Shown: positions 1-64,000 of the stretch, one piece after another | Numbering within the stretch: the stretch's first letter is position 1 | Layout: each line of letters opens with the position of its first letter | From: Acidobacteriota bacterium | GTDB taxonomy: Bacteria; Acidobacteriota; UBA890; WLXD01 | Assembly: GCA_965205505.1 (NCBI GenBank) | Contig: CBDBHB010000009.1 | Coordinates: 2,048,001 to 2,112,000 of the forward strand | DNA length: 64,000 nt | Direction: 5' to 3' | Notes under the pieces: generated by a model | What the model saw: the letters and a program-made list of their open reading frames with translations, nothing else | What the model was told of the DNA's origin: nothing | Database searches by the model: none | Made by a program: the position numbers and the translations under genes

Positions 1-692
1 GCCGATGTGCCGCGCGTCGAAAAGTTGACTCCGGCGCGTGCTCAGCTGCTCAAGAAGCGCGAGGTCGAGGAGGCGTTCGACTGGCCGGCGATCACGGCCG
101 CCGTGCGCCTCCTGTCGCCGGGGTTCCTGTCGTCGTGGTCGGGGTTCGGCTTCGACTGGATCGTCTCTGACACGCAGGAGGGGAAGGTGGAGTCGTACGT
201 GCGACTCATCGAAGGGAGGTACGAGCGTAAGCCTGGGGAGCGCGGACCTGGGCGGATACTTTGAGAAAGAGGAGGAGTGAGATGCTGACGGGGGAGGAGA
301 TCAAGGTGGCGCGGACGGCGACCAGCTCGCCGGTACTTGGAAACGCCTTGAAAACCCTGCCAGGCGGGCGTTTCAGCAGATCGTATTCCCCGAGGGGGTG
401 CCGGTGAGAGCAGGCATCTGTTTGAAACCGACTAACTCCCCAATCTTCAGCACGTTACGACCGATCTCGACAGGCGAATCTCATAAGGTAGCCTTTCTGT
501 CAGCGAATTTGAAACCGTTCACCGGGGCATTGATGGATCTCGTCCGAGCCGTCGCGTGATCGGAAGACACATCTCTGCGGCCGAGAGTGTGACCGGAGGG
601 CACAAAGGTGTGCGCCAACTCACTGACCGCAAGGAGACGATGAATCAACAGAGGACGACGAGGTCAGACTGGATCAGCAGCAGACCTCATGG

Positions 693-1199
693 ATGACGCC
701 GACCCCATGGATGACTCGTGATATGAAGCTCACATGTACCGCCAAATCGAAGCGATCTGGTGAGCGTTGTCGCCGAGCGCCGATCCGAGGCGGGACGGTT
801 TGCAATATGCACGGCGGCCGTGCGCCCCAAGTTTTGCGGTCGGCGCGGGAGCGCCTGGACGCTCTCCTGGACCCTGCGCTCGACGGGGTTGCATCCGCCC
901 TCGAATCTGACGACCTCCGGGATGTCATTAAGGCTGCCCAGCTGGTGTTGGATCGGTGTGGCTATCGACCGGTGTCCATGCTGGAGGTGGCGTACCTCAA
1001 CGAGGAGATAGGCATGCGGGTCGTGACGATCATCGAGCGCGTGTGCGAGGGGCTCGATATTCCTATCCACCAGTCCGAGGTCCGAAGGATCGTGGGAGTA
1101 GCGATCGCCCGCGAGGCCGAAGCGCACCAGAATCGGAAGATGACACCGATGGCTCCACCAATCAAGCCTCGCCGTCCGGCCCACGGTCCGCAAACGTAG
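693..1199 (+). CDS. HGGxSTG-like domain protein (phage/satellite, small-terminase-like)
   Basis: CTAKSKRSGERC...CNMHGG motif typical of HGGxSTG proteins of prophage-like elements; true start may be slightly downstream. Confidence 0.6.
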   Translation: MTPTPWMTRDMKLTCTAKSKRSGERCRRAPIRGGTVCNMHGGRAPQVLRSARERLDALLDPALDGVASALESDDLRDVIKAAQLVLDRCGYRPVSMLEVAYLNEEIGMRVVTIIERVCEGLDIPIHQSEVRRIVGVAIAREAEAHQNRKMTPMAPPIKPRRPAHGPQT

Positions 1200-1225
1200 T
1201 CACCCCGATCACTGGGTGGGGCCAG

Positions 1226-1297
1226 GACGACAAGCCAACGGATGATCCAGAGGAGAAGCGCTCGGCCGACGATGACAAACGGGAACGAGAGGACGAA
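1226..1297 (+). pseudogene. Fragment of the small ORF that follows TerL in the other element copies
   Basis: Reads DDKPTDDPEEKRSADDDKREREDE, matching 34621-34797 (DDPEEKRSADDGQHERDDE) and 10797-10979. Confidence 0.6.
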
Positions 1298-1359
1298 GAG
1301 GAGTACCCGACGTGCGTTACAAAGTGTGCTCAGGACCACCATATCGGGCGAGGTGAGCG

Positions 1360-1836
1360 ATGGACCTTGAGCAGCGAGTGGAGCGGCTGGAGCGAGAGAA
1401 CAGGCGGCTGAAGCTCGTGGCCGCGGCTGTGGTGGCGGCGGTCGTTACCGCACTGACAGCGTTGCTTGCGTGGCAGGCTTTCAGGCCGCCGGGGAGTGCG
1501 GCAGAAGGTAGCGGTTCGCGCGTGGTCTTGGTTTGTAGGTGGTGGGGGCCGACGACCATGTCCGATCGTGTTGTTGATTCGTTCGTCATTGACTTCGACA
1601 GGTCCGAGGTCTATTCGTCTGAGCAGGACGAGACGTACCCGCTTGCGGAAGTAACCGAGGGTCGACTTCGGTTCACTATCGTCAGGCCCGAGCTTCGAAT
1701 GCGCGGCGGCATCGAACGAGATGTCGAACTGCGGTACTCGATCAACCGCGTGACCGGTGAGATGGACATCGAGAACCGGGACTTGTTTCTTACGGAGAAG
1801 CGTTGTGTTCGCGCCGGGAGTGACTTCACGCTTTAG
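1360..1836 (+). CDS. Hypothetical membrane-anchored protein
   Basis: GAGGTG RBS; N-terminal coiled coil (LEQRVERLERENRRLK) followed by a hydrophobic TM helix. Confidence 0.6.
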   Translation: MDLEQRVERLERENRRLKLVAAAVVAAVVTALTALLAWQAFRPPGSAAEGSGSRVVLVCRWWGPTTMSDRVVDSFVIDFDRSEVYSSEQDETYPLAEVTEGRLRFTIVRPELRMRGGIERDVELRYSINRVTGEMDIENRDLFLTEKRCVRAGSDFTL

Positions 1837-1867
1837 GCGTATCGCGCACCCAGTAGACACGCCTTCG

Positions 1868-2212
1868 CTACCTCAGGTCGTAGTAGCGGAGCAGCGCCTG
1901 GCTTATCAGTTTTGACGCTGCCGATGTACCCACCTTCCAGGCTCCTGTCGCGGCCTTTTGACCATCCTCGCTATCCAGGCTGCCACCCGAGGACCGAAGG
2001 TATCGGGCGTCGCTGGATGAGGATCATCCTTCAGCGCGCTTTCTAGTTCGGCAAGGTCATCCGGTTCGACATCGAGCACCGAGCTGAGATAGCTCGTCAG
2101 AGTGCCGAGATCCGCCGGGACAATGTAAGCGGTTACATTTTGGCGGACCTCTGAGCTTCCGACAGCTACTGCGGTGCTGCCCATGATCGTCGTGTTGAAG
2201 ATCTGCTCCACG
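1868..2212 (-). pseudogene. C-terminal fragment of an AbiTii-domain-like protein, frameshifted
   Basis: FGPRVAAWIARMVK, then after a frameshift AATGAWKVGTSAASKLISQALLRYYDLR*; resembles the C-tail of AbiTii-domain proteins; 5' end replaced by the IS6 remnant. Confidence 0.45.
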
Positions 2213-2214
2213 CC

Positions 2215-2551
2215 TGCAGCCCACCGCTCGGTCATGCCATCAGTCGTTCACGAGACCAGGCGCTATGCGAACAACCTAGCGGAGGTGTCGCACCAACCAA
2301 GTCGGCAACGCGAGAGACAGATGCGCAGATTCAAGTCCGTGGCTCAGGCACAGCGGTTTCTGTCCGTGCACGGGGCCGTCCGGAATCTCTTCAACTTGAG
2401 CCGACACCGACTACGATCCGCGAACTACCGGGTGCTTCGGACTCGCGCCTTTGGAACCTGGAGCGAGGTAGTTACCGCCTAAGGCGACCCGGCTCCAGGC
2501 CGCCCGCAGCTTGCCCGAATCCGAGCGTCGCGTCATTAACTTGACAGTACC
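2215..2551 (+). mobile_element. IS6-family 3' remnant (transposase C-terminus and right IR)
   Basis: NNLAEVSHQPSRQRERQMRRFKS is an IS6 Tpase C-terminal motif; AACTTGACAGTACC ends at 2551 (reverse complement GGTACTGTCAAGTT). Confidence 0.85.
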
Positions 2552-2588
2552 CTTCGGGCACTTGGCTACATCCAGTGAGTTGAAGAGG

Positions 2589-2727
2589 ATGATCGGCAAG
2601 ACGCTAGGCCACTACGAGATCCTCGCCCCGCTCGGTGCAGGCGGCATGGGTGCGGTGTACTGACCACGCGATGCGACGCTGGATCGTGATGTAGTTATCG
2701 AGGTCGTGGCGGAAGACTTCGCCAGCG
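2589..2727 (+). pseudogene. Ser/Thr kinase 5' stub with internal stop
   Basis: MIGKTLGHYEILAPLGAGGMGAVY*PRDATLDRDVVIEVVAEDFAS, a close paralog of the start of 6913-8247. Confidence 0.85.
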
Positions 2728-2751
2728 CCTCGTTCATGAACAGCCGGATGC

Positions 2752-3996
2752 TTATTGTTTCAAGTCATCGAGTACGCGCGCTCGCACCGACGCCTCCTGC
2801 TGCTTCTGCTCCAGGTGTTCGCGTGCCTCCCGTTCACGCCTTTGTGCTGCTTGTTCTACCTGCTTCGCGTAGCTGTCGTTCGCGAGATTCACGTATTCCT
2901 CGAACATACGCAGGTGAGCTTGAGCGCTGCTCTCCTGGGCCGGGAACCACGCCCGGCTTCCAGAGAACTGGCAGTTGTCAGGCTGCATCCCCATCGTGTT
3001 GATTCTGTAGCCGCCGCGCATGGTCCTCAGGCAGTCGATCCACTGCCGACTCGGCTCTCGGTTCAGCTCAACTGTCAGCTTTCCTTGCTCATAATCCACA
3101 GCACCGGTCACCTGTATCGGCTCGCCGATCAAGGACTTATCGGGGGTGGCCTCGGGGACTACTTGCCGTTTGGCCTCATCGAACTTCTGGCGTGCTACGA
3201 AGGCGTTTCGGTGACCGAGCAGCGCCTTCTTGACACCGTCGATCGTTGGGCGCGAGTTTGGGTCCTGGCGGCGCATACATTCGGCAATCTCGTCGAGGTA
3301 AGCGAGATCCGGATGAGCTTGCGCGATGCTCCGGGGGGCAGTCCCCTGCAGGATCTCACCGGTCAGCATCTCCGTCAGCATCAGTCCTAGCGCAAGTACG
3401 TCGGCGGGCAATCCGACTTCCGCGCCCTTCACCCGCTGTTCAGGAGCCGCGTACTGAAAGTTGGCGAGACGTGTCCCGGGCTTGGTTTCCACGTCGGTCG
3501 CCTGCTGATCGGCAGCAAACCGGGCGATGCCGAAATCAGCGACGATTGGCGTCTCCCCCTGACACAGCACGTTCTTCGGCTTCAAGTCTCGGTGAGAGAT
3601 TCCTTGGAGGTGGGCTGCTTCGACGCTGTCGAGAAGCTTGGAGAACAAGCGCAGGGCCGCGTCGGAAGCAAGCCCCTCCTGCATGGCATCGTCTAACGTG
3701 CGCTCGTAGAGCGGCATCACGTAGAAAGGGCATTTCGTCGCGTTGTCCTCGATGAACCCGCTGTCGAGGACCTTCACTATGCCGGGATGCTCGCACTTGG
3801 CACAGAACTCAAGTTCGTTCTTGAAGCGCTTGCGTCGCTCCGTCGTGATTCCATCGGGAGCCAGGCACTTGATCGCAACTTCTTGATCGTCGTCAGAGCG
3901 TGCCATGTAGACGATACCGGCACCTCCTTCCCCGAGGATTCCCGTGGCCTCGTAGGTTGCGAACGCAGTTTCGAACTTCTTCGGTAATCGACTAAT
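2752..3996 (-). CDS. Stand-alone Ser/Thr protein kinase, no TM or propeller, possible ATT start
   Basis: VAIK, HRDLKPKN, DFG and YAAPE motifs; the Gly loop LGEGGAGIVY lies in frame upstream of the first ATG (3906). Confidence 0.85.
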   Translation of the reverse strand: MSRLPKKFETAFATYEATGILGEGGAGIVYMARSDDDQEVAIKCLAPDGITTERRKRFKNELEFCAKCEHPGIVKVLDSGFIEDNATKCPFYVMPLYERTLDDAMQEGLASDAALRLFSKLLDSVEAAHLQGISHRDLKPKNVLCQGETPIVADFGIARFAADQQATDVETKPGTRLANFQYAAPEQRVKGAEVGLPADVLALGLMLTEMLTGEILQGTAPRSIAQAHPDLAYLDEIAECMRRQDPNSRPTIDGVKKALLGHRNAFVARQKFDEAKRQVVPEATPDKSLIGEPIQVTGAVDYEQGKLTVELNREPSRQWIDCLRTMRGGYRINTMGMQPDNCQFSGSRAWFPAQESSAQAHLRMFEEYVNLANDSYAKQVEQAAQRREREAREHLEQKQQEASVRARVLDDLKQ

Positions 3997-4117
3997 GGCT
4001 GGGCCACCCCGTCGCCTACATGAACTTGCGGCGCTTGAAGGTCGCCACGTCGGTGCTGCTCAACTCAAACCACCACTGTGATCGGAGGCTGCGGTAACTA
4101 CAAGGAGGTGCCTCCCG

Positions 4118-4146
4118 TGGACCCTCGCCCGCCCTGGCGATAGGCT
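4118..4146 (+). promoter_or_regulatory. Conserved kinase-family sigma70-like promoter, copy 1
   Basis: TGGACC-N17-TAGGCT upstream of the kinase ATG; shared with four other copies. Confidence 0.5.
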
Positions 4147-4179
4147 TCAGGCGCTCACCCACCCTGCCTCCGGAGCGCC

Positions 4180-6822
4180 ATGGAGCCCGGCACCCGATTA
4201 GGCCACTACGAGATCACCGAGCAGCTCGGTGCTGGCGGCATGGGCGAGGTGTACCTGGCGCAGGACACACGCCTGGGCCGCAAGGTGGCCATCAAGGTAC
4301 TGCCCGTCGAGTTCGCCTCTGATCCCGAGCGCCTCGCCCGCTTCGAGCAGGAGGCTCGTGCTGCCGCCGCACTGAACCACCCGTACATCGCAGCCGTTCA
4401 TGACGTGGGCGTCGAGGACGGCACGCACTTCATGGTGCAGGAGTACCTGGAGGGGGAGACGCTCCGCGAACCGTTAGGCAAGGGTGCGCTACCGCTCAAG
4501 AAGGCGCTCGGCTTGGCCACCGAGATCGCCGAGGCACTCGCTGCGGCACACGCCGCCGGGATCATCCACCGGGATCTGAAGCCGGAGAACATCTTCGTCA
4601 CCAAAGAGGGCCACGCCAAGGTGCTGGACTTCGGCCTGGCGAAGCTTACCGAGGTGGCGGGGGCAGGCTCACCGGGCGGTGCAACGCAGTCACCCACGAT
4701 GATGGGCACGGTGGCCGGTCAGGTGATGGGTACTGCCGGCTACATGGCCCCGGAGCAGGTAGAGGGCTCCGAGGAGATCGATCATCGGGCCGACCTGTTC
4801 GCTTTTGGCTGCGTGCTCTACGAGATGGTGGGCGGTAGGCGGCCCTTTGCCGGCACCAACGTGCACGAGACCCTGGGGCGCATCGTCGACAAGGATCCTG
4901 AGCCGCTGGCGGCGATCGACGCGCGCTTGCCCGTCGAAGTGCAGCGGATCGCCAAGAAGTGCCTGGCCAAGGAACCGGGACGGCGTTACCAGGGTGCAGC
5001 TGAGCTGGTCATTGACTTGCGGGCACTCGGAGCCGATGTCGAGTCGGGCACGGCCGTGCCGCTGGGCGGCCAGCCGGTTGTCGCTCCTGTCGCCGTGGAA
5101 ACGACGCGCGGCATCCCGTGGAAGCTGGGCGTCCCTGTGGGTGCCGCGCTCATGCTGGTGGCGGTTGCCACCTGGTGGACAATGCGACCGGAGCCCGGAA
5201 GCACCATCCGCCTGCAGCTCGACCCCCTCGTCGACACGATCATGAGTCGGTTCGGCTCCGCAGTCGCGTTATCGCCCGATGGACGGCACGTTGCCTACGT
5301 GGAGGGTGATCCGGCGTTAAGGACAGCGCTCCACCTTCGCGCTCTCGACCAGCAGAACTCGACGACGGTCGCGTCGGGGGACCTGGAGACAGGCGCTCCG
5401 TACCAGCCCTTCTTCTCGTCCGACGGACAATGGGTCGGGTTCGTCACGGCGACGGAGCTGAAAAAGGCGTCCATCACCGGAGGTACCGCCCAGTCGATCG
5501 CTGAGGTGAACCTGAGTCGAGGTGCGGACTGGGGTCCCGAAGATACGATCGTCTACACACCGAGTCCGACGAGCGGTTTGCTTCTGGTGTCGGCTGTCGA
5601 AGGCGATCCGCGACCCCTCACCGAGCTTGCCGAAGGCGAGTTCAGCCACCGCTGGCCCCAGTTTTTACCCGGCGGAAAGGCGGTGCTCTTCACGTCGGCC
5701 GGGACCAGAAGCTTCGACGGTGCCAACCTCGAGGTCGTGGATCTCGAGACCGGCGATCGCCAGGTCGTGCACCGGGGCGGCACCTACGGCCGATACGTGC
5801 CGACGGGCCACCTCGTGTATTCGAACGCCGGAGCGTTGTTCGCGGTGCCCTTCGACCTCGATACCCTCGAGACGACCAGCTCGCCGATACCCGTCGTCGA
5901 GAACCTCGCCGCCGGCCGTGATGGCGGGGTCTCGTTCGACTTCTCCGAGACCGGGATGCTCGTCTATCACATGGTCTATCACATGAGGAGTGGTGGCGAT
6001 TCGGGCGCATCCCAACTTGCCTGGGTGGATCGTAACGGCCAAGTCGAGCTGCTGCCCTTCGACCCGGGTTCGTCTCAGGGCTTGAACTTCTCGCCGGACG
6101 GGCAGCGCATCGCGCTCTCGATCCTGGGAGATGGTGGCCAGATGAACATCTGGATCTATGAGGTCGAACGAGGAGGCAGCCAGGTGCTGCTGACCACGGA
6201 GGGCAGCAACCTAATGCCCGTTTGGTCGCCCGATGGAGAGTGGGTGTTCTTCGCGTCGAATCGGGGTGGCAATTTCGACATCTGGAAGCGCCGGGCTGAC
6301 CAGAGTCTCGAAGTCGAACTGGTGTTGGAAGCAGAGGTTGCCGTGTCTCCAACGTCGATCTCGGCGGACGGTGCGCTGCTGTTTGCCAGCGGGTTCGTCA
6401 GCACGAACGCCGACGTGGGGATACTGGCTCTTGATACAAAGGAGTGGGAAATGCTCGTCGCTACCGCCGCCGATGAGCGTTGGGCCAGTTTCTCGCCGGA
6501 CGGTCGCTTCTTTGCCTTCCAGTCGAACGAGACGGGGCAATCCGGGGTGAACGTGCGGGAGGTGTCGAGTGGTCGGACATTTCCGGTCTCTACGAGTACC
6601 CGTGGTGGTGCCGTCCCTCGGTGGTCGCGGGATGGAAGGGAGATTTACTACTATGCCGTCGCCGGAGGCCCAGGCATCCTCGTTGCGGAAGTGGAAATGG
6701 AGCCGTTTTCCGCATCCGATCCTGTCGAACTTTCCGACATCGTCAAGCAGGGCCTGACTAACTTCGATGTCACTGCCGATGGCCAGAAGTTCTTGGTGAT
6801 TGTGCCCGCTCGTAGGGGGTGA
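4180..6822 (+). CDS. Ser/Thr kinase with TM helix and TolB-like/PD40 beta-propeller; native C-terminus frameshifted (runs to 6913)
   Basis: [21 protein letters not shown] and APE motifs; TM segment; SPDG repeats; family tail LNWFEELKQRVP lies in the +1 frame. Confidence 0.92.
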
Positions 6823-6912
6823 CCCTTCGGATACGGCTCCCGGCGCACGCATCAACTTCATCCTCAACTGGTTCGAGGAGCTGAAACAGCGCGTACCTAC
6901 GAACGGCTCCTG

Positions 6913-8247
6913 ATGGTCGGCAAGACGCTCGGCCACTACGAGATCCTCGCCCCGCTAGGTGAAGGCGGGATGGGCCAGGTGTATCGAGCACGCGATACGA
7001 CGCTGGATCGTGATGTCGCTATCAAGGTGCTGCCCGAGGATTTCGCCAGCGACGCGGGTCGGTTGGCGCGCTTCGAGCGCGAAGCAAAGCTGCTCGCTTC
7101 GCTGAGCCATCCCAACATCGCCACGATCTTCGGCTTCGAGGAATCGGATGGGGTGCGCTTCATCGCCATGGAGCTGGTGGAAGGCCAGAGCCTCGCCGAG
7201 CGCATCCAAGCTTCGGGTCGTATCGAGGTCGATGAGGCTCTGGAGATCGCCCGCCGGATCGCACTGGCGCTCGAAGCGGCTCATGAGGCCGGCGTCATCC
7301 ACCGTGACCTCAAGCCTGCCAACGTCCAGGTAGCACCCGATGGCACTGTGAAGGTGCTCGACTTCGGGCTGGCCAAAGCCTACGAAGCGGAAGGCAGTGA
7401 GCCGTCGTCCGACCTGAGCCACTCACCCACGATGATGGCTGCTACTGGCACCGGCGTGATCATGGGGACTGCTCCCTACATGAGCCCGGAGCAGGCGCGG
7501 GGTAAGCTCGTCGATAAGCGAAGCGACATCTGGTCGTTTGGGTGCGTGCTGTACGAGATGCTCGCCGGCAAGCGCGCCTTCGACGGCAGGACCGTCAGCG
7601 ACACGATGGCATCGATCCTCAAAGAGGAGCCGGATTGGACGGCTCTGCCGGAGACGACCTCCGCGATCATTCAGCTTCTGCTGCGGCAGTGCTTAGAGAA
7701 GGACGCTGATCGGCGACTCCACGACATCGCCGATGCGCGTATCGGTATCGTCAACACCATCGCCGATCCAGACGCGGATATCGCTCTGCTGGCTAGCTCT
7801 GTTGAGGCTGCGAAGCCGTCGTGGCGGCAAACCATCCCGACACCTGTGGCAGCCGGCCTTGGCCTCGCCATCGCAACAGCGACATTCCTCGCAGCCTGGG
7901 CCTCGATGGGCCAAGTATCGCCACCGTCAGTACCAACAATGCGCCTGGACGTGACGTTAACCAATCAGGATCTCTACCTCGGTCTTGGGTCAACACCCGT
8001 CTTGTCGCCGGATGGCTCGCACATCGCGTTCGTCACAGGAAACGCTAACGCTCAAAGCCAGCTGCACGTTCGCCTGCTCGCTCAGGCGGAGAGCACTCCC
8101 CTTCGTATCGGCGGTGTCTACGGGCCGTTCTTCTCCCCGGATGGCCAATGGGTGGGCTACTTCGATCTCCAGGAGGGGCTACAGAAAGTCTCTATCAGAG
8201 GCGGCGCACCCGTGCGGACGCCAAGACCGGTGACGGCTCCGGGCTGA
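6913..8247 (+). CDS. Ser/Thr kinase of the same family, truncated in the propeller at ~8212
   Basis: Complete kinase domain, TM and two SPDG repeats, then joined to a gltB fragment. Confidence 0.85.
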   Translation: MVGKTLGHYEILAPLGEGGMGQVYRARDTTLDRDVAIKVLPEDFASDAGRLARFEREAKLLASLSHPNIATIFGFEESDGVRFIAMELVEGQSLAERIQASGRIEVDEALEIARRIALALEAAHEAGVIHRDLKPANVQVAPDGTVKVLDFGLAKAYEAEGSEPSSDLSHSPTMMAATGTGVIMGTAPYMSPEQARGKLVDKRSDIWSFGCVLYEMLAGKRAFDGRTVSDTMASILKEEPDWTALPETTSAIIQLLLRQCLEKDADRRLHDIADARIGIVNTIADPDADIALLASSVEAAKPSWRQTIPTPVAAGLGLAIATATFLAAWASMGQVSPPSVPTMRLDVTLTNQDLYLGLGSTPVLSPDGSHIAFVTGNANAQSQLHVRLLAQAESTPLRIGGVYGPFFSPDGQWVGYFDLQEGLQKVSIRGGAPVRTPRPVTAPG

Positions 8248-8357
8248 TGCTCCAGGTTCCGAGCACGCTCTTTCGCCAGGAGTACGAGCATCTATCACGT
8301 TTGCGGGCGACGACCGGCCCCATCGGGGTCGGGATGCTGTTCCTGCCGCCTCGTAGC
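8213..8357 (+). repeat. 145-bp copy of an internal gltB segment (44667-44811)
   Basis: Direct comparison gives 5 mismatches in 145 bp. Confidence 0.95.
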
Positions 8358-8382
8358 TCGTGACCAGCGCACGGTCCTCGAC

Positions 8383-8847
8383 ATGGCTGGTCAGACCAGC
8401 CGCGAGGTTTCCTCGGCTCTCTCGATGAAGCTTCAACAAATGCGGGGCCCGTCTCAGGAAGAGTTCCGCGAGAACCTTGAGAAAGCAGCCGTGACTGAGA
8501 TCCTGCTAGCAGCCATGAGTCGCGGTACCGTCATGATGATCGACCTGAACTTCCAAGCTTATGAGGAAGCTGGGGTCGTACACGTCAGACCTACGATGGA
8601 AACTTGTCCTGGCACGTGCAGCGGTGGACGCAGCGCCATTGTCTACGGCGCCGGCCCAGCTATCCGAGACTATATGAATAGCATCGGCGCGGAAGCGGTG
8701 TTCGATGCTTCCCCGGAGCGAATGGCGCCATCGCTCGTCAACCGGGGAATCGACGCGGGAACGCCCGGCGCAGGCGGTCCTGTGGACGTTGTCCGCGTCA
8801 CGGGCGCGGGCATCGAATGGCTCACGGAACGGCCCGACTGTCCCTAA
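8383..8847 (+). CDS. Hypothetical protein, probably a 3' fragment; weak resemblance to an Ntn-hydrolase/proteasome-like C-terminus
   Basis: Ends GGPVDVVRVTGAGIEW; begins right after a fragment junction. Confidence 0.4.
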   Translation: MAGQTSREVSSALSMKLQQMRGPSQEEFRENLEKAAVTEILLAAMSRGTVMMIDLNFQAYEEAGVVHVRPTMETCPGTCSGGRSAIVYGAGPAIRDYMNSIGAEAVFDASPERMAPSLVNRGIDAGTPGAGGPVDVVRVTGAGIEWLTERPDCP

Positions 8848-8848
8848 T

Positions 8849-8904
8849 CCCCTCGCAAATCGCCCGGCTGCGCGCTTTGCTAGTGGTGGGAAGGAAATTG
8901 TTCC
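8849..8904 (+). repeat. Conserved ~56-bp motif, copy A
   Basis: CCCCTCGCAAATCGCCCGGCTGCG...TAGT.GT..GAAG.AA.TGTTCC, also at 9935 (+) and 56022 (-). Confidence 0.9.
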
Positions 8905-8974
8905 CTCTGTGTCCTCTTCCCGTGCTCCTCGGATTCGAAAAGAAAGCAAGGAGCCCGGTAAGTCGTCGCTGCGA

Positions 8975-9670
8975 CTAGTCAGAGCCGTCGCCTGTCTCCG
9001 GCATCTCGCGCTGGAACCGCCGATAGGTCGTCAGCCGGTTGGACTTGAGGGCCTCGAGCGCCGTGTCGAAGTCGTGCCGCTCGCTGGCGTCGAGGATCGC
9101 GTTGTGTTCGGCGATCGAGCGCGCCCAGTCACGCGGGTGGGTGATGAACGTCCACGTCTCCAGTCGTCGCACCGTCGCGCGCATGCTATCGAGCATCGTT
9201 TTGAGGTGCACGTTCTGTGACTGCTGCGAGAGGACCTGGTGGAAGCGGTCGTTCAGCTCGATGCCGGCCTCGAAATCGCTGCGACTAGCCGCTTCTGCAT
9301 AGGCGCGATTGATCGCGCGCAGCTCCTCGATGATCTCGGGCGAGAGTCGCCCAAAGGACTCACGGCCGGCAAGAACCTCGAGGGCAGCGAGAATCGGATA
9401 CAGCTCGACGAGGTCGGCGATCGATTCCTCCGGGACCCGGAAGCCGCGATGAGCGACCCGCTCCAGGAACCCCTCCGACGCCAGCCGTCCGAGCGCCTCA
9501 CGCACCGGCGTTCGGCTCACACCCAGCGCGTTGCTGATCTCCGGCTCGCGGACGAACTCTCCGGATGCCATCTTGCCGGCGAGCATGCGGTCGCGTAGCA
9601 GCCCATAGACCTGATCGGTGAGAGTCGCGGTTGTGATGCTGGGCCATGTCTTCGTGCCGACAACTTCCAT
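8975..9670 (-). CDS. GntR-family (FCD) transcriptional regulator
   Basis: LGVSRTPVREAL wHTH; FCD residues NDRFH and EH. Confidence 0.9.
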   Translation of the reverse strand: MEVVGTKTWPSITTATLTDQVYGLLRDRMLAGKMASGEFVREPEISNALGVSRTPVREALGRLASEGFLERVAHRGFRVPEESIADLVELYPILAALEVLAGRESFGRLSPEIIEELRAINRAYAEAASRSDFEAGIELNDRFHQVLSQQSQNVHLKTMLDSMRATVRRLETWTFITHPRDWARSIAEHNAILDASERHDFDTALEALKSNRLTTYRRFQREMPETGDGSD

Positions 9671-9934
9671 TCCATCCCCTGGCCGGGTGTGTCCGATCGC
9701 CTGCCCTGGCCGTGGCCGGAGCGTCGTGAGCAGAGACGCGATGCGTCTCGGATGCACCCGGGGACTCACCTCAGGCCGACCTGGATAATCTCTAGTACCC
9801 TGCACGGGAACTCTAGCATCGGCCAGCGCTACTGGCGCTCAAGTCCATAACTCTTGACCGAAACTCTGGGGCCCGGGCAGCGTGAAAGCCATTCGCTCCC
9901 AAGTCATCTCAGATTAATCAGGCTTGAGCACTCG

Positions 9935-9990
9935 CCCCCCTCGCAAATCGCCCGGCTGCGCTCTTTCTAGTAGTAGAAGAAATTTGTTCC
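9935..9990 (+). repeat. Conserved ~56-bp motif, copy B
   Basis: 24-nt core identical to copies A and C. Confidence 0.9.
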
Positions 9991-10089
9991 GCTTGGCCAC
10001 GGCTGCGCGCAAGCTCAAACGTGCCGCGGGTCGGGCCCTGCGCGCCAAAGGTAGTGCCCAACATGCTGCTTAGGCGACTTGCCCCTTCA

Positions 10090-10800
10090 GCCCGTGCCGA
10101 GTACGGGGCGCAGTTTCGCACCGACATAGAGTCGTTCGTTTCGCGCGAGGCCGTAGACGGCTCCGTTGTCCCCGGCCGCATTGAGCTGCGGCCGCAGGCA
10201 GGCGTCAGCTACCACGGGTTCCTCGACTTCGCGGGGGGCAGTGGTCAGGACAGCGCGACGCTGGCGGTAGGCCACGCAGAGAAACACGCCGACGAGCGGG
10301 TCGCGGTCCTCGACGCCGTGCGCGAGGTGCGGCCGCCGTTCAGCCCCCGACCCAGGTGTGCGGCGACTTCGCGGCCCTGTTGAAGCGCTACCGCGTCACG
10401 AGGGCAACAGCCGACCGGTTCGCGGGTGACTTCCCGGCCGAGCAGATGCGCGGCCACGGCATCAAGGTGGAGCCGGCCGATAGGGCGAAGTCGGACCTCT
10501 ACAAGGCATTCCTGCCGATGCTGAACAGCGACCAAGTCGAGCTGCTGGACTTGCCGCGGCTGCGTACCCAACTCGCTTCACTGGAACGGCGTGTGGGGCG
10601 GTCTGGGCGCGACAGCATCGACCATCCGGCAAACGGACACGATGATGTAGTCAAACAGCGCGGCCGGCGCGCTCGTGCTTGCTGGAGCACGCGACCGCAT
10701 GCCGCAAGGACTCTTGTTCGTTGGACCGCCTTCTGAGAGTGAGATCGCAGAACTCGATGCGGAGTTGGTTCACCTCAAGAAGGAATTAGGTCTCGCATGA
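10090..10800 (+). pseudogene. Terminase large subunit-like C-terminal nuclease fragment, frameshifted
   Basis: AEYGAQF, FLDFAGGSGQDS and IDHPANGHDD RNase H-like TerL motifs across two frameshifts; ends EIAELDAELVHLKKELGLA*. Confidence 0.7.
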
Positions 10801-10979
10801 GCTATCGACAACGCATTCGGGAGCGCCTGGGGCGGCAAGTGTCAGACGAACTGGACGACAAGCCGTCGCCGAACGATGGGCAACACGATCGAGAGGACGA
10901 GGCCGCGCGTAAGCGAGCCGAACTTGAGGTACTGCGACGCATCCGTGAGGTCGGCTATTGGTGGCCCGATGGCTCGTGA
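10797..10979 (+). CDS. Small conserved protein coupled to TerL
   Basis: ATGA overlap with TerL; homolog at 34621-34797 (EAARKRAxLEVLRRIREVGxWWxDGS). Confidence 0.7.
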   Translation: MSYRQRIRERLGRQVSDELDDKPSPNDGQHDREDEAARKRAELEVLRRIREVGYWWPDGS

Positions 10980-11124
10980 TTCGCATCTTGGGCGGTGGAC
11001 GCGAACTAGGAGCAGCACCGTTCACGGTTCCTTCGAGGAAGACTGGACGCTCAACGACCAGCCGAAAGGGCCTAGGAGCCGGCGGCCGGTGCGCCGCGAC
11101 TGAGGGCCCAGAGCTTTCGTACCG

Positions 11125-11520
11125 TCAGGTAGTCTGACCCGGAAACGCGTAGTGTCGCTCGCGTCGGTACAGTCCCGGCGCAACGAACATCCAAACCTGG
11201 TAGATGATCACCGGAGACGCGACAAGGAACCCCGACAGCGCGGCGACCTTCAAATAGAGGATGAACGGCTCGGTAAGCGAAAGGTACGCGGGCCGTTCGT
11301 CGCTGGGGAGCAATTCGACAATCGGCCGGGTCAGAAGGCTGTAGATGTCCGCCGCGAACGCCCAGCACACCACCATCCCGATGACGAACGTCACCAAGCT
11401 GACGATGAGGCGTCGGCGGAGCTCGGTCAGGTGACCGAGCAACGTCATTTCCGGTAGTGTCTCGCTCCGGCCAGCTCCCGACTGGTCGGCGGCCATCGTC
11501 GCGCCTTCAGACTCGCTCAC
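11125..11520 (-). pseudogene. tatC: TatC, N-terminal half only
   Basis: EMTLLGHLTELRRRL and YQVWMFVAPGLYRRER; truncated at ~130 aa. Confidence 0.9.
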
Positions 11521-11561
11521 CGCGCGGTTACTCCGACCACTCGCTCAGTCGGTCCACCCGC

Positions 11562-11777
11562 TCAGTCAGTATCGCGAGATCCCGTCCGCTCGCTGCGGTG
11601 CTCATCGAGCGTGATCTCATCTTCAAGCGAGCGTTTCAGGTCGTTCGAGGCTCGTCGGAACTCACTCAGACCCTTGCCAATCGTGCGTCCCAGCTCCGGC
11701 AGACGCTTCGGGCCGAACACCACGAGCGCGATCACCAGGATGATGAGCAGCTCAGTGCCCCCGATCGAGCCGAACAT
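11562..11777 (-). CDS. tatA: Twin-arginine translocase TatA/TatB subunit
   Basis: MFGSIGGTELLIILVIALVVFGPKRLPELGR. Confidence 0.9.
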   Translation of the reverse strand: MFGSIGGTELLIILVIALVVFGPKRLPELGRTIGKGLSEFRRASNDLKRSLEDEITLDEHRSERTGSRDTD

Positions 11778-11879
11778 AATTTCCTCACGACGATTTTTCG
11801 AGACCGGATAGCGACATCATATTGGCCCTTGGGCTGTAGCGACACTCCCATCACGACCGGCGCTCGCGACGCTCGTCGG

Positions 11880-12259
11880 GGCGTTGGTGCATAGCTCCTG
11901 ATCTCAGTGCATCATCGTGGCAAGGTCCCCGATCTGGAGTTGCCACCCATGAAGTACCCGAAACGGAGCCAGTACAAGTACGCGAAGTCTCGATATCGGA
12001 TTCGCAATTGGCCTGAGTACGAGTCGGGCCGGCTACAGCAAGCGCGCCATGGTCGAGAACGCGATCTATCGATACAAGACGATCATCGCCCGAGACATGC
12101 GGAGTCGCACGTTGGTGGGCCAACGCGTGGAAGTGCGACTTGCGTGCAGGATCCTCAATACGATGGCTCGTCTCGGGATGCCCGACAGCTACCGAGTGGC
12201 GTGAACCCCTCTCGGAGGACGGGGAAGCTCCCCTTAGCTCCGAGCCATACACCAACGCC
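11880..12259 (+). mobile_element. IS5-family (IS903-like) internally deleted 380-bp mini-element
   Basis: IRs GGCGTTGGTGCATAGCTC / GAGCCATACACCAACGCC (16/18); Tpase N-terminus YRIRNWPEYE joined to C-terminus GYSKRAMVENAIYRYK...LNTMARLGMP. Confidence 0.85.
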
Positions 12260-12261
12260 AC

Positions 12262-14223
12262 TTAGATCCGCGGGAACCAGCCGTGGCGCATCTGCATGAG
12301 CTCTCCGACCGCGCGGTGCGCCTCGTCGAAGGCGGTCTGGGTGAGATCGATCCCCGAGGCATCGGTGTTGGCGATCGTGATCCGCCCGAAGGGCTGACTG
12401 GCGACCTTCCAGGGCTCCTCGCCGGGAGGCGACTCCGGATCGAACAGCGTGTTGGTCGCCAGGGCGTAGCCGTGCGGCCAGCGGTTCACGGTGATCGCCT
12501 CGATGTCGCGCGCCGGGTCGAAGCCCGCCGGCGACAGCACCCGCGCCATCTGGTCGCGGATCCGTCGTTCGAAGTCCTCGAAGGATGTCTCCAGGAGCGC
12601 TTGTCGCACCGCTCGCATCTGATCCCGAACCGGTGTGCCCGGGGGGATCGGCTCGCCGCGGCGTAGGCCGCGAACCATCGGCTCCCAGGAGAGCACCCCT
12701 CCACCATCCCCCAGCGAGACGACGATCGGGTCGGCGGGCGTGCGCGGTGGATCATAAGTCCCCAGCGTGATCGGTGCGCGAGGGCGGATGGCGCTGTAGA
12801 AAGAACCCGGACACGAAACGGTGGAGACGCCGAGCTCCTCGAATGCCCGCCAGTCGCGCACCAGGACGTTGGTGTACATCTGCACGGCGCGTGCGGCGAG
12901 GCTCAGCGCTTCCTTCTGCTCGGATGGAAGCTCGGGACACAGGTGCGGGATCATGGTGTGGTAGCAGGCCAGCACACAGCCCTTGCCGCGCACCCGGTAG
13001 GCTTTGCCACCGCGGACGTAGGTGATCTCGGTCTCGCGGGAGTCCGAGCTCAAGACCTGCGGTGGATTGCCGACATGCTGCGCGCGGACGGCGGCGCTGT
13101 TGAGCCGCAGACGCACGGGCGAGCGCGGCTCGTCGAGCTTCGAGTAGTCGGTTCGCCGGAGCTCGACGCTCGCCATCGATCCCGCTGGTAGGGCCGCCGG
13201 TATCAACGAGCGCACGATCATCCGCGCGATGTCGGAGTTGCCTGCCGGGAAATAGACGCCGGTGCCGTGGTCCGGGTGGGCCGGTGACTCCGGCGGAACC
13301 TCGAAGCCGAGCCCCTGGAAGCCCGGCAGGCTGCGATAGAGGGCGAACCACGCGCTCGAGGTATCGGCGCCCAAACACCAGACCCCGCCCACCAGCGGCA
13401 GCACGTCCGGATGCACTTGGACGACATCCAGCAGGTAGTCGTAGTAGCTGATGCGTTGCAGCCGTTGGATCTTCTCCTCGCGGGACAGCCCCGGCAGGTA
13501 GTCTCGCGCGTCGTTCCACAGCCGCAGTAGGTCGGCGCGCACCCGCTCGGTGAGCGGCGTGCGGGCGAGGAACTCCTCGGTGGGTCGGCGGACGCTGCCG
13601 GTGACCAGGGCATCCTTGCCGAAGCTCTCCTCGTGGAAGAAGACGGCCGTCTCGAGCCCCATGGACCGGAACATCCCCCGCTGCACGCTGCTGGTCGGAT
13701 GATCGAGCTCGACACCGATGTCCTCGAGCATCTCCCGCGCCGCCAGCGGATAGCGGTCGGGCTGCACCATGCGGACCGTGCCGCCGGTCGCCAGCAGCAC
13801 CTCGCCGTCGTGCTCGAACTCGTTGCGCCTGGCGTGGCCGCCAAAGTCGTCGTGATTCTCGAGGATCAGCACGCGGGCGTCAGGGCTCGTCGCCTTGCGG
13901 AAGAAGTACGCCGCCGCCAGACCGCTGAGGCCGGCGCCGACGACGATCAGGTCGTAGGTCTCGCCGGTGTCCTCGGCGTCATCCCACGTGACGCCGTCGC
14001 GGGCGGCGTGGGCCGCCTCGAACGAGCCGGGGTGCGATCCCCGCATGCCGGTTCGGGCCGGCGGATAGTAGTCGGCCGCCCGCTCGGGAGCATAGGCCTG
14101 GCCCATGCCCCCGGCGCGCAGTCTGGCCGGCAACGCCATCGCACCACCGACCGTGACGCTCACGCCGTTGACGAAGTCGCGCCGGGTGATGTTGCGGTTC
14201 ATCCCGAGGCCGCGGTCACTCAT
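12262..14223 (-). CDS. FAD-dependent oxidoreductase, spermidine dehydrogenase (SpdH)-like, Tat signal; copy A
   Basis: ITRRDFVNG Tat motif; YPPARTGMRGSHPGSFE, VGAGLSGL, NHDDFGGHARRNEF, ITVNRWPHGYA. Confidence 0.85.
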   Translation of the reverse strand: MSDRGLGMNRNITRRDFVNGVSVTVGGAMALPARLRAGGMGQAYAPERAADYYPPARTGMRGSHPGSFEAAHAARDGVTWDDAEDTGETYDLIVVGAGLSGLAAAYFFRKATSPDARVLILENHDDFGGHARRNEFEHDGEVLLATGGTVRMVQPDRYPLAAREMLEDIGVELDHPTSSVQRGMFRSMGLETAVFFHEESFGKDALVTGSVRRPTEEFLARTPLTERVRADLLRLWNDARDYLPGLSREEKIQRLQRISYYDYLLDVVQVHPDVLPLVGGVWCLGADTSSAWFALYRSLPGFQGLGFEVPPESPAHPDHGTGVYFPAGNSDIARMIVRSLIPAALPAGSMASVELRRTDYSKLDEPRSPVRLRLNSAAVRAQHVGNPPQVLSSDSRETEITYVRGGKAYRVRGKGCVLACYHTMIPHLCPELPSEQKEALSLAARAVQMYTNVLVRDWRAFEELGVSTVSCPGSFYSAIRPRAPITLGTYDPPRTPADPIVVSLGDGGGVLSWEPMVRGLRRGEPIPPGTPVRDQMRAVRQALLETSFEDFERRIRDQMARVLSPAGFDPARDIEAITVNRWPHGYALATNTLFDPESPPGEEPWKVASQPFGRITIANTDASGIDLTQTAFDEAHRAVGELMQMRHGWFPRI

Positions 14224-14230
14224 GGCCTTC

Positions 14231-15844
14231 TCAAGCGTGCGGTGCGATCTCGGTCATGTACCACTTGATAAATCCGGCCGGTCCCCCTTCTCGCCGGGCG
14301 TACGGTTGTCCGCCGGCGTGGTTGTAGCGGCTGTTCTGGATGCCGTGCTGGTTGTTCTCGACGATCCATCGATCCTCTCGGTAGGTGACGTCCCAGAGCT
14401 CCATCATGCGCTCCACGTCCACCTCTGCATCCTTGGCGTCGCCCTTGACCAGCCAGAAGATCTCGACATCGGTCGACTGTATGTCTCGTGGGGTGAAGCG
14501 GGCGACCGCGATGTGGTCGTCGTAGGCGGCGAAGAACGACGTCGAGAAACCGGTCGTTGCGCCGCGCCGCTGATGCGTCCACTTGTCGAGGATGAGCGGC
14601 GCCACCGGCTTGCCATCGAGGCTGCCGGTGACGAAGCCGGGTGAGAGATGGCGGGTCACCGTGTAGCTGCTCTGGCTCGCTTGCGGCGACTGCGTCTGCT
14701 CGAGCTGATCGCTGCCATGACAGAGGTGGCACGGCTCGCCCTCGCCGGCCTCCGGCTGTTGCTGCTCCGGGTGCTCGTGGCTCGCCACTTCCTCGTGGAG
14801 GTTGGCGATTTGCTCGGGGCTCATCACGTGCGCTTGCTGCCACCACTGGACCATCACCAACGACTTGTGCGCCGGCTCGCAGTGATAGCACTCCTCGAAG
14901 TTCTCGACCGCCATCTTCCAGTTCGCCTTCGTCGGGTACTGCTTGCGAGCTACTACTTTCAGATTCGCGGTTCCATAGAACTCGCAGACCCCTCGCCACC
15001 TGGTCACGAAGTCGTCGAAGCCCGCTGGTTCTTCGTCGGCCAGGTTGACGAAGATGAAGCCTTCGACCATCTGCACGTGGGCCGGGTGCAGGCCGTGCTG
15101 GTCTTGTTCGAACCCCTCTGGCATCCCGGTCGGCGCCGAGATCAGCTTGCCGTCGAGATCGTAGGTCCAGGCGTGATACGGGCAACGAAAGACCGCTGTG
15201 TTACCGCTCGGTCCTTGTTGGGCTACCGACAGCCGCGAGTCCACCGGCTTGCCGTCGAGCGTCGCCTCGCCCGGCAGGTCCTTGTCGAAACCGTGCAGGC
15301 AGAGCCGCGATCCGCGGTGTCGGCAGACGTTGTGGTAGGCCTTCACGGCACCGTCGTTGGCGCGCGTGATGATGAGGCTGCCGCCACGGCCGAACTCGAA
15401 GACGAAGTAGTCGCCCGGATTGGGAATGCGGCTCTCATGGTCGGCCATGAACCAGAAATGATCTTGCAGGAAGCGCTCTTCGTTCAGCCAGTGCTTCTCG
15501 TCGAGGTAGTACTCGGCCGGAATCGTGGTTCCTTCTTGCCACCCGCCCGGATAGCTGGGGGCCTCGCCGGGTGGCGACATGATGTCCTCCAGCAGCACAT
15601 CGCGACCGTCAAAATCCTCGCCGCCATACGTCACTTCGGGCGGCATCGTGATCGGACCCCGAGGTGCGGCTGCCGCGGCTTTTGCTGCTTCCGACGTTCC
15701 CTTCTCCGCTAACGTTTCACCACGCAGCACCTTGGGAAGCGCCACCGCGGCCGCTCCCGCCGCAACCGAAGTCTTGGCGAAGTCGCGACGGCTGACTTTC
15801 TTGCGCTCGGTGTCCTTGTTGTTCTTGCTGTCTCTCTTACTCAT
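14231..15844 (-). CDS. Rieske non-heme iron oxygenase alpha subunit (GbcA/choline monooxygenase-like), Tat signal; copy A
   Basis: SRRDFAK; CRH...CPYH Rieske ligands; NWK..ENFEECYHC...H and ED catalytic ligands. Confidence 0.9.
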   Translation of the reverse strand: MSKRDSKNNKDTERKKVSRRDFAKTSVAAGAAAVALPKVLRGETLAEKGTSEAAKAAAAAPRGPITMPPEVTYGGEDFDGRDVLLEDIMSPPGEAPSYPGGWQEGTTIPAEYYLDEKHWLNEERFLQDHFWFMADHESRIPNPGDYFVFEFGRGGSLIITRANDGAVKAYHNVCRHRGSRLCLHGFDKDLPGEATLDGKPVDSRLSVAQQGPSGNTAVFRCPYHAWTYDLDGKLISAPTGMPEGFEQDQHGLHPAHVQMVEGFIFVNLADEEPAGFDDFVTRWRGVCEFYGTANLKVVARKQYPTKANWKMAVENFEECYHCEPAHKSLVMVQWWQQAHVMSPEQIANLHEEVASHEHPEQQQPEAGEGEPCHLCHGSDQLEQTQSPQASQSSYTVTRHLSPGFVTGSLDGKPVAPLILDKWTHQRRGATTGFSTSFFAAYDDHIAVARFTPRDIQSTDVEIFWLVKGDAKDAEVDVERMMELWDVTYREDRWIVENNQHGIQNSRYNHAGGQPYARREGGPAGFIKWYMTEIAPHA

Positions 15845-16019
15845 GCCACCCTCGTGCGGCTAGCGGACAGGACGTCTAGGCCCCTGTATGCAAGCACAGG
15901 TGAAATGCCTTTACCATGGGGTCTGTCAAGTCAACGACATGTTTGTCAGATTCCCGAGGCAACGAACCTCTGTCGCCGCCAGCCCCGCGTCGATCGCTCA
16001 CTACGTGGCTCGTTTTCGG

Positions 16020-16332
16020 GGTCCCCTGAGAGGCCGATCTCCCGGAACTTGGCGGCCAGCCACTCGGCGCTCTCCGCATCGGCGGACGTGCCGGTGATCG
16101 GGCCCCAGAACTGCGGATGCCCCCGGTCTCGATACCGCCTTGATATCTCGGCCTGCTCCACGACGTGCTGATGGAGACGCCGGCCGTCGATGTCCGCGTA
16201 CGCCTCGGCGCCGGACGGTAGCGGCCATCGCAGCAACGAATCCTGCAGGTCGTCCAGCGTCGTCGGAGTACTCTCTGATGGCCGGGTACCGGCCTGTCCC
16301 GAGCACGCCGCTGCTGACACTATGAAGGCCAC
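16020..16332 (-). pseudogene. N-terminal fragment of a lipoprotein, probably M28 peptidase-like
   Basis: SAAAC lipobox-like; WG.ITGT.AD.ESAEWLAAKFREIGL then breaks at the duplication junction. Confidence 0.5.
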
Positions 16333-16479
16333 GAACGTCGCCGTTACCCGCGAAACGTGCCCATCGCACCCAATTCACGTCGGGTCACTGTTGTGCACAC
16401 GGAGCCCTCCCGCGATGCGGCGCGACGTGTGGGTGTCCTAATCGTGTGGCTGGATTGTTCAGTTGCTATCGATGCTGAC

Positions 16480-18444
16480 TCAGATCCGCGGGAACCACCC
16501 ATGGCGCATCTGCACGAGCTCTCCGACCGCGCGGTGCGCCTCGTCGAAGGCGGTCTGGGTGAGATCGATCCCCGAGGCATCGGTGTTGGCGATCGTGATC
16601 CGCCCGAAGGGCTGACTGGCGACCTTCCAGGGCTCCTCGCCGGGAGGCGACTCCGGATCGAACAGCGTGTTGGTCGCCAGGGCGTAGCCGTGCGGCCAGC
16701 GGTTCACGGTGATCGCCTCGATGTCGCGCGCCGGGTCGAAGCCCGCCGGCGACAGCACCCGCGCCATCTGGTCGCGGATCCGTCGTTCGAAGTCCTCAAA
16801 GGATGTCTCCAGGAGCGCTTGTCGCACCGCTCGCATCTGATCCCGAACCGGTGTGCCCGGGGGGATCGGCTCGCCGCGGCGTAGGCCGCGAACCATCGGT
16901 TCCCAGGAGAGCACCCCTCCGCCAGCCCCCAGCGAGACGACGATCGGGTCGGCGGGCGTGCGCGGTGGATCATAAGTCCCCAGCGTGATCGGTGCGCGAG
17001 GGCGGATGGCGCTGTAGAACGAGCCCGGACACGAAACGCTGGAGACGCCGAGCTCCTCGAGTGCCCGCCAGTCGCGCACCAGGACGTTGGTGGACATATT
17101 CACGGCGCGTGCGGCGAGGCTCAGCGCTTCCTTCTGCTCGGATGGAAGCTCGGGACACAGGTGCGGGATCATGGTGTGGTAGCAGGCCAACACACAGCCC
17201 TTGCCGCGCACCCGGTAGGCCTTGCCACCGCGGACGTAGGTGATCTCGGTCTCGCGGGAGTCCGAGCTCAAGACCTGCGGTGGATCGCCGACATGCTGCG
17301 CGCGGACGGCGGCGCTGTTGAGCCGCAGACGCACGGGCTGGTGCGGCTCGTCAAGCTTCGAGTAGTTGGTTCGCCGGAGCTCGACGCTCGCCATCGATCC
17401 CGCTGGTAGGGCCGCCGGGATCAACGAGCGCACGATCATCCGCGCGATGTCGGAGTTGCCGGCCGGGAAGTAGACGTCGGTGGTGTCGTGGTCCGGGTGG
17501 GCCGGTGACTCCGGCGGAACCTCGAAGCCGAGCCCCTGGAAGCCCGGCAGGCCGCGATAGAGGGCGAACCACGCGCTCGAGGTATCGGCGCCCAGACACC
17601 AGACCCCACCAACCAGCGGCAGCACGTCCGGATGCACTTGGACGACATCCAGCAGGTAGTCGCGGTAGCTGATGCGTTGAAGCCGCTGGATCTTCTCCGC
17701 CCTGGACAGCCCCGGCAGATAGTCGCGCCGGTCGTTCCAGAGCCGCAGCAGGTCCCGGCGTATCGGCTCAGTGAGCGGCGTCTTGGCGAGGAACTCCTCC
17801 GTGGGTCGCCGGACGCTGCCGTTGACCAGGACGTCCTTCCCGAAGCTCTCCTTGCCAAAGAAAACGGCTGGCTCCAGCCCCAACTCCCTGAACATCCCTC
17901 GATGGACGTTGTTGGTAGGATGATCCAGCTCGACACCGATATCCTGGAGCATCTCCCGCGCCGCCAGCGGGTAGCGCTCCGGCGTCACCATGTAAGACGT
18001 GCCGCCGGTCGCCAGCAGCACCTCGCCGTCGTGCTCGAACTCGTTGCGCCTGGCGTGGCCGCCAAAGTCGTCGTGATTCTCGAGGATCAGCACGCGGGCG
18101 TCAGGGCTCGTCGCCTTGCGGAAGAAGTACGCCGCCGCCAGACCGCTGAGGCCGGCGCCGACGACGATCAGGTCGTAGGTCTCGCCGGTGTCCTCGGCGT
18201 CATCCCACGTGACGCCGTCGCGGGCGGCGTGGGCCGCCTCGAACGAACCGGGGTGCGAGCCGCGCATACCGGTACGGGCCGGCGGGTAATAGTCGGTTGC
18301 CTTCTCGGGGGCGTGGGCCTGGCTGACGCCTGCGGCGCGAAGCCTGGCCGGCAAGGCCATCGCACCGCCGACAGCGACGCTCACGCCGTTGACGAAGTCG
18401 CGCCGGGTGATATTGCGGTCCATTCCGAGTCCACGATCGCGCAT
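16480..18444 (-). CDS. FAD-dependent oxidoreductase, SpdH-like, Tat signal; copy B
   Basis: Same motifs as 12262-14223. Confidence 0.85.
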   Translation of the reverse strand: MRDRGLGMDRNITRRDFVNGVSVAVGGAMALPARLRAAGVSQAHAPEKATDYYPPARTGMRGSHPGSFEAAHAARDGVTWDDAEDTGETYDLIVVGAGLSGLAAAYFFRKATSPDARVLILENHDDFGGHARRNEFEHDGEVLLATGGTSYMVTPERYPLAAREMLQDIGVELDHPTNNVHRGMFRELGLEPAVFFGKESFGKDVLVNGSVRRPTEEFLAKTPLTEPIRRDLLRLWNDRRDYLPGLSRAEKIQRLQRISYRDYLLDVVQVHPDVLPLVGGVWCLGADTSSAWFALYRGLPGFQGLGFEVPPESPAHPDHDTTDVYFPAGNSDIARMIVRSLIPAALPAGSMASVELRRTNYSKLDEPHQPVRLRLNSAAVRAQHVGDPPQVLSSDSRETEITYVRGGKAYRVRGKGCVLACYHTMIPHLCPELPSEQKEALSLAARAVNMSTNVLVRDWRALEELGVSSVSCPGSFYSAIRPRAPITLGTYDPPRTPADPIVVSLGAGGGVLSWEPMVRGLRRGEPIPPGTPVRDQMRAVRQALLETSFEDFERRIRDQMARVLSPAGFDPARDIEAITVNRWPHGYALATNTLFDPESPPGEEPWKVASQPFGRITIANTDASGIDLTQTAFDEAHRAVGELVQMRHGWFPRI

Positions 18445-18528
18445 ACCTATTCCTCGAGTCAGCGCGCCCCTTCGGTTGTGAGCTTCAGAGCACGCCTGCG
18501 GTGATGGACCAAGCGAACGGAGGCCGGC

Positions 18529-20061
18529 TTACGCGTGCGTTGCGATCTCGGTCATGTACCACTTGATGAATCCGGCCGGTCCCCCTTCTCGCGTGGCGTA
18601 CGGTTGCCCGCCGCCGTAGTTGTAGCGACTGTTCTGGATGCCGTGCTGGTTGTTCTCGACGATCCATAGATCCTCTCGGTAGGTGACGTCCCAGAGCTCC
18701 ATCATGCGCTCCACGTCCACCTCTGCATCCTTGGCGTCGCCCTTGACCAGCCAGAAGATCTCGACATCGGTCGACTGTATGTCTCGTGGGGTGAAGCGGG
18801 CAACCGCGATGTGGTCGTCGTAGGCGGCGAAGAACGACGTCGAGAAACCGGTCGTTGCGCCGCGCCGCTGATGCGTCCACTCGTCGAGGATGAGCGGCGC
18901 CACCGGCTTGCCATCGAGGCTGCCGGTGACGAAGCCGGGTGAGAGGTGGCGGTTCATCGTGTAGCTGCTCTGGTTCGCGTTGTCCTGTTGCCGCTCCAAG
19001 TGCTCGTGGCTCACCAGTTCCTGCTCGAGGTTGGCGCGTTGCTCGGGGGTCATCACGTGCGCTTGCTGCCACCACTGGACCATCACCAACGACTTGTGCG
19101 CCGGCTCGCAGTGATAGCACTCCTGGAAGTTCTCGACCGCCAGCTTCCAGTTCGCCTTCGTCGGGTACTGCTTGCGAGCTACTACTTTCAGATTCGCGGT
19201 TCCATAGAACTTGGAGACCCCTCGCCACCTGGTCACGAAGTCGTCGAAGCCCGCTGGTTCTTCGTCGGCCAGGTTGACGAAGATGAAGCCTTCGACCATC
19301 TGCACGTGGGCCGGGTGCAGGCCGTGCTGGTCTTGTTCGAACCCCTCCGGCATCCCGGTCGGCAGCGAGATCAGCTTGCCGTCGAGATCGTAGGTCCAGG
19401 AGTGATACGGGCAACGAAAGACCGCTGTGTTACCGCTCGGTCCCTGTTGGGCTACCGACAGCCGCGAGTCCACCGGCTTGCCGTCGAGCGTCGCCTCGCC
19501 CGGCAGGTCCTTGTCGAAACCGTGCAGGCAGAGCCGCGATCCGCGGTGTCGGCAGACGTTGTGGTAGGCCTTCACGGCACCGTCGTTGGCGCGCGCGATG
19601 ATGAGGCTGCCGCCACGGCCGAACTCGAAGACGAAGTAGTCGCCCGGACTGGGAATGCGGCTCTCATGGTCGGCCATGAACCAGAAATGATCTTGCAGGA
19701 AGCGCTCTTCGTTCAGCCAGTGCTTCTCGTCGAGGTAGTACTCGGCCGGAATCGTGGTTCCTTCTTGCCACCCGCCCGGATAGCTGGGGGCCTCGCCGGG
19801 TGGCGACATGATGTCCTCCAGCAGCACATCGCGACCGTCAAAATCCTCGCCGCCATACGTCACTTCGGGCGGCATCGTGATCGGACCCCGAGGTGCGGCT
19901 GCCGCGGCTTTTGCTGCTTCCGACGTTCCCTTCTCCGCTAACGTTTCACTACGCAGCGCCTTGGGAAGCGCCACCGCAGCTGCTCCTGCCGCAACCGAAG
20001 TCTTGGCGAAGTCACGACGGCTGACCTTCTTTCGCTTGTTCTCCTTTTTGTTCTTGCTCAT
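18529..20061 (-). CDS. Rieske oxygenase alpha subunit, Tat signal; copy B
   Basis: Same motifs as 14231-15844 but lacks the 23-aa insert. Confidence 0.9.
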   Translation of the reverse strand: MSKNKKENKRKKVSRRDFAKTSVAAGAAAVALPKALRSETLAEKGTSEAAKAAAAAPRGPITMPPEVTYGGEDFDGRDVLLEDIMSPPGEAPSYPGGWQEGTTIPAEYYLDEKHWLNEERFLQDHFWFMADHESRIPSPGDYFVFEFGRGGSLIIARANDGAVKAYHNVCRHRGSRLCLHGFDKDLPGEATLDGKPVDSRLSVAQQGPSGNTAVFRCPYHSWTYDLDGKLISLPTGMPEGFEQDQHGLHPAHVQMVEGFIFVNLADEEPAGFDDFVTRWRGVSKFYGTANLKVVARKQYPTKANWKLAVENFQECYHCEPAHKSLVMVQWWQQAHVMTPEQRANLEQELVSHEHLERQQDNANQSSYTMNRHLSPGFVTGSLDGKPVAPLILDEWTHQRRGATTGFSTSFFAAYDDHIAVARFTPRDIQSTDVEIFWLVKGDAKDAEVDVERMMELWDVTYREDLWIVENNQHGIQNSRYNYGGGQPYATREGGPAGFIKWYMTEIATHA

Positions 20062-20173
20062 ACCATCCTCCGGCAGCCAAGACGTTCAGATACCTGTATA
20101 CAAGCATAGATGAAGCGCCATTACCATGGGGTCTGTCAAAAGTCAACGAACCTTCTGGCAGAGGTTTTCGGGG

Positions 20174-20192
20174 TTTGGGTCAATTTGGGTCA
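20174..20192. repeat. TTTGGGTCA direct repeat, 10-bp period (integrase arm-site-like)
   Basis: TTTGGGTCA-A-TTTGGGTCA at the junction between two cargo blocks. Confidence 0.5.
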
Positions 20193-20197
20193 GGCCG

Positions 20198-20261
20198 TTG
20201 ACAGAGGTTGCTGTGCGGTGCTAGTAACACCTTCTGAAGGTGCTAGTATCACCTTCTGAAG
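20198..20261 (+). promoter_or_regulatory. Promoter and operator-like repeats of the TonB receptor
   Basis: TTGACA at 20198; two tandem 22-bp units GTGCTAGTAWCACCTTCTGAAG; palindrome CACCTTC-T-GAAGGTG at 20228-20242. Confidence 0.6.
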
Positions 20262-20326
20262 CATTAGTCAATTCAATGTCGGGCGACGCCGTTGCCCCGG
20301 GTGACGAGTTGCCCAGGAGGTGTGGA

Positions 20327-23209
20327 ATGCGCGCCAAGCTTGCCGTCTTGACTGTTGCCATGCTCCTGATACTCCCCGCGCAGGCGATGGCGCAGGGTGA
20401 GCGGACGCAGGGGGATATCGCCGGAGTGGTTCGGGACGTGGATGGTGCGGGGCTGCCCGGCGCCACCGTCACCCTCGAGGGAGACAACCTCATCCAGGTA
20501 TCTGTCTCGAAGGTAAGCGACGTCTCGGGCAACTTCCGGTTTCGTAATCTCAGGCCGGGAATGTACATCGTCACGGTCTCGCTCACCGGGTTCCAAACGA
20601 TAGCCTACAACGTCCCGGTGAACGTCGGCACGGCGTCAACCGTGATTGCGGAACTGGAGCTGGCGGGGGTCGCAGAGACGGTCACAGTCGTCTCCGAGAC
20701 GCCGTTGATCGACATAGAGTCGGCATCGCTTACGACGTCATACGGCGCGGATCTGCTGGAAAACGTTCCGGTGGCGCGTGAGTTCGCCAACATGACCGAC
20801 TTCGCCGCTGGTTTCGCCGACAAGGGAGCCTATGGCGCCGGCGGCAACCACTCCGAGGGCACTAGCGTGCATCGGCAAGGTGCCGCAACCAACGGCTACC
20901 GGCTCAACGGCGTTGACATCAACGAGCTGGACTGGGGTCTCACCTTTGTCAACCCGAACGTGGAGACGATCGCCGAGATCCAGATTGTCGGTATCGGCGC
21001 CAGCGCCGAGTACAGCCACTTCACTGGCGCGATGGTCAATATTGTGACCAAGGGGGGCACCAACGCGTTTCATGGCTCGGGCTCTTACTACTGGCAGAAC
21101 GGCTCTCTGAGAACCGACAACTCGCGCGGCATCGTGGATCTCGAGCGCGGAAAGTTCTCCTACGACCGCGAGGTTGCCGCCTCTGTCGGTGGCCCGATTG
21201 CGCGCAACAAGCTGCTGTTCTTTGCCGGTGTCTCCCGTCAAGAAAAGCGCGATTCGATTGCCGCCGACTCGTTCTGGGAGAACGGTGGAATCGCCGTCGA
21301 TGATGCCCAGCAGGGTAACGCTAGGTGGGCACTGCACGGCAAGCTGGATTTCTTGGTCAACGACACCAACACGTTCGGGTTCATGATCAACCAGGATCCG
21401 GGCGGCCAGTCGAACATCGACCTGCGACCAGGTTCGCCGCTCGACGTCGCCATGGATACCGAGTACAGCAGCACGACCGCGTTGTTCACCTGGCAATCCC
21501 AACTGGGCGACAACACCTTCACCGATCTCCGCCTCGCATACAATAGGGCGGACTTCTTGCGCATCCCGCTCGTGTGCTGCGACATCCCGGATTACTGGTT
21601 CAACAATTCGCGGAGGCTCACCCGTGGCTTCGTGGAGGACGAGGACAACGCCTCGAAAAATGTCACGGCAACGGTGACCCAGTACGTCGACGACTTCCTG
21701 GGCGCCGCGCATGACGTCAAGGTCGGTATCGACTACAACGACCTTTGGTCCACCTGGATTGCTAAGATTACCGGTAGAGGGGCCATGTATGCCTATGGCT
21801 CCGGTAACGTATATGGGCGTATCTCCAACCGTGGCCTCGAGGCCCGAATGCTACGCCACTCGGCCTTTATCCAGGATAACGCTACCGCTAGCGACAACCT
21901 CACCCTCAACCTCGGGCTGCGCTTTGACCGGACGACCGGTTACGACATGAAGGGTGGGGTGGTTGGGGCTCAGGTAGACAGGTACGACAACTTGGCGCCA
22001 CGCCTTGGTGCAACCTTGGATGTGAGCGGTGATGGCCGTGCCGTGTTCCATGGCAGCTGGGGGCGCTACTTCGAGAAGATCTCCATCGGACACGTCTCGA
22101 GAGCCACCGGCGGCGCGTTCACGGACCCATACGAACCCAACCAGAGGTTCTTCTTCGCAATACCTGACGGTATGTTCCCTGCCGACTACGACCCCCTCAA
22201 CCCGACCGACGTGCAAGTGTTAGCGCTGCAAGACGCTGTCTTCCAACTCGCGAACCGGACTTCGTTCAACGCCGATATCTTTCCGATCACCCCCGGCTTG
22301 AAGTCGACGCACACGGATGTCTTCAATTTCGGATTCGAGTATGAATTAGTCAGGGACTGGGTCGTGGGTCTCGACTACATCCGCAAAGATGACAAAAACA
22401 TGTTCATCTACAACGACATCATTGACCATGTGTTTACGCCCTTCGAATACACCAGCCCGGTGGTGCCCGGATTCCTCGATACGCCGACGACGCAGACGCT
22501 CTACTCGAAACCCAGCGGCGCTATCGAGAACGTCTTCGATAACAGCGACTACTATGTGCGGTGGCACAACATCGTGACGCTGTCGCTGGACCGACGGCGA
22601 ACGGGTTCCGGCCTCAACTTCAGCACCTCGCTCACCTACCAGAACAACGAGGGAAGGATAGAGAATGGCGACGGCCAGACCATCTGGGGTAGGGGCTTCG
22701 ACGAAGAAGACAACCCGAACTTCAACGGCCACCCCTTCTCCGAGTCGGGTCCGTTGCGCTTCAGCAGGACGTGGAGCTGGAAGATACTGGGCAACTACAG
22801 GCTGCCCGGAGACATCCTCTTGGGTATGTACTGGAACTTGGCGTCGGGTCGGCCGTGGAACCTCAAGGTCAGGCACGGATCCAGGGGGATTCCCCAATTG
22901 CTCAACGCCGCCTACGGCAGCACAAACATCGAGAAGGTTCGCAGCAGGCGGTGGGATTCGCATAAGCAGCTCGATCTGCGGCTCTCGAAGTCCTTTAATT
23001 TTGGGAATGGCCGGTTCGAGTTGATGGTCGACGGGTTCAACATGCTCAACGACTTCTCCCCGACCAGCGTCAGAGATCGAATCGACCGAACGTTCAGCCT
23101 TGAGCGCGACGCCGAAGGCAACAGACTCTCCAGCGTCGGGCTGCCCCGCGACTCTACACGTCTGCTGCCCGGGCGGCAGTTTCGGCTCGGGGCACGACTT
23201 TCCTTCTGA
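20327..23209 (+). CDS. TonB-dependent receptor (Oar-like, carboxypeptidase-regulatory N-domain)
   Basis: AGGAGG RBS; signal peptide; LPGATVTL; NIVTKGGTNAFHG; LTLNLGLRFD; terminal RLSF. Confidence 0.92.
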   Translation: MRAKLAVLTVAMLLILPAQAMAQGERTQGDIAGVVRDVDGAGLPGATVTLEGDNLIQVSVSKVSDVSGNFRFRNLRPGMYIVTVSLTGFQTIAYNVPVNVGTASTVIAELELAGVAETVTVVSETPLIDIESASLTTSYGADLLENVPVAREFANMTDFAAGFADKGAYGAGGNHSEGTSVHRQGAATNGYRLNGVDINELDWGLTFVNPNVETIAEIQIVGIGASAEYSHFTGAMVNIVTKGGTNAFHGSGSYYWQNGSLRTDNSRGIVDLERGKFSYDREVAASVGGPIARNKLLFFAGVSRQEKRDSIAADSFWENGGIAVDDAQQGNARWALHGKLDFLVNDTNTFGFMINQDPGGQSNIDLRPGSPLDVAMDTEYSSTTALFTWQSQLGDNTFTDLRLAYNRADFLRIPLVCCDIPDYWFNNSRRLTRGFVEDEDNASKNVTATVTQYVDDFLGAAHDVKVGIDYNDLWSTWIAKITGRGAMYAYGSGNVYGRISNRGLEARMLRHSAFIQDNATASDNLTLNLGLRFDRTTGYDMKGGVVGAQVDRYDNLAPRLGATLDVSGDGRAVFHGSWGRYFEKISIGHVSRATGGAFTDPYEPNQRFFFAIPDGMFPADYDPLNPTDVQVLALQDAVFQLANRTSFNADIFPITPGLKSTHTDVFNFGFEYELVRDWVVGLDYIRKDDKNMFIYNDIIDHVFTPFEYTSPVVPGFLDTPTTQTLYSKPSGAIENVFDNSDYYVRWHNIVTLSLDRRRTGSGLNFSTSLTYQNNEGRIENGDGQTIWGRGFDEEDNPNFNGHPFSESGPLRFSRTWSWKILGNYRLPGDILLGMYWNLASGRPWNLKVRHGSRGIPQLLNAAYGSTNIEKVRSRRWDSHKQLDLRLSKSFNFGNGRFELMVDGFNMLNDFSPTSVRDRIDRTFSLERDAEGNRLSSVGLPRDSTRLLPGRQFRLGARLSF

Positions 23210-23350
23210 TTCGCTGACACGCAACGACAAAGTGGGGTGCGGTGATCCAGGGCCGGGAGCCGGCCCTGCGGATCGACGATGACCTCGAGGGCCATCGCTG
23301 ACTGAGCCGCACCCTGCTGGTGCTGTCGTTCGATCTGCTGGCGCAGCTCG

Positions 23351-24583
23351 TCAGTGCTGTCTCTCGATCCGCTGGCGCAGCTCGTCGATGCGCTGTGCAT
23401 CCCGCGCCCGGCCCAGCGCACGGTAGGCGGCGGCGAGAACCTCGTACGTCTCCGCACGCTCCGGCTGCAGCTCGCGCGCTCGCTCCAGTGCCGTGATCGC
23501 ACCTTCGTGCTGGCCGAGTGCTGCCCTGCACAGGCCGATGTTGAAGTGGATCAATGCGTCGTCGGGCGCCACCAAGACCGCGGTCTCGAAGAGCTCCAGC
23601 GCCTCGGCCGGATGGTCTCGGCGGAAGTAGTAGAGCCCCTGCGCGTTCAGCATGCCGATCTGCATGGCGCGATTCTGCTGGAGCTCGCGCTGGCGCTCGG
23701 CCGTGGTCATCCCCTGGAAGCGCTGCATCAGCTGTCGGGCCTGCTCCCGCTGACCGCTGTCGCGAAGAGCCAGCGCCAGGTTGTAGTGGGCCAGTTTCAG
23801 CCCGGCGTCGAGCTTGATTGCCTCGCGCCCGTGCGTCACCGCACCCTCCAGGTCCCCGGCCTTGTACAGAACGGAACCGAGCAGCTGGTGCGCCTGCGCG
23901 GCGCAGCAGGCCTGCATCCCGAGGACACGTCGGAGCAGCTCCTCGGCGGCCGAGAGCTCCTGGCGATCGATGTACACCTCGGCAAGGCGCACGTATGCAA
24001 GCGCTTGGCGCGGGCGCAGCCGAATCATCGCCTCGAGCTGCTCCACCGCGACGTCGAGATCGCCCTCTGCCCACGCCAGCATGCCGAGATCGAAGCGCGC
24101 TTCCACGGCGCCGACCATCGTGGCCGCCTCGAAGGCGGCTCGCGCCTCCGACCCCATGCCCATCTGGAGCAGCGTACGACCCCTCAGCAGCTCGAGGTTC
24201 GGTTTCCCGCCACCCCCTGCCTGACACTCGTCGACGAGCGCGATCGTCTTGTCATGGAGGGTGAGACGGCGGTAGGCGCGCCCCAGCGCCAGGCAGGTTT
24301 CGATACTCTCGGGACGCAGCTCGTGGGCGCGCTCGTACGCCGTCGTCGCCCTGAGAAGCGACTCGAAGTCGCCGTTCTGCAGCGCCGCCGCACCGGCCTG
24401 CATCGCCTCGTCGAACTCCTCCGCTGGCGTCTGCGCGGTCTCCGTTTCCTGTCCGGTTACCGGGCGCGCATCCAACCCACCCGGCCAGGCCGACGCCTCC
24501 GGAGTCGAGCCGCGGAGGATCGGAGCGGCCAGGAAAGAGCAGACGACGACGTGCAAGCTGATTCGCACACCCGTCGCGCGCAT
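23351..24583 (-). CDS. Tetratricopeptide repeat protein, secreted
   Basis: Signal peptide and multiple TPR helices (AHYNLALAL, IHFNIGLC). Confidence 0.85.
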   Translation of the reverse strand: MRATGVRISLHVVVCSFLAAPILRGSTPEASAWPGGLDARPVTGQETETAQTPAEEFDEAMQAGAAALQNGDFESLLRATTAYERAHELRPESIETCLALGRAYRRLTLHDKTIALVDECQAGGGGKPNLELLRGRTLLQMGMGSEARAAFEAATMVGAVEARFDLGMLAWAEGDLDVAVEQLEAMIRLRPRQALAYVRLAEVYIDRQELSAAEELLRRVLGMQACCAAQAHQLLGSVLYKAGDLEGAVTHGREAIKLDAGLKLAHYNLALALRDSGQREQARQLMQRFQGMTTAERQRELQQNRAMQIGMLNAQGLYYFRRDHPAEALELFETAVLVAPDDALIHFNIGLCRAALGQHEGAITALERARELQPERAETYEVLAAAYRALGRARDAQRIDELRQRIERQH

Positions 24584-24585
24584 GG

Positions 24586-27003
24586 TCAGCGCTGTGTCCC
24601 GGTTCGCAGCTGCATCCCAAGACGCGCGTGCTGGTTGGAGAGCTCGTTTCTTCCGAGTCGATTGTAGATGTCGGCGAGCAAGAGATGGCCCAGCACCTGG
24701 TCCTGCCTGATGATCTCTTGCGGCACCCCACGCGCAGTCGACGACTCGAGTCGCTCAAGCGCCCCCTCGACGAGCGACACGGCCTCGTCGAGGCGCTCGT
24801 TCTTCACCAGGTAGATGCGGGCGAGGAAGAGGCGCCCACCGACGAACTGCGGGTCGATCTCGAGGGCCATACGCAGGTACCGCTCCTCCCCGACGAGGTC
24901 GCCGCGGTTGCGGTAGATGACGCTGAGTTTGAAGGCGGCATCGACGTTGCTCGGCGCGTTCTCGAGCTCGCGGCGGTAGGCGGCGATCGCCTCGTCCGGC
25001 TGTCCCCGGGTCTGGAACAGCAACCCGCGCTGGTAGTGCAGATCGGCGAGGGTATCCTTTAAGCCGCGCGCCAGGTTCAGGTGTTCCTCCGCCAGGCGCG
25101 GGCGGCCGGCGGCCAGGTGCACGGCCCCGAGCCCGACGTGCGCGGCGGCCATGATGTTGTTCGCCGGAGCATCCTCGCTGAGGCGCAACGCCTCGTTGAA
25201 ATAGGTCGCGGCCTCGTCGTATGAGCGCCTGGTCTGCTTGATGCGCCCGAGGCTGATGTACAGCCGGGCATCCGGCTCCAGGACGTCGATGAAGTCCAGC
25301 AACACCTTCTCGGCCTCGTTCATCCGGCCGGCCTGCACCTGCGTGCTGGTGAGAAAGAGCACCAGGGCCGCATCTTCGGGCCGCATCGAGAGTGCGGTCT
25401 CGAAGGCCTCGATCGCTTCGTCGTAGCGGAGCTGCTCGAAGAGCAGGTTGCCGAGCGACTGGTGCGCGTCGACCACTCCGGCATCCTCGGCGATGACCCC
25501 CCGCAGGAGCAGCTCGGCCTCGGCCAGTTCGTTATTGACGGTCAGACCGCGGGCCAGGAGCAGGTCGTTGTAGATCTCGACTTTGTCCTTCGGGTTGGCG
25601 CGCTCGACGTCCGGGTCGTCCGCGTCAGCGCTGTAGCCGCCGATGTAGCCTAGTGCGGCGAGCCGCTGGAGAGTCTCCTGGTCGAGCGTGACGGTGTCCG
25701 CCGGGTTGGCGTTCTCCTCGAGCCGCGCCACCAGCTCCTCGGCCTCCCGGCGCAGCGCCTCTGCCGTGGCGGCGCGCTGTGATGCGAGGTTCTGCTGTTC
25801 CTCGGGGTCCTGCAGAAGATCGTAGAGCTCGGGGTCCGGCGAGATGATGAGCTTGTGGGTGGGCTCGAGGATCGCCTGGAGCTCGCTCCAGCCGAAATGG
25901 AGGCGTGGGTAGAAGGTCTCGGCATAGACGCGCTCGTCGGGCCTGCCCTCGACCTCGGCCGCCTCGGTAAACAGTGGAACCAGGCTGCTGCCGTGTACTT
26001 CCTCGGGGGTCTCCAGCCCGGTCAACTCCAGCACGGTCGGCATGACGTCGATCAACGAGACCAGCTCGTGGCGCTGGATGCCCTGCGGCTCGTCAAACGG
26101 GGTGGCGATGATCAGCGGTACCCGGATGGCGGACTCGTACAGCAGCAACCCGTGCTCGCTCTCCCCGTGCTCACCGAGAGCCTCGCCGTGATCGGCTGCC
26201 ACCACGACGTAGGTCTCGTCGGATTGGCCGGAGTCGTCCAGCCACGAGATCAGCCTGCCGACCAAGGAGTCGGTCCAGGCGATCTCACCGACGTAGGGCC
26301 GGTCGGCGTATCGCGACCTGAAGGGCTCGGGCGGCTCGTACGGGGAGTGCGGATCGTACAGGTGCACCCACATGAAGAACGGGGTCGTGTCGTCCTCGCG
26401 GGCCCACGCCAGGGCGGCGTCGATGACCTCCGATCCGGGACGCTGCACGCGGCCCAGAAAGATCGCTCGCTGCTCGGGCACCTCGAACTCGTCGAAGTAC
26501 CGGTCGAACCCCTGGGCCAGGCCCCAGCGCGAGTCGAGGACAAAGGCTCCGACGAAGCCGCCGGTCCGGTAGCCGGCCTCCCGGAAGCTCTCGGCCAGGG
26601 TCTGCAGCTCTTCCGGCGCGACGTGCACGCCGTTGTCGCGCACCCCGTGGTAGGGCGGGTGGGTTCCGGTGAACAGCGACGTGTGCGAGGGCAGCGTCAG
26701 CGGCGTCGAGGCGTAGGCGCGCATGAAGGTGACCCCGCGGGCGGCAAGCGCATCGATAACAGGTGTGTCGACCTCGTCGAAGCCGTACACGCCGAGACGA
26801 TCGGCGCGCGTCGTGTCGAGCGTCACCAGCAGGACGTTGAGCTTGCGGTCGCCGCGGAGCTGCTCGAGGCGCGCCCCCGGGGACGCTCCCGGGCCACAGC
26901 CGATCGTCAGCAGGACGATCGCCCACACGGACGCGACAGCGGCGAGCGCTGCCAGCACCCTACTACGTCGCGGCGCACGCCGACCGCGCTCGAAGCTCGG
27001 CAC
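24586..27003 (-). CDS. Sulfatase-like hydrolase with C-terminal TPRs
   Basis: NVLLVTLDTTRAD, TPLTLPSH, HLYDPH, ADHGE; GTG start 8 nt after AAGGAGG. Confidence 0.9.
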   Translation of the reverse strand: MPSFERGRRAPRRSRVLAALAAVASVWAIVLLTIGCGPGASPGARLEQLRGDRKLNVLLVTLDTTRADRLGVYGFDEVDTPVIDALAARGVTFMRAYASTPLTLPSHTSLFTGTHPPYHGVRDNGVHVAPEELQTLAESFREAGYRTGGFVGAFVLDSRWGLAQGFDRYFDEFEVPEQRAIFLGRVQRPGSEVIDAALAWAREDDTTPFFMWVHLYDPHSPYEPPEPFRSRYADRPYVGEIAWTDSLVGRLISWLDDSGQSDETYVVVAADHGEALGEHGESEHGLLLYESAIRVPLIIATPFDEPQGIQRHELVSLIDVMPTVLELTGLETPEEVHGSSLVPLFTEAAEVEGRPDERVYAETFYPRLHFGWSELQAILEPTHKLIISPDPELYDLLQDPEEQQNLASQRAATAEALRREAEELVARLEENANPADTVTLDQETLQRLAALGYIGGYSADADDPDVERANPKDKVEIYNDLLLARGLTVNNELAEAELLLRGVIAEDAGVVDAHQSLGNLLFEQLRYDEAIEAFETALSMRPEDAALVLFLTSTQVQAGRMNEAEKVLLDFIDVLEPDARLYISLGRIKQTRRSYDEAATYFNEALRLSEDAPANNIMAAAHVGLGAVHLAAGRPRLAEEHLNLARGLKDTLADLHYQRGLLFQTRGQPDEAIAAYRRELENAPSNVDAAFKLSVIYRNRGDLVGEERYLRMALEIDPQFVGGRLFLARIYLVKNERLDEAVSLVEGALERLESSTARGVPQEIIRQDQVLGHLLLADIYNRLGRNELSNQHARLGMQLRTGTQR

Positions 27004-27118
27004 CCTACTCGCCTCCTTCGTCATGGAGCGCGGGGATCGACCGCGCGGTGCGAGCCACCATCCGTGGGCCGGCCGCGGCGCGCCCTGCGAGAATCCTCCC
27101 AGATATAGTGTCGCCTGA

Positions 27119-27147
27119 AGCGTATCGCCGGAGCGTGCGAGATCCAA
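27119..27147 (-). promoter_or_regulatory. Kinase-family promoter copy upstream of the sulfatase
   Basis: TTGGAT-CTCGCACGCTCCGGCGA-TACGCT, almost identical to 33884-33912. Confidence 0.6.
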
Positions 27148-27406
27148 CGGAGGCACCGTCAGGAGCCTCCCCAGCGTCAACCGGCCTGGCCCCCAATTCG
27201 GGAAGGACCAATCCCGTGCGGGGTGCCGACGCGCGTTAGGGGCCGTCCTGGGGACATGCACCAGCGCTCTACCCCACCGCCTGACGGTCGCGCTCGTCAG
27301 CCGTGAGTGGTTACCCCGATACCCGCCCTGGCCAACCCAAGAGCGTGCCGCTACGGACGAGCGAAATCGAAGGACGCTAGGGCTTGTCGAGTCTCGGCTG
27401 CCGGCG

Positions 27407-27517
27407 CTACGGGTCCGTCGGCACGAGCCGCTTCAGCTCGTCGAACCAGTTGGTGACGAGCGTCACCGTGCCGCTGTCGCTCTGGCTGCTCTGGCCGGTG
27501 TCGGGGAACATCACGAA
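27407..27517 (-). pseudogene. Extreme C-terminal fragment of a kinase/propeller gene
   Basis: FVMFPDTGQSSQSDSGTVTLVTNWFDELKRLVPTDP*, the family tail motif. Confidence 0.75.
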
Positions 27518-27641
27518 TCCGCTCCAGTGAAGGCTACCCGGAGGAGACTCGTCGGCTCCTCGAAGGGAGCGCCAGCGGCTCCGTGTCCACCTGGAACCGG
27601 GCGGCCGAGCCGGTCACGAACAACGCGGCTAGCGCCGCGTG

Positions 27642-28805
27642 TCACGAGATCATTACCGTGCGCGCGAACTGGGCGTTGTTCTCCCAGCTGGTCCTCTTCT
27701 CGGCCAGGTCCTCCAGCACCGGCTGTACCCTGCCATTCGCATCGATGGCGCGCGACACGACGGTGTGCTCCCCCGCCGTGGCACCTTCCCAACGGTATGC
27801 AAAGAGCTTCCAGGAGTACTTCGTATTGCGCGGATCCAGCGTCGCTTGCTCCCAGGGTCCGTCGTCGATCTTCACCTCCACCCGAGCCAGCGGCGTCCCG
27901 TCGGTCAAGGCGAACCCGTGCACGGTGTGATGGTCGGCAGCGCGCGTGACCCGGGCGATGGCCGACTTCAGCTGGATGCGGGTGACCGAGGTCTCCATGT
28001 ACTTGAGGCTGCCTCCCACCTGCTTGGCCGTCAGCGTGACGTAGTGGTTGGCCATGAACTTGCCCATGAATCGGCCTTCCTGCACGTGGATCTGCTTGAG
28101 CCATTTGACCTGGGCAACGCCGTACCAGCCCGGGATGATCAGCCGCAGCGGCGCTCCCTGATGGATGCTCAGCGGCTCGCCGTTGAGCTCGTACGCAAGC
28201 ATGGTGTCGTCGCGCAGGGCGTCTTCTAGCGACATGCTGCGGGCGTATTGCTGATCGACCAGCCAGCTACTACCCCGCTTCTCGATCGTCTCGGTTCCCA
28301 CATCGGCACCGAAGAAGACCACTTCCTTGCCGGCCGGCTCGACGCCCACCTCGTCGAGCAACGCGCGCAGACTCGTACCGCCCCAGCGGCCGTTGCTGAC
28401 CAGCCCGTGGAAGCGGCGGCGGCTGTTGCCGGAGCACTCGAACGCGCAGGCCAGCTCCGTGCGCGGGCGTCGACGGATACCCGCCATCGACAGCTTCTGA
28501 GGCCGTGACACTTGCCCGCTGATCTCCAGCTCGTGGGTCGCGGCGTCCACTTCAGGATGCCCGTAGTGCTGAACGGTGAAGAACTGGTCGGCCGGCGTAA
28601 AGAATTCGTCGATCTCGCGGATATCTACGAACCGAACGATTGGCGTCGGGTTGGTTTCGAACCCGTACGGCATGTCGGTGAACGGAACCGTTTCGTCTTG
28701 CGACATCGCGGCCAGCGCCCAATTCGGCACACCGACCACCATCGATCCGGCGACGATCGCACCGGCCTTCGTCGCGTCGCGGCGCGTCATGCGCTCAGAC
28801 ATCAT
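27642..28805 (-). CDS. Sulfite oxidase-family molybdopterin oxidoreductase, Tat signal
   Basis: MTRRDA; FECSGN Mo-Cys ligand; YELNGEPLSIHQGAPLRLIIPGWYG; VKWL. Confidence 0.9.
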   Translation of the reverse strand: MMSERMTRRDATKAGAIVAGSMVVGVPNWALAAMSQDETVPFTDMPYGFETNPTPIVRFVDIREIDEFFTPADQFFTVQHYGHPEVDAATHELEISGQVSRPQKLSMAGIRRRPRTELACAFECSGNSRRRFHGLVSNGRWGGTSLRALLDEVGVEPAGKEVVFFGADVGTETIEKRGSSWLVDQQYARSMSLEDALRDDTMLAYELNGEPLSIHQGAPLRLIIPGWYGVAQVKWLKQIHVQEGRFMGKFMANHYVTLTAKQVGGSLKYMETSVTRIQLKSAIARVTRAADHHTVHGFALTDGTPLARVEVKIDDGPWEQATLDPRNTKYSWKLFAYRWEGATAGEHTVVSRAIDANGRVQPVLEDLAEKRTSWENNAQFARTVMIS

Positions 28806-29003
28806 CCTCCTCCTTCGGAAACCCGGCGAATCGGTATCCCGGGCCGGTTCCCAATGGTCTCTCCGTTTTGGTACACGATCTGCCCATTGACGCAGACAGT
28901 ATCAAACCCGGCCGACGAAAGGTGCGGCTCCTCGACCGTGGAGCGATCGATCACCGTCGCCGGGTCGAACAAGACGAGGTCGGCGTAGTCGCCTTCCTCG
29001 ATC
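28802..29003 (-). pseudogene. D-aminoacylase/amidohydrolase C-terminal fragment
   Basis: IEEGDYADLVLFDPATVIDRST...VCVNGQIV...GNRPG; stop overlaps the Mo-enzyme start. Confidence 0.8.
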
Positions 29004-29094
29004 GGGATAGATCAGGCCACGTTACCCGTGTCACAATCTGTCCGAGGTGTCACGATGCCCAACCCCGGCAAGCGATAGAGCCGGACAGTCCAAC

Positions 29095-29108
29095 AAGTTG
29101 ACGACGCC
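29095..29108. mobile_element. Orphan IS6-like terminal inverted repeat
   Basis: Reverse complement GGCGTCGTCAACTT vs GGCATTGTCAACTT at 50580. Confidence 0.5.
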
Positions 29109-29469
29109 GACGAAACCCGACCCATCCCGACAGAAGGAATTGTCAGTCCGCCAAGCGAACGCCATCGATCTGCTGTTGGCAGGAAAACGGACAGCGAGGT
29201 CGCGAAAGCCGTCGATGCTGTAGGCCGTACTTGCGGGAGAGCCGCGCCAGTCGCGCCGTCAGCGTCAGGGTCAGGCCTTTGTTCTGCGCGGCGATGGCGG
29301 GATCCATCTCCCCTGCGGTCACGATGGGCAGGACAGCGATGACCCAGTCAGTAGGATCGAGGGGGATAGACGCCGTGCGATGTAAGGGATCAGAGCACGG
29401 GGCGGCCGGTGTAAGAAACCGGCTGTGCTCGGTAGCAACCATTGCAAAGACCACGGCCAGACCACACCG

Positions 29470-29889
29470 GTGCGGAGATACGTCAAACTTGACGACATTA
29501 AAAAGAACGATGTCGTCAAAGCGATCAAAGCCGGCATGGGGAAGGCTGAAGCTGCGGCCGTCGTCGGGGTGTCACGCCAGACGCTATACGACCATGAGCA
29601 GAAACACCCCGAGTTAAGAGAACAGGTTGGGGATGCCCAGCGGGGTGCTGTCGGTGCGGTTGAGAACGCTCTGCACGCCAAAGCGTTGGGTGGCAACGTA
29701 ACGGCGATGATCTTCTTTTTGAAGAACCGCTCGCCGGACCAGTGGCGCGACATGAAGACGGGCGAGGTCGTGCGTGCGATGGAAGCGCGGCTTCGACCTG
29801 CGCTATTCCGCGCGATGGAAACCACTAGTATCTCTCGCCAGCAACTCGAAGCCGTCGCCGACGCCTTAGATGACGCTGTAAACGCGTGA
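29470..29889 (+). CDS. Phage small terminase-like HTH protein
   Basis: AAAVVGVSRQTLY HTH; VENALHAKALGGNVTAMIFFLKNRSPDQWRD motif; start uncertain. Confidence 0.7.
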   Translation: MRRYVKLDDIKKNDVVKAIKAGMGKAEAAAVVGVSRQTLYDHEQKHPELREQVGDAQRGAVGAVENALHAKALGGNVTAMIFFLKNRSPDQWRDMKTGEVVRAMEARLRPALFRAMETTSISRQQLEAVADALDDAVNA

Positions 29890-29914
29890 CCGGCGTGGAG
29901 TCCGTTTACTCGGA

Positions 29915-30750
29915 TTGGCCGATCAAACGGCCGATATCTTCGTCGAGACCGAGACAATCGACCTCGGGAGTCCAGCGGCGCACCGCCACCTCGTTGATGG
30001 CTGGTCGCCCATCGACGAGCGCTGGGCCCAGCGCGAGGACGAGACGTTCGTGTGGGCGCGCGGGTCGCAGGCCTCGATTCGGTTCTTTCAGATCGAATCC
30101 CAACCGCATCGCCTGCGCATCCGTGCGCGGCCACACGTGGTCGGTGAAACGCCGGTAGTCTCGACCCTTTTCTTGCGGCACAACGGCGTGACGCTGCCCA
30201 CGTCCGTGGACGTGCTGGCGGGTTGGCAAGACTACGTGGTGCCGTTGCCGACCCGTTTCCTGAGCGTGGGTGCCAACGAGCTCTCCCTGGAGTTCGACCG
30301 ACCTCCCGACGACGAGCGCTCCACCGGCACCTCGTTACGATTCGCCGTCGACAGCATCCGTTTCTTCGACCCCCACCGTGACCGCCCTGCCACGCCTGGA
30401 AACCCCCGGGGGTGGACGGGGTCTGATCCTCCCCTACCTGTCAGGGGCCGACTTCGAGCTCGACTTGAACCGCGGGGCAATGCTGTCCCTGCGCCGCGTC
30501 GACCCTTATGGACGACCGCTGCGAGCTCCGGGACGCTACACGTGCGCATCGATGCAGAAGGCCGATCGGAGACCGTCGTGCTTGCGGCGCCGGGAGAGCG
30601 AGTCGAGGTACCGATCCAACTGAGCGCCCCCCGGCCGCGTGCGGCTGTCGCTACTATCTCCAGACGCCGGAGTTCCAAGACCTGCAGGGCCACGCCGCGG
30701 AGCAGGACGCCGGCCTGCGGCTCGAGAACCCAGTGGTGCATAACCCCGGT
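29915..30750 (+). pseudogene. Internal fragment of an extracellular protein (sulfatase N-terminal-region-like), frameshifted
   Basis: HLVDGWSPIDE...FVWARG, LSVGANELSLEF; coding signal breaks down after ~30400. Confidence 0.4.
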
Positions 30751-30770
30751 TCCTGAACGGTCGGGAGGCC

Positions 30771-33113
30771 CTAGAGGCGGAATAGCTGGGTCACCTTGAG
30801 GATGATCGAGCGGTCGATCAGCGTCGGATCTTCGATCAACCGGCGCTCGTTGTACACGAGAAACAGGTCCGCCCCCGGCGTGTGGATGAAATTCACGCGG
30901 ACGTTGCTGAGGAACCGATCGGTGATGTTGTCGTACTGGAACAGCCCGGACAGAAACAGGCGGGTGTTGAAGTCATAGCCGATTCGAGCGCGCCAAATGT
31001 CGGCGACGAAGTCGCCGCCCGGGAGCTGTACGTCGTTGCGATCCAGCGACACTCGCGCCGCGAAGCGAGCACCGATGCGCGCACCGGCCTCGAGCTTCCA
31101 GACATCCCGGGTTCCGTCCCAGAAGTCGCCGAACGTGTAGTTCACCGTTCCCCAAACTGGGCGGCTCTTGTCCGATTGCGCCTCCAGGTGGATCTCGTTG
31201 AAGTGGTAGGCGCCCGGCGGTATGACCACACCCGGGACGATCTCGAAGGGCAGGTCGAGCTGCTCGAAGCGCCGGTTGTTCTCGATGCTGAGCTTGTCGC
31301 CGCGGCGCAGGAACAGGTCGAAGTCGTAGTGCTCGCGCCGTGTGATCAGCCGGTTGGCACGATCAGTCACATAAGACAGCCCCACGTGTGGGGCCAGGTT
31401 GCGTACCCACGGGGATTCCGGGTAGTAGGGCGACCAGGTCGCCGTGGTGCTGTACGAGCGCAGCCCGACGCGGTTGACGAAGCCCAAACCGGGGTTGAAA
31501 GCGTCGCCGACGTCCATCGCCGATCCGTTGACGGTGAATCGCGAGTTGGCCCACTCGAACTTCACCGCACCGGCCGAATCGGTGCCGGACTCGACGCCCG
31601 GCGTCTCGGTCTTCATCCACCACCCATCGACGGTTGCCCCCGAGCCGATCGCCCAGCGCCCGTCGAAGCCCAGGGAGCGGTTGTAGCTCGTGCCGCTCTC
31701 GTGCCGGTTGGTGAACAGCATGCCGATGCTGGAGCGGCTGCCGAGCTCGCGGCGCACTCGCAACACGCCGTGGTTCTCGGATCCCAGCTGCAAGCTATCC
31801 ACGGCGTCGGTCTGCATGGTCAACGCGCCGATGTTCCAGCCGCCGGCCTTGCCGGTCAGGCGTACCCCGCCGAGGATCGGCACCTCGCCACCCTGAAAGA
31901 TCCCGATTGTGCGCGAGTGAAACCCGATCACCCTGGCACCGTCGCGGACACCGCTGCTGCCGAACTGGAAGAGGCCGGCGTTCTCGAGGAAGAACTCGCG
32001 TTTCTCCGGGAAGAACAGCGGGAATCGCGTCAGGTTGACCTGAACGTCGTCGGCCTCGACCTGCGCGAAGTCGGTGTTGAGCGTCGCGTCGACGGTCAGG
32101 TTCGGTGTGGCGATCCACTTGATATCGACGCCCGCATCCGCGGAAGAGTCGGTGAAGTGCGATGAGAACGGGCTCGTTATCGGTCCGTTGGCGATCTGTC
32201 CGACATCGCCGAGCGCGAACGGCTTGACCTGGAGGTTCCGCGGCCGGTCAACCGCCTGCATGCCGACCAACATCCCCGACATCGACAGCCGTGTGGCATC
32301 GTATTGCCGTGGCACCGGCGCCCAGAAAGCCTGCTCCGAGTTGCGCTTGAGCGTGCGCCGGAAGTTGATGCCCCACGCCCGCATGTTGTCGCGATCGAAG
32401 CGCAGCACCCAAAACGGGATGGCGAGCTCGACCGACCAGCCCTCGTCGTCGCGATGTCCAGCCGCCGACCAGACCGCATCCCAGTCTCTGTTGAAGGTGG
32501 CGCTGACCCCCCCCCAAAGTGCGGTGCCGCCCTCGCCGATGATCTGCGCATCGAACCGCGCGCCCAACGCGTTGGTCTCAAAGAAGTAGCCGTTGCGATG
32601 GTCGTGGTAGGTATCGAGGGTTACCGCGAACGCGTCGTTGTCTCTGTGGTCCTCATCGCGCCGCAGCACCGAGGCGACCACGTCGCGCGGCGACGAGTCC
32701 CACAATCGAGCGCCGATGTAGATCGCCTCGTCGTCGTACAGCACACGAACTTCCATGCGCTCGCTCGCATCCGCGCCTTCGTCCGGCTGAGCCTGGACGA
32801 AGCGCGCCAGCGGCTCGGCTTCATCCCACGCCGTGTCATCGAGCAGGCCGTCGACGTCCGGCGGTACGGATGCCCGCACCGCGACGACCTGATACAGACG
32901 GTCCGCCTCGGTGACCGCGAGGTCGTTCCACTCGTCGCTCCCCGCGGGCGCGACCCGAGAGCTGTTGCCGGCCCCGTCCGTCTGCGCCGGCGGCTTGGAC
33001 TGAGCCTCCGACGCGGCGGGTACGATCAGCGCGGCGGCCAACCAGGCGATGACGAGGCGCCTGGCGGGCGCGTGCCGAGGGACTGTTTCAGGTGTGCAGA
33101 ACACGGTGGCCAC
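30771..33113 (-). CDS. DUF5916/CBM9-like outer-membrane protein
   Basis: DGLLDD.AW, LDTYHDHRN, WSVELAIPF, NTDFAQVEAD, NLTRFPLFFPEKREFFLE. Confidence 0.85.
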   Translation of the reverse strand: MATVFCTPETVPRHAPARRLVIAWLAAALIVPAASEAQSKPPAQTDGAGNSSRVAPAGSDEWNDLAVTEADRLYQVVAVRASVPPDVDGLLDDTAWDEAEPLARFVQAQPDEGADASERMEVRVLYDDEAIYIGARLWDSSPRDVVASVLRRDEDHRDNDAFAVTLDTYHDHRNGYFFETNALGARFDAQIIGEGGTALWGGVSATFNRDWDAVWSAAGHRDDEGWSVELAIPFWVLRFDRDNMRAWGINFRRTLKRNSEQAFWAPVPRQYDATRLSMSGMLVGMQAVDRPRNLQVKPFALGDVGQIANGPITSPFSSHFTDSSADAGVDIKWIATPNLTVDATLNTDFAQVEADDVQVNLTRFPLFFPEKREFFLENAGLFQFGSSGVRDGARVIGFHSRTIGIFQGGEVPILGGVRLTGKAGGWNIGALTMQTDAVDSLQLGSENHGVLRVRRELGSRSSIGMLFTNRHESGTSYNRSLGFDGRWAIGSGATVDGWWMKTETPGVESGTDSAGAVKFEWANSRFTVNGSAMDVGDAFNPGLGFVNRVGLRSYSTTATWSPYYPESPWVRNLAPHVGLSYVTDRANRLITRREHYDFDLFLRRGDKLSIENNRRFEQLDLPFEIVPGVVIPPGAYHFNEIHLEAQSDKSRPVWGTVNYTFGDFWDGTRDVWKLEAGARIGARFAARVSLDRNDVQLPGGDFVADIWRARIGYDFNTRLFLSGLFQYDNITDRFLSNVRVNFIHTPGADLFLVYNERRLIEDPTLIDRSIILKVTQLFRL

Positions 33114-33187
33114 TGGCGAGATGATCCGAGAGGGTGCCTAACGCTACCGTATCGCGGCATGCTGCACAGCATGTCGCGGCGTCGCGA

Positions 33188-33850
33188 TCAACCCGCCGAA
33201 CCGCACGGCTTATGGAACTTGAGCAACATGCGGTCGGTCATGAAGCGCGGCTTGCCCGCCTGCATGAACACCGCGTAGTCGCGCTCGGGCGACATGTAGG
33301 GCACCGTGCCGACTGCTACTCCCTCGCCGGTGAGGGCGCGTGTCGGCATCTGCGTGGCCTGGTGAGCATCGTCAGGGGCCAGGAGCTTGGCGAGTCCGAA
33401 GTCGAGCACCTTGACCCGACCATCGCTGCTGAGCATGACGTTGGCCGGCTTCAGATCGCGATGCGTGATGCCGCGATCGTGCGCTGCCACCAACGCTTCA
33501 GCTAGAGCCTCGGCGATCGGAAAGAACTCGGTGAGGGGCACACCTTCGTCGGGAATCGCATCGTCCAGCGAGCGCCCCTCGATCAACTCCATCGTCAACA
33601 AGCGACGCTCGTCCACCTGCTCGATGGAGTAAATCGTAACGATGTTCGGATGGTTGATGCCGGCGACAGCTTTGGCCTCTACATCGAAGCGGGCTAGCCG
33701 GGCAGGAGCGGTGGCGAAGTTCTCGGGGAGCACCTTGATGGCGACATCGCGATCAAGGTTGGTATCGCGTGCCCGGTACACCTGCCCCATCCCGCCTTCA
33801 CCGAGCGGGGACAGGATCTCGTAGTGGCCGAGTCGAGTGCCGGGCTCCAT
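33188..33850 (-). pseudogene. Ser/Thr kinase truncated after the APE motif
   Basis: [13 protein letters not shown]...HRDLKPAN, DFG, PYMSPE, then unrelated sequence. Confidence 0.85.
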
Positions 33851-33883
33851 GGCGCTCTCACGGCGGGGTGGGCGAGCGCCTGA

Positions 33884-33912
33884 AGCCTATCGCCGGAGCG
33901 TGCGAGATCCAA
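33884..33912 (-). promoter_or_regulatory. Conserved kinase-family promoter
   Basis: TTGGAT-N17-TAGGCT. Confidence 0.6.
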
Positions 33913-33938
33913 CGGAAGTCGCTCGCCCGCGCCTGTGT

Positions 33939-34592
33939 TCAGGGTTCCGGCATCGTTTCGTTGGCGTCCTCCAAGAACGCCGTACCGATGTTACGACTAG
34001 CGCCCTTTACCGGCGGTAATCGGCGTACAGGCCGACGCCGCTCGGGGAAGGTCTCGCGGCGGATCACGTTGCCCTTGACGCTCACGCGTGCTTGTAGAGG
34101 CGCAGCCGCGCACGTCACGCGAGCGTACGCGGTTCGAGATCGGTAGGTTCGCTGACGACACGCATTTGCGCAGTACAGAGCATCAGACCGCGACGCAGAG
34201 AACGCCCGACCGCATTGTCGGCACACAGGTGTCTCGCGCCGACGTTGCTGTGCTCGGACCCGGCTTCGCGCGAGCAGCCGACATCGTTCAGAGCAGGTCG
34301 TGTACTGACGGTTTGCACGCGGAGATCGATTCACCACCGGTCGTCGGCAACCCACGCAAGGCACGGGCTTCAAGTGATAGTCGTCGTCCGAGCCCCGGCA
34401 TCGCTTACATACCGGCGTGATCCACAACACGGGCCGTCTCAGAACGCTGACGCCGAGGCGAACGGGCCGTCTCCACACAGGATCCATCGTACTTAGCGCC
34501 TCACCGCACGCTCCGCATTCCTTGGCGCTGAGTGCAGCTCGGGCGGCGCGGGCACGAACTTCCTGGATGGAGCCGTGATCGAAGTCGCTCAT
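33939..34592 (-). CDS. Cys-rich zinc-finger protein of the terminase element; 3' end probably read-through
   Basis: CGAC, CKRC, CVGC, CSERC, CRQC and YCANACRQRTYR motifs. Confidence 0.6.
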   Translation of the reverse strand: MSDFDHGSIQEVRARAARAALSAKECGACGEALSTMDPVWRRPVRLGVSVLRRPVLWITPVCKRCRGSDDDYHLKPVPCVGCRRPVVNRSPRANRQYTTCSERCRLLARSRVRAQQRRRETPVCRQCGRAFSASRSDALYCANACRQRTYRSRTAYARVTCAAAPLQARVSVKGNVIRRETFPERRRPVRRLPPVKGASRNIGTAFLEDANETMPEP

Positions 34593-34620
34593 GGCTTCGG
34601 GTCCACGCCCGCAAAGTGAC

Positions 34621-34797
34621 TCACGAGCCGTCGGACCACCACCAGCCGACCTCACGGATGCGTCGCAATACTTCGAGCTGGGCGCGTTTGCGCGCGGCCT
34701 CGTCATCTCGTTCGTGTTGCCCGTCGTCCGCCGAGCGCTTCTCCTCGGGATCATCCGATAGCGGTCGTTCCGGCCTCGCCCGTCGCCGATCAGTCAT
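34621..34797 (-). CDS. Small conserved protein coupled to TerL
   Basis: ATGA overlap; MTDRRRARP...EVGWWWSDGS, homolog of 10797-10979. Confidence 0.7.
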   Translation of the reverse strand: MTDRRRARPERPLSDDPEEKRSADDGQHERDDEAARKRAQLEVLRRIREVGWWWSDGS

Positions 34798-36162
34798 GTC
34801 AGGTTCAGCTCCTGGTTGAGTCGCGCGATCTCGGCATCCAACTCCGCGATCTCGCCCGAGGACCCGGTGAACAGCAGTTCGAACGGCACGTAGCTCGCCC
34901 TGGCGGCGAGCACCTGCACGACGCCGGCCGCCGCGTTCGAGTAGTCGTCGTGCTCCCCTGCTTGGTGGTCGATCTTGCCGCCTCGCCACATGAGGCCGAG
35001 CTGCTGCTGCTGCTCTAACTTCGGCGCGTCGAGCAGGACCACCTCGTGAGCGTCCAGGCGCGGTTCGAGCGCTTCGTATAGCTGGTGTGCTGTCCACTTG
35101 GAAACGTCGTAGCTGATCTCGTGACCCTCGAAGTCCGCCTTGAACGTGTTGCCCTCGCAGGAGTCCCCCGTGACTCTCGCCACTCGATACTCGCGAAGCA
35201 CTGGCACGAAGCGCGCGCTGGCGGCGCGCGGGATCGAATGGCGGCGCGGTGCCCTGGTCGACGAGGCGATCCAGCACGATTCGCCCGTCCTCGTCCTCGT
35301 GGCCGATTGCCAGGACGGCGTCATCCGACGAGCCGCCCGACATGTCGACGAAGGCACGGTAGACGATCCCCTCCTCGGGCTTGCGGTACCTCGTTCCACG
35401 CGCCCACGGCATCCATGACGGGCTCAGGCTGGAACGCCGAACCCATCGGTAGCCCCGGCAGGTTCAGATGCAGCCTGCGGTACTTGTGAGCGGGGAGGCG
35501 GCGTTGCTGCTGGGCTAGGTAGTCGGGGTTCGCCCAGCTGTTCTTGCTCGGATTCGCGCGCTCCTCCGGTGTCGCGTCCTCAAGGTCGGGGTCGGTGGAA
35601 GATCGAGGCGTAGGACGTGACCCACTGCTGCGCGGCGATCCGGTGTGGATCGGGCTGTATCGCCTCGAAGACATCCCAGTTCCGGTAACTGTGGATCTCG
35701 TCGTAGCCGACGAACCGATAGCTCACGCCGTGCATGCCCACAACGTCGCCGGCCAGCAGCACCTCCAGGACGCCATGGCCATCCTTGCGCTCGATGACGT
35801 CGCGCTTGATCTCCAGCCAGTCCGCCCAGCGCCGGGCTCGCCGCGATCAGTTTCTTCGCGAGCGCCAGGTCGTTACGCGCCTGGTCTTTATCATTTGCGA
35901 GCAGGTAACACTCCGAGTCGTGGCCGGCGGGCGGCTCAGTCACCAGGCAGAACAAGCTCGCCAGCGCCAAGTCTGCCGACTTCCAATTTTTCTTCGCCCG
36001 ACCCGAGAGGATCAGGTTGTAACGGGGTCGACCATCTTTCTCGAACGTGTCCAGGAACGCGGAGAAGATCCGCGATCGGTAGGGTTCGACGCGCCCCGAC
36101 ATGGGCGAGCCGTCCAGCCACCGCAGGCGGCGCAGGAACGCGGGCCAACGCAGCTTAGCCAT
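34794..36162 (-). pseudogene. Terminase large subunit-like gene with multiple frameshifts and a probable internal deletion
   Basis: LSGRAKKNWKS P-loop-like, FVGYDE Walker B, YRRLHLN, FVDMSGGSSDD, IDHQAGEHDD in alternating frames. Confidence 0.7.
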
Positions 36163-36715
36163 CTGCCGCCTCCGGCGCAGCGGCGAGCTCCTCGGTGAGG
36201 CTTATCTCCCGCAGCTTGCGCCGGAGCCCCAACATCTTTGCCACCCGGCCGCAGCGATCGACCGTAGAGCCGTGGTCGCTCAGCGCTGCCCTGCCGCGCT
36301 TCGTGTCGGTACCCTGCCGGAGTGCGTAGTCCAGTAGCAGCAGCCGCGCCGCCTCCAGGTCCGCCAAGTTATCGATCAGGCCGAGCTGTACCCGACTCAG
36401 CTCGGCTTCGCCGCCGAGGTCTTCGGTCACCTCGCGCCGGAAGGCGATCAGGTACGAGCGCAGGTCATCAGGCAAGACACCGACATCTACGTACCGCCGC
36501 AGCCCGTGCGTCATGGCCGCAACGTTGCCGCGAACCCATGCCCTACACCGGGGACACTGTCCTTTGCCCAAGGGCGCGCCGATATGGCCACATGCCGAGC
36601 ACTCGACAGTCCCCGAACTCGGTTCCGTCGTCGGGCCGTGAGTGCCAGACGGACCAGACGCGGCTACACTTTGGCTACGCGGCGCGTCGGCTACAGATGT
36701 ATCTCGCTTATTCAT
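36155..36715 (-). CDS. Putative small terminase-like protein with a Zn ribbon
   Basis: CSAC...CPRC, GNVAAMTHG, KMLGLRR; overlaps the TerL start. Confidence 0.55.
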   Translation of the reverse strand: MNKRDTSVADAPRSQSVAASGPSGTHGPTTEPSSGTVECSACGHIGAPLGKGQCPRCRAWVRGNVAAMTHGLRRYVDVGVLPDDLRSYLIAFRREVTEDLGGEAELSRVQLGLIDNLADLEAARLLLLDYALRQGTDTKRGRAALSDHGSTVDRCGRVAKMLGLRRKLREISLTEELAAAPEAADG

Positions 36716-36830
36716 CGGTACTTGGCCTGTACGATGTTCAACACGATCGGCGCACGCCGTTGACGACAGCCAGCGTTAGGCCGTCGATCACCCGGCGGCC
36801 GGGGCGCTGGGGCGACTCCTGGACCGTCTG

Positions 36831-36902
36831 CTAGATCGTTTGAGCGCAGATCAGCCCGTTGTGGCCGGCGCCGATGACGATCGCGTCATACCGGGTTGGC
36901 AC
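36831..36902 (-). pseudogene. 5' stub of an FAD-dependent (phytoene dehydrogenase-like) oxidoreductase
   Basis: VPTRYDAIVIGAGHNGLICA directly after soxG, truncated at ~20 codons. Confidence 0.75.
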
Positions 36903-36911
36903 GGGATGTGG

Positions 36912-37589
36912 TCAGCCGCTCGAGGGTTCGACGACCAGCACGCCGTATTCCCGGGCCGCGTCCTTGAGCCAGCGCGCAAGATAGTCGGCGAAGGAGCGCC
37001 GCACGATGATATCGAAGGAGGGCGATTCATCCAGCTGCCCCACGATCACCATCGCCTTGGCGAGATGGGTCTGGGCGCAGCGGCCAGCGCCGAAAGCGCG
37101 CGGATGAAAATCCACGGGGCTACCCTTGCTCAGCACATCGCGGGCGCGATGACCCCGGACGTTAATGATCGTCTGGCCCCCGCTCACGTCGGTGACGGCG
37201 GCGAACGTGCCGACGCAGGCGTCCTCGAGGTCTTGGGCGATGCCGGCTTTCTGCTCCGGCGGTGTCAGGAGCAGCCACTCATCCGGTCCGAGCCAGAGAA
37301 CCGTCGCCTCGGGGTCTGCCGCCACGCTGTTCGGCTCCAACGGCAGGCCGATCCCGAGCACCTCCCGCACCGCCCCTTGGAAGGCCTCGTCGGTTGGATC
37401 CCCCCGCAGGTTGAGATGGCCGAGGAAGGGGCGCTCGCGCAGCTGCACGCCCCCTTCGGTGGGGGTTGCTGCGGAACCTGAGTTCACCGGTGCGCAAGCT
37501 CCGACCTGGTCTCGGCCGACCTCGGCGGCGTTGAACTCGTGCAGGGGCGTTTCTCGACGAATCGTCCCGAACATCCCGTCCTCAGGCAT
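36912..37589 (-). CDS. soxG: Sarcosine oxidase subunit gamma
   Basis: LNLRG, LWLGPDEWL, VRRSFADYLARWL; position in operon. Confidence 0.9.
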   Translation of the reverse strand: MPEDGMFGTIRRETPLHEFNAAEVGRDQVGACAPVNSGSAATPTEGGVQLRERPFLGHLNLRGDPTDEAFQGAVREVLGIGLPLEPNSVAADPEATVLWLGPDEWLLLTPPEQKAGIAQDLEDACVGTFAAVTDVSGGQTIINVRGHRARDVLSKGSPVDFHPRAFGAGRCAQTHLAKAMVIVGQLDESPSFDIIVRRSFADYLARWLKDAAREYGVLVVEPSSG

Positions 37590-37752
37590 GTCGCCGGGCT
37601 CCCCGCGGATCGTAAGAGATCACCTCAGACATTGTGTCGGGCCCACTCCCAATCTCCAGGGTCCGCCTCAGACATCCTGTTGGGCTGCCTCCGATCGTTG
37701 AAGACCGCTTCACACATTCTGGCGGGCTCCCTGCGGATCGTAAAAGACCGGG
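37582..37752 (-). repeat. Four degenerate 42-43-bp tandem units of the soxA-stop/soxG-start junction
   Basis: Units start at 37582, 37625, 37668 and 37710; each ends ATGnnTGA on the minus strand. Confidence 0.8.
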
Positions 37753-40718
37753 CTTGCGATCTCCGCCCCGACGGTTCCGCCATCCAATAGCGGCACGTGG
37801 ACCCTCTCGCCCATGCGGGCTCGCCCGCCCACGATGAGCGCCAGGGCGATCGAGCGGCCGAGACAGGCGCTGAAATAACTCGACGAAACGTGGCCGATCA
37901 TCGGGGTCGGAATCGAAGCCGATGCAGTCTCGACGATCTGTCCACCCTCCGGCAACACCTCGGCGGGCTCGTCGGTCAGAAGGCCGACCAGCTGTTTGCG
38001 GTCCTCGCGAACGGAATCCGGGCGCGAGAGCGAGCGTCTGCCCAGGAAGTCCTTGTGCGTCGAGACGAACCGCTCCATGCCGAGGTCTATGGGGTTGACG
38101 GAACCATCCGTGTCGTGCCCCACGACGATGTAGCCCTTTTCGGCGCGCAGGATGTGCAGGGCCTCGGTGCCGTACGGCGTTATGTCATGCTGTCGTCCGG
38201 CTTCCAGGAGCGTGTCCCAGACGGTCCGTGCGTAGTTGGCCGAGACGTTGACCTCGTACGTGAGCTCACCGCTGAAGCTGATGCGACAGACCCGCGCCGG
38301 CACGCCCGCCACCGTGCCGTCCCGAACCGCCATGAAGGGAAAGGCCGCGCGCGAAAAATCGATATCATCGCACAGCTTGGCGATCACGCTGCGGCTATGC
38401 GGTCCCACGACCGCGATGTTGGCCCAGTGGTCCGTCACCGAGGTCAGATAGACCTTCAGCTCCGGCCATTCCGTCTGCAGCCAACGCTCCAGCCAGGCCA
38501 CTACCGACGACGCCCCGCCGGTCGTCGTGTGCATCAGGTAATGGTCCTCGGCGAGCCGAGCCGTGACGCCATCGTCCATGACCATGCCGTCCTCGCCCAG
38601 CATGAGACCGTAGCGGCAGCGACCGACCGCCAGGTTGCTCCAATCGTTGGTGTACACCCGATTGAAGAGCTCGGCGGCGTCCGCACCCCGAACGTCGATC
38701 TTGCCAAGGGTGGACTGATCGACGAGGCACACGCCGTTGCGCGCCGCGAGGCACTCCCGATTCACCGCATCGTGCATCGACTCGCCGGGGCACGGGTAGT
38801 ACCAGGGTCGCTTCCACTGCCCGACGTCCTCAAACTCGGCGCCGGCCTCGACGTGCCACTGATAGAGCGCCGTTTTGCGTACCGGATCGAACAGGGGCCC
38901 CTGATCACGGCCCGCCAGTGCACCGAAGCTGATCGGGGTGTACGCCGGCCGGAACTTGGTGGTGCCAACGGAAGGGATGTCCACCCCCAGGGCTTGGGCC
39001 AGGATCCCCATGGCGTTGATGCTGGAGAGCTTGCCCTGATCCGTGCCCATCGCAAGCGTCGTGTATCGCTTGACGAGCTCGACCGAATCGAACCCCTCCC
39101 GCACGGCCAACACGATGTCCGCTGCGGAGACGTCCTCCTGCAAGTCGACGAACTGCTTGTGCTCGCGGGCGATCGGAAGGCGCGATGGCACCAGCCACAT
39201 GGGTATCGGTTGCTCTTCCACTTCGTCGGCGGTGGCGGGGACCTTCGCCTCGGGGCCGCGGGCAAAACCAGCGGCCTCGGCCGCCGCGGCGCCCGCGGCA
39301 AAACCCTCCCTCAGGCACCCACGCAGTGTGAAGGTGCCATTACAGGCGCCGGCCGAGCGTTCGGCCTGGACCGACTCGCCCGGCACGAAACAGGCCTTCT
39401 CCTCATGCCAGCGCGCCCTGCCGCCCGATTGGGAGTGCAGGTGAACCGTTGGAGTCCAGCCACCGGAAACCGCAACCAGATCGCAGCGTATCTTTCGGGC
39501 GTCTCCTTCCACCTCGTCCGCCGTCGCATTCAGGCGCATGATGTCGACGCCCCTGACGCGTTTCTTGCCTTGCACATCGACGATGGCGTGACCACCGATC
39601 ACCTCGATGCCCCGCCGCCTCGTCCGGGCCGGTAGATCACCATCCGGTTGCAGCCGAACGTCGATGACCGCGGCCACCGGAATGTCGGCGCGGGCGAGAT
39701 CCAACGCCGTCCGATAGGCGCCGTCGTTGTTGGTGAAGACGACGGCCCGCGAGCCCGGCGCGACGGCATACCGGTTCACGTAGGTCGATGCCGCCGACGC
39801 CAGCATGTTTCCTGGCCGGTCGTTGTTGGGGAAGACGAGAGGGCGCTCGATCGCACCCGCGGCGAGGACGACCTGCTTGGCGCGCACCCGCCAGAGCCTT
39901 TCACGCGGCCGAGTCGGGTCGCCATCCACGAGGCCGTCGCTCGACCGCTCGAGGATCGCCACGAAGCCCTCGTCGTAGAACCCGAAGGCCGTGCTGCGCG
40001 GCAGTAGGCGAACCTCCGCCATCCCGCGCAACCTTCCCATCACCGCCGTCGCCCATTCCATAGCAGGGACGCCATCGATGAGCTGGCGACCGCTCAGCAG
40101 GCCGCCACCGAGCTCCGACTGCTCGTCGGCGAGGATGACCCGCGCGCCCGTACTACCGGCTGCCAGCGCTGCGGCGAGGCCGGCGGGGCCGGCGCCCACC
40201 ACCAGCACCTCACAATGAGCGTTGACCTTGTCGTAGCGATCGGGGTCCGGCTCCTGCGGCGAAAGCCCCAGGCCGGCCGTTCGTCGAATCAGGTGCTCGT
40301 ACGTCCTCCACATGCGTTTCGGTCGCATGAAGGTCTTGTAGTAGAAGCCGGCCGGCAAGAGGCGGGAGAAGAGGCCGATCACGGCATGGACGTCGTACTC
40401 GACGCTCGGCCAGCAGTTCACGCTGGCGGCACGGAGGCCTTCATGGAGTTCGACCTGTGTGGCGAGGTGGTTCGGAAGCGTGCTCGCGCCGCTGCCCAGC
40501 TGAACGACCGCGTTCGGCTCCTCGGCACCGCTTCCGACGATGCCGCGGGGACGATGGTATTTGAAGCTGCGACCGACGATGCTGACCCCGTTCGCCAGCA
40601 ACGCCGAGGCCAACGTGTCGCCTTCATACCCCCCATAGGCTCGACCGTTGAAGGTGAACGAGATGGGCCTCTCGCGATCGATGCGACCGTCCTGGGCCAG
40701 CCGACGCGGCTGGGTCAC
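37710..40718 (-). CDS. soxA: Sarcosine oxidase subunit alpha
   Basis: GDTLASALLANG, RSFKYHRPRG, VKRYTTLAMGTDQGK, GcvT-like C-terminal domain. Confidence 0.95.
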   Translation of the reverse strand: MTQPRRLAQDGRIDRERPISFTFNGRAYGGYEGDTLASALLANGVSIVGRSFKYHRPRGIVGSGAEEPNAVVQLGSGASTLPNHLATQVELHEGLRAASVNCWPSVEYDVHAVIGLFSRLLPAGFYYKTFMRPKRMWRTYEHLIRRTAGLGLSPQEPDPDRYDKVNAHCEVLVVGAGPAGLAAALAAGSTGARVILADEQSELGGGLLSGRQLIDGVPAMEWATAVMGRLRGMAEVRLLPRSTAFGFYDEGFVAILERSSDGLVDGDPTRPRERLWRVRAKQVVLAAGAIERPLVFPNNDRPGNMLASAASTYVNRYAVAPGSRAVVFTNNDGAYRTALDLARADIPVAAVIDVRLQPDGDLPARTRRRGIEVIGGHAIVDVQGKKRVRGVDIMRLNATADEVEGDARKIRCDLVAVSGGWTPTVHLHSQSGGRARWHEEKACFVPGESVQAERSAGACNGTFTLRGCLREGFAAGAAAAEAAGFARGPEAKVPATADEVEEQPIPMWLVPSRLPIAREHKQFVDLQEDVSAADIVLAVREGFDSVELVKRYTTLAMGTDQGKLSSINAMGILAQALGVDIPSVGTTKFRPAYTPISFGALAGRDQGPLFDPVRKTALYQWHVEAGAEFEDVGQWKRPWYYPCPGESMHDAVNRECLAARNGVCLVDQSTLGKIDVRGADAAELFNRVYTNDWSNLAVGRCRYGLMLGEDGMVMDDGVTARLAEDHYLMHTTTGGASSVVAWLERWLQTEWPELKVYLTSVTDHWANIAVVGPHSRSVIAKLCDDIDFSRAAFPFMAVRDGTVAGVPARVCRISFSGELTYEVNVSANYARTVWDTLLEAGRQHDITPYGTEALHILRAEKGYIVVGHDTDGSVNPIDLGMERFVSTHKDFLGRRSLSRPDSVREDRKQLVGLLTDEPAEVLPEGGQIVETASASIPTPMIGHVSSSYFSACLGRSIALALIVGGRARMGERVHVPLLDGGTVGAEIASPVFYDPQGARQNV

Positions 40719-40996
40719 CGATCGCCTCCAGGCGGGCTCTCACCGATCCTGTACACCGATAGGATCTCGTACGTCAGCGTGTCACGCTCGACGTTGAACC
40801 AGCGCCTGCATCCCGCCGCATGCAGCCATTGTTCCCGGTGTCGACCCAGTGAGTTGGTGCGCATGAAGAGGTAGTCCGCCCACTCCTCGCCGGAAAGCGC
40901 GTCCGGATCCTGGGGGCGCTCGATGTGCGCCTCACCTCCATAGGTGAACTCCGTCTCCTCCCGCGGCCCACACCATGGGCAATCGATGAGCAACAC
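40715..40996 (-). CDS. soxD: Sarcosine oxidase subunit delta
   Basis: IDCPWCGPR.E.EF.YGGEAH, EQWLHAAGCRRWF. Confidence 0.95.
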   Translation of the reverse strand: MLLIDCPWCGPREETEFTYGGEAHIERPQDPDALSGEEWADYLFMRTNSLGRHREQWLHAAGCRRWFNVERDTLTYEILSVYRIGESPPGGDR

Positions 40997-41075
40997 ATCA
41001 GTGCTCCCGCTCGTAGCTACTAGGTCGCCTCACAAGACCCATGCGCGCCACCCCTCCTATTCCTCGTACAGGCCT

Positions 41076-42326
41076 CTAGTGGGCCACCGCGGCGGCACCA
41101 TGCTCATCGATCAGGTAGCCCGTCGCGAAGCGTTCCAGCGAGAACGGCTCGTTGAGGGGATGCGGTCGGTCGTGGGCGATCGTGTGGGCGAAGACCCAGC
41201 CGGACCCCGGCGTTGCCTTGAAGCCGCCGGTGCCCCAGCCGCAGTTGATGTACAGGCCCCGCACGGGCGTCGCGCCGATGATGGGGCTGGCGTCCGGGCA
41301 GATGTCGACGACGCCACCCCAATGGCGCAACATTCGCATGCGGCTAAAGATGGGGAACAGCTCGACGATCGCCGACATCGTGCTCTCGATGACGGAGAAG
41401 CTGCCGCGCAGGCCATAGCCCGTGTAAGGATCGATTCCCGCGCCGATCACCAGCTCACCCTTGTCCGTCTGCGACACGTAGGCGTGGACAGCGTTGGACA
41501 TCACCACCGTATCAAGCACCGGCTTGACGGGCTCGGAGACCAGCGCCTGCAGCGGGTGCCTTTCGATGGGCAGGCGAAACCCCGCCATCTCCGCGAGAAC
41601 GCTGGAGTGACCCGCCACGACCATCCCCACCTTCTGCGCCTTAATGAAACCGCGGACGGTATCGACGCCGAGCACCCGGCCGCCCTCGCGCCGGATCCCG
41701 GTTACCGCACAACGCTGAATGATGTCGACGCCGCGGCGATCGGCGGCGCGCGCGAAGCCCCAGGCGACCGCATCGTGGCGGGCGGTGCCCCCCCGCCGCT
41801 GCAGGGAAGCGCCGAGGATCGGATAGCGAGCCTCGGACGAGGTGTTGATGCACGGCACCATCTTCTTGATCTGCTCGACATCGAGCAGCTCGGCGTCGAT
41901 GCCATGGAGCCGATTGGCATGCACGCGACGCGAGAGCTCGCGCAGATGCCCCAGGCTATGCGCCAGGTTGAGGACCCCCCTCTGACTGAACATCACGTTG
42001 TAGTTCAACTCCTGGCTGAGGCCCTCCCATAGCTTCAACGACATCTCGTACAGATGGGCCGTCTCGTCCCACAGGTAGTTCGAACGGACGATGGTCGTGT
42101 TTCGACCGACGCTGCCGCCGCCCAGCCATCCCTTCTCGAGCACGGCGACGTTGGTGATCCGGTGTTCCTTGGCGAGATAGTAGGCGGTGGCCAGGCCGTG
42201 GCCCCCCGCCCCCACGATGACGACGTCGTATTCTGCCTTCGGCTCTGGGCTGCGCCAGACGCGTGGCCAATTCTCGTGGTGGCTAATGGCATTCCACGCC
42301 AAGCTGAAGAAGGAGTATTTCGTCAT
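41076..42326 (-). CDS. soxB: Sarcosine oxidase subunit beta
   Basis: [51 protein letters not shown]. Confidence 0.95.
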
Positions 42327-42604
42327 GAGGGCCGCTTCCCAGTTGTGCAAACTACAACTTACCCAGGATTGTTGATATGCACTTCAAGTCGCATGCGTTT
42401 GAAATGTGGGGGTTTGAGGTGATTAGTAGCCCCAATTGAGCACTGTTTTGAACTCGACAGCGATTGGTGGCTGAGGGTGTCGAAGGCGGGGTGTTCCTGT
42501 ACCCGTTTTTCGTGTTAGGAACACCGATGACCTAGTCTTGTGATGTTGTCGTCTCGTTTGCCCGTCCAGCCAAGTTCGAGGGAGGCCACACTGTGAGGAG
42601 CCTG

Positions 42605-43102
42605 ATGCCAAAACGCCTGACCGTGTTGCAGGTAGCGCTGATCCTGATCGGCTCGGCCGCAAGCGCTCACGCCCAAACCGAGTCGCGGGATCCGTTGATC
42701 GGCACCTGGACACTCAACGCCGAGAAGTCGGTCTTTGGCGGCAACGCGCCTCCGCCGACCAGCCTGACGAGGACGTTCGACTACACCAAAGACGGGCTGA
42801 TGCTCGTGACGCTCGAGACCGTGAACGCCCGTGGCCGCTCATTTCTGCACTGGTACTTGGGCTTCGACGGCAAGGAGTACCCGGAGTATTCAAGGGAATC
42901 CGGGGCGAAGCCGACATACTGGCTCTCGGCCAAGGTGATCGATCCCTACACGAAGGAGGTGATAGATCGCGTTGCGGACCAAGACGAGCCATTCCTGATG
43001 ATCACCTTTGCCGTCTCGAAAGACGGTGAGACCATGACGATGACGTACAAGGACATGGATGGTACGCCCGGCAACGTTGTCGTGTACGACAAGGTGTTCT
43101 AG
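42605..43102 (+). CDS. Hypothetical secreted protein
   Basis: GAGGAG RBS; signal peptide; IGTWTLNAEKS and terminal VVVYDK. Confidence 0.75.
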   Translation: MPKRLTVLQVALILIGSAASAHAQTESRDPLIGTWTLNAEKSVFGGNAPPPTSLTRTFDYTKDGLMLVTLETVNARGRSFLHWYLGFDGKEYPEYSRESGAKPTYWLSAKVIDPYTKEVIDRVADQDEPFLMITFAVSKDGETMTMTYKDMDGTPGNVVVYDKVF

Positions 43103-43429
43103 TGAGTGCCGCTTAACTTGAGGCGAGCCGAGTGTCGAGTCCCTTCTGAGGGGAGTGGACTCCGGCTCCGTTGATCTCCGCATCCGGCAGACGCGCGATC
43201 GCTTGATCCTAGAAGCCAAACTACCGGACGACGATGACTGGCGAGTCGAGCGCATCCATCGCCTGCTCCTCTAGGTCGATGGTGTTGTAGATGTCGTTGA
43301 TGATCGGCTGCTCCGCCGCACCATTCACATTGCCCTCGATCAGGACGTTGTCGAAGCAGTACGCAGTATCCTGTCCCAAACTCGCGGCCCCGAGTTGAAA
43401 CGTGTTCATAAGTGATCCGGGGGAACGTT

Positions 43430-43921
43430 GGTCGCGGTACAGCCATCTGCTCGCGCTGATTGTCTTGTCGTCGTCGACCGATATGGGCGCGATTCGAGAG
43501 TTGACTCTCGAGCGCGACCACATCTCGCCAGTCGGCGCGTAGATGTAGCGGCCCATCGGTAGGTAGGCGAAGAAATCGTTCACCGTCGGTGCTGGCATCG
43601 GAAACTCCTCTTTTCGTCATTCTCGAGCCACGTTGGATCGAAGACCGGCAACTTGTCGACGGGAGGCCACGTTCCCGCGCGTTTGTAGACGGCGCCCGTT
43701 TCGTGCACGGACCCAGGTGCTACGACGTATCCACCATCGCCTCGGACGTCGATCGCCAGCTGGAGCTCGCCGATCTTCACGCGGGCGTTGTTGCGGATCG
43801 GGCGACCGGGATACCGGAAGAATCGGTGCTCGCCGCGAGGCGTCTTCGTCGCCATTGCCGTAGGTGGCAGATTCGCGTCGGCCCAGGCGATCGCGTCCGG
43901 TGAGTCGAGGTCGATGGCCTC
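43430..43921 (-). pseudogene. Prim-Pol primase fragment followed by a primase-helicase (DUF5906-like) fragment
   Basis: KTPRGEHRFFRYP, IDVRGDGGYVVAPGSVH; then FFAYLPMGRYIYAPTGEMW. Confidence 0.75.
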
Positions 43922-43924
43922 CGG

Positions 43925-44160
43925 CACCGGCTGCTACGAGAGTAACGACGCCTACCGGGATATCGATTCCTGCTTCATGGTGATGGAACGCAGCGTCGGG
44001 TTTCAGCCGAAACTCTCACCCGTGCCGTTTCGATCGCACATCGCGACCGCACCGCACGGCTTCGAGCAGGGGACGAGGTACAACTACACATCTGCCAATA
44101 CCAACGTGCTGATGTACCTGGCGGAGGTTGTCACCAGCAAGACCTACCCTGAGCTGAACT
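43925..44160 (+). pseudogene. Serine hydrolase (beta-lactamase fold) internal fragment
   Basis: GTRYNYTSANTNVLMYLAEVVTSK. Confidence 0.6.
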
Positions 44161-44332
44161 GCGGCGTTGGCGTCATATCGCCGCAGACGCCTCACTGACC
44201 CCGGTCCGCAAACCTCTTTGATACCGGTCGGTTCCAGGGGGTCGTGCGTATCAGCAGCGCTAGCCGGACGAATCGCCTCCGTTTACTGCTCATCGGCTCA
44301 ACGCCCGGGGGTTGGCACGCCGGGTCAAATGT

Positions 44333-44470
44333 GCGCGCGAATCTGATTTGCTGCGGGAGGCCCTGGGCACGAAGGTCATCGACAAGTTGGTCGAAACCAA
44401 GATCGACGAGTACGATGGCTACCGGCTCCATGTCTCCAATCGCGAGCTCGAAGAGAGGCCGAAACTCTAG
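44333..44470 (+). pseudogene. glnA: Glutamine synthetase C-terminal fragment
   Basis: ESDLLREALGTKVIDKLVETKIDEYDGYRLHVSNRELE resembles the GS-I C-terminus; directly upstream of gltB. Confidence 0.7.
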
Positions 44471-44508
44471 TGTCTTGTAGCCGGGAGGGCCCTCACGATC
44501 GACGCGGC

Positions 44509-47500
44509 ATGCCTCTTGGGGCCACAGCACCGCTCTACGACCCGCAATTCGAGCATGATGGGTGTGGCGTCGGCTTTGTAGCCAACATCGCCGCCAACAG
44601 GACACACGAGATCGTCGAACACTCGATCGAGGCTGTCCGTCGCGTTGCTCACCGTGGTGCATTCGATGCGGACGCCAAGACCGGTGACGGCTCCGGGCTG
44701 ATGCTCCAGGTTCCGAGCACGCTCTTTCGCCAGGAGTACGAGCATCTAACGCGTTTGCGGCCTACGACCGGCCCCATCGGTGTCGGGATGCTGTTCCTGC
44801 CGCCTCGTAGCGAGGCGGCACACCCGGTCTTCAAGAATCTGGTGGAAGAAGTCTTCTTGAAGCGCGGCATGACCCGCTTCGTATGGCGCCACGTACCGAC
44901 GGACGACAGTGTCCTGGGTGACAAGGGGCTCGCCACCAAGCCAGCGATCCAACAGCTCCTGGTGGTCTTCCCGGAGAAAACACTGCCGCTCGAGGCAGAT
45001 CGAGAGCTCTACGCAGCACGCAGGGAGATCGAGTCCCGAGCCGCTCGAACAGTGGACATCGGGCTGTATGTCGTTTCCTTCTCCTGCCGGACGATCGTCT
45101 ACAAGGGTCTCCTTACGGGGACGTCGCTGGCCGACTTCTTTCCAGATTTGCGCAACCCGGAGTTCAAATCAGCCTTTGGGATGTTCCACCAGCGCTATAG
45201 CACCAACACCTTTCCGAACTGGCATCTGGCGCAGCCCTTTCGAATGTTGGCGCACAACGGCGAGCTCAACACCATCCAGGGCAACAAGAACTGGACCCGT
45301 GCCCGTGAAGGGCGCATGGCCTCCGACGTATGGGGTGACGATATCGATTACATCCGGCCGGTGATCCCGGATGGGGCGAGTGATTCGGCAAACCTCGACA
45401 ACGTTCTGGAGCTGTTGACGCTGTCGGGGCGGTCGGCGCCGCATGCAATGGTGATGCTTATCCGGGAAGCGTGGAAGGCTCATTCGGTGTTCAACGAGGA
45501 CGTGCGTGCGTTCTTCGAGTACCACGCCTGTCTCAACGAGCCGTGGGACGGACCGGCGGCGGTGGTCTTCAGCGATGGCGATGTTGTGGGAGCTATTCTC
45601 GACCGGAACGGCCTGCGTCCGGCACGTTACAAGATCACCCGCGACGGCCTCATCGTCTTGGGATCCGAGGTGGGCCTGTTGAACCTGGACGATTCCGAGG
45701 TCGTCGAAAAGGGTCGACTGGGATCGGGCAACATGATCGCCGTCGATCTGCTGAACGGACGGCTCATCAAGGGCAAGCAGATCAAGCGCGAGCTGGCGGC
45801 CCGCCGTCCTTACCGGAGCTGGGTGGCGGAGAACCTGACACGACTGCCGGAGCAGCCGGTAGAGGTGCACACGACGGGGCGGGATCGAGAGGCAGCCGAC
45901 ACCGTCCAGCAGCAGATCTGCTTTGGCTACAGTGCCGAGGAATTCAGGCTGGTTCTCGAACCCATGGTGCTCGAGGGTAAGGAGCCCGTCGGTTCGATGG
46001 GCGATGACACACCGTTGGCGGTGCTGTCAGGCAAGCCCAAGTTGCTGAGCTCCTACTTCGCGCAGCGATTCGCTCAAGTAACCAATCCGCCTATTGACTC
46101 CATTCGCGAGCGGGCGGTGATGAATCTCTCGAGCAACCTCGGACGGCGGCGGAACTGGCTCGCCGAGACACCCGAGCACGCTCGCCAGGTGCGGCTACCC
46201 AGCCCGATCATCTCGGATGCCGACTTCGACCTCATGCGAAGTCGCTTCACACCGGAGAAGGTCAGGGTGATCTCGCTGCTCTGTGACGTGACCGGAGGTG
46301 TGTCAGCGATGCGCGAGCACCTCGATACGGTCTCGTTCGCCGCCCAGGAGGCCGCCAAAGACGGTTGCGAGTTGCTGATCTTGAGCGATCGTGGCGTCAA
46401 CTCCGACAACGTTCCACTGCCGATCCTGCTTGCCGTTGGAGCCGTCAACAACCACCTTCTGCGAGTCGGTGAGCGACTCCAGTGCGACATCGTCGCCGAA
46501 TCGGGCGAGCCTCGAGACGTTCATCAGTTCGCGACCCTCATCGGGTATGGGGCGGGAGCCATTCATCCGTACCTTGCCTACCGCTCGATCCTCGAGCACT
46601 TTGCCAGCGACGAGACACCTGGACGCCGACCGGCGGAGTTGCTGTCCCGGTATCGTGAAGCGCTCAACAACGGATTGCTCAAGATCCTCTCGAAGATGGG
46701 CATCTCGATCCTCTCGAGCTACCGCGGCGCCCAGATTTTCGAGGCCGTGGGTATTAACCGCGGTGTGATCGCCCGTTGTTTTTCCGGCACACCATCCCGT
46801 ATCAGCGGCGTCGGCCTCAAAGAGATTCTCACCGACGCCTTTGTTCGGCATCGGCATGCCTTTGGCGACAGCGCGCTCAGCGCTCCGCCCGACGCCGGCT
46901 TCTACCGGTTCAAGAGGAAGGGTGAGGCGCACGCCTGGATGCCTCCGATGCACCGGGCGATGATCGGCCTTCGCCGGGAGCCCGACTCGGCATCGCACTA
47001 TCGGAAGTTTGCGCTGGCCGCCAACAACCATGCGCCGATCGCTATTCGAGACCTGCTGCGTTTCAGGCGTACTCAGGAGTTGCTGCCGATCGATGAGGTC
47101 GAGCCCGTCGAGTCGCTCCGGAGGCGCTTTACCACTGCTGGCATGTCGCTCGGCGCCCTTTCTCCCGAAGCCCACGAGGCCCTGGCGGTCGCCATGAACC
47201 GTATTGGCGGGAGAAGCAATACTGGAGAGGGCGGTGAAGACTCGGAGCGCTTCCATCCGCTGCCCAACGGCGATAGCAAGAACAGCGCCATCAAACAGAT
47301 CGCTTCGGGGCGCTTCGGTGTTACCGCCGAATACCTGGTGCACGCCACCGAGATCGAGATCAAGATGGCACAGGGATCCAAGCCAGGAGAGGGTGGTCAG
47401 CTCCCCGGCCACAAGGTCAATGGCCTAATCGCGCGGCTGCGCCATTCGGCACCAGGGGTGACGTTGATCTCACCGCCCCCACATCACGACATCTACAGCA

Positions 47501-49011
47501 TCGAGGACTTGTCCCAGCTCATCCACGACCTCAAACAGGTCAACCCCGAAGCGAAAATATGCGTGAAGCTGGTGGCCCAGACGGGAGTAGGAACCGTCGC
47601 CGCCGGTGTCGCCAAGGCGTTGGCAGATGTCATCCTCATCAGCGGTCACGATGGCGGCACAGGAGCATCGCCGCTCGCCTCGATCAAGCACGCTGGCGGG
47701 CCCTGGGAGCTCGGCTTGGCCGAGGCCCAGCAGGTGTTGATGCTCAACAACCTTCGCGAGCGAGTGACGCTGCGAACGGATGGTGGCCTCAAGACCGGTC
47801 GCGACATCGTTGTCGCGGCGATGCTCGGCGCCGAGGAATTCAATTTCGGAACCGCAGCCCTTGTTGCTCTCGGTTGCGTCTACGTCCGCCAGTGCCATCT
47901 CAACACCTGCCCGGTAGGCATCGCGACCCAGGATCCCGCGTTGCGCAAGAAATTCCACGGCCGGCCGGAGGCGCTCGTCGGTTATCTGACGCAGATCGCC
48001 CAGGACGTCCGCGAGATCCTAGCGCAGATCGGCGTTCGCTCCCTCGACGAGATCGTGGGTCGCGCTGACCTTCTCGAGCAGATAGGCGTCGACGGATACC
48101 CGGCAACGGCTCTGGTGGATCTATGGCGGTTGACGCCGCCGGCGCCAGACGGCGTGGCTCGGCGGCGGCTGTGGAAGCGCAACCACCGGCTGGAGGCACC
48201 GCTAAACGAACGCCTGGTGCGTCACGCTCGCGGCGCCATCGAGGGCGGCACACCGGTGAAGCTGCGATACAAGATCGACAATGCCGACCGTACGGTAGGG
48301 GCGACGTTGGCAGGAGAGATTGCCCACCGATACGGTGAGCAAGGGCTGCCTCCAGGGACCATCGAGATCTTGTGCGATGGTAGCGCTGGCCAAAGCTTCG
48401 CGGCTTGGTGTGTCAATGGCATGCGTCTGATTCTCCGCGGCGAAGCCAACGACTATGTCTGCAAGGGCATGAGCGGTGGAGAGGTCGTACTCAGACCGCC
48501 TCCGGGGGTCGAGCGGCGGTCCGAGGAGGACGTCATCATGGGAAACAGCGTCATGTACGGCGCCACCGGCGGGTATCTGTTCGCCCGCGGAACAGCCGGC
48601 GAACGCTTTGCCGTTCGCAACAGCGGCGGGCACGCGGTTGTCGAAGGTGTGGGCGACCACGGGTGCGAGTACATGACCAACGGTGTCGTCGTGGTCCTCG
48701 GTCGTACAGGCCGCAATTTTGCTGCCGGGATGACCGGTGGGATGGCTTATGTTCTCGACGAGCATGAGAAATTCGTCGGTCGTTGCAACCCTTCCACCGT
48801 TATCCTCGGCCCCGTCGCCAAATCCACAGATCTCGAGCTCTTGCGGGGGCTGATCGAACGCCACACCGAGTTAACCGCCAGCTCGATCGGTGAGCGCATA
48901 CTCGATTCTTGGGAGGTCTCGAGCTGCCAGTTCTGGCAGGTCGCGCCGGCCAGCGGCGATACCGGAGCTCAAGAGCGGGAACCTGTGCAATCCGAGGCTT
49001 CCGTCGCCTAG
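44509..49011 (+). CDS. gltB: Glutamate synthase large subunit
   Basis: EHDGCGVGF, HQRYSTNT, SNTGEGGE, KMAQGSKPGEGGQLPG, CHLNTCPVG, GXGXG domain; ~1500 aa. Confidence 0.97.
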   Translation: MPLGATAPLYDPQFEHDGCGVGFVANIAANRTHEIVEHSIEAVRRVAHRGAFDADAKTGDGSGLMLQVPSTLFRQEYEHLTRLRPTTGPIGVGMLFLPPRSEAAHPVFKNLVEEVFLKRGMTRFVWRHVPTDDSVLGDKGLATKPAIQQLLVVFPEKTLPLEADRELYAARREIESRAARTVDIGLYVVSFSCRTIVYKGLLTGTSLADFFPDLRNPEFKSAFGMFHQRYSTNTFPNWHLAQPFRMLAHNGELNTIQGNKNWTRAREGRMASDVWGDDIDYIRPVIPDGASDSANLDNVLELLTLSGRSAPHAMVMLIREAWKAHSVFNEDVRAFFEYHACLNEPWDGPAAVVFSDGDVVGAILDRNGLRPARYKITRDGLIVLGSEVGLLNLDDSEVVEKGRLGSGNMIAVDLLNGRLIKGKQIKRELAARRPYRSWVAENLTRLPEQPVEVHTTGRDREAADTVQQQICFGYSAEEFRLVLEPMVLEGKEPVGSMGDDTPLAVLSGKPKLLSSYFAQRFAQVTNPPIDSIRERAVMNLSSNLGRRRNWLAETPEHARQVRLPSPIISDADFDLMRSRFTPEKVRVISLLCDVTGGVSAMREHLDTVSFAAQEAAKDGCELLILSDRGVNSDNVPLPILLAVGAVNNHLLRVGERLQCDIVAESGEPRDVHQFATLIGYGAGAIHPYLAYRSILEHFASDETPGRRPAELLSRYREALNNGLLKILSKMGISILSSYRGAQIFEAVGINRGVIARCFSGTPSRISGVGLKEILTDAFVRHRHAFGDSALSAPPDAGFYRFKRKGEAHAWMPPMHRAMIGLRREPDSASHYRKFALAANNHAPIAIRDLLRFRRTQELLPIDEVEPVESLRRRFTTAGMSLGALSPEAHEALAVAMNRIGGRSNTGEGGEDSERFHPLPNGDSKNSAIKQIASGRFGVTAEYLVHATEIEIKMAQGSKPGEGGQLPGHKVNGLIARLRHSAPGVTLISPPPHHDIYSIEDLSQLIHDLKQVNPEAKICVKLVAQTGVGTVAAGVAKALADVILISGHDGGTGASPLASIKHAGGPWELGLAEAQQVLMLNNLRERVTLRTDGGLKTGRDIVVAAMLGAEEFNFGTAALVALGCVYVRQCHLNTCPVGIATQDPALRKKFHGRPEALVGYLTQIAQDVREILAQIGVRSLDEIVGRADLLEQIGVDGYPATALVDLWRLTPPAPDGVARRRLWKRNHRLEAPLNERLVRHARGAIEGGTPVKLRYKIDNADRTVGATLAGEIAHRYGEQGLPPGTIEILCDGSAGQSFAAWCVNGMRLILRGEANDYVCKGMSGGEVVLRPPPGVERRSEEDVIMGNSVMYGATGGYLFARGTAGERFAVRNSGGHAVVEGVGDHGCEYMTNGVVVVLGRTGRNFAAGMTGGMAYVLDEHEKFVGRCNPSTVILGPVAKSTDLELLRGLIERHTELTASSIGERILDSWEVSSCQFWQVAPASGDTGAQEREPVQSEASVA

Positions 49012-49046
49012 CGCGGCGTCGGGTAACACTGGGTCACGCCCTTGAG

Positions 49047-49168
49047 GGCATCGGCAAGTTGACGACGTGTCTGGCAGATCCCGGCGATGAGTGACGGTCG
49101 GCAGCGCCACCCTCGACACCGGTTCCCTCCCGAGATCATCAGCCACGCCGTGCGGCTGTATCACCACT
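49047..49168 (+). mobile_element. IS6-family 5' remnant
   Basis: GGCATCGGCAAGTTGAC IR, then MSDGRQRHPRHRFPPEIISHAVRLYH. Confidence 0.75.
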
Positions 49169-49195
49169 GTCCCGTGGCACCTTCCCGGTACCCAC

Positions 49196-49335
49196 CGGGA
49201 TCTCACAGCCTCTGAGGATAGGCTTCAGCGCTCACCCACCCCTCTGGTAGCCCCATGGAACCTGGTACCAAGCTCGGCCACTACGAGATCACCGAGCAGC
49301 TCGGTGCTGGCGGCATGGGCGAGGTGTACCTGGCA
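49196..49335 (+). pseudogene. Kinase promoter plus a ~27-codon 5' stub
   Basis: CGGGAT-N17-TAGGCT; [27 protein letters not shown] from 49255. Confidence 0.85.
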
Positions 49336-49340
49336 ACGGG

Positions 49341-49850
49341 CTGCCGGCGGAAGCCTTCGATGCGGTCCCGGCCATCGAGAGCACCGAGCACATGGCGGAT
49401 CCGCGTCGAGCGTTCCGCGAGGCGCGACGGGTCCTCAGACCGGAGGGACGGCTGGTGGTCTGTGCCTGGCTCGCGGCCGAAGCGCCGTCGGGATGGGCGC
49501 GGCGGCATCTCCTCGAACCCATCCGCCGGGAGGGCCGGCTGGCGTGGCTCCCCACCGGATCGAGCCTGCGGGCAGCGGTGGAGGCGGCCGGCCTCCGGGT
49601 CGTGGAGGTCGAGGATCTCACCCGAAAGGTCCGGAGGACCTGGACGATCTGTCTCCGCCGGCTCGCTGGAGCGCTCCTCCGACGTTCCGACTATCGACGC
49701 TTCATCCTGGACCGGAGCCGGGAGGAACGGGTCTTCGCTCGGACGATGGTGCGCATCTGGCTGGCGTATCGGGTCGGGGCGATGCGGTACGCGATGCTCA
49801 CCGCCCGCCGCCCCCGGGAGGATGACCCGGGGCCCCGGGAACGATGTTGA
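49341..49850 (+). pseudogene. SAM-dependent methyltransferase, C-terminal half
   Basis: LPAEAFDAVPAIESTEHMADPRRAFREARRVLRPEGRLVV; N-terminal SAM motif missing. Confidence 0.7.
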
Positions 49851-50569
49851 CGATGGCGAGGGTGGGTGTCGACGACCGCGGCCGCACCCCGCGAACCGCG
49901 AGGGAACCCCTCGGGACCGCAGTCCTGGCGCTGGCGCTCGTCCTCGCCGTGCCGGGGCGCGCGCCGGCGGTCCGGGACCAGGACGAAGGCGCCGCCGCCG
50001 CGATTCCCGTAGACGCCACCGGACTGGCCTCGGGTCCGTACGCCTCCCTGGAAATGGTCTACGAGCGAACGATCTTCCGGGTGGACGTCCTGCGCCTGAC
50101 GCTGCGGTTCGGAGCGCAGACTGCCGCCGAGCTGGAGCACCTTGTTGACGGCCGGCAGTACACCGACGAGCTGGCCGAGTCGGTCGTGCGAGCCGCCGTC
50201 GAATCCCAGGACCTGCTGGTTCGGAGCCGCTTCCTCCACGACGTCAGCCTCGAGCAGTTCCTGGACGGGATTCGCGAGAACATGGAACACGCCCGGGACG
50301 CCGGTTTCCTGTCGTCGGAGGAGGTTCGGACCCTGCTTCCCGAGATCGAGGCCCAGTACGAGCCGATCCGCGATCGAGGTATCCGGGACGGCGAGACTAT
50401 GTGGTACCGGATCCGGGGCGACACCCTCCACGTGGCTTTTCAGGCGCTGGACGGGAGCGTCCTCATCGACCGCAGGCAGGAGGGGTCCGAGCATCGTCGT
50501 GCCGTGCTGGGTGGCTACCTGGCGCCGGGATCGGACTTCCGCGAGGACCTCAGCCGATCCCTCTTCTAG
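49844..50569 (+). CDS. Hypothetical secreted protein (chalcone-isomerase-like fold possible)
   Basis: Signal-like N-terminus; continuous high-GC3 ORF. Confidence 0.6.
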   Translation: MLTMARVGVDDRGRTPRTAREPLGTAVLALALVLAVPGRAPAVRDQDEGAAAAIPVDATGLASGPYASLEMVYERTIFRVDVLRLTLRFGAQTAAELEHLVDGRQYTDELAESVVRAAVESQDLLVRSRFLHDVSLEQFLDGIRENMEHARDAGFLSSEEVRTLLPEIEAQYEPIRDRGIRDGETMWYRIRGDTLHVAFQALDGSVLIDRRQEGSEHRRAVLGGYLAPGSDFREDLSRSLF

Positions 50570-50579
50570 AAGGCTAGAA

Positions 50580-50900
50580 GGCATTGTCAACTTAACGGAG
50601 ATCCTGGCAGAGTGCGGCCATGATCAACGCCGCCAGCCGCTATCGCCGACACCGTTTCCCGATCGAGATCATGAGCCATGCCGTCTGGCTCTACCATCGG
50701 TTCTGCTTGAGCTTCCGAGACGTCGAGGATCTCCTGGCCCAGCGCGGGGTCGAGGTCACCTACGAGACGATTCGGCGGTGGTGTGGGAAGTTCGGCCCTG
50801 ACTACGCCCGGAAGCTACGTCGGCGACAGGGTCGTCTGGGTGACGCATGGTTCCTGGACGAGGTTTTCGTGAGCATCCGCGGCAGGCGCCATTACCTTTG
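50580..50900 (+). mobile_element. IS6-family 5' remnant (left IR and Tpase N-terminus)
   Basis: GGCATTGTCAACTT; YRRHRFPIEIMSHAVWLYHRF...WFLDEVFV, then truncated. Confidence 0.88.
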
Positions 50901-50939
50901 CCGTCCGAGTTAACGTACACACCGTCGTAGCTAGTGCCG

Positions 50940-51647
50940 CTACCCTCCACTACAGGGTTTGAGGGTGACCCAGATGAGCTCGATCGGCTCGTCGCCGTTG
51001 TTGCCCGAGTCGTGCTGCTCCGACAGTTCGACGGCCTCCATCCAGCCGACAGAACCGTCGGGCGAAGGCCGGGTGCCGACTCTCTCGCTGCCATCGCGAC
51101 GCCCGGACCACACACCACCCTTGACATGAACGTAGACCTGCTCGCCCGGGTGGGAGTGCACCCCCTCCCACTGCCCCGGCTCGACGACGAACTTCTGCAC
51201 CACGACGTGATCGTTCTCCAGCAGCAGTTCGCCCGGAATGTTCGGATAAAACGTGCCGGTGTGATGGTTCGCCACTAACGTGCAAGGTTTGAGGGTGATC
51301 CAGACCAACTCGATTGGGGTGTCTCCGGTGTTGCCGGAATTGTGTTGCTCCGACAGATCGATGGCATCCATCCATCCGACGGAGCCGGCGGGCGAAGGCT
51401 GGGTGCCGATTCTCTCGCGGCCGCCACGACGCCCAGACCACACACCGCCCTTGATGGTCACCCAGAGCTGGTTGCCTGGGTGTGGATGGACCCCCTCCCA
51501 CTGCCCCGGCTCGACGACGAACTTCTGCACCACGACGCGATCGTTCTCCAGCAGCAGCTCGCCCGGAATATCCGGATAAAAGGTACCGATCTCCTGGCCG
51601 GCAAAGAGCAATCCGGGGAGCGCCAGGATGACGGCGGCCAGCATCAT
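50940..51647 (-). CDS. Secreted protein with two near-identical cupin domains
   Basis: Signal peptide; two copies of LLLEND.VVVQKFVVEPGQWEGVH.HPG...QH.SGN at a 330-bp period. Confidence 0.8.
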   Translation of the reverse strand: MMLAAVILALPGLLFAGQEIGTFYPDIPGELLLENDRVVVQKFVVEPGQWEGVHPHPGNQLWVTIKGGVWSGRRGGRERIGTQPSPAGSVGWMDAIDLSEQHNSGNTGDTPIELVWITLKPCTLVANHHTGTFYPNIPGELLLENDHVVVQKFVVEPGQWEGVHSHPGEQVYVHVKGGVWSGRRDGSERVGTRPSPDGSVGWMEAVELSEQHDSGNNGDEPIELIWVTLKPCSGG

Positions 51648-51805
51648 ACGGATTGGGTTTCGGGTCGCTGCACTCGCGGGTGCTCGGCACGGAACGCAGC
51701 ATCGGTTGCTGCTCGTGAGGTCCATGGACGGCATCAGCTTGACCTGACCCCCCAAAACGGATCCAGAGGTAATCTCACGATCTGGGTCGAAAAGGGGAGG
51801 TCAGA

Positions 51806-52084
51806 ATGCCGACGAAGAGGCACAGCGCCGAGCAGATCGTACGCAAGCTCCGGGAGGCTGAAGTGGAGCTGGCGCAAGGCGGGACGGTCAAGGATGCCTG
51901 CCGCAAGCTAGCGATCACCGAGCACACCTACTATCGGTGGCGGCGGGAGTACGGGGGGCTGAAGGTCAACCAGGCCAGAAGGCTCAAGCAGCTGGAGAAA
52001 GAAAACGCCCGGCTCAAGAAACTGGTGGCGGAGAAAGAGCTCGACCTGTCGATCCTGAAGGAAGTCGCGGAGGGAAACTTCTGA
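51806..52084 (+). CDS. IS3 transposase OrfA
   Basis: [35 protein letters not shown]. Confidence 0.92.
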
Positions 52085-52965
52085 GCCCAGCTCGACGGCG
52101 CGAGGCGGTGGCGCATGTACAGGGGCGGCTGGGCGTCTCCGAGAGGCGGGCGTGCCGGGTACTGAAACAACCACGCACGACACACAGGTACATGCCAAGA
52201 GAACCGGGCGATGAGCAGATGTTGACGGAGCGGATCGTGGATCTAGCCCGACAATACGGGCGCTACGGGTATCGGCGAGTGACGGCGTTGTTGCGTATGG
52301 AGGGCTGGTGGGTGAACCACAAACGAGTGCAGCGTATCTGGAGGCGTGAGGGGCTGAAAGTACCGACAAAGCAGCCCAAACGAGCCCGGCTGTGGCTCAG
52401 CGATGGCTCGTGCATCCGGCTGCGACCACAGCGCAAAGATCACGTCTGGGCGTATGACTTCGTCCATCACCGGACGCACGAGGGTCGGGCTATGAGGCTG
52501 CTGACGATCGTCGATGAGTACACACGAGAAAGCCTGGCGATCGACGTGGCACGGAAGCTCAACTGTGAGGACGTGCTCGAGCGGCTCGGGTGGTTGTTCG
52601 TGCACCGGGGCATACCTGAGCACATCCGGTCCGATAACGGACCGGAGTTCACCGCCGAGGCGGTTCGCGACTGGCTCGGTAGGCTCGGTGTGGGCACGCT
52701 GTTCATCGAGCCGGGCTCGCCGTGGGAGAACGGCTACGTGGAGAGCTTCAACGGCAAGCTCCGAGACGAGCTGCTCAACGGCGAGATCTTCTACACGCTC
52801 AAGGAGGCAAAGGTTCTGATCGAGAGATGGAGGCAGCAGTACAACCGCATGCGACCGCACAGCTCGTTGGGCTACCGACCACCGGCCCCGGAGGCGCTGT
52901 TGTTGAAGCCGGCTACGCTCCGCTTCGCCGGCCTCAACAACCCCTTGTCAGCACCGAGTTACTGA
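52081..52965 (+). CDS. IS3 transposase OrfB (-1 frameshift)
   Basis: [32 protein letters not shown] core. Confidence 0.92.
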
Positions 52966-53229
52966 GATTAGACGTGGTACTAACCGTGGGGTCAGGTCAA
53001 GCTGACTCCTGGTCGAAGGACACTTGGGTCGCAGATCGGGAAACGACTCTATCAACATAAGGCCGCCAGTGGTCAAGAGCACAGTCCGTCCTAGCGCGGA
53101 ATGATTACCGCGGTTGGATCGCATCAAGATCCGCCGGCTCCGAAGACTCCGCGTGGTGTTCGAATCGGTGACCGTTGGGGCTCTACCCTCGTTTCACGGC
53201 CGCGCCGTCACGCTGTCAGGCCCCCCCCG

Positions 53230-53821
53230 TTGGATCTCACGCGTCATAGCGGTAGGCTTCACGCGCTCACCCACCCCTCTACGGGAGCGCCATGCAACCC
53301 GGCACCAAAGGCCCCTACGAGATCACCGAGCAGCTCGGCGCTGGCGGCATGGGTGAGGTGTACCTGGCGCAGGACACACGCCTGGGCCGCAAGGTGGCCA
53401 TCAAGGTGCTTCCCGCCGAGTTCGCCTCTGACGGCGTTGCCGACGTCGAGACCGGTGAGTACTCGTCTCTGTTTCCCGGTTGGTCGCCAGCGTACGTCGA
53501 GGGTGGTTTCCTCATGTACGCGCAGGCCGACATGCTGATGATCCGTTCGTACGATCCCGACACGCCGCCCGCCCCCCCCCCCCCGAGGTGGCCCAGCCGG
53601 GCGTGTTGAGCATCCAGTGGGGCTCGACGCCGAACGCCCTGTACTCCGTGTCGACGAACGGAACGCTGGCGTTCGTCCCCGGTTCCGGGCCGTCGGCCGG
53701 TGTCCGCGGGCGACTTGCGCTCGTCGACGGCGATGGGAACGCGAATCCCCTCACCGAGACGGGTAGCGATCCCATTTATCCACGCTTCACGCCCGATGGC
53801 GGCGCCGTAACGGTGGCGTGA
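53230..53821 (+). pseudogene. Kinase promoter plus 5' stub fused by deletion to a propeller fragment
   Basis: TTGGAT-N17-TAGGCT; [19 protein letters not shown]...[13 protein letters not shown] joined to YSVSTNGTLAFVPG...PRFTPDG. Confidence 0.8.
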
Positions 53822-53984
53822 GTACAAAGGCACAGCGGAGGGTCGCGGCGTCAGCGCTGACACAGACGCACGACCGCAAGAAGAGTCGCTCGTGTTCGGG
53901 GGGCGCTCTTGCTTTTGGTCCGCTTCGTCGTCGGTCACGTGGCTATTCGTGCTCCGGGGCAGGGGACTCGGTAGTTGGTCGGGG

Positions 53985-54365
53985 TCATGGGCTCTTGCCG
54001 GCTTTGGCGCGCAGGCCGGCCAGGCGCTTAGCCAGCCTGTCTGGAACCAGCCCAGGGGCCTTTGCTTGTCGTTCGTACCGCTCGAGTATCGCGAGCTCGT
54101 CGGCTGGCTTCTTCTTCTTCCGGTAGATGATCGCAAGTTGCTCGTAGTACCACGGAACCCCCCAGCCTTCGCCCCAGGCGGATGTCTCGGCCTCTGTGGC
54201 GTCCACCAGGCGCAGGAGAAGCGCCTCCGCGCCATCGAGGTCGCCTGCGCGCTTGAGGCGAAGAACTTCCTCTGCGTAGGTCGCGTAGTGCCGTCCGTCG
54301 ACGAAGCCAGGCTTGGCCATCAGCGGCAGCCCCTCACTAGGGGGCTCGGTAGGTGGTCGGGTCAT
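53985..54365 (-). CDS. Hypothetical helical (TPR-like) protein
   Basis: GRHYATY.E.V..LKR.G, PWYYEQLAIIYRK. Confidence 0.65.
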   Translation of the reverse strand: MTRPPTEPPSEGLPLMAKPGFVDGRHYATYAEEVLRLKRAGDLDGAEALLLRLVDATEAETSAWGEGWGVPWYYEQLAIIYRKKKKPADELAILERYERQAKAPGLVPDRLAKRLAGLRAKAGKSP

Positions 54366-54411
54366 GGGACGGAACGCGCCGCAGCCGTGAAGGGGCGCCG
54401 GATCAAGCGCG

Positions 54412-54530
54412 GCTACATGCGAGACCCCTCAAGCGCGAGACGCTCGTGCCGCTGTTGATCTCGGACCAGGCATCGGAGCGACGTGGCCTGCCCGCCAGCG
54501 GTCTCTCCGCCGGCGTCCCGCGCCGAGAGG
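54412..54530 (-). ncRNA. Putative structured RNA, copy 1
   Basis: CCTCTCGGCGCGGGAC pairs with GTCTCGCGCTTGAGGGG; internal hairpins; tail GCATGTAGC. Confidence 0.5.
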
Positions 54531-54571
54531 CAAAACATCATCTAGTCGCAACGGGGTGAGACTCGGACACA

Positions 54572-54689
54572 GCTACATGCCCGACCCCCTCAGCGCGAGA
54601 CTCCCGCCGCCAGGGGCTGAGGAAGGACTACTGCTAAGCCCGCAAGCGGCGGTGGGGGTCGGCGGCCTAGCGGGTCCCGCGCCGAGAGG
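54572..54689 (-). ncRNA. Putative structured RNA, copy 2
   Basis: 16-bp closing stem with three G-U pairs on the minus strand only; TACAAT 9 nt upstream. Confidence 0.5.
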
Positions 54690-54795
54690 TACCCGATAAT
54701 TGTAGACCCCTAGCGCCCCGACCGGATAGTGCCTAGCGAATTTCGACTTCGCCGCGATGTTCCTGGCTGAGGCCGGCGCGCTGTTTGCCGTTCCT

Positions 54796-55164
54796 CTACC
54801 CTCGCCGTCGAGCGCCGGCCGTATCCTCGATCGCCCGCCGAGCTTCAGCCGGCGTCACATCAGCACCCCGCAGATGCGCATCCATCAGGTCGGCGATCCA
54901 GCGCCGCAGCAGCTCCCGCCGCACGACCTTCGCCTTGGTCTTCGTCGGCGCCAGGACCTCTGCAATAGAACCTAGCGAAGCGCGATCAGGCGGGAGATAG
55001 CGACCACACCGGTAGCCGCTCATGGTGCCCTGCGTGATGCCGAGATCGGTGGCGATTGTGCGCATGGAGGCGGGGTGATCGTCGATGAGCTTGCCGAGGT
55101 AGGAGCCGAACTGGCGGAGGGGGTAGGCGAGGGGGCGGGCGAAGGTGCTGCGGCCGCCTCTCAC
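54796..55164 (-). CDS. XRE/Cro-like HTH protein
   Basis: SMRTIATDLGITQGTMSGYRCGRYLP. Confidence 0.65.
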   Translation of the reverse strand: MRGGRSTFARPLAYPLRQFGSYLGKLIDDHPASMRTIATDLGITQGTMSGYRCGRYLPPDRASLGSIAEVLAPTKTKAKVVRRELLRRWIADLMDAHLRGADVTPAEARRAIEDTAGARRRG

Positions 55165-55170
55165 TAGAGC

Positions 55171-55329
55171 CTACGGGCCGGCCTGTCCGCCGACGTTGTC
55201 AGCAATCCGTTCGACTGCCTTGACGAGGCGCGCGGCTAGCCCCATTAGGTAGATGAATAGGGCGATCCAGATCAGCCCGAACAACACAGGGAACAGTCCC
55301 ATCGCAGCCATCATCGGCATGTCCATCAT
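55171..55329 (-). CDS. Small single-TM membrane protein
   Basis: Hydrophobic helix followed by RLVKAVERIAD. Confidence 0.55.
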   Translation of the reverse strand: MMDMPMMAAMGLFPVLFGLIWIALFIYLMGLAARLVKAVERIADNVGGQAGP

Positions 55330-55460
55330 GTTGCTACCGCCGTCGACGATGCACCGCAAAGGCTGCTCAGCCTAGCGGAATAGATCGGCTCTCACCACGT
55401 GAGAGCAGCCGGGCGACCTGCGAGAGCCTTTCGTGACCCACTCAATCCTTCCCTTCGGGA

Positions 55461-55988
55461 TCAGCGCTTTCGCCAGATAGTCGCTGTTTTCTCAACCCAC
55501 GAAATACTGTGATCGGGCCCTAGCTGTTCAATCCCGCGCGCTGCCTCGCGGGCCCCACCGTCTTGCGCGACAAGACGGGCGAGCTCGCTAGCCCGTTCCT
55601 GGCCTAACGCGTCAAACACTCGGACAACGAAGAGACGGCCCGTCAACCGATCCCGCGCCTCGTACCAGTAGGCCGGCGCAGGCTCGCAGATCCCGCGGGC
55701 GATGTACGTCCACGGCTCTTCGATTGCTGCGTCTAGGGCCTGATCGCCGTAGCAAGTGATTTCGATGAAGCTCGACCAATCGCCGATCCGGCTGTCTTGC
55801 GGTGCTGAGCGAGACGCGATCGATACGAGTTCGCTTATTTGCAGGTAGTGCACGACCGGGTTGGCGAACTCGGTTCCGTCCTCCAGTAAGAAACGGTCAT
55901 TCAATACGCGCCCAAGCTGCAGTCCACGGTTGCGCAGGCACAAGAGAACTGCGTAGTCGCCGGGACCAAGCTCTACGCCGTCCGGCAT
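55461..55988 (-). CDS. Hypothetical protein
   Basis: GGAG RBS; ORF begins 33 bp after motif copy C. Confidence 0.55.
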   Translation of the reverse strand: MPDGVELGPGDYAVLLCLRNRGLQLGRVLNDRFLLEDGTEFANPVVHYLQISELVSIASRSAPQDSRIGDWSSFIEITCYGDQALDAAIEEPWTYIARGICEPAPAYWYEARDRLTGRLFVVRVFDALGQERASELARLVAQDGGAREAARGIEQLGPDHSISWVEKTATIWRKR

Positions 55989-56021
55989 CTTTGTCTCCCG
56001 TTGCCCACGCCTCACGCGCGC

Positions 56022-56083
56022 GGAACAGTTTTCTTCCTACCACTACAGAAGCTCGCAGCCGGGCGATTTGCGAGGGGGGGGGG
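56022..56083 (-). repeat. Conserved ~56-bp motif, copy C, with a C10 run
   Basis: Reverse complement CCCCCCCCCCTCGCAAATCGCCCGGCTGCGAGCTTCTGTAGTGGTAGGAAGAAAACTGTTCC. Confidence 0.9.
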
Positions 56084-56145
56084 TGGTTCGGAGGCGAGGC
56101 TTCTTTGTCATGAGCCCTCCTTACCCGTCGATTCCCGCAACTCTT

Positions 56146-56640
56146 TCAGGAGCCGGCCAACTTGGTCGGCGTGCGGAGATTCGATCTCAATGAAGATCTT
56201 GAGGGCCTGCTCATGAAACTCGATGGCCTTGCGGGTCTCGCCGAGGGCGGCGTAGGCGCTCCCGAGGTTGCCGAGGTCATTGCCCCTCGCTCCTCCGGTC
56301 GCCGATCTCGCGAGAGATGGCCAGGACTGTTCATGAAACTCGATGGCCTTGCGGGTCTCGCCGAGGGCGGCGTAGGCATTCCCAAGGTTGCCGAGGGCAC
56401 TGCCTTCGGCTGTCCGGTCACCGATTCGCGAGAGATGGCCAGAGACTGTTCATAAAACTCGATTGCCTTGCGGGTCTCGCCGAGGCCGGCGTAGGCTTCC
56501 CGAGGTTGCCGAGGGCATTGCCTTCGCTCCTCCGGTCGCCGATCTCGCGAGAGATGGCCAGAGACTGTTCATGAAACTCGATGGCCTTGCGGGTCTCGCC
56601 GAGGGCGACGTAGGCGTTCCCGAGGTTGCCGAGGGCTTTA
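56146..56640 (-). pseudogene. TPR-repeat gene fragment (40-aa units), frameshifted
   Basis: ALGNLGNAY.ALGETRKAIEFHEQSLAISREIGDRRSEG units at 120/119/119-bp spacing. Confidence 0.85.
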
Positions 56641-56806
56641 CATTTCTTTACTGTCTACCGCTGTAGTTGCACGAGCAAAGGACGTAGCGTTCCACCGGAC
56701 CACACCCCGTTACGGCGCGCCCCGGCCCCGATGCGCGCAGGCAGCGTTGTAGAGCAGGTCATGACCGGAGCGTCGGAAGTGACCGTCACGCGCACCGGAG
56801 AATCCT

Positions 56807-58192
56807 ATGCTCGAAGGTGCCCGCCAACGGATGGCAGCCCTTCTTCGCGCAGGCGCGGACCATCTCGCGTCAGTGGGTCCGGAGGCAGCCGATGATCAGC
56901 TAACGTTTTTCTTCGAAGCCTTGGCGTACGGGTCCAGAGAGCTGATCGGTCAGCTACCGCTGGACGAGAACAACTATCTTCGTGTGTTCGGACCGGCACA
57001 CACGGATTGTCGCGCTGTCTTCATGTATTCGGTGCTCGACGAGCTTGCCAAGGCCGGAGTAAGCATCCTCCAGTGGCGCGATTGGCTGGGTGAGGAGGAC
57101 TTCACGCCTGGCAACGACAAACCGTACGCTCGACGCAGTTATCGTCTTGTAGTTACAGCCACCCTGGAGACCCAGGCTCTACGGATTCGACGTCTCACCG
57201 AAGCACTGGTCGACTTGCTCGGTTTCAAGACGACGAACCGGCAAGATTACTTCCGCTATTACCTGCTTCTCCGTGACATCGACGGCCGCGTCTCTGCGAG
57301 CCGCGACCTCGAGTACTTTTGGTCGGCCCCCAGCGGGAACCTCCGATATGGAATCGAGATGTCTCTTGAGCAGGCGCGAGAGGTCGAGAGCCGACTGGAC
57401 CTCGACCGTGCCTGGTTTCGCCATGGACAGGCGCCGCTTCAGGGCGTGGAGACGCTGCGCCCCGGTCGGCTGCTCGCCAGTTTGCGGCAACGGTTCATCT
57501 ACGCTCTCGAACACGCCGATGATGAAGAAGTCATGCAGCTTCGTATGTCCTACGGAAGCGGCTACGGGTCGCAGAGCAGGGAGATCCACTTCCGGCCCGA
57601 CGCGGGCCGTTGGTGGCGGCAGAATCGGAACGAGGTCCGTTCCCGCGCGGGGATGATCGGGCTGCTCGGAGTGCACCTCCTGCTCCTCGTGCAGAACCTG
57701 ACCGAGCTTGACGGTGGACCGAGAATCGCGGCTCTTCGTAGCGCCTTCGAGAGCGGCGAGATCACGCCTCCAAGAATCGTCGAGCGTTCGCGTGATCCCG
57801 GCATCGAACCGGGTGACCTAGTTGTCACTTCATTCCGTGCGTTGGCTGAGGTCACGAACGTCGTCGAGAGCAGCTTCGGTTTCAAGAGCTGCGCCATCCG
57901 ATACCTCGCCGACGCGCCGCTGGAGGACGTCGATACAGAGACTCTCCCGGCGACGGACGTTGTTCGGGTGTTCCGCCCGGATCTGAACGCACGCGAGTCG
58001 CTGCAGGAACTTTTGGAGCAGGGCCTCCTCGATCAGGCAACTGTCGACGAAATCGCGCAAGCGCCGGAGGACAGGTGGCGATCTTCCCTTCGCAGCTCGT
58101 ACGCGTACGCCTGGCAGCACGCTGGGCTCCGCGAGTACGTCTTGAGTCAACTGTTACGTGACGAGGACCGAGGCAGTCCCGGCTCAACGTAG
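56807..58192 (+). CDS. Hypothetical protein, possible defence gene
   Basis: 461-aa ORF with GGAG RBS; YGSQSREIH resembles a HEPN-like motif; directly upstream of an hsdM stub. Confidence 0.7.
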   Translation: MLEGARQRMAALLRAGADHLASVGPEAADDQLTFFFEALAYGSRELIGQLPLDENNYLRVFGPAHTDCRAVFMYSVLDELAKAGVSILQWRDWLGEEDFTPGNDKPYARRSYRLVVTATLETQALRIRRLTEALVDLLGFKTTNRQDYFRYYLLLRDIDGRVSASRDLEYFWSAPSGNLRYGIEMSLEQAREVESRLDLDRAWFRHGQAPLQGVETLRPGRLLASLRQRFIYALEHADDEEVMQLRMSYGSGYGSQSREIHFRPDAGRWWRQNRNEVRSRAGMIGLLGVHLLLLVQNLTELDGGPRIAALRSAFESGEITPPRIVERSRDPGIEPGDLVVTSFRALAEVTNVVESSFGFKSCAIRYLADAPLEDVDTETLPATDVVRVFRPDLNARESLQELLEQGLLDQATVDEIAQAPEDRWRSSLRSSYAYAWQHAGLREYVLSQLLRDEDRGSPGST

Positions 58193-58211
58193 CCCCGACG
58201 CACAGAGTGAT

Positions 58212-58307
58212 ATGGAACAGGGCCAACTGAACTGGATCACCAATTTCATCTGGGGCATCGCCGACGACGTCCTGCGGGATCTCTACGTTCGAGGCAAGTA
58301 CCGAGAC
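58212..58307 (+). pseudogene. hsdM: Type I R-M methyltransferase N-terminal stub
   Basis: MEQGQLNWITNFIWGIADDVLRDLYVRGKYRD, then unrelated sequence. Confidence 0.85.
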
Positions 58308-58579
58308 GCAGCACCGCAGTGGCCGCGTCCACAACCGTCGAGATAGGCCTCGAAGTCGGCCTTGAGTTGCTGTTGGCTAGCGCGGGCCTGCTGGCATGCG
58401 CCGCCGAGACGGAAACGCCGGCAGAGAGTCGCAGAAGGCCGGCTAGCTACGGCCCTCGCACCGTCGCAGCGGTACCGGCGTATATAGCCCGCGAGGGTCC
58501 TACAACGCGAGCGCGGTTGGGGGCAGGGGAGGCCAACTTACTCACCCGTACGCCCAGGTACGGCGTAATACGCTCCCGT

Positions 58580-58598
58580 AACCTAAGTGGAACCTAAG
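58580..58598. repeat. AACCTAAG direct repeat near the tRNA 3' end (att arm-like)
   Basis: Two copies at an 11-bp period, ~80 bp from the tRNA-Glu 3' end. Confidence 0.45.
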
Positions 58599-58677
58599 CG
58601 ATCGGCCCTTTCCGCAGTCAGTTGTCACCGTCCCGATATTTCTGTAATTCCCTGACAAACAATGGGTTAAGTCAAGG

Positions 58678-58751
<74 letters not shown>

Positions 58752-58941
58752 ACCCTGGAATGCCGCTGCGCGGAAGCCGGGTACTAGTGGACTGTAACGG
58801 CTGAACGCTCATTGCAGCGCCGGCCGGCGACGCGATGTCCGGCGTTGCGCCACCTCGACGTAGGTCCTTTGTACGCCTGCGTCGGCGCGCCTTGTCCTGG
58901 CGCCGCTGCACTGAACGTTCAGCCGTCACAGTCCACAGATG

Positions 58942-59014
58942 TGGGCCGTCAGGGGATCGAACCCTGGACACCCGGCTTAAAAGGCCGGTGCTCTGCCAAC
59001 TGAGCTAACGGCCC
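58942..59014 (-). tRNA. tRNA-Lys(TTT)
   Basis: GGGCCGT/ACGGCCC acceptor stem, CCGGC-CTTTTAA-GCCGG anticodon arm, GGTTCGATCCC T-arm. Confidence 0.97.
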
Positions 59015-59130
59015 GCATGCAAGGTTACAGGCCGTTCCGGGTGGCGGCAACGCGGTTGTCTCGCGTCGCTGAACGCGCCATGCTCTACGCCTACGAAGTG
59101 GCCCGGTGTGCCAGGAGCGACGCCTCTTCA

Positions 59131-59364
59131 ATGAAGGGCATTACTGCAGAGCAGGTTCGTGAGCTTCGCGGCGAGGACACCGGCGCGGTCTTCGGCGAGC
59201 GTGTTCGGGTGGAGCTTGCCAACCTGCTCGAGGTGTCGCTGAGCAACATTCCAAAGGTGAGCTACACGCAGGTGTCACGCTGGGAGAGTCGCGGTCTCAA
59301 TCCGAGCACTGGCAAGATCTCGACCTTGGTCTACCTTGCTGCGCTGGGACGTCTACGCCGGTAG
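59131..59364 (+). CDS. Small XRE-like HTH protein
   Basis: ITAEQVRELR...VSYTQVSRWE. Confidence 0.55.
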   Translation: MKGITAEQVRELRGEDTGAVFGERVRVELANLLEVSLSNIPKVSYTQVSRWESRGLNPSTGKISTLVYLAALGRLRR

Positions 59365-59398
59365 GGAACGCCGCCCTCACCGTGGCCTGATAGGTCTG

Positions 59399-60700
<1,302 letters not shown>

Positions 60701-60882
60701 CTAGCTTCCTGAGTCAGAGGTGCGTCGCGTATTGAAAGGCGCACTCCGCACACAGATCTGGTGCGGAGAGAAGGAGGGATTCGACACGGGGATCGTAGCA
60801 AGCGCCCATCGGAGCGACAAGCAGCCGGTATGCTACGGAGCTGCCGCCCGATGGGCAGCGCCGGTGGCGAGGGCAACAACCG

Positions 60883-61086
60883 ATGAATCTCGATTGGAAG
60901 CTCATCTGGATCGCCTTGGGCCTCGTGCTGATCATCGAGGGGTTGCCGTATTTTCTGTTCCCGGATCGCGCCGTGGCGATGTTGCGCCAGCTGGAGGATG
61001 CCGGCCCCGGGGCATTGCGGCTCTTCGGCTTCCTGGCGATGATGGCAGGCGTCGTTTTCTTGGTTGTCGGACGATGGCTTACCTAA
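60883..61086 (+). CDS. DUF2065 (YjeT-like) small membrane protein
   Basis: ALGLVLIIEGLPYFLFP...LRLFG. Confidence 0.85.
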   Translation: MNLDWKLIWIALGLVLIIEGLPYFLFPDRAVAMLRQLEDAGPGALRLFGFLAMMAGVVFLVVGRWLT

Positions 61087-62609
61087 TGGCTGGCGGTGGA
61101 ACGACGGTGTTGGAGCTCGACGGTCGTACATTGCGGCTCGCCGATGTGGAACGGGTGGCGCGATCCGCGGGCGCAGAGGTGCAGTTGGCGTCGTCGGCCC
61201 GCGAGGCGATGCTTCGTGCACGGAAACAAGTCGATGCGATCGTAGACTCGGGCGAGCCGGCGTACGGGGTGAACACCGGCTTCGGGCACTTTGCCGAGGT
61301 CAGCGTGTCGGCAGACCAAGTGAGGGAGCTGCAGCTGAACCTGGTGCGCTCACATTCGGTTGGTACCGGCGAGGCGCTGCCAGCTGAGACCGTGCGGGCG
61401 CTGCTGCTGCTGCGTGCCAATGTCATGGCGCGCGGCGCCTCCGGCGTGCGCCCGGCGGTCGCCGACCAGATGCTCGGGCTCCTGCGTGCCGACGTTCTTC
61501 CGGTGGTACCGCGGCAGGGTTCTGTGGGGGCGTCCGGTGACCTGGCGCCGCTGGCACATCTGGCCCTGGTCTTAGTCGGGGAAGGGGAAGCAATGATCGA
61601 TGGCGCGCGCGTATCCGGCGCTGCAGCCCTCCAGCACGCCGGGCTGGAACCTCTGGAGCTTTTGGCCAAGGAGGGTCTGGCGCTGGTGAATGGCACCCAG
61701 GTGATGGCGGCCCTCGGTGTAATCGCCAGCGGCGAGCTGTTGCGGCTGTGCAGCATCGCCAACGTGGCTGGCGCTCTCAGCCTCGAATCGCTGCGGGGCA
61801 AGAGTGGACCGTTCGATCCGGTTGTTGCCGAGCTGCGGCGCCATCCCGGTCAGGCGGTCTGTGCCGACGAGCTACGCCACCTCCTTCGTGGCAGCGAGTT
61901 GGCCAATGCGGACCCCACACGGGTGCAGGATTGCTACTCACTGCGCTGCATGCCGCAGGTACACGGCGCCGCGCTCGACGCCTGCGAGATCGTCAGGCAG
62001 GTACTTCGAATCGAGGTGAACTCGGCCACCGACAACCCACTGGTGCTCGAAGACGGGCGGCTGCTCAGTTGCGGGAATTTCCACGGCCAGCCCGTTGCCC
62101 AGGCGCTTGACTGGCTAGCGATGGCGGCGGCCGACCTCGCCTCGATCTGCGAGCGGCGCATCAATCGCCTGCTCAATCCAAAGCTCTCCGGCCTGCCGGC
62201 GTTCCTGGTGCGCGACGGTGGCGTGCGGTCCGGGTACCTGCTGGTGCAGACGGCGGCGGCCGCGTTGGTAAACGAGACCCGTACGCTGGCGATGCCGGCG
62301 AGCATCGACAACATTCCGACGTCGGCCGATCAGGAAGATCACGTATCGATGGGGGCGTGGAGCGGCTGGAAGGCGGTGCTCGCGGTGACGAATTGCCGCC
62401 GGGTGGTGGCCATGGAGCTCCTGTGTGCCGCCGAGGCGGTGAGCTTCCACCAGCCGGTGCTGCCAGCCTCGAGGCTTGGCGATGCTCATGCGTGGGTGCG
62501 GGAGCAAGCCCCGGCGCTCGACGTCGACCGGTCGCTGTCGGCCGATATCGAGAGGCTGGCCGCCCTCCTGGCGGAGGGCACACTGCTGCACCGAGTGGGG
62601 CTGCTTTGA
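61086..62609 (+). CDS. hutH: Histidine ammonia-lyase
   Basis: YGVNTGFG, GSVGASGDLAPL (MIO), QDCYSLRC, GNFHGQP, QEDHVSMG; TAATG coupling to the upstream gene. Confidence 0.92.
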   Translation: MAGGGTTVLELDGRTLRLADVERVARSAGAEVQLASSAREAMLRARKQVDAIVDSGEPAYGVNTGFGHFAEVSVSADQVRELQLNLVRSHSVGTGEALPAETVRALLLLRANVMARGASGVRPAVADQMLGLLRADVLPVVPRQGSVGASGDLAPLAHLALVLVGEGEAMIDGARVSGAAALQHAGLEPLELLAKEGLALVNGTQVMAALGVIASGELLRLCSIANVAGALSLESLRGKSGPFDPVVAELRRHPGQAVCADELRHLLRGSELANADPTRVQDCYSLRCMPQVHGAALDACEIVRQVLRIEVNSATDNPLVLEDGRLLSCGNFHGQPVAQALDWLAMAAADLASICERRINRLLNPKLSGLPAFLVRDGGVRSGYLLVQTAAAALVNETRTLAMPASIDNIPTSADQEDHVSMGAWSGWKAVLAVTNCRRVVAMELLCAAEAVSFHQPVLPASRLGDAHAWVREQAPALDVDRSLSADIERLAALLAEGTLLHRVGLL

Positions 62610-63358
62610 GTCGCAGCGCGGCGGACGTCAGGCGCACTGGGACGGCTGCGATTGCGCTCCTGGCGGCATTCGCGTGCGGGGCCGAATCGGTTTCGATACA
62701 GCGCACGCGCGAGGTAATCGACGACCTTACGGCGCATGAGTTCGGTGCCGCATCGAGTCGCTATCGGATGTACGAGTCGGAGGTACTGTCCATCGAGGCC
62801 GCTCCAATCTGGCGCCGAGCGCTGGCGCATTCCGACGCGACGGTTCGCGAGTGGGCAGTGGATGCGCTGTCGCGCATCGGCGCCGCGGAAGACGTGGACC
62901 GCATCGCTGACCTGCTCGAGGACACGTCTCGTGGCGTTCGGCAACAAGCGCTGGATGCCTTGATACGAATTGATCCCAGCGTTGCGACTGAGAGCTTCCG
63001 CCGCCGCCTGGAAAGCTCGGTGCCCGAGCAGGTCGTGTTGGCGGCCCAGGGTCTGGCGCAGGCTGGCGCGACGGACGCGGCTCTGGCAATTCTGCAACGC
63101 GCCGGCGACATCACGTTGCCTCCCAGCACGCGCGGCGCGCTGATGCAGCCCCTAGCGGCCATCGGCGACCCGGTTGTCGTTCCCGCCCTGGTCGATCTGG
63201 CTCTCGACGATGCGGCCGACCCACAGCTACGGCGTCTCGCTGCGGAGGCTGCGGTGGCGATCGACACCGCAGATCCGCGTGTCGCCCTGCGCCGGCTGGC
63301 CAGCGCCAACGACGACTACGTACGGGCGTTCGGTGAGCACGGTCTCGAGCTGCAATAG
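62606..63358 (+). CDS. HEAT-repeat lipoprotein
   Basis: TTG start overlapping the hutH stop; LAAFAC lipobox; VREWAVDALSRIG repeats. Confidence 0.75.
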   Translation: MSRSAADVRRTGTAAIALLAAFACGAESVSIQRTREVIDDLTAHEFGAASSRYRMYESEVLSIEAAPIWRRALAHSDATVREWAVDALSRIGAAEDVDRIADLLEDTSRGVRQQALDALIRIDPSVATESFRRRLESSVPEQVVLAAQGLAQAGATDAALAILQRAGDITLPPSTRGALMQPLAAIGDPVVVPALVDLALDDAADPQLRRLAAEAAVAIDTADPRVALRRLASANDDYVRAFGEHGLELQ

Positions 63359-63373
63359 GAGGGCGAGCGCCGG

Positions 63374-64000
63374 TTAGCCTGCGGCGGGCTCCGGCAGAGG
63401 GAGCCGCGATCTGATGGCGGTGAGGGCCGCCGCGGCTGCGGCGCGATGATTGTCCAGTAGTGCCCACAGCCAGCTGCCCGCCGCATCTTCACGGATGCCG
63501 CAGACATGTAGCTCGGAGCTACCGGCAACTCTCGTCGGTGAATCGATTGTCTCACCGTCGGGGCTTGTCGCGTCAACGCAGACCCCACCCCGGCGGAGGG
63601 CGTCGCGCAGCTCCTCGGCCGAAGTGTCGGGCAAGTAGATGCTGGCACCGGTGGCGTGAAAAACCGATACGCGCAGAGCGTTGAGGGCCGGTGCCAGCAC
63701 GCTGAGGCTGCCGAGCTGCTGCCTGATCGCTTCTGCGGCGCCGACGGGTGGCGTGGCGTCGAGCCAGGCATCGAAGGCCAGGCGTCGTCCGAAACTCTCT
63801 TGCGGGCTGTCGCTTAAGCTCAGCATCGCCGCGGCCTGGCTCGCCAGCTCCTGGGTGGCGACGTCCGATAGCTCGGAAGCGGGCAACAGGACCGTCACAA
63901 TCGCACGGACAAAACGCTTGCCGAGGGCACCGGCCAGCGTGGCCAGCAACAGTGTTCCCGCTTGTGGTACGACCAACAGGCCGCTGGCTTCGGGGCTGCC
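63374..64000 (-). CDS. Hypothetical protein, partial (start probably beyond the window)
   Basis: Open frame running to the window edge, convergent with the HEAT gene. Confidence 0.55.
   Translation of the reverse strand, partial: GSPEASGLLVVPQAGTLLLATLAGALGKRFVRAIVTVLLPASELSDVATQELASQAAAMLSLSDSPQESFGRRLAFDAWLDATPPVGAAEAIRQQLGSLSVLAPALNALRVSVFHATGASIYLPDTSAEELRDALRRGGVCVDATSPDGETIDSPTRVAGSSELHVCGIREDAAGSWLWALLDNHRAAAAAALTAIRSRLPLPEPAAG

Follow-up and report, generated by a model that had tools for sequence, protein, structure and literature searches.

The window, a 64,000-nucleotide stretch of DNA from an Acidobacteriota bacterium, carries on its minus strand a two-gene cassette in two tandem copies. 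Each copy encodes the alpha subunit of a Rieske non-heme iron oxygenase and a homolog of SpdH, a spermidine dehydrogenase containing FAD and heme b, and all four proteins have twin-arginine motifs. These apparently exported pairs suggest a periplasmic oxygenase that would run on amine-derived electrons instead of NAD(P)H. To our knowledge, all Rieske oxygenases studied so far reside in the cytoplasm or the plastid and receive electrons from NAD(P)H or ferredoxin. No account of an exported Rieske oxygenase or of a Rieske-SpdH pair was found in the literature searched.

Four minus-strand ORFs exactly fill positions 12262-20061 (Table 1). The stretches 12260-15829 and 16478-20058 form a tandem duplication with 94-97% nucleotide identity, which accounts for the presence of two SpdH-like genes; an earlier note had recognized the type of partner correctly, but counted one gene. 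The two Rieske copies are 90-94% identical and the two SpdH-like copies 93% identical. Rieske B contains an extra 27-residue insert in a variable region. A CHLCH sequence in this insert was considered as a heme motif (CxxCH) and dropped; it is read as a chance occurrence because the stretch is variable and unconserved in an alignment of 20 sequences. The ORF in the inter-cassette spacer is a remnant covering residues 23-124 of a 517-residue M28-like peptidase, whose full gene sits after a third cassette of the same genome. A scan of positions 11500-20400 returned no promoter-like sites and five terminator-like sites, against 4.1 expected. In RNA libraries from two studies, contigs overlap Rieske A, one of them spanning the Rieske/SpdH junction; this is weak support, as coverage is partial and DNA carry-over is possible.

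Table 1. Coordinates of the cassettes, their Tat motifs and neighboring features in the window.
Feature	Position	Strand	Remarks
GntR/FCD-family regulator	8975-9805	-	candidate regulator of the locus
tatC fragment	11125-11520	-	profile positions 2-97 of 208
tatA	11562-11777	-	71 aa, Pfam TatA_B_E, intact
SpdH-like FAD/heme b dehydrogenase, copy B	12262-14223	-	P0001, 653 aa
Tat motif, SpdH-like B	14167-14187	-	
Rieske oxygenase alpha subunit, copy B	14231-15844	-	P0002, 537 aa
Tat motif, Rieske B	15773-15793	-	
Inter-cassette spacer	15845-16479	-	holds peptidase-fragment ORF 15946-16332
SpdH-like FAD/heme b amine dehydrogenase, copy A	16480-18444	-	P0003, 654 aa
Tat motif TRRDFVN, SpdH-like A	18388-18408	-	
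Rieske non-heme iron oxygenase alpha subunit, copy A	18529-20061	-	P0004, 510 aa
Tat signal of Rieske A	19936-20061	-	residues 1 to ~42; SRRDFAK at 20002-20022
TonB-dependent receptor with CarboxypepD_reg domain	20240-23209	+	divergent from Rieske A

Both Rieske proteins match the Pfam families Rieske (PF00355; 48.6-48.9 bits, cut-off 20.3) and Ring_hydroxyl_A (PF00848; 87-95 bits, cut-off 24.9). The [2Fe-2S] ligands C170, H172, C217, and H220 are invariant in 20/20 aligned sequences, which share 52-94% identity. The mononuclear iron ligands H317, H322, and D464, the bridging residue E314, and R15, R16, and F18 of the Tat motif are likewise invariant in this alignment, confirming the earlier claim that both iron sites are complete in the two copies. 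The best PDB sequence matches are the group of 3n0q, 3vca, and 6y8j (E 2.8e-44 to 5.7e-28), and the iron-site motifs align with those of 3n0q and 3vca. The best NCBIfam model is the GbcA equivalog (NF058607), with scores of 220.5 and 223.3 bits that fall below its curated cut-off of 670.

GbcA, Stc2 (stachydrine demethylase, 3vca), CntA (6y8j), and the uncharacterised 3n0q have the same Rieske and Ring_hydroxyl_A domains without a beta subunit, and the GbcA/Stc2/CntA group has the same CxH...CxxH and E-x3-E-x2-H-x4-H...D ligands. Within this group, the window oxygenase sits in a separate, well-supported clade (74 rows, SH-aLRT 100). Its hallmarks are a Tat signal, an N-terminal extension with about 55 conserved residues ahead of the fold, and 17-27 additional residues inserted between one [2Fe-2S] ligand pair and the other. 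The ligand pairs are spaced 34-44 residues apart in 79/79 Tat-type proteins, whereas the spacing is 16-18 residues in 73/82 others. The insert falls in the donor-docking region of Rieske oxygenases. In an AlphaFold2 model of Rieske A, the mean pLDDT is 70.4 and that of the cluster-adjacent insert (residues 171-211) is below 50. The source genome encodes about 19 Rieske oxygenase paralogs.

The SpdH-like proteins match Pseudomonas aeruginosa SpdH (PaSpdH; PDB 7d9j) over residues 11-643 of 654, with an E value of 1.7e-121, and carry an FAD dinucleotide-binding motif. The heme b ligands, H72 and H585, were mapped from His54 and His562 of PaSpdH by counting along the alignment to 7d9j and are invariant in 17/17 aligned SpdH-like proteins. 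PaSpdH (PA3713; PDB 7d9f-7d9j) is thus similar in its full length, FAD motif, heme b ligands, and Tat signal. The window proteins differ in sharing an operon with a Rieske oxygenase and in belonging to a set of 28 SpdH-like paralogs in one genome, a number that argues for varied substrates. In PaSpdH, FAD hands electrons to a heme b exposed at the surface (His54, His562), an external acceptor is required, and cytochrome c is reduced in vitro (PMC12564564). The portions of the literature searched name no natural acceptor.

Three elements were required of a Tat signal: the motif S/T-R-R-x-F-L-K, then an h-region of 12 or more uncharged residues, then a basic c-region. By motif inspection, both the Rieske and the SpdH-like proteins appear to possess such a signal. 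The Rieske N-termini are sequentially composed of a basic n-region, SRRDFAK, TSVAAGAAAVALP, and K..R. The SpdH-like N-termini consist of ITRRDFVNG, the hydrophobic stretch GVSVAVGGAMALPA, and R.R. Cleavage of the Rieske A signal is putatively placed at TLA/EK. No variation in the twin-arginine motif is seen among 20 diverged Rieske homologs or among 17 SpdH-like proteins. The motif is present in 17/19 Rieske paralogs of the source genome, and was found by regular expression at 60/67 metagenome loci. Three of the seven negative loci are cut by contig ends, one was missed by the expression, one is an over-long ORF, and two (L118 and L148, separate records of an identical ORF sequence) seemingly lack the motif. 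The motifs exceed chance by far. The signal of the window SpdH-like protein is homologous to that of PA3713, which appears among the experimentally validated Tat substrates listed in PMC6085387. The Tat signals that the earlier note assigned to both Rieske copies and to the flavoenzyme are therefore upheld, and a periplasmic location of both enzymes is well supported, with export itself predicted from these signals. The tat genes said to lie next door are partly there: tatA is intact, but tatC is a fragment and probably a pseudogene. Two full tatC genes are present elsewhere in the source genome, and a PHROGs scan of five ORFs around the fragment gave no matches.

Of the Tat-type Rieske genes with enough flanking sequence, 21/52 have an SpdH-like gene at most 3 kb away, versus 0/81 non-Tat (cytoplasmic-type) relatives; these locus counts overstate independence because many loci are near-copies or kin. 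The pairing occurs in 5/5 members of the window's subclade and is kept in three further co-diverging lineages, making four Rieske-SpdH co-clades with matching trees. Both gene orders occur. The two genes are adjacent in all three cassette copies of another genome of the same genus (G118). Other subclades have a small cytochrome c in place of the SpdH-like protein, and for 22/52 Tat-type Rieske genes with sufficient flanking sequence, neither partner is present. In the source genome, an SpdH-like gene is missing within 3 kb of 11/19 Rieske paralogs, and a Rieske gene is missing within that distance of 21/28 SpdH-like paralogs. Among 151 sampled genomes of the phylum, 18 encode SpdH-like proteins and five encode members of the Rieske clade; 14 genomes have SpdH-like proteins without the Rieske clade, and G038 has the Rieske protein without an SpdH match. 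The pairing is facultative, not universal. Conserved pairing, which the earlier note proposed as a check, thus holds for the window's subclade and three other lineages and separates Tat-type genes from the others, but does not extend to most paralogs of the source genome or to the clade as a whole.

The neighbors of the Tat-type clade are SpdH-like genes, small cytochromes c, PQQ dehydrogenases (seven loci), and TonB-dependent receptors (15 loci, several of which derive from pieces of shared contigs), and their sequences mark them as periplasmic or outer-membrane in character. A monoheme cytochrome c gene is directly downstream of the Tat-type Rieske gene in 12 rows and also in G038. There, a 1455-aa frame with a Rieske domain was rejected as a fusion, since the ORF is over-long and the cytochrome c gene that comes after it overlaps with it. 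The substrate probably enters through the outer membrane via the TonB-dependent receptor encoded in the window, and the GntR/FCD-family gene possibly regulates the locus.

In contrast to the GbcA/Stc2/CntA group, the clade is thus flanked by periplasmic heme proteins, and its scanned neighbors include no reductase by Pfam. As the earlier note had it, no oxygenase reductase or free ferredoxin was detected by Pfam in 32 window ORFs between positions 1360 and 49011, the sole 2Fe-2S domain among the scanned ORFs being inside SoxA. Pfam likewise detected no reductase or ferredoxin families among the ORFs scanned at 13 paralog loci of the source genome or among 65 hand-picked neighbors from metagenome loci. 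A missing adjacent reductase is weak evidence, since only 2-3/26 immediate neighbors at 20 cytoplasmic-type loci are reductase-like by Pfam. Pfam replaced a regular-expression screen for FNR/Fer2 reductases, which was dropped as too strict (1/75 at cytoplasmic-type loci). The suggestion that the oxygenase supplies the sarcosine oxidase is not supported: SoxBDAG lies 17 kb from the cassettes with unrelated genes between, and Sox homologs are present at cytoplasmic GbcA-like loci but at no other Tat-type locus.

We give about an even chance to the view that the two enzymes of each cassette form a periplasmic module for amine degradation that does without NAD(P)H. The substrate would cross the outer membrane, probably via the divergently encoded TonB-dependent receptor. 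The SpdH-like flavocytochrome would oxidise an amine C-N bond and pass two electrons from FAD to its surface bis-His heme b. From there, electrons would move to the [2Fe-2S] cluster of the Tat-exported oxygenase, directly or via a small carrier, a flow from flavocytochrome to oxygenase that is plausible. The mononuclear iron of the oxygenase would then activate O2 and hydroxylate or N-dealkylate a second, probably related amine beyond attack by the flavoenzyme, for example a quaternary or N-methylated one. Domains, cofactor ligands, conserved Tat signals, operon arrangement, recurrent co-inheritance, and periplasmic-type neighbors are read from the sequence, and from them we infer export itself, which way and how directly electrons are transferred, what kind of substrate is used, and which reaction takes place.

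Somewhat more tentatively, the whole exported Rieske clade may be powered by heme proteins, with the insert serving as a heme dock and the cassette as a redox-neutral couple containing a self-charging flavocytochrome b. Two electrons from dehydrogenating one C-N bond would pay for the O2-dependent attack on another; possibly, the oxygenase demethylates a quaternary amine and the resulting tertiary amine is then dehydrogenated. Complex prediction for Rieske residues 102-507 and SpdH-like residues 52-643, using separate alignments and a monomer without heme, FAD, or cluster, gave a score of 0.00, against a mark of 0.32, an outcome neutral with respect to binding. Rieske clusters of oxygenases usually lie near -0.15 V. 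The electrode onset of PaSpdH is -0.14 V vs Ag/AgCl (PMC12564564), or about +0.06 V vs SHE by our own conversion. Between these values, transfer from heme to cluster would be uphill unless the cluster of this clade is tuned.

A less probable alternative, though the strongest of those considered, places both enzymes in the periplasm and in one catabolic route without a redox couple, the SpdH-like enzyme delivering to the respiratory chain via the general cytochrome c pool and the oxygenase being fed by the pool or by a different periplasmic donor whose gene is elsewhere. The many Tat-type Rieske genes that stand alone are consistent with it, as a donor in trans must exist for them, and so are the dedicated cytochrome c of other subclades and the SpdH-like proteins in genomes without the Rieske clade. 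The in vitro reduction of cytochrome c by PaSpdH, reported in PMC12564564, also fits. On the other hand, 0/19 Rieske paralogs in the source genome have a c-type cytochrome candidate within 3 kb, and adjacency to SpdH-like genes has survived duplication and divergence in both gene orders and in four lineages. Typical cytochromes c, with potentials higher than that of heme b, would also be poorer reductants.

It is improbable that the N-terminal motifs do not work as signals and that the oxygenase resembles GbcA, Stc2, and CntA in being cytoplasmic and served by an NAD(P)H reductase whose gene is not linked. Such relatives too are often without an adjacent reductase. However, about 70 diverged sequences retain the motif, the h-region, and the basic c-region, whereas the linker behind them varies freely, and the tree indicates a single origin of the signal together with the clade (74 rows, SH-aLRT 100). 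The periplasmic or outer-membrane partners and neighbors (cytochromes c, PQQ dehydrogenases, TonB-dependent receptors) and the validated Tat substrate among the homologs of the partner, listed in PMC6085387, also argue against a cytoplasmic enzyme.

More improbable still is a peroxide shunt, in which H2O2 from a neighboring flavin amine oxidase or from the flavoenzyme reacting slowly with O2 drives the mononuclear iron without a donor: Rieske oxygenases can turn over with H2O2, and a full-length gene for a classical flavin amine oxidase lies 0.8 kb downstream of one paralog in the source genome (L082), but the strictly conserved [2Fe-2S] ligands and cluster-adjacent insert would be needless without electron entry, and the cytochrome c partners elsewhere indicate electron delivery. 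SpdH is moreover a dehydrogenase whose acceptor is heme b and not O2, according to PMC12564564.

The proposed electron delivery from flavocytochrome to oxygenase has partial parallels. In fungi, cellobiose dehydrogenase (CDH) feeds lytic polysaccharide monooxygenase (LPMO). The logic is the same, a non-cytoplasmic FAD/heme b enzyme serving a separate metal oxygenase without NAD(P)H, and CDH is named as a flavocytochrome b in PMC12564564. The CDH-LPMO pair differs in being fungal and secreted, in its copper acceptor and unrelated families, and in having the heme on a separate linked domain. CMP-N-acetylneuraminic acid hydroxylase (CMAH), a Rieske monooxygenase fed by cytochrome b5 (PMC9219854), is a precedent for transfer from heme b to a Rieske monooxygenase. 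The system differs in being eukaryotic, cytosolic, and NAD(P)H-dependent via b5 reductase. The catalytic domain of CMAH is unrelated to that of the window oxygenase. For export, the Rieske protein of arsenite oxidase is translocated by Tat. The [2Fe-2S] protein of bc1 is assembled in the cytoplasm and then translocated by the same route, as described in PMC6085387. Both are electron carriers without a mononuclear-iron oxygenase domain, and the bc1 signal is uncleaved and retained as a membrane anchor.

If the proposed module is real, the exported clade and its heme-protein donors would bring a new type of electron supply to the large Rieske oxygenase family, and SpdH-type flavocytochromes would gain a natural acceptor. 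A reductase-free, amine-driven oxygenase pair would have potential use in biocatalysis and biosensors. In bacteria, the pair would be a periplasmic equivalent of fungal CDH-LPMO, and would show how diderm soil bacteria oxygenate nitrogen compounds ahead of import.

The segment 12262–20061 is occupied exactly by four minus-strand genes, arranged as two cassettes that each pair a Rieske oxygenase alpha gene with a gene for an SpdH-like FAD/heme b dehydrogenase. The two gene pairs are a recent tandem duplication, with 94–97% nucleotide identity between 12260–15829 and 16478–20058. The 635-base spacer contains a fragment of an M28-like peptidase (residues 23–124 of 517); the full peptidase comes after a third cassette copy elsewhere in the genome. 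G069, a genome of the same genus, has only one cassette at the corresponding place. Both window cassettes are intact, and in each an SpdH-like gene is the sole partner. The earlier note had named a single operon partner; SpdH-like is the sole partner type, but there are two such genes, one per cassette, because the region is a tandem duplication of a gene pair.

Genes of the duplicated cassette (window positions)
Gene	Position	Strand	Length
Rieske A	18529–20061	minus	510 aa
SpdH-like A	16480–18444	minus	654 aa
Rieske B	14231–15844	minus	537 aa
SpdH-like B	12262–14223	minus	653 aa

The two cassette genes have diverged unequally, which points to gene conversion or to a duplicate of mosaic origin. 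The SpdH copies show a dS of 0.146 and a dN/dS of 0.28. The Rieske copies show a dS of 0.047 and a dN/dS of 0.73, with substitutions concentrated at residues 338–370. Rieske B is also distinguished from Rieske A by a 27-residue insert (residues about 363–390, window 14684–14755). The insert includes CHLCH, which fits the CxxCH motif for attachment of heme c, but the length of this region varies among homologs and the motif is probably there by chance.

Rieske A and B both match the Pfam families Rieske and Ring_hydroxyl_A with scores over the cut-offs. Among solved structures, the nearest in sequence are 3n0q, Stc2 (3vca; a stachydrine demethylase), and CntA (a carnitine monooxygenase), at E values of 2.8e-44 to 5.7e-28. 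GbcA is the top NCBIfam model, but this identity is rejected, as the scores of 220–223 bits fall far under the cut-off of 670. Invariant throughout a 20-homolog alignment (52–94% identity) are C170, H172, C217, and H220, which ligate the cluster, H317, H322, and D464, which ligate the iron, and the bridging E314. The SpdH-like protein aligns end to end with Pseudomonas aeruginosa SpdH (PaSpdH; E 1.7e-121). PaSpdH is described as an FAD enzyme whose heme b, exposed at the surface, has His54 and His562 as ligands; the heme takes electrons from FAD, and the enzyme depends on an external acceptor (PMC12564564). Through the PaSpdH alignment, the two heme ligands map to H72 and H585, which are invariant across 17 SpdH-like proteins of 30–93% identity.

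At the Rieske N terminus, a lysine-rich n-region leads into the motif SRRDFAK, which is followed by 13 uncharged residues and a basic c-region. The Tat signals reported earlier on both alpha subunits are borne out, and R15, R16, and F18 are invariant among homologs. The SpdH-like protein begins with ITRRDFVNG followed by 14 uncharged residues, and R14, R15, D16, and F17 are invariant. In both families the linkers downstream differ in length and sequence. The SpdH-like signal is homologous to that of PaSpdH (PA3713), which is tabulated among experimentally validated Tat substrates (PMC6085387). Seventeen of the 19 Rieske paralogs in the genome carry the motif; the other two are a truncated copy and a 412-aa cytoplasmic-type protein. 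A regex for the motif matches 24/28 SpdH-like paralogs. Four of these matches are chance RR pairs, in two of which the real motif lies just past the regex range. Among the four misses, two have KRRDF or LRRDF and one ORF begins downstream of the signal. A clade-specific motif retrieved 75 metagenome loci, 67 of which contained a Rieske homolog, and the Tat regex matches 60 of the 67. The seven negatives include three loci cut by contig ends, one regex miss, and one over-long ORF; the remaining two, L118 and L148 (separate records with identical ORF sequence), seem to have no signal. From these signals we infer that the cassette proteins are exported.

The ORF in L118 (6596–8218) and L148 (5813–7435) appears to begin just ahead of the conserved W-x-EGTTIP, and is surrounded by SpdH-like, amidohydrolase, and PQQ/cytochrome c genes. 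It may be exported as a hitchhiker or represent a decayed copy.

Of the tatA and tatC genes earlier placed beside the cassette, tatA is intact, but tatC (11125–11520) is a fragment that stops after profile position 97 of 208. The genome has two full-length tatC genes at other sites. Homology between G069 and the window ends within the tatC fragment and is followed by an IS3-type transposase pair (L171, 14700–16300). tatC is disrupted differently in the two genomes; tatA is intact in both.

The Tat-type Rieske proteins form a distinct clade. In a tree of 99 rows, comprising 72 Tat-type proteins after duplicate removal and every third non-Tat row, they group as a single 74-row clade with an SH-aLRT of 100. 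Two nominally non-Tat rows fall within it, one an ORF cut by a contig end and the other missed by the regex. About 55 conserved residues precede the canonical fold, among which W98, E100, T103, P105, Y108, and Y109 are invariant. An insert separates the two cluster-ligand pairs, giving a spacing of 34–44 residues in 79/79 Tat-type rows, compared with 16–18 in 73/82 non-Tat rows. The other nine non-Tat rows show the clade spacing (34 or 42). They are probably members of the clade with a wrong start or a contig cut, as inspected for five such loci. All five full-length relatives among named genome records come from Acidobacteriota MAGs. The clade is present in 5/151 sampled genomes of the phylum, its carriers being the window's genus (3/3, besides the window's own genome) and a single further family.

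Neighboring genes were compared across 80 rows flagged as Tat-type from the window, its genome, and metagenome loci, including one regex false positive and several overlapping or near-identical rows. Exclusion of 28 rows for short flanks left 52. An SpdH-like gene lies within 3 kb in 21/52 and a small CxxCH protein, a monoheme cytochrome c by Pfam, directly downstream in 12/52; three rows have both. Non-Tat rows show an SpdH-like neighbor in 0/81 and a cytochrome c in 1/81. These cytochromes speak for the less likely alternative that a general cytochrome c pool or another periplasmic donor, not the SpdH-like enzyme, reduces the oxygenase. A further genome, G038, has no SpdH match; its Rieske gene is accompanied by a cytochrome c gene that overlaps it. 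In the window's genome, the 3-kb surroundings of the Rieske paralogs contain no CxxCH candidate, and SpdH-like proteins are the only recurrent heme-bearing neighbors.

The conserved pairing expected among homologs holds in part. In the window's subclade, the SpdH-like gene is directly downstream in 5/5 rows, four groups of adjacent pairs occupy matching clades in the Rieske and SpdH trees, and both genes are adjacent in all three cassette copies of G118, a same-genus genome. Also in favor of the pairing, adjacency requires at least six changes on the Rieske tree, and both gene orders occur. Overall the pairing is looser: 22/52 rows have neither partner, and 11/19 Rieske and 21/28 SpdH-like paralogs of the window's genome have no counterpart within 3 kb. 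SpdH-like proteins are found in 18/151 sampled genomes, 14 of which have no member of the Rieske clade.

Pfam identified no reductase or ferredoxin among 65 neighbors selected from 126. In the window's genome it likewise identified none in 137 ORFs that surround 13 paralog loci and a single locus of the cytoplasmic type. The lack of a linked reductase proves little alone, because only 2–3 of 26 immediate neighbors at 20 cytoplasmic-type loci are reductase-like. Other neighbors of Tat-type genes include PQQ dehydrogenases (seven loci), TonB-dependent receptors, amidohydrolases, peptidases, and a formaldehyde-activating enzyme. Homologs of the window's TonB-dependent receptor adjoin Tat-type genes in 15 loci, several being pieces of the same contigs, and none of the cytoplasmic-type genes. 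Upstream of orthologous cassettes, the receptor's position is taken by a recurrent protein of about 700 residues (L081 3625–5736, L097 9275–11374, L116 753–2894, L119 2657–4756). The three scanned, all but L116, have no Pfam match; in the L081 protein, a Sec-type signal and the motif GDSHVH are present.

The 6-Mb genome contains 19 Rieske (≥200 bits) and 28 SpdH-like (≥300 bits) paralogs, for example at C9:3097689–3114223, C8:1145335–1151540, and C8:504296–512377. One array holds two Rieske and five SpdH-like genes inside 17 kb; another has three Rieske and one SpdH-like gene, then an amidohydrolase and a PQQ/cytochrome c dehydrogenase. The SpdH-like paralog at C9:3097689–3099473 has an in-frame TGA, its longest ORF has no N-terminal signal, and it is probably a pseudogene. 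At L082 (7386–11191; C8:350385–354190), a stand-alone Tat-type Rieske gene is followed, 0.8 kb downstream, by a full-length flavin amine oxidase of the classical type (PF01593, E 2.4e-87), which is not SpdH-like. A near-identical copy of this Rieske gene, L083, adjoins a phage-type integrase. At L085 (C9:3123000–3140000), a Rieske paralog that is followed by an SpdH-like fragment neighbors an Oxidored_FMN/Pyr_redox_2 enzyme, which we take to be trimethylamine-dehydrogenase-like, and aldehyde dehydrogenase, glutamine-synthetase-like, and transglutaminase-like genes. The surroundings look like an amine-catabolic neighborhood.

The suggestion that the oxygenase system supplies a sarcosine oxidase does not hold up. 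SoxBDAG (36912–42350) lies 17 kb from the cassette, with a receptor, TPR proteins, a sulfatase, a molybdoenzyme, and a kinase fragment between them. Strong Sox homologs and DMGDH-like genes adjoin cytoplasmic GbcA-like genes, and are beside no Tat-type locus apart from the window. Several Ser/Thr protein kinase genes at 2752–8247 and 33188–33850, two with PD40 β-propeller repeats and the latter short and probably truncated, seem unrelated to the cassette.

Rieske A and the receptor gene are covered by contigs from the RNA libraries of two studies, and one contig bridges the Rieske/SpdH junction, a weak hint of expression. A full-text literature search returned no account of an exported Rieske oxygenase or of a Rieske–SpdH pair. 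Typical oxygenase Rieske clusters have potentials of about −0.15 V versus SHE. The electrode onset of PaSpdH is reported at −0.14 V versus Ag/AgCl (PMC12564564). These values present a difficulty for the proposed electron flow.

Precedents exist for the heme-protein-fed oxygenase proposed here. Cellobiose dehydrogenase supplies LPMO with electrons. The Rieske-type CMAH receives its electrons from cytochrome b5 (PMC9219854). The sequence shows the cofactor sites, the signals, the operon structure, the co-inheritance of the pair, and its periplasmic context; the electron transfer, substrate, and chemistry are what we infer. In the best-supported reading, the cassette is a periplasmic module with the flavocytochrome as electron source for the oxygenase. 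The SpdH-like flavocytochrome would dehydrogenate an amine, and its exposed heme b would pass on the two electrons that the oxygenase requires per turnover.
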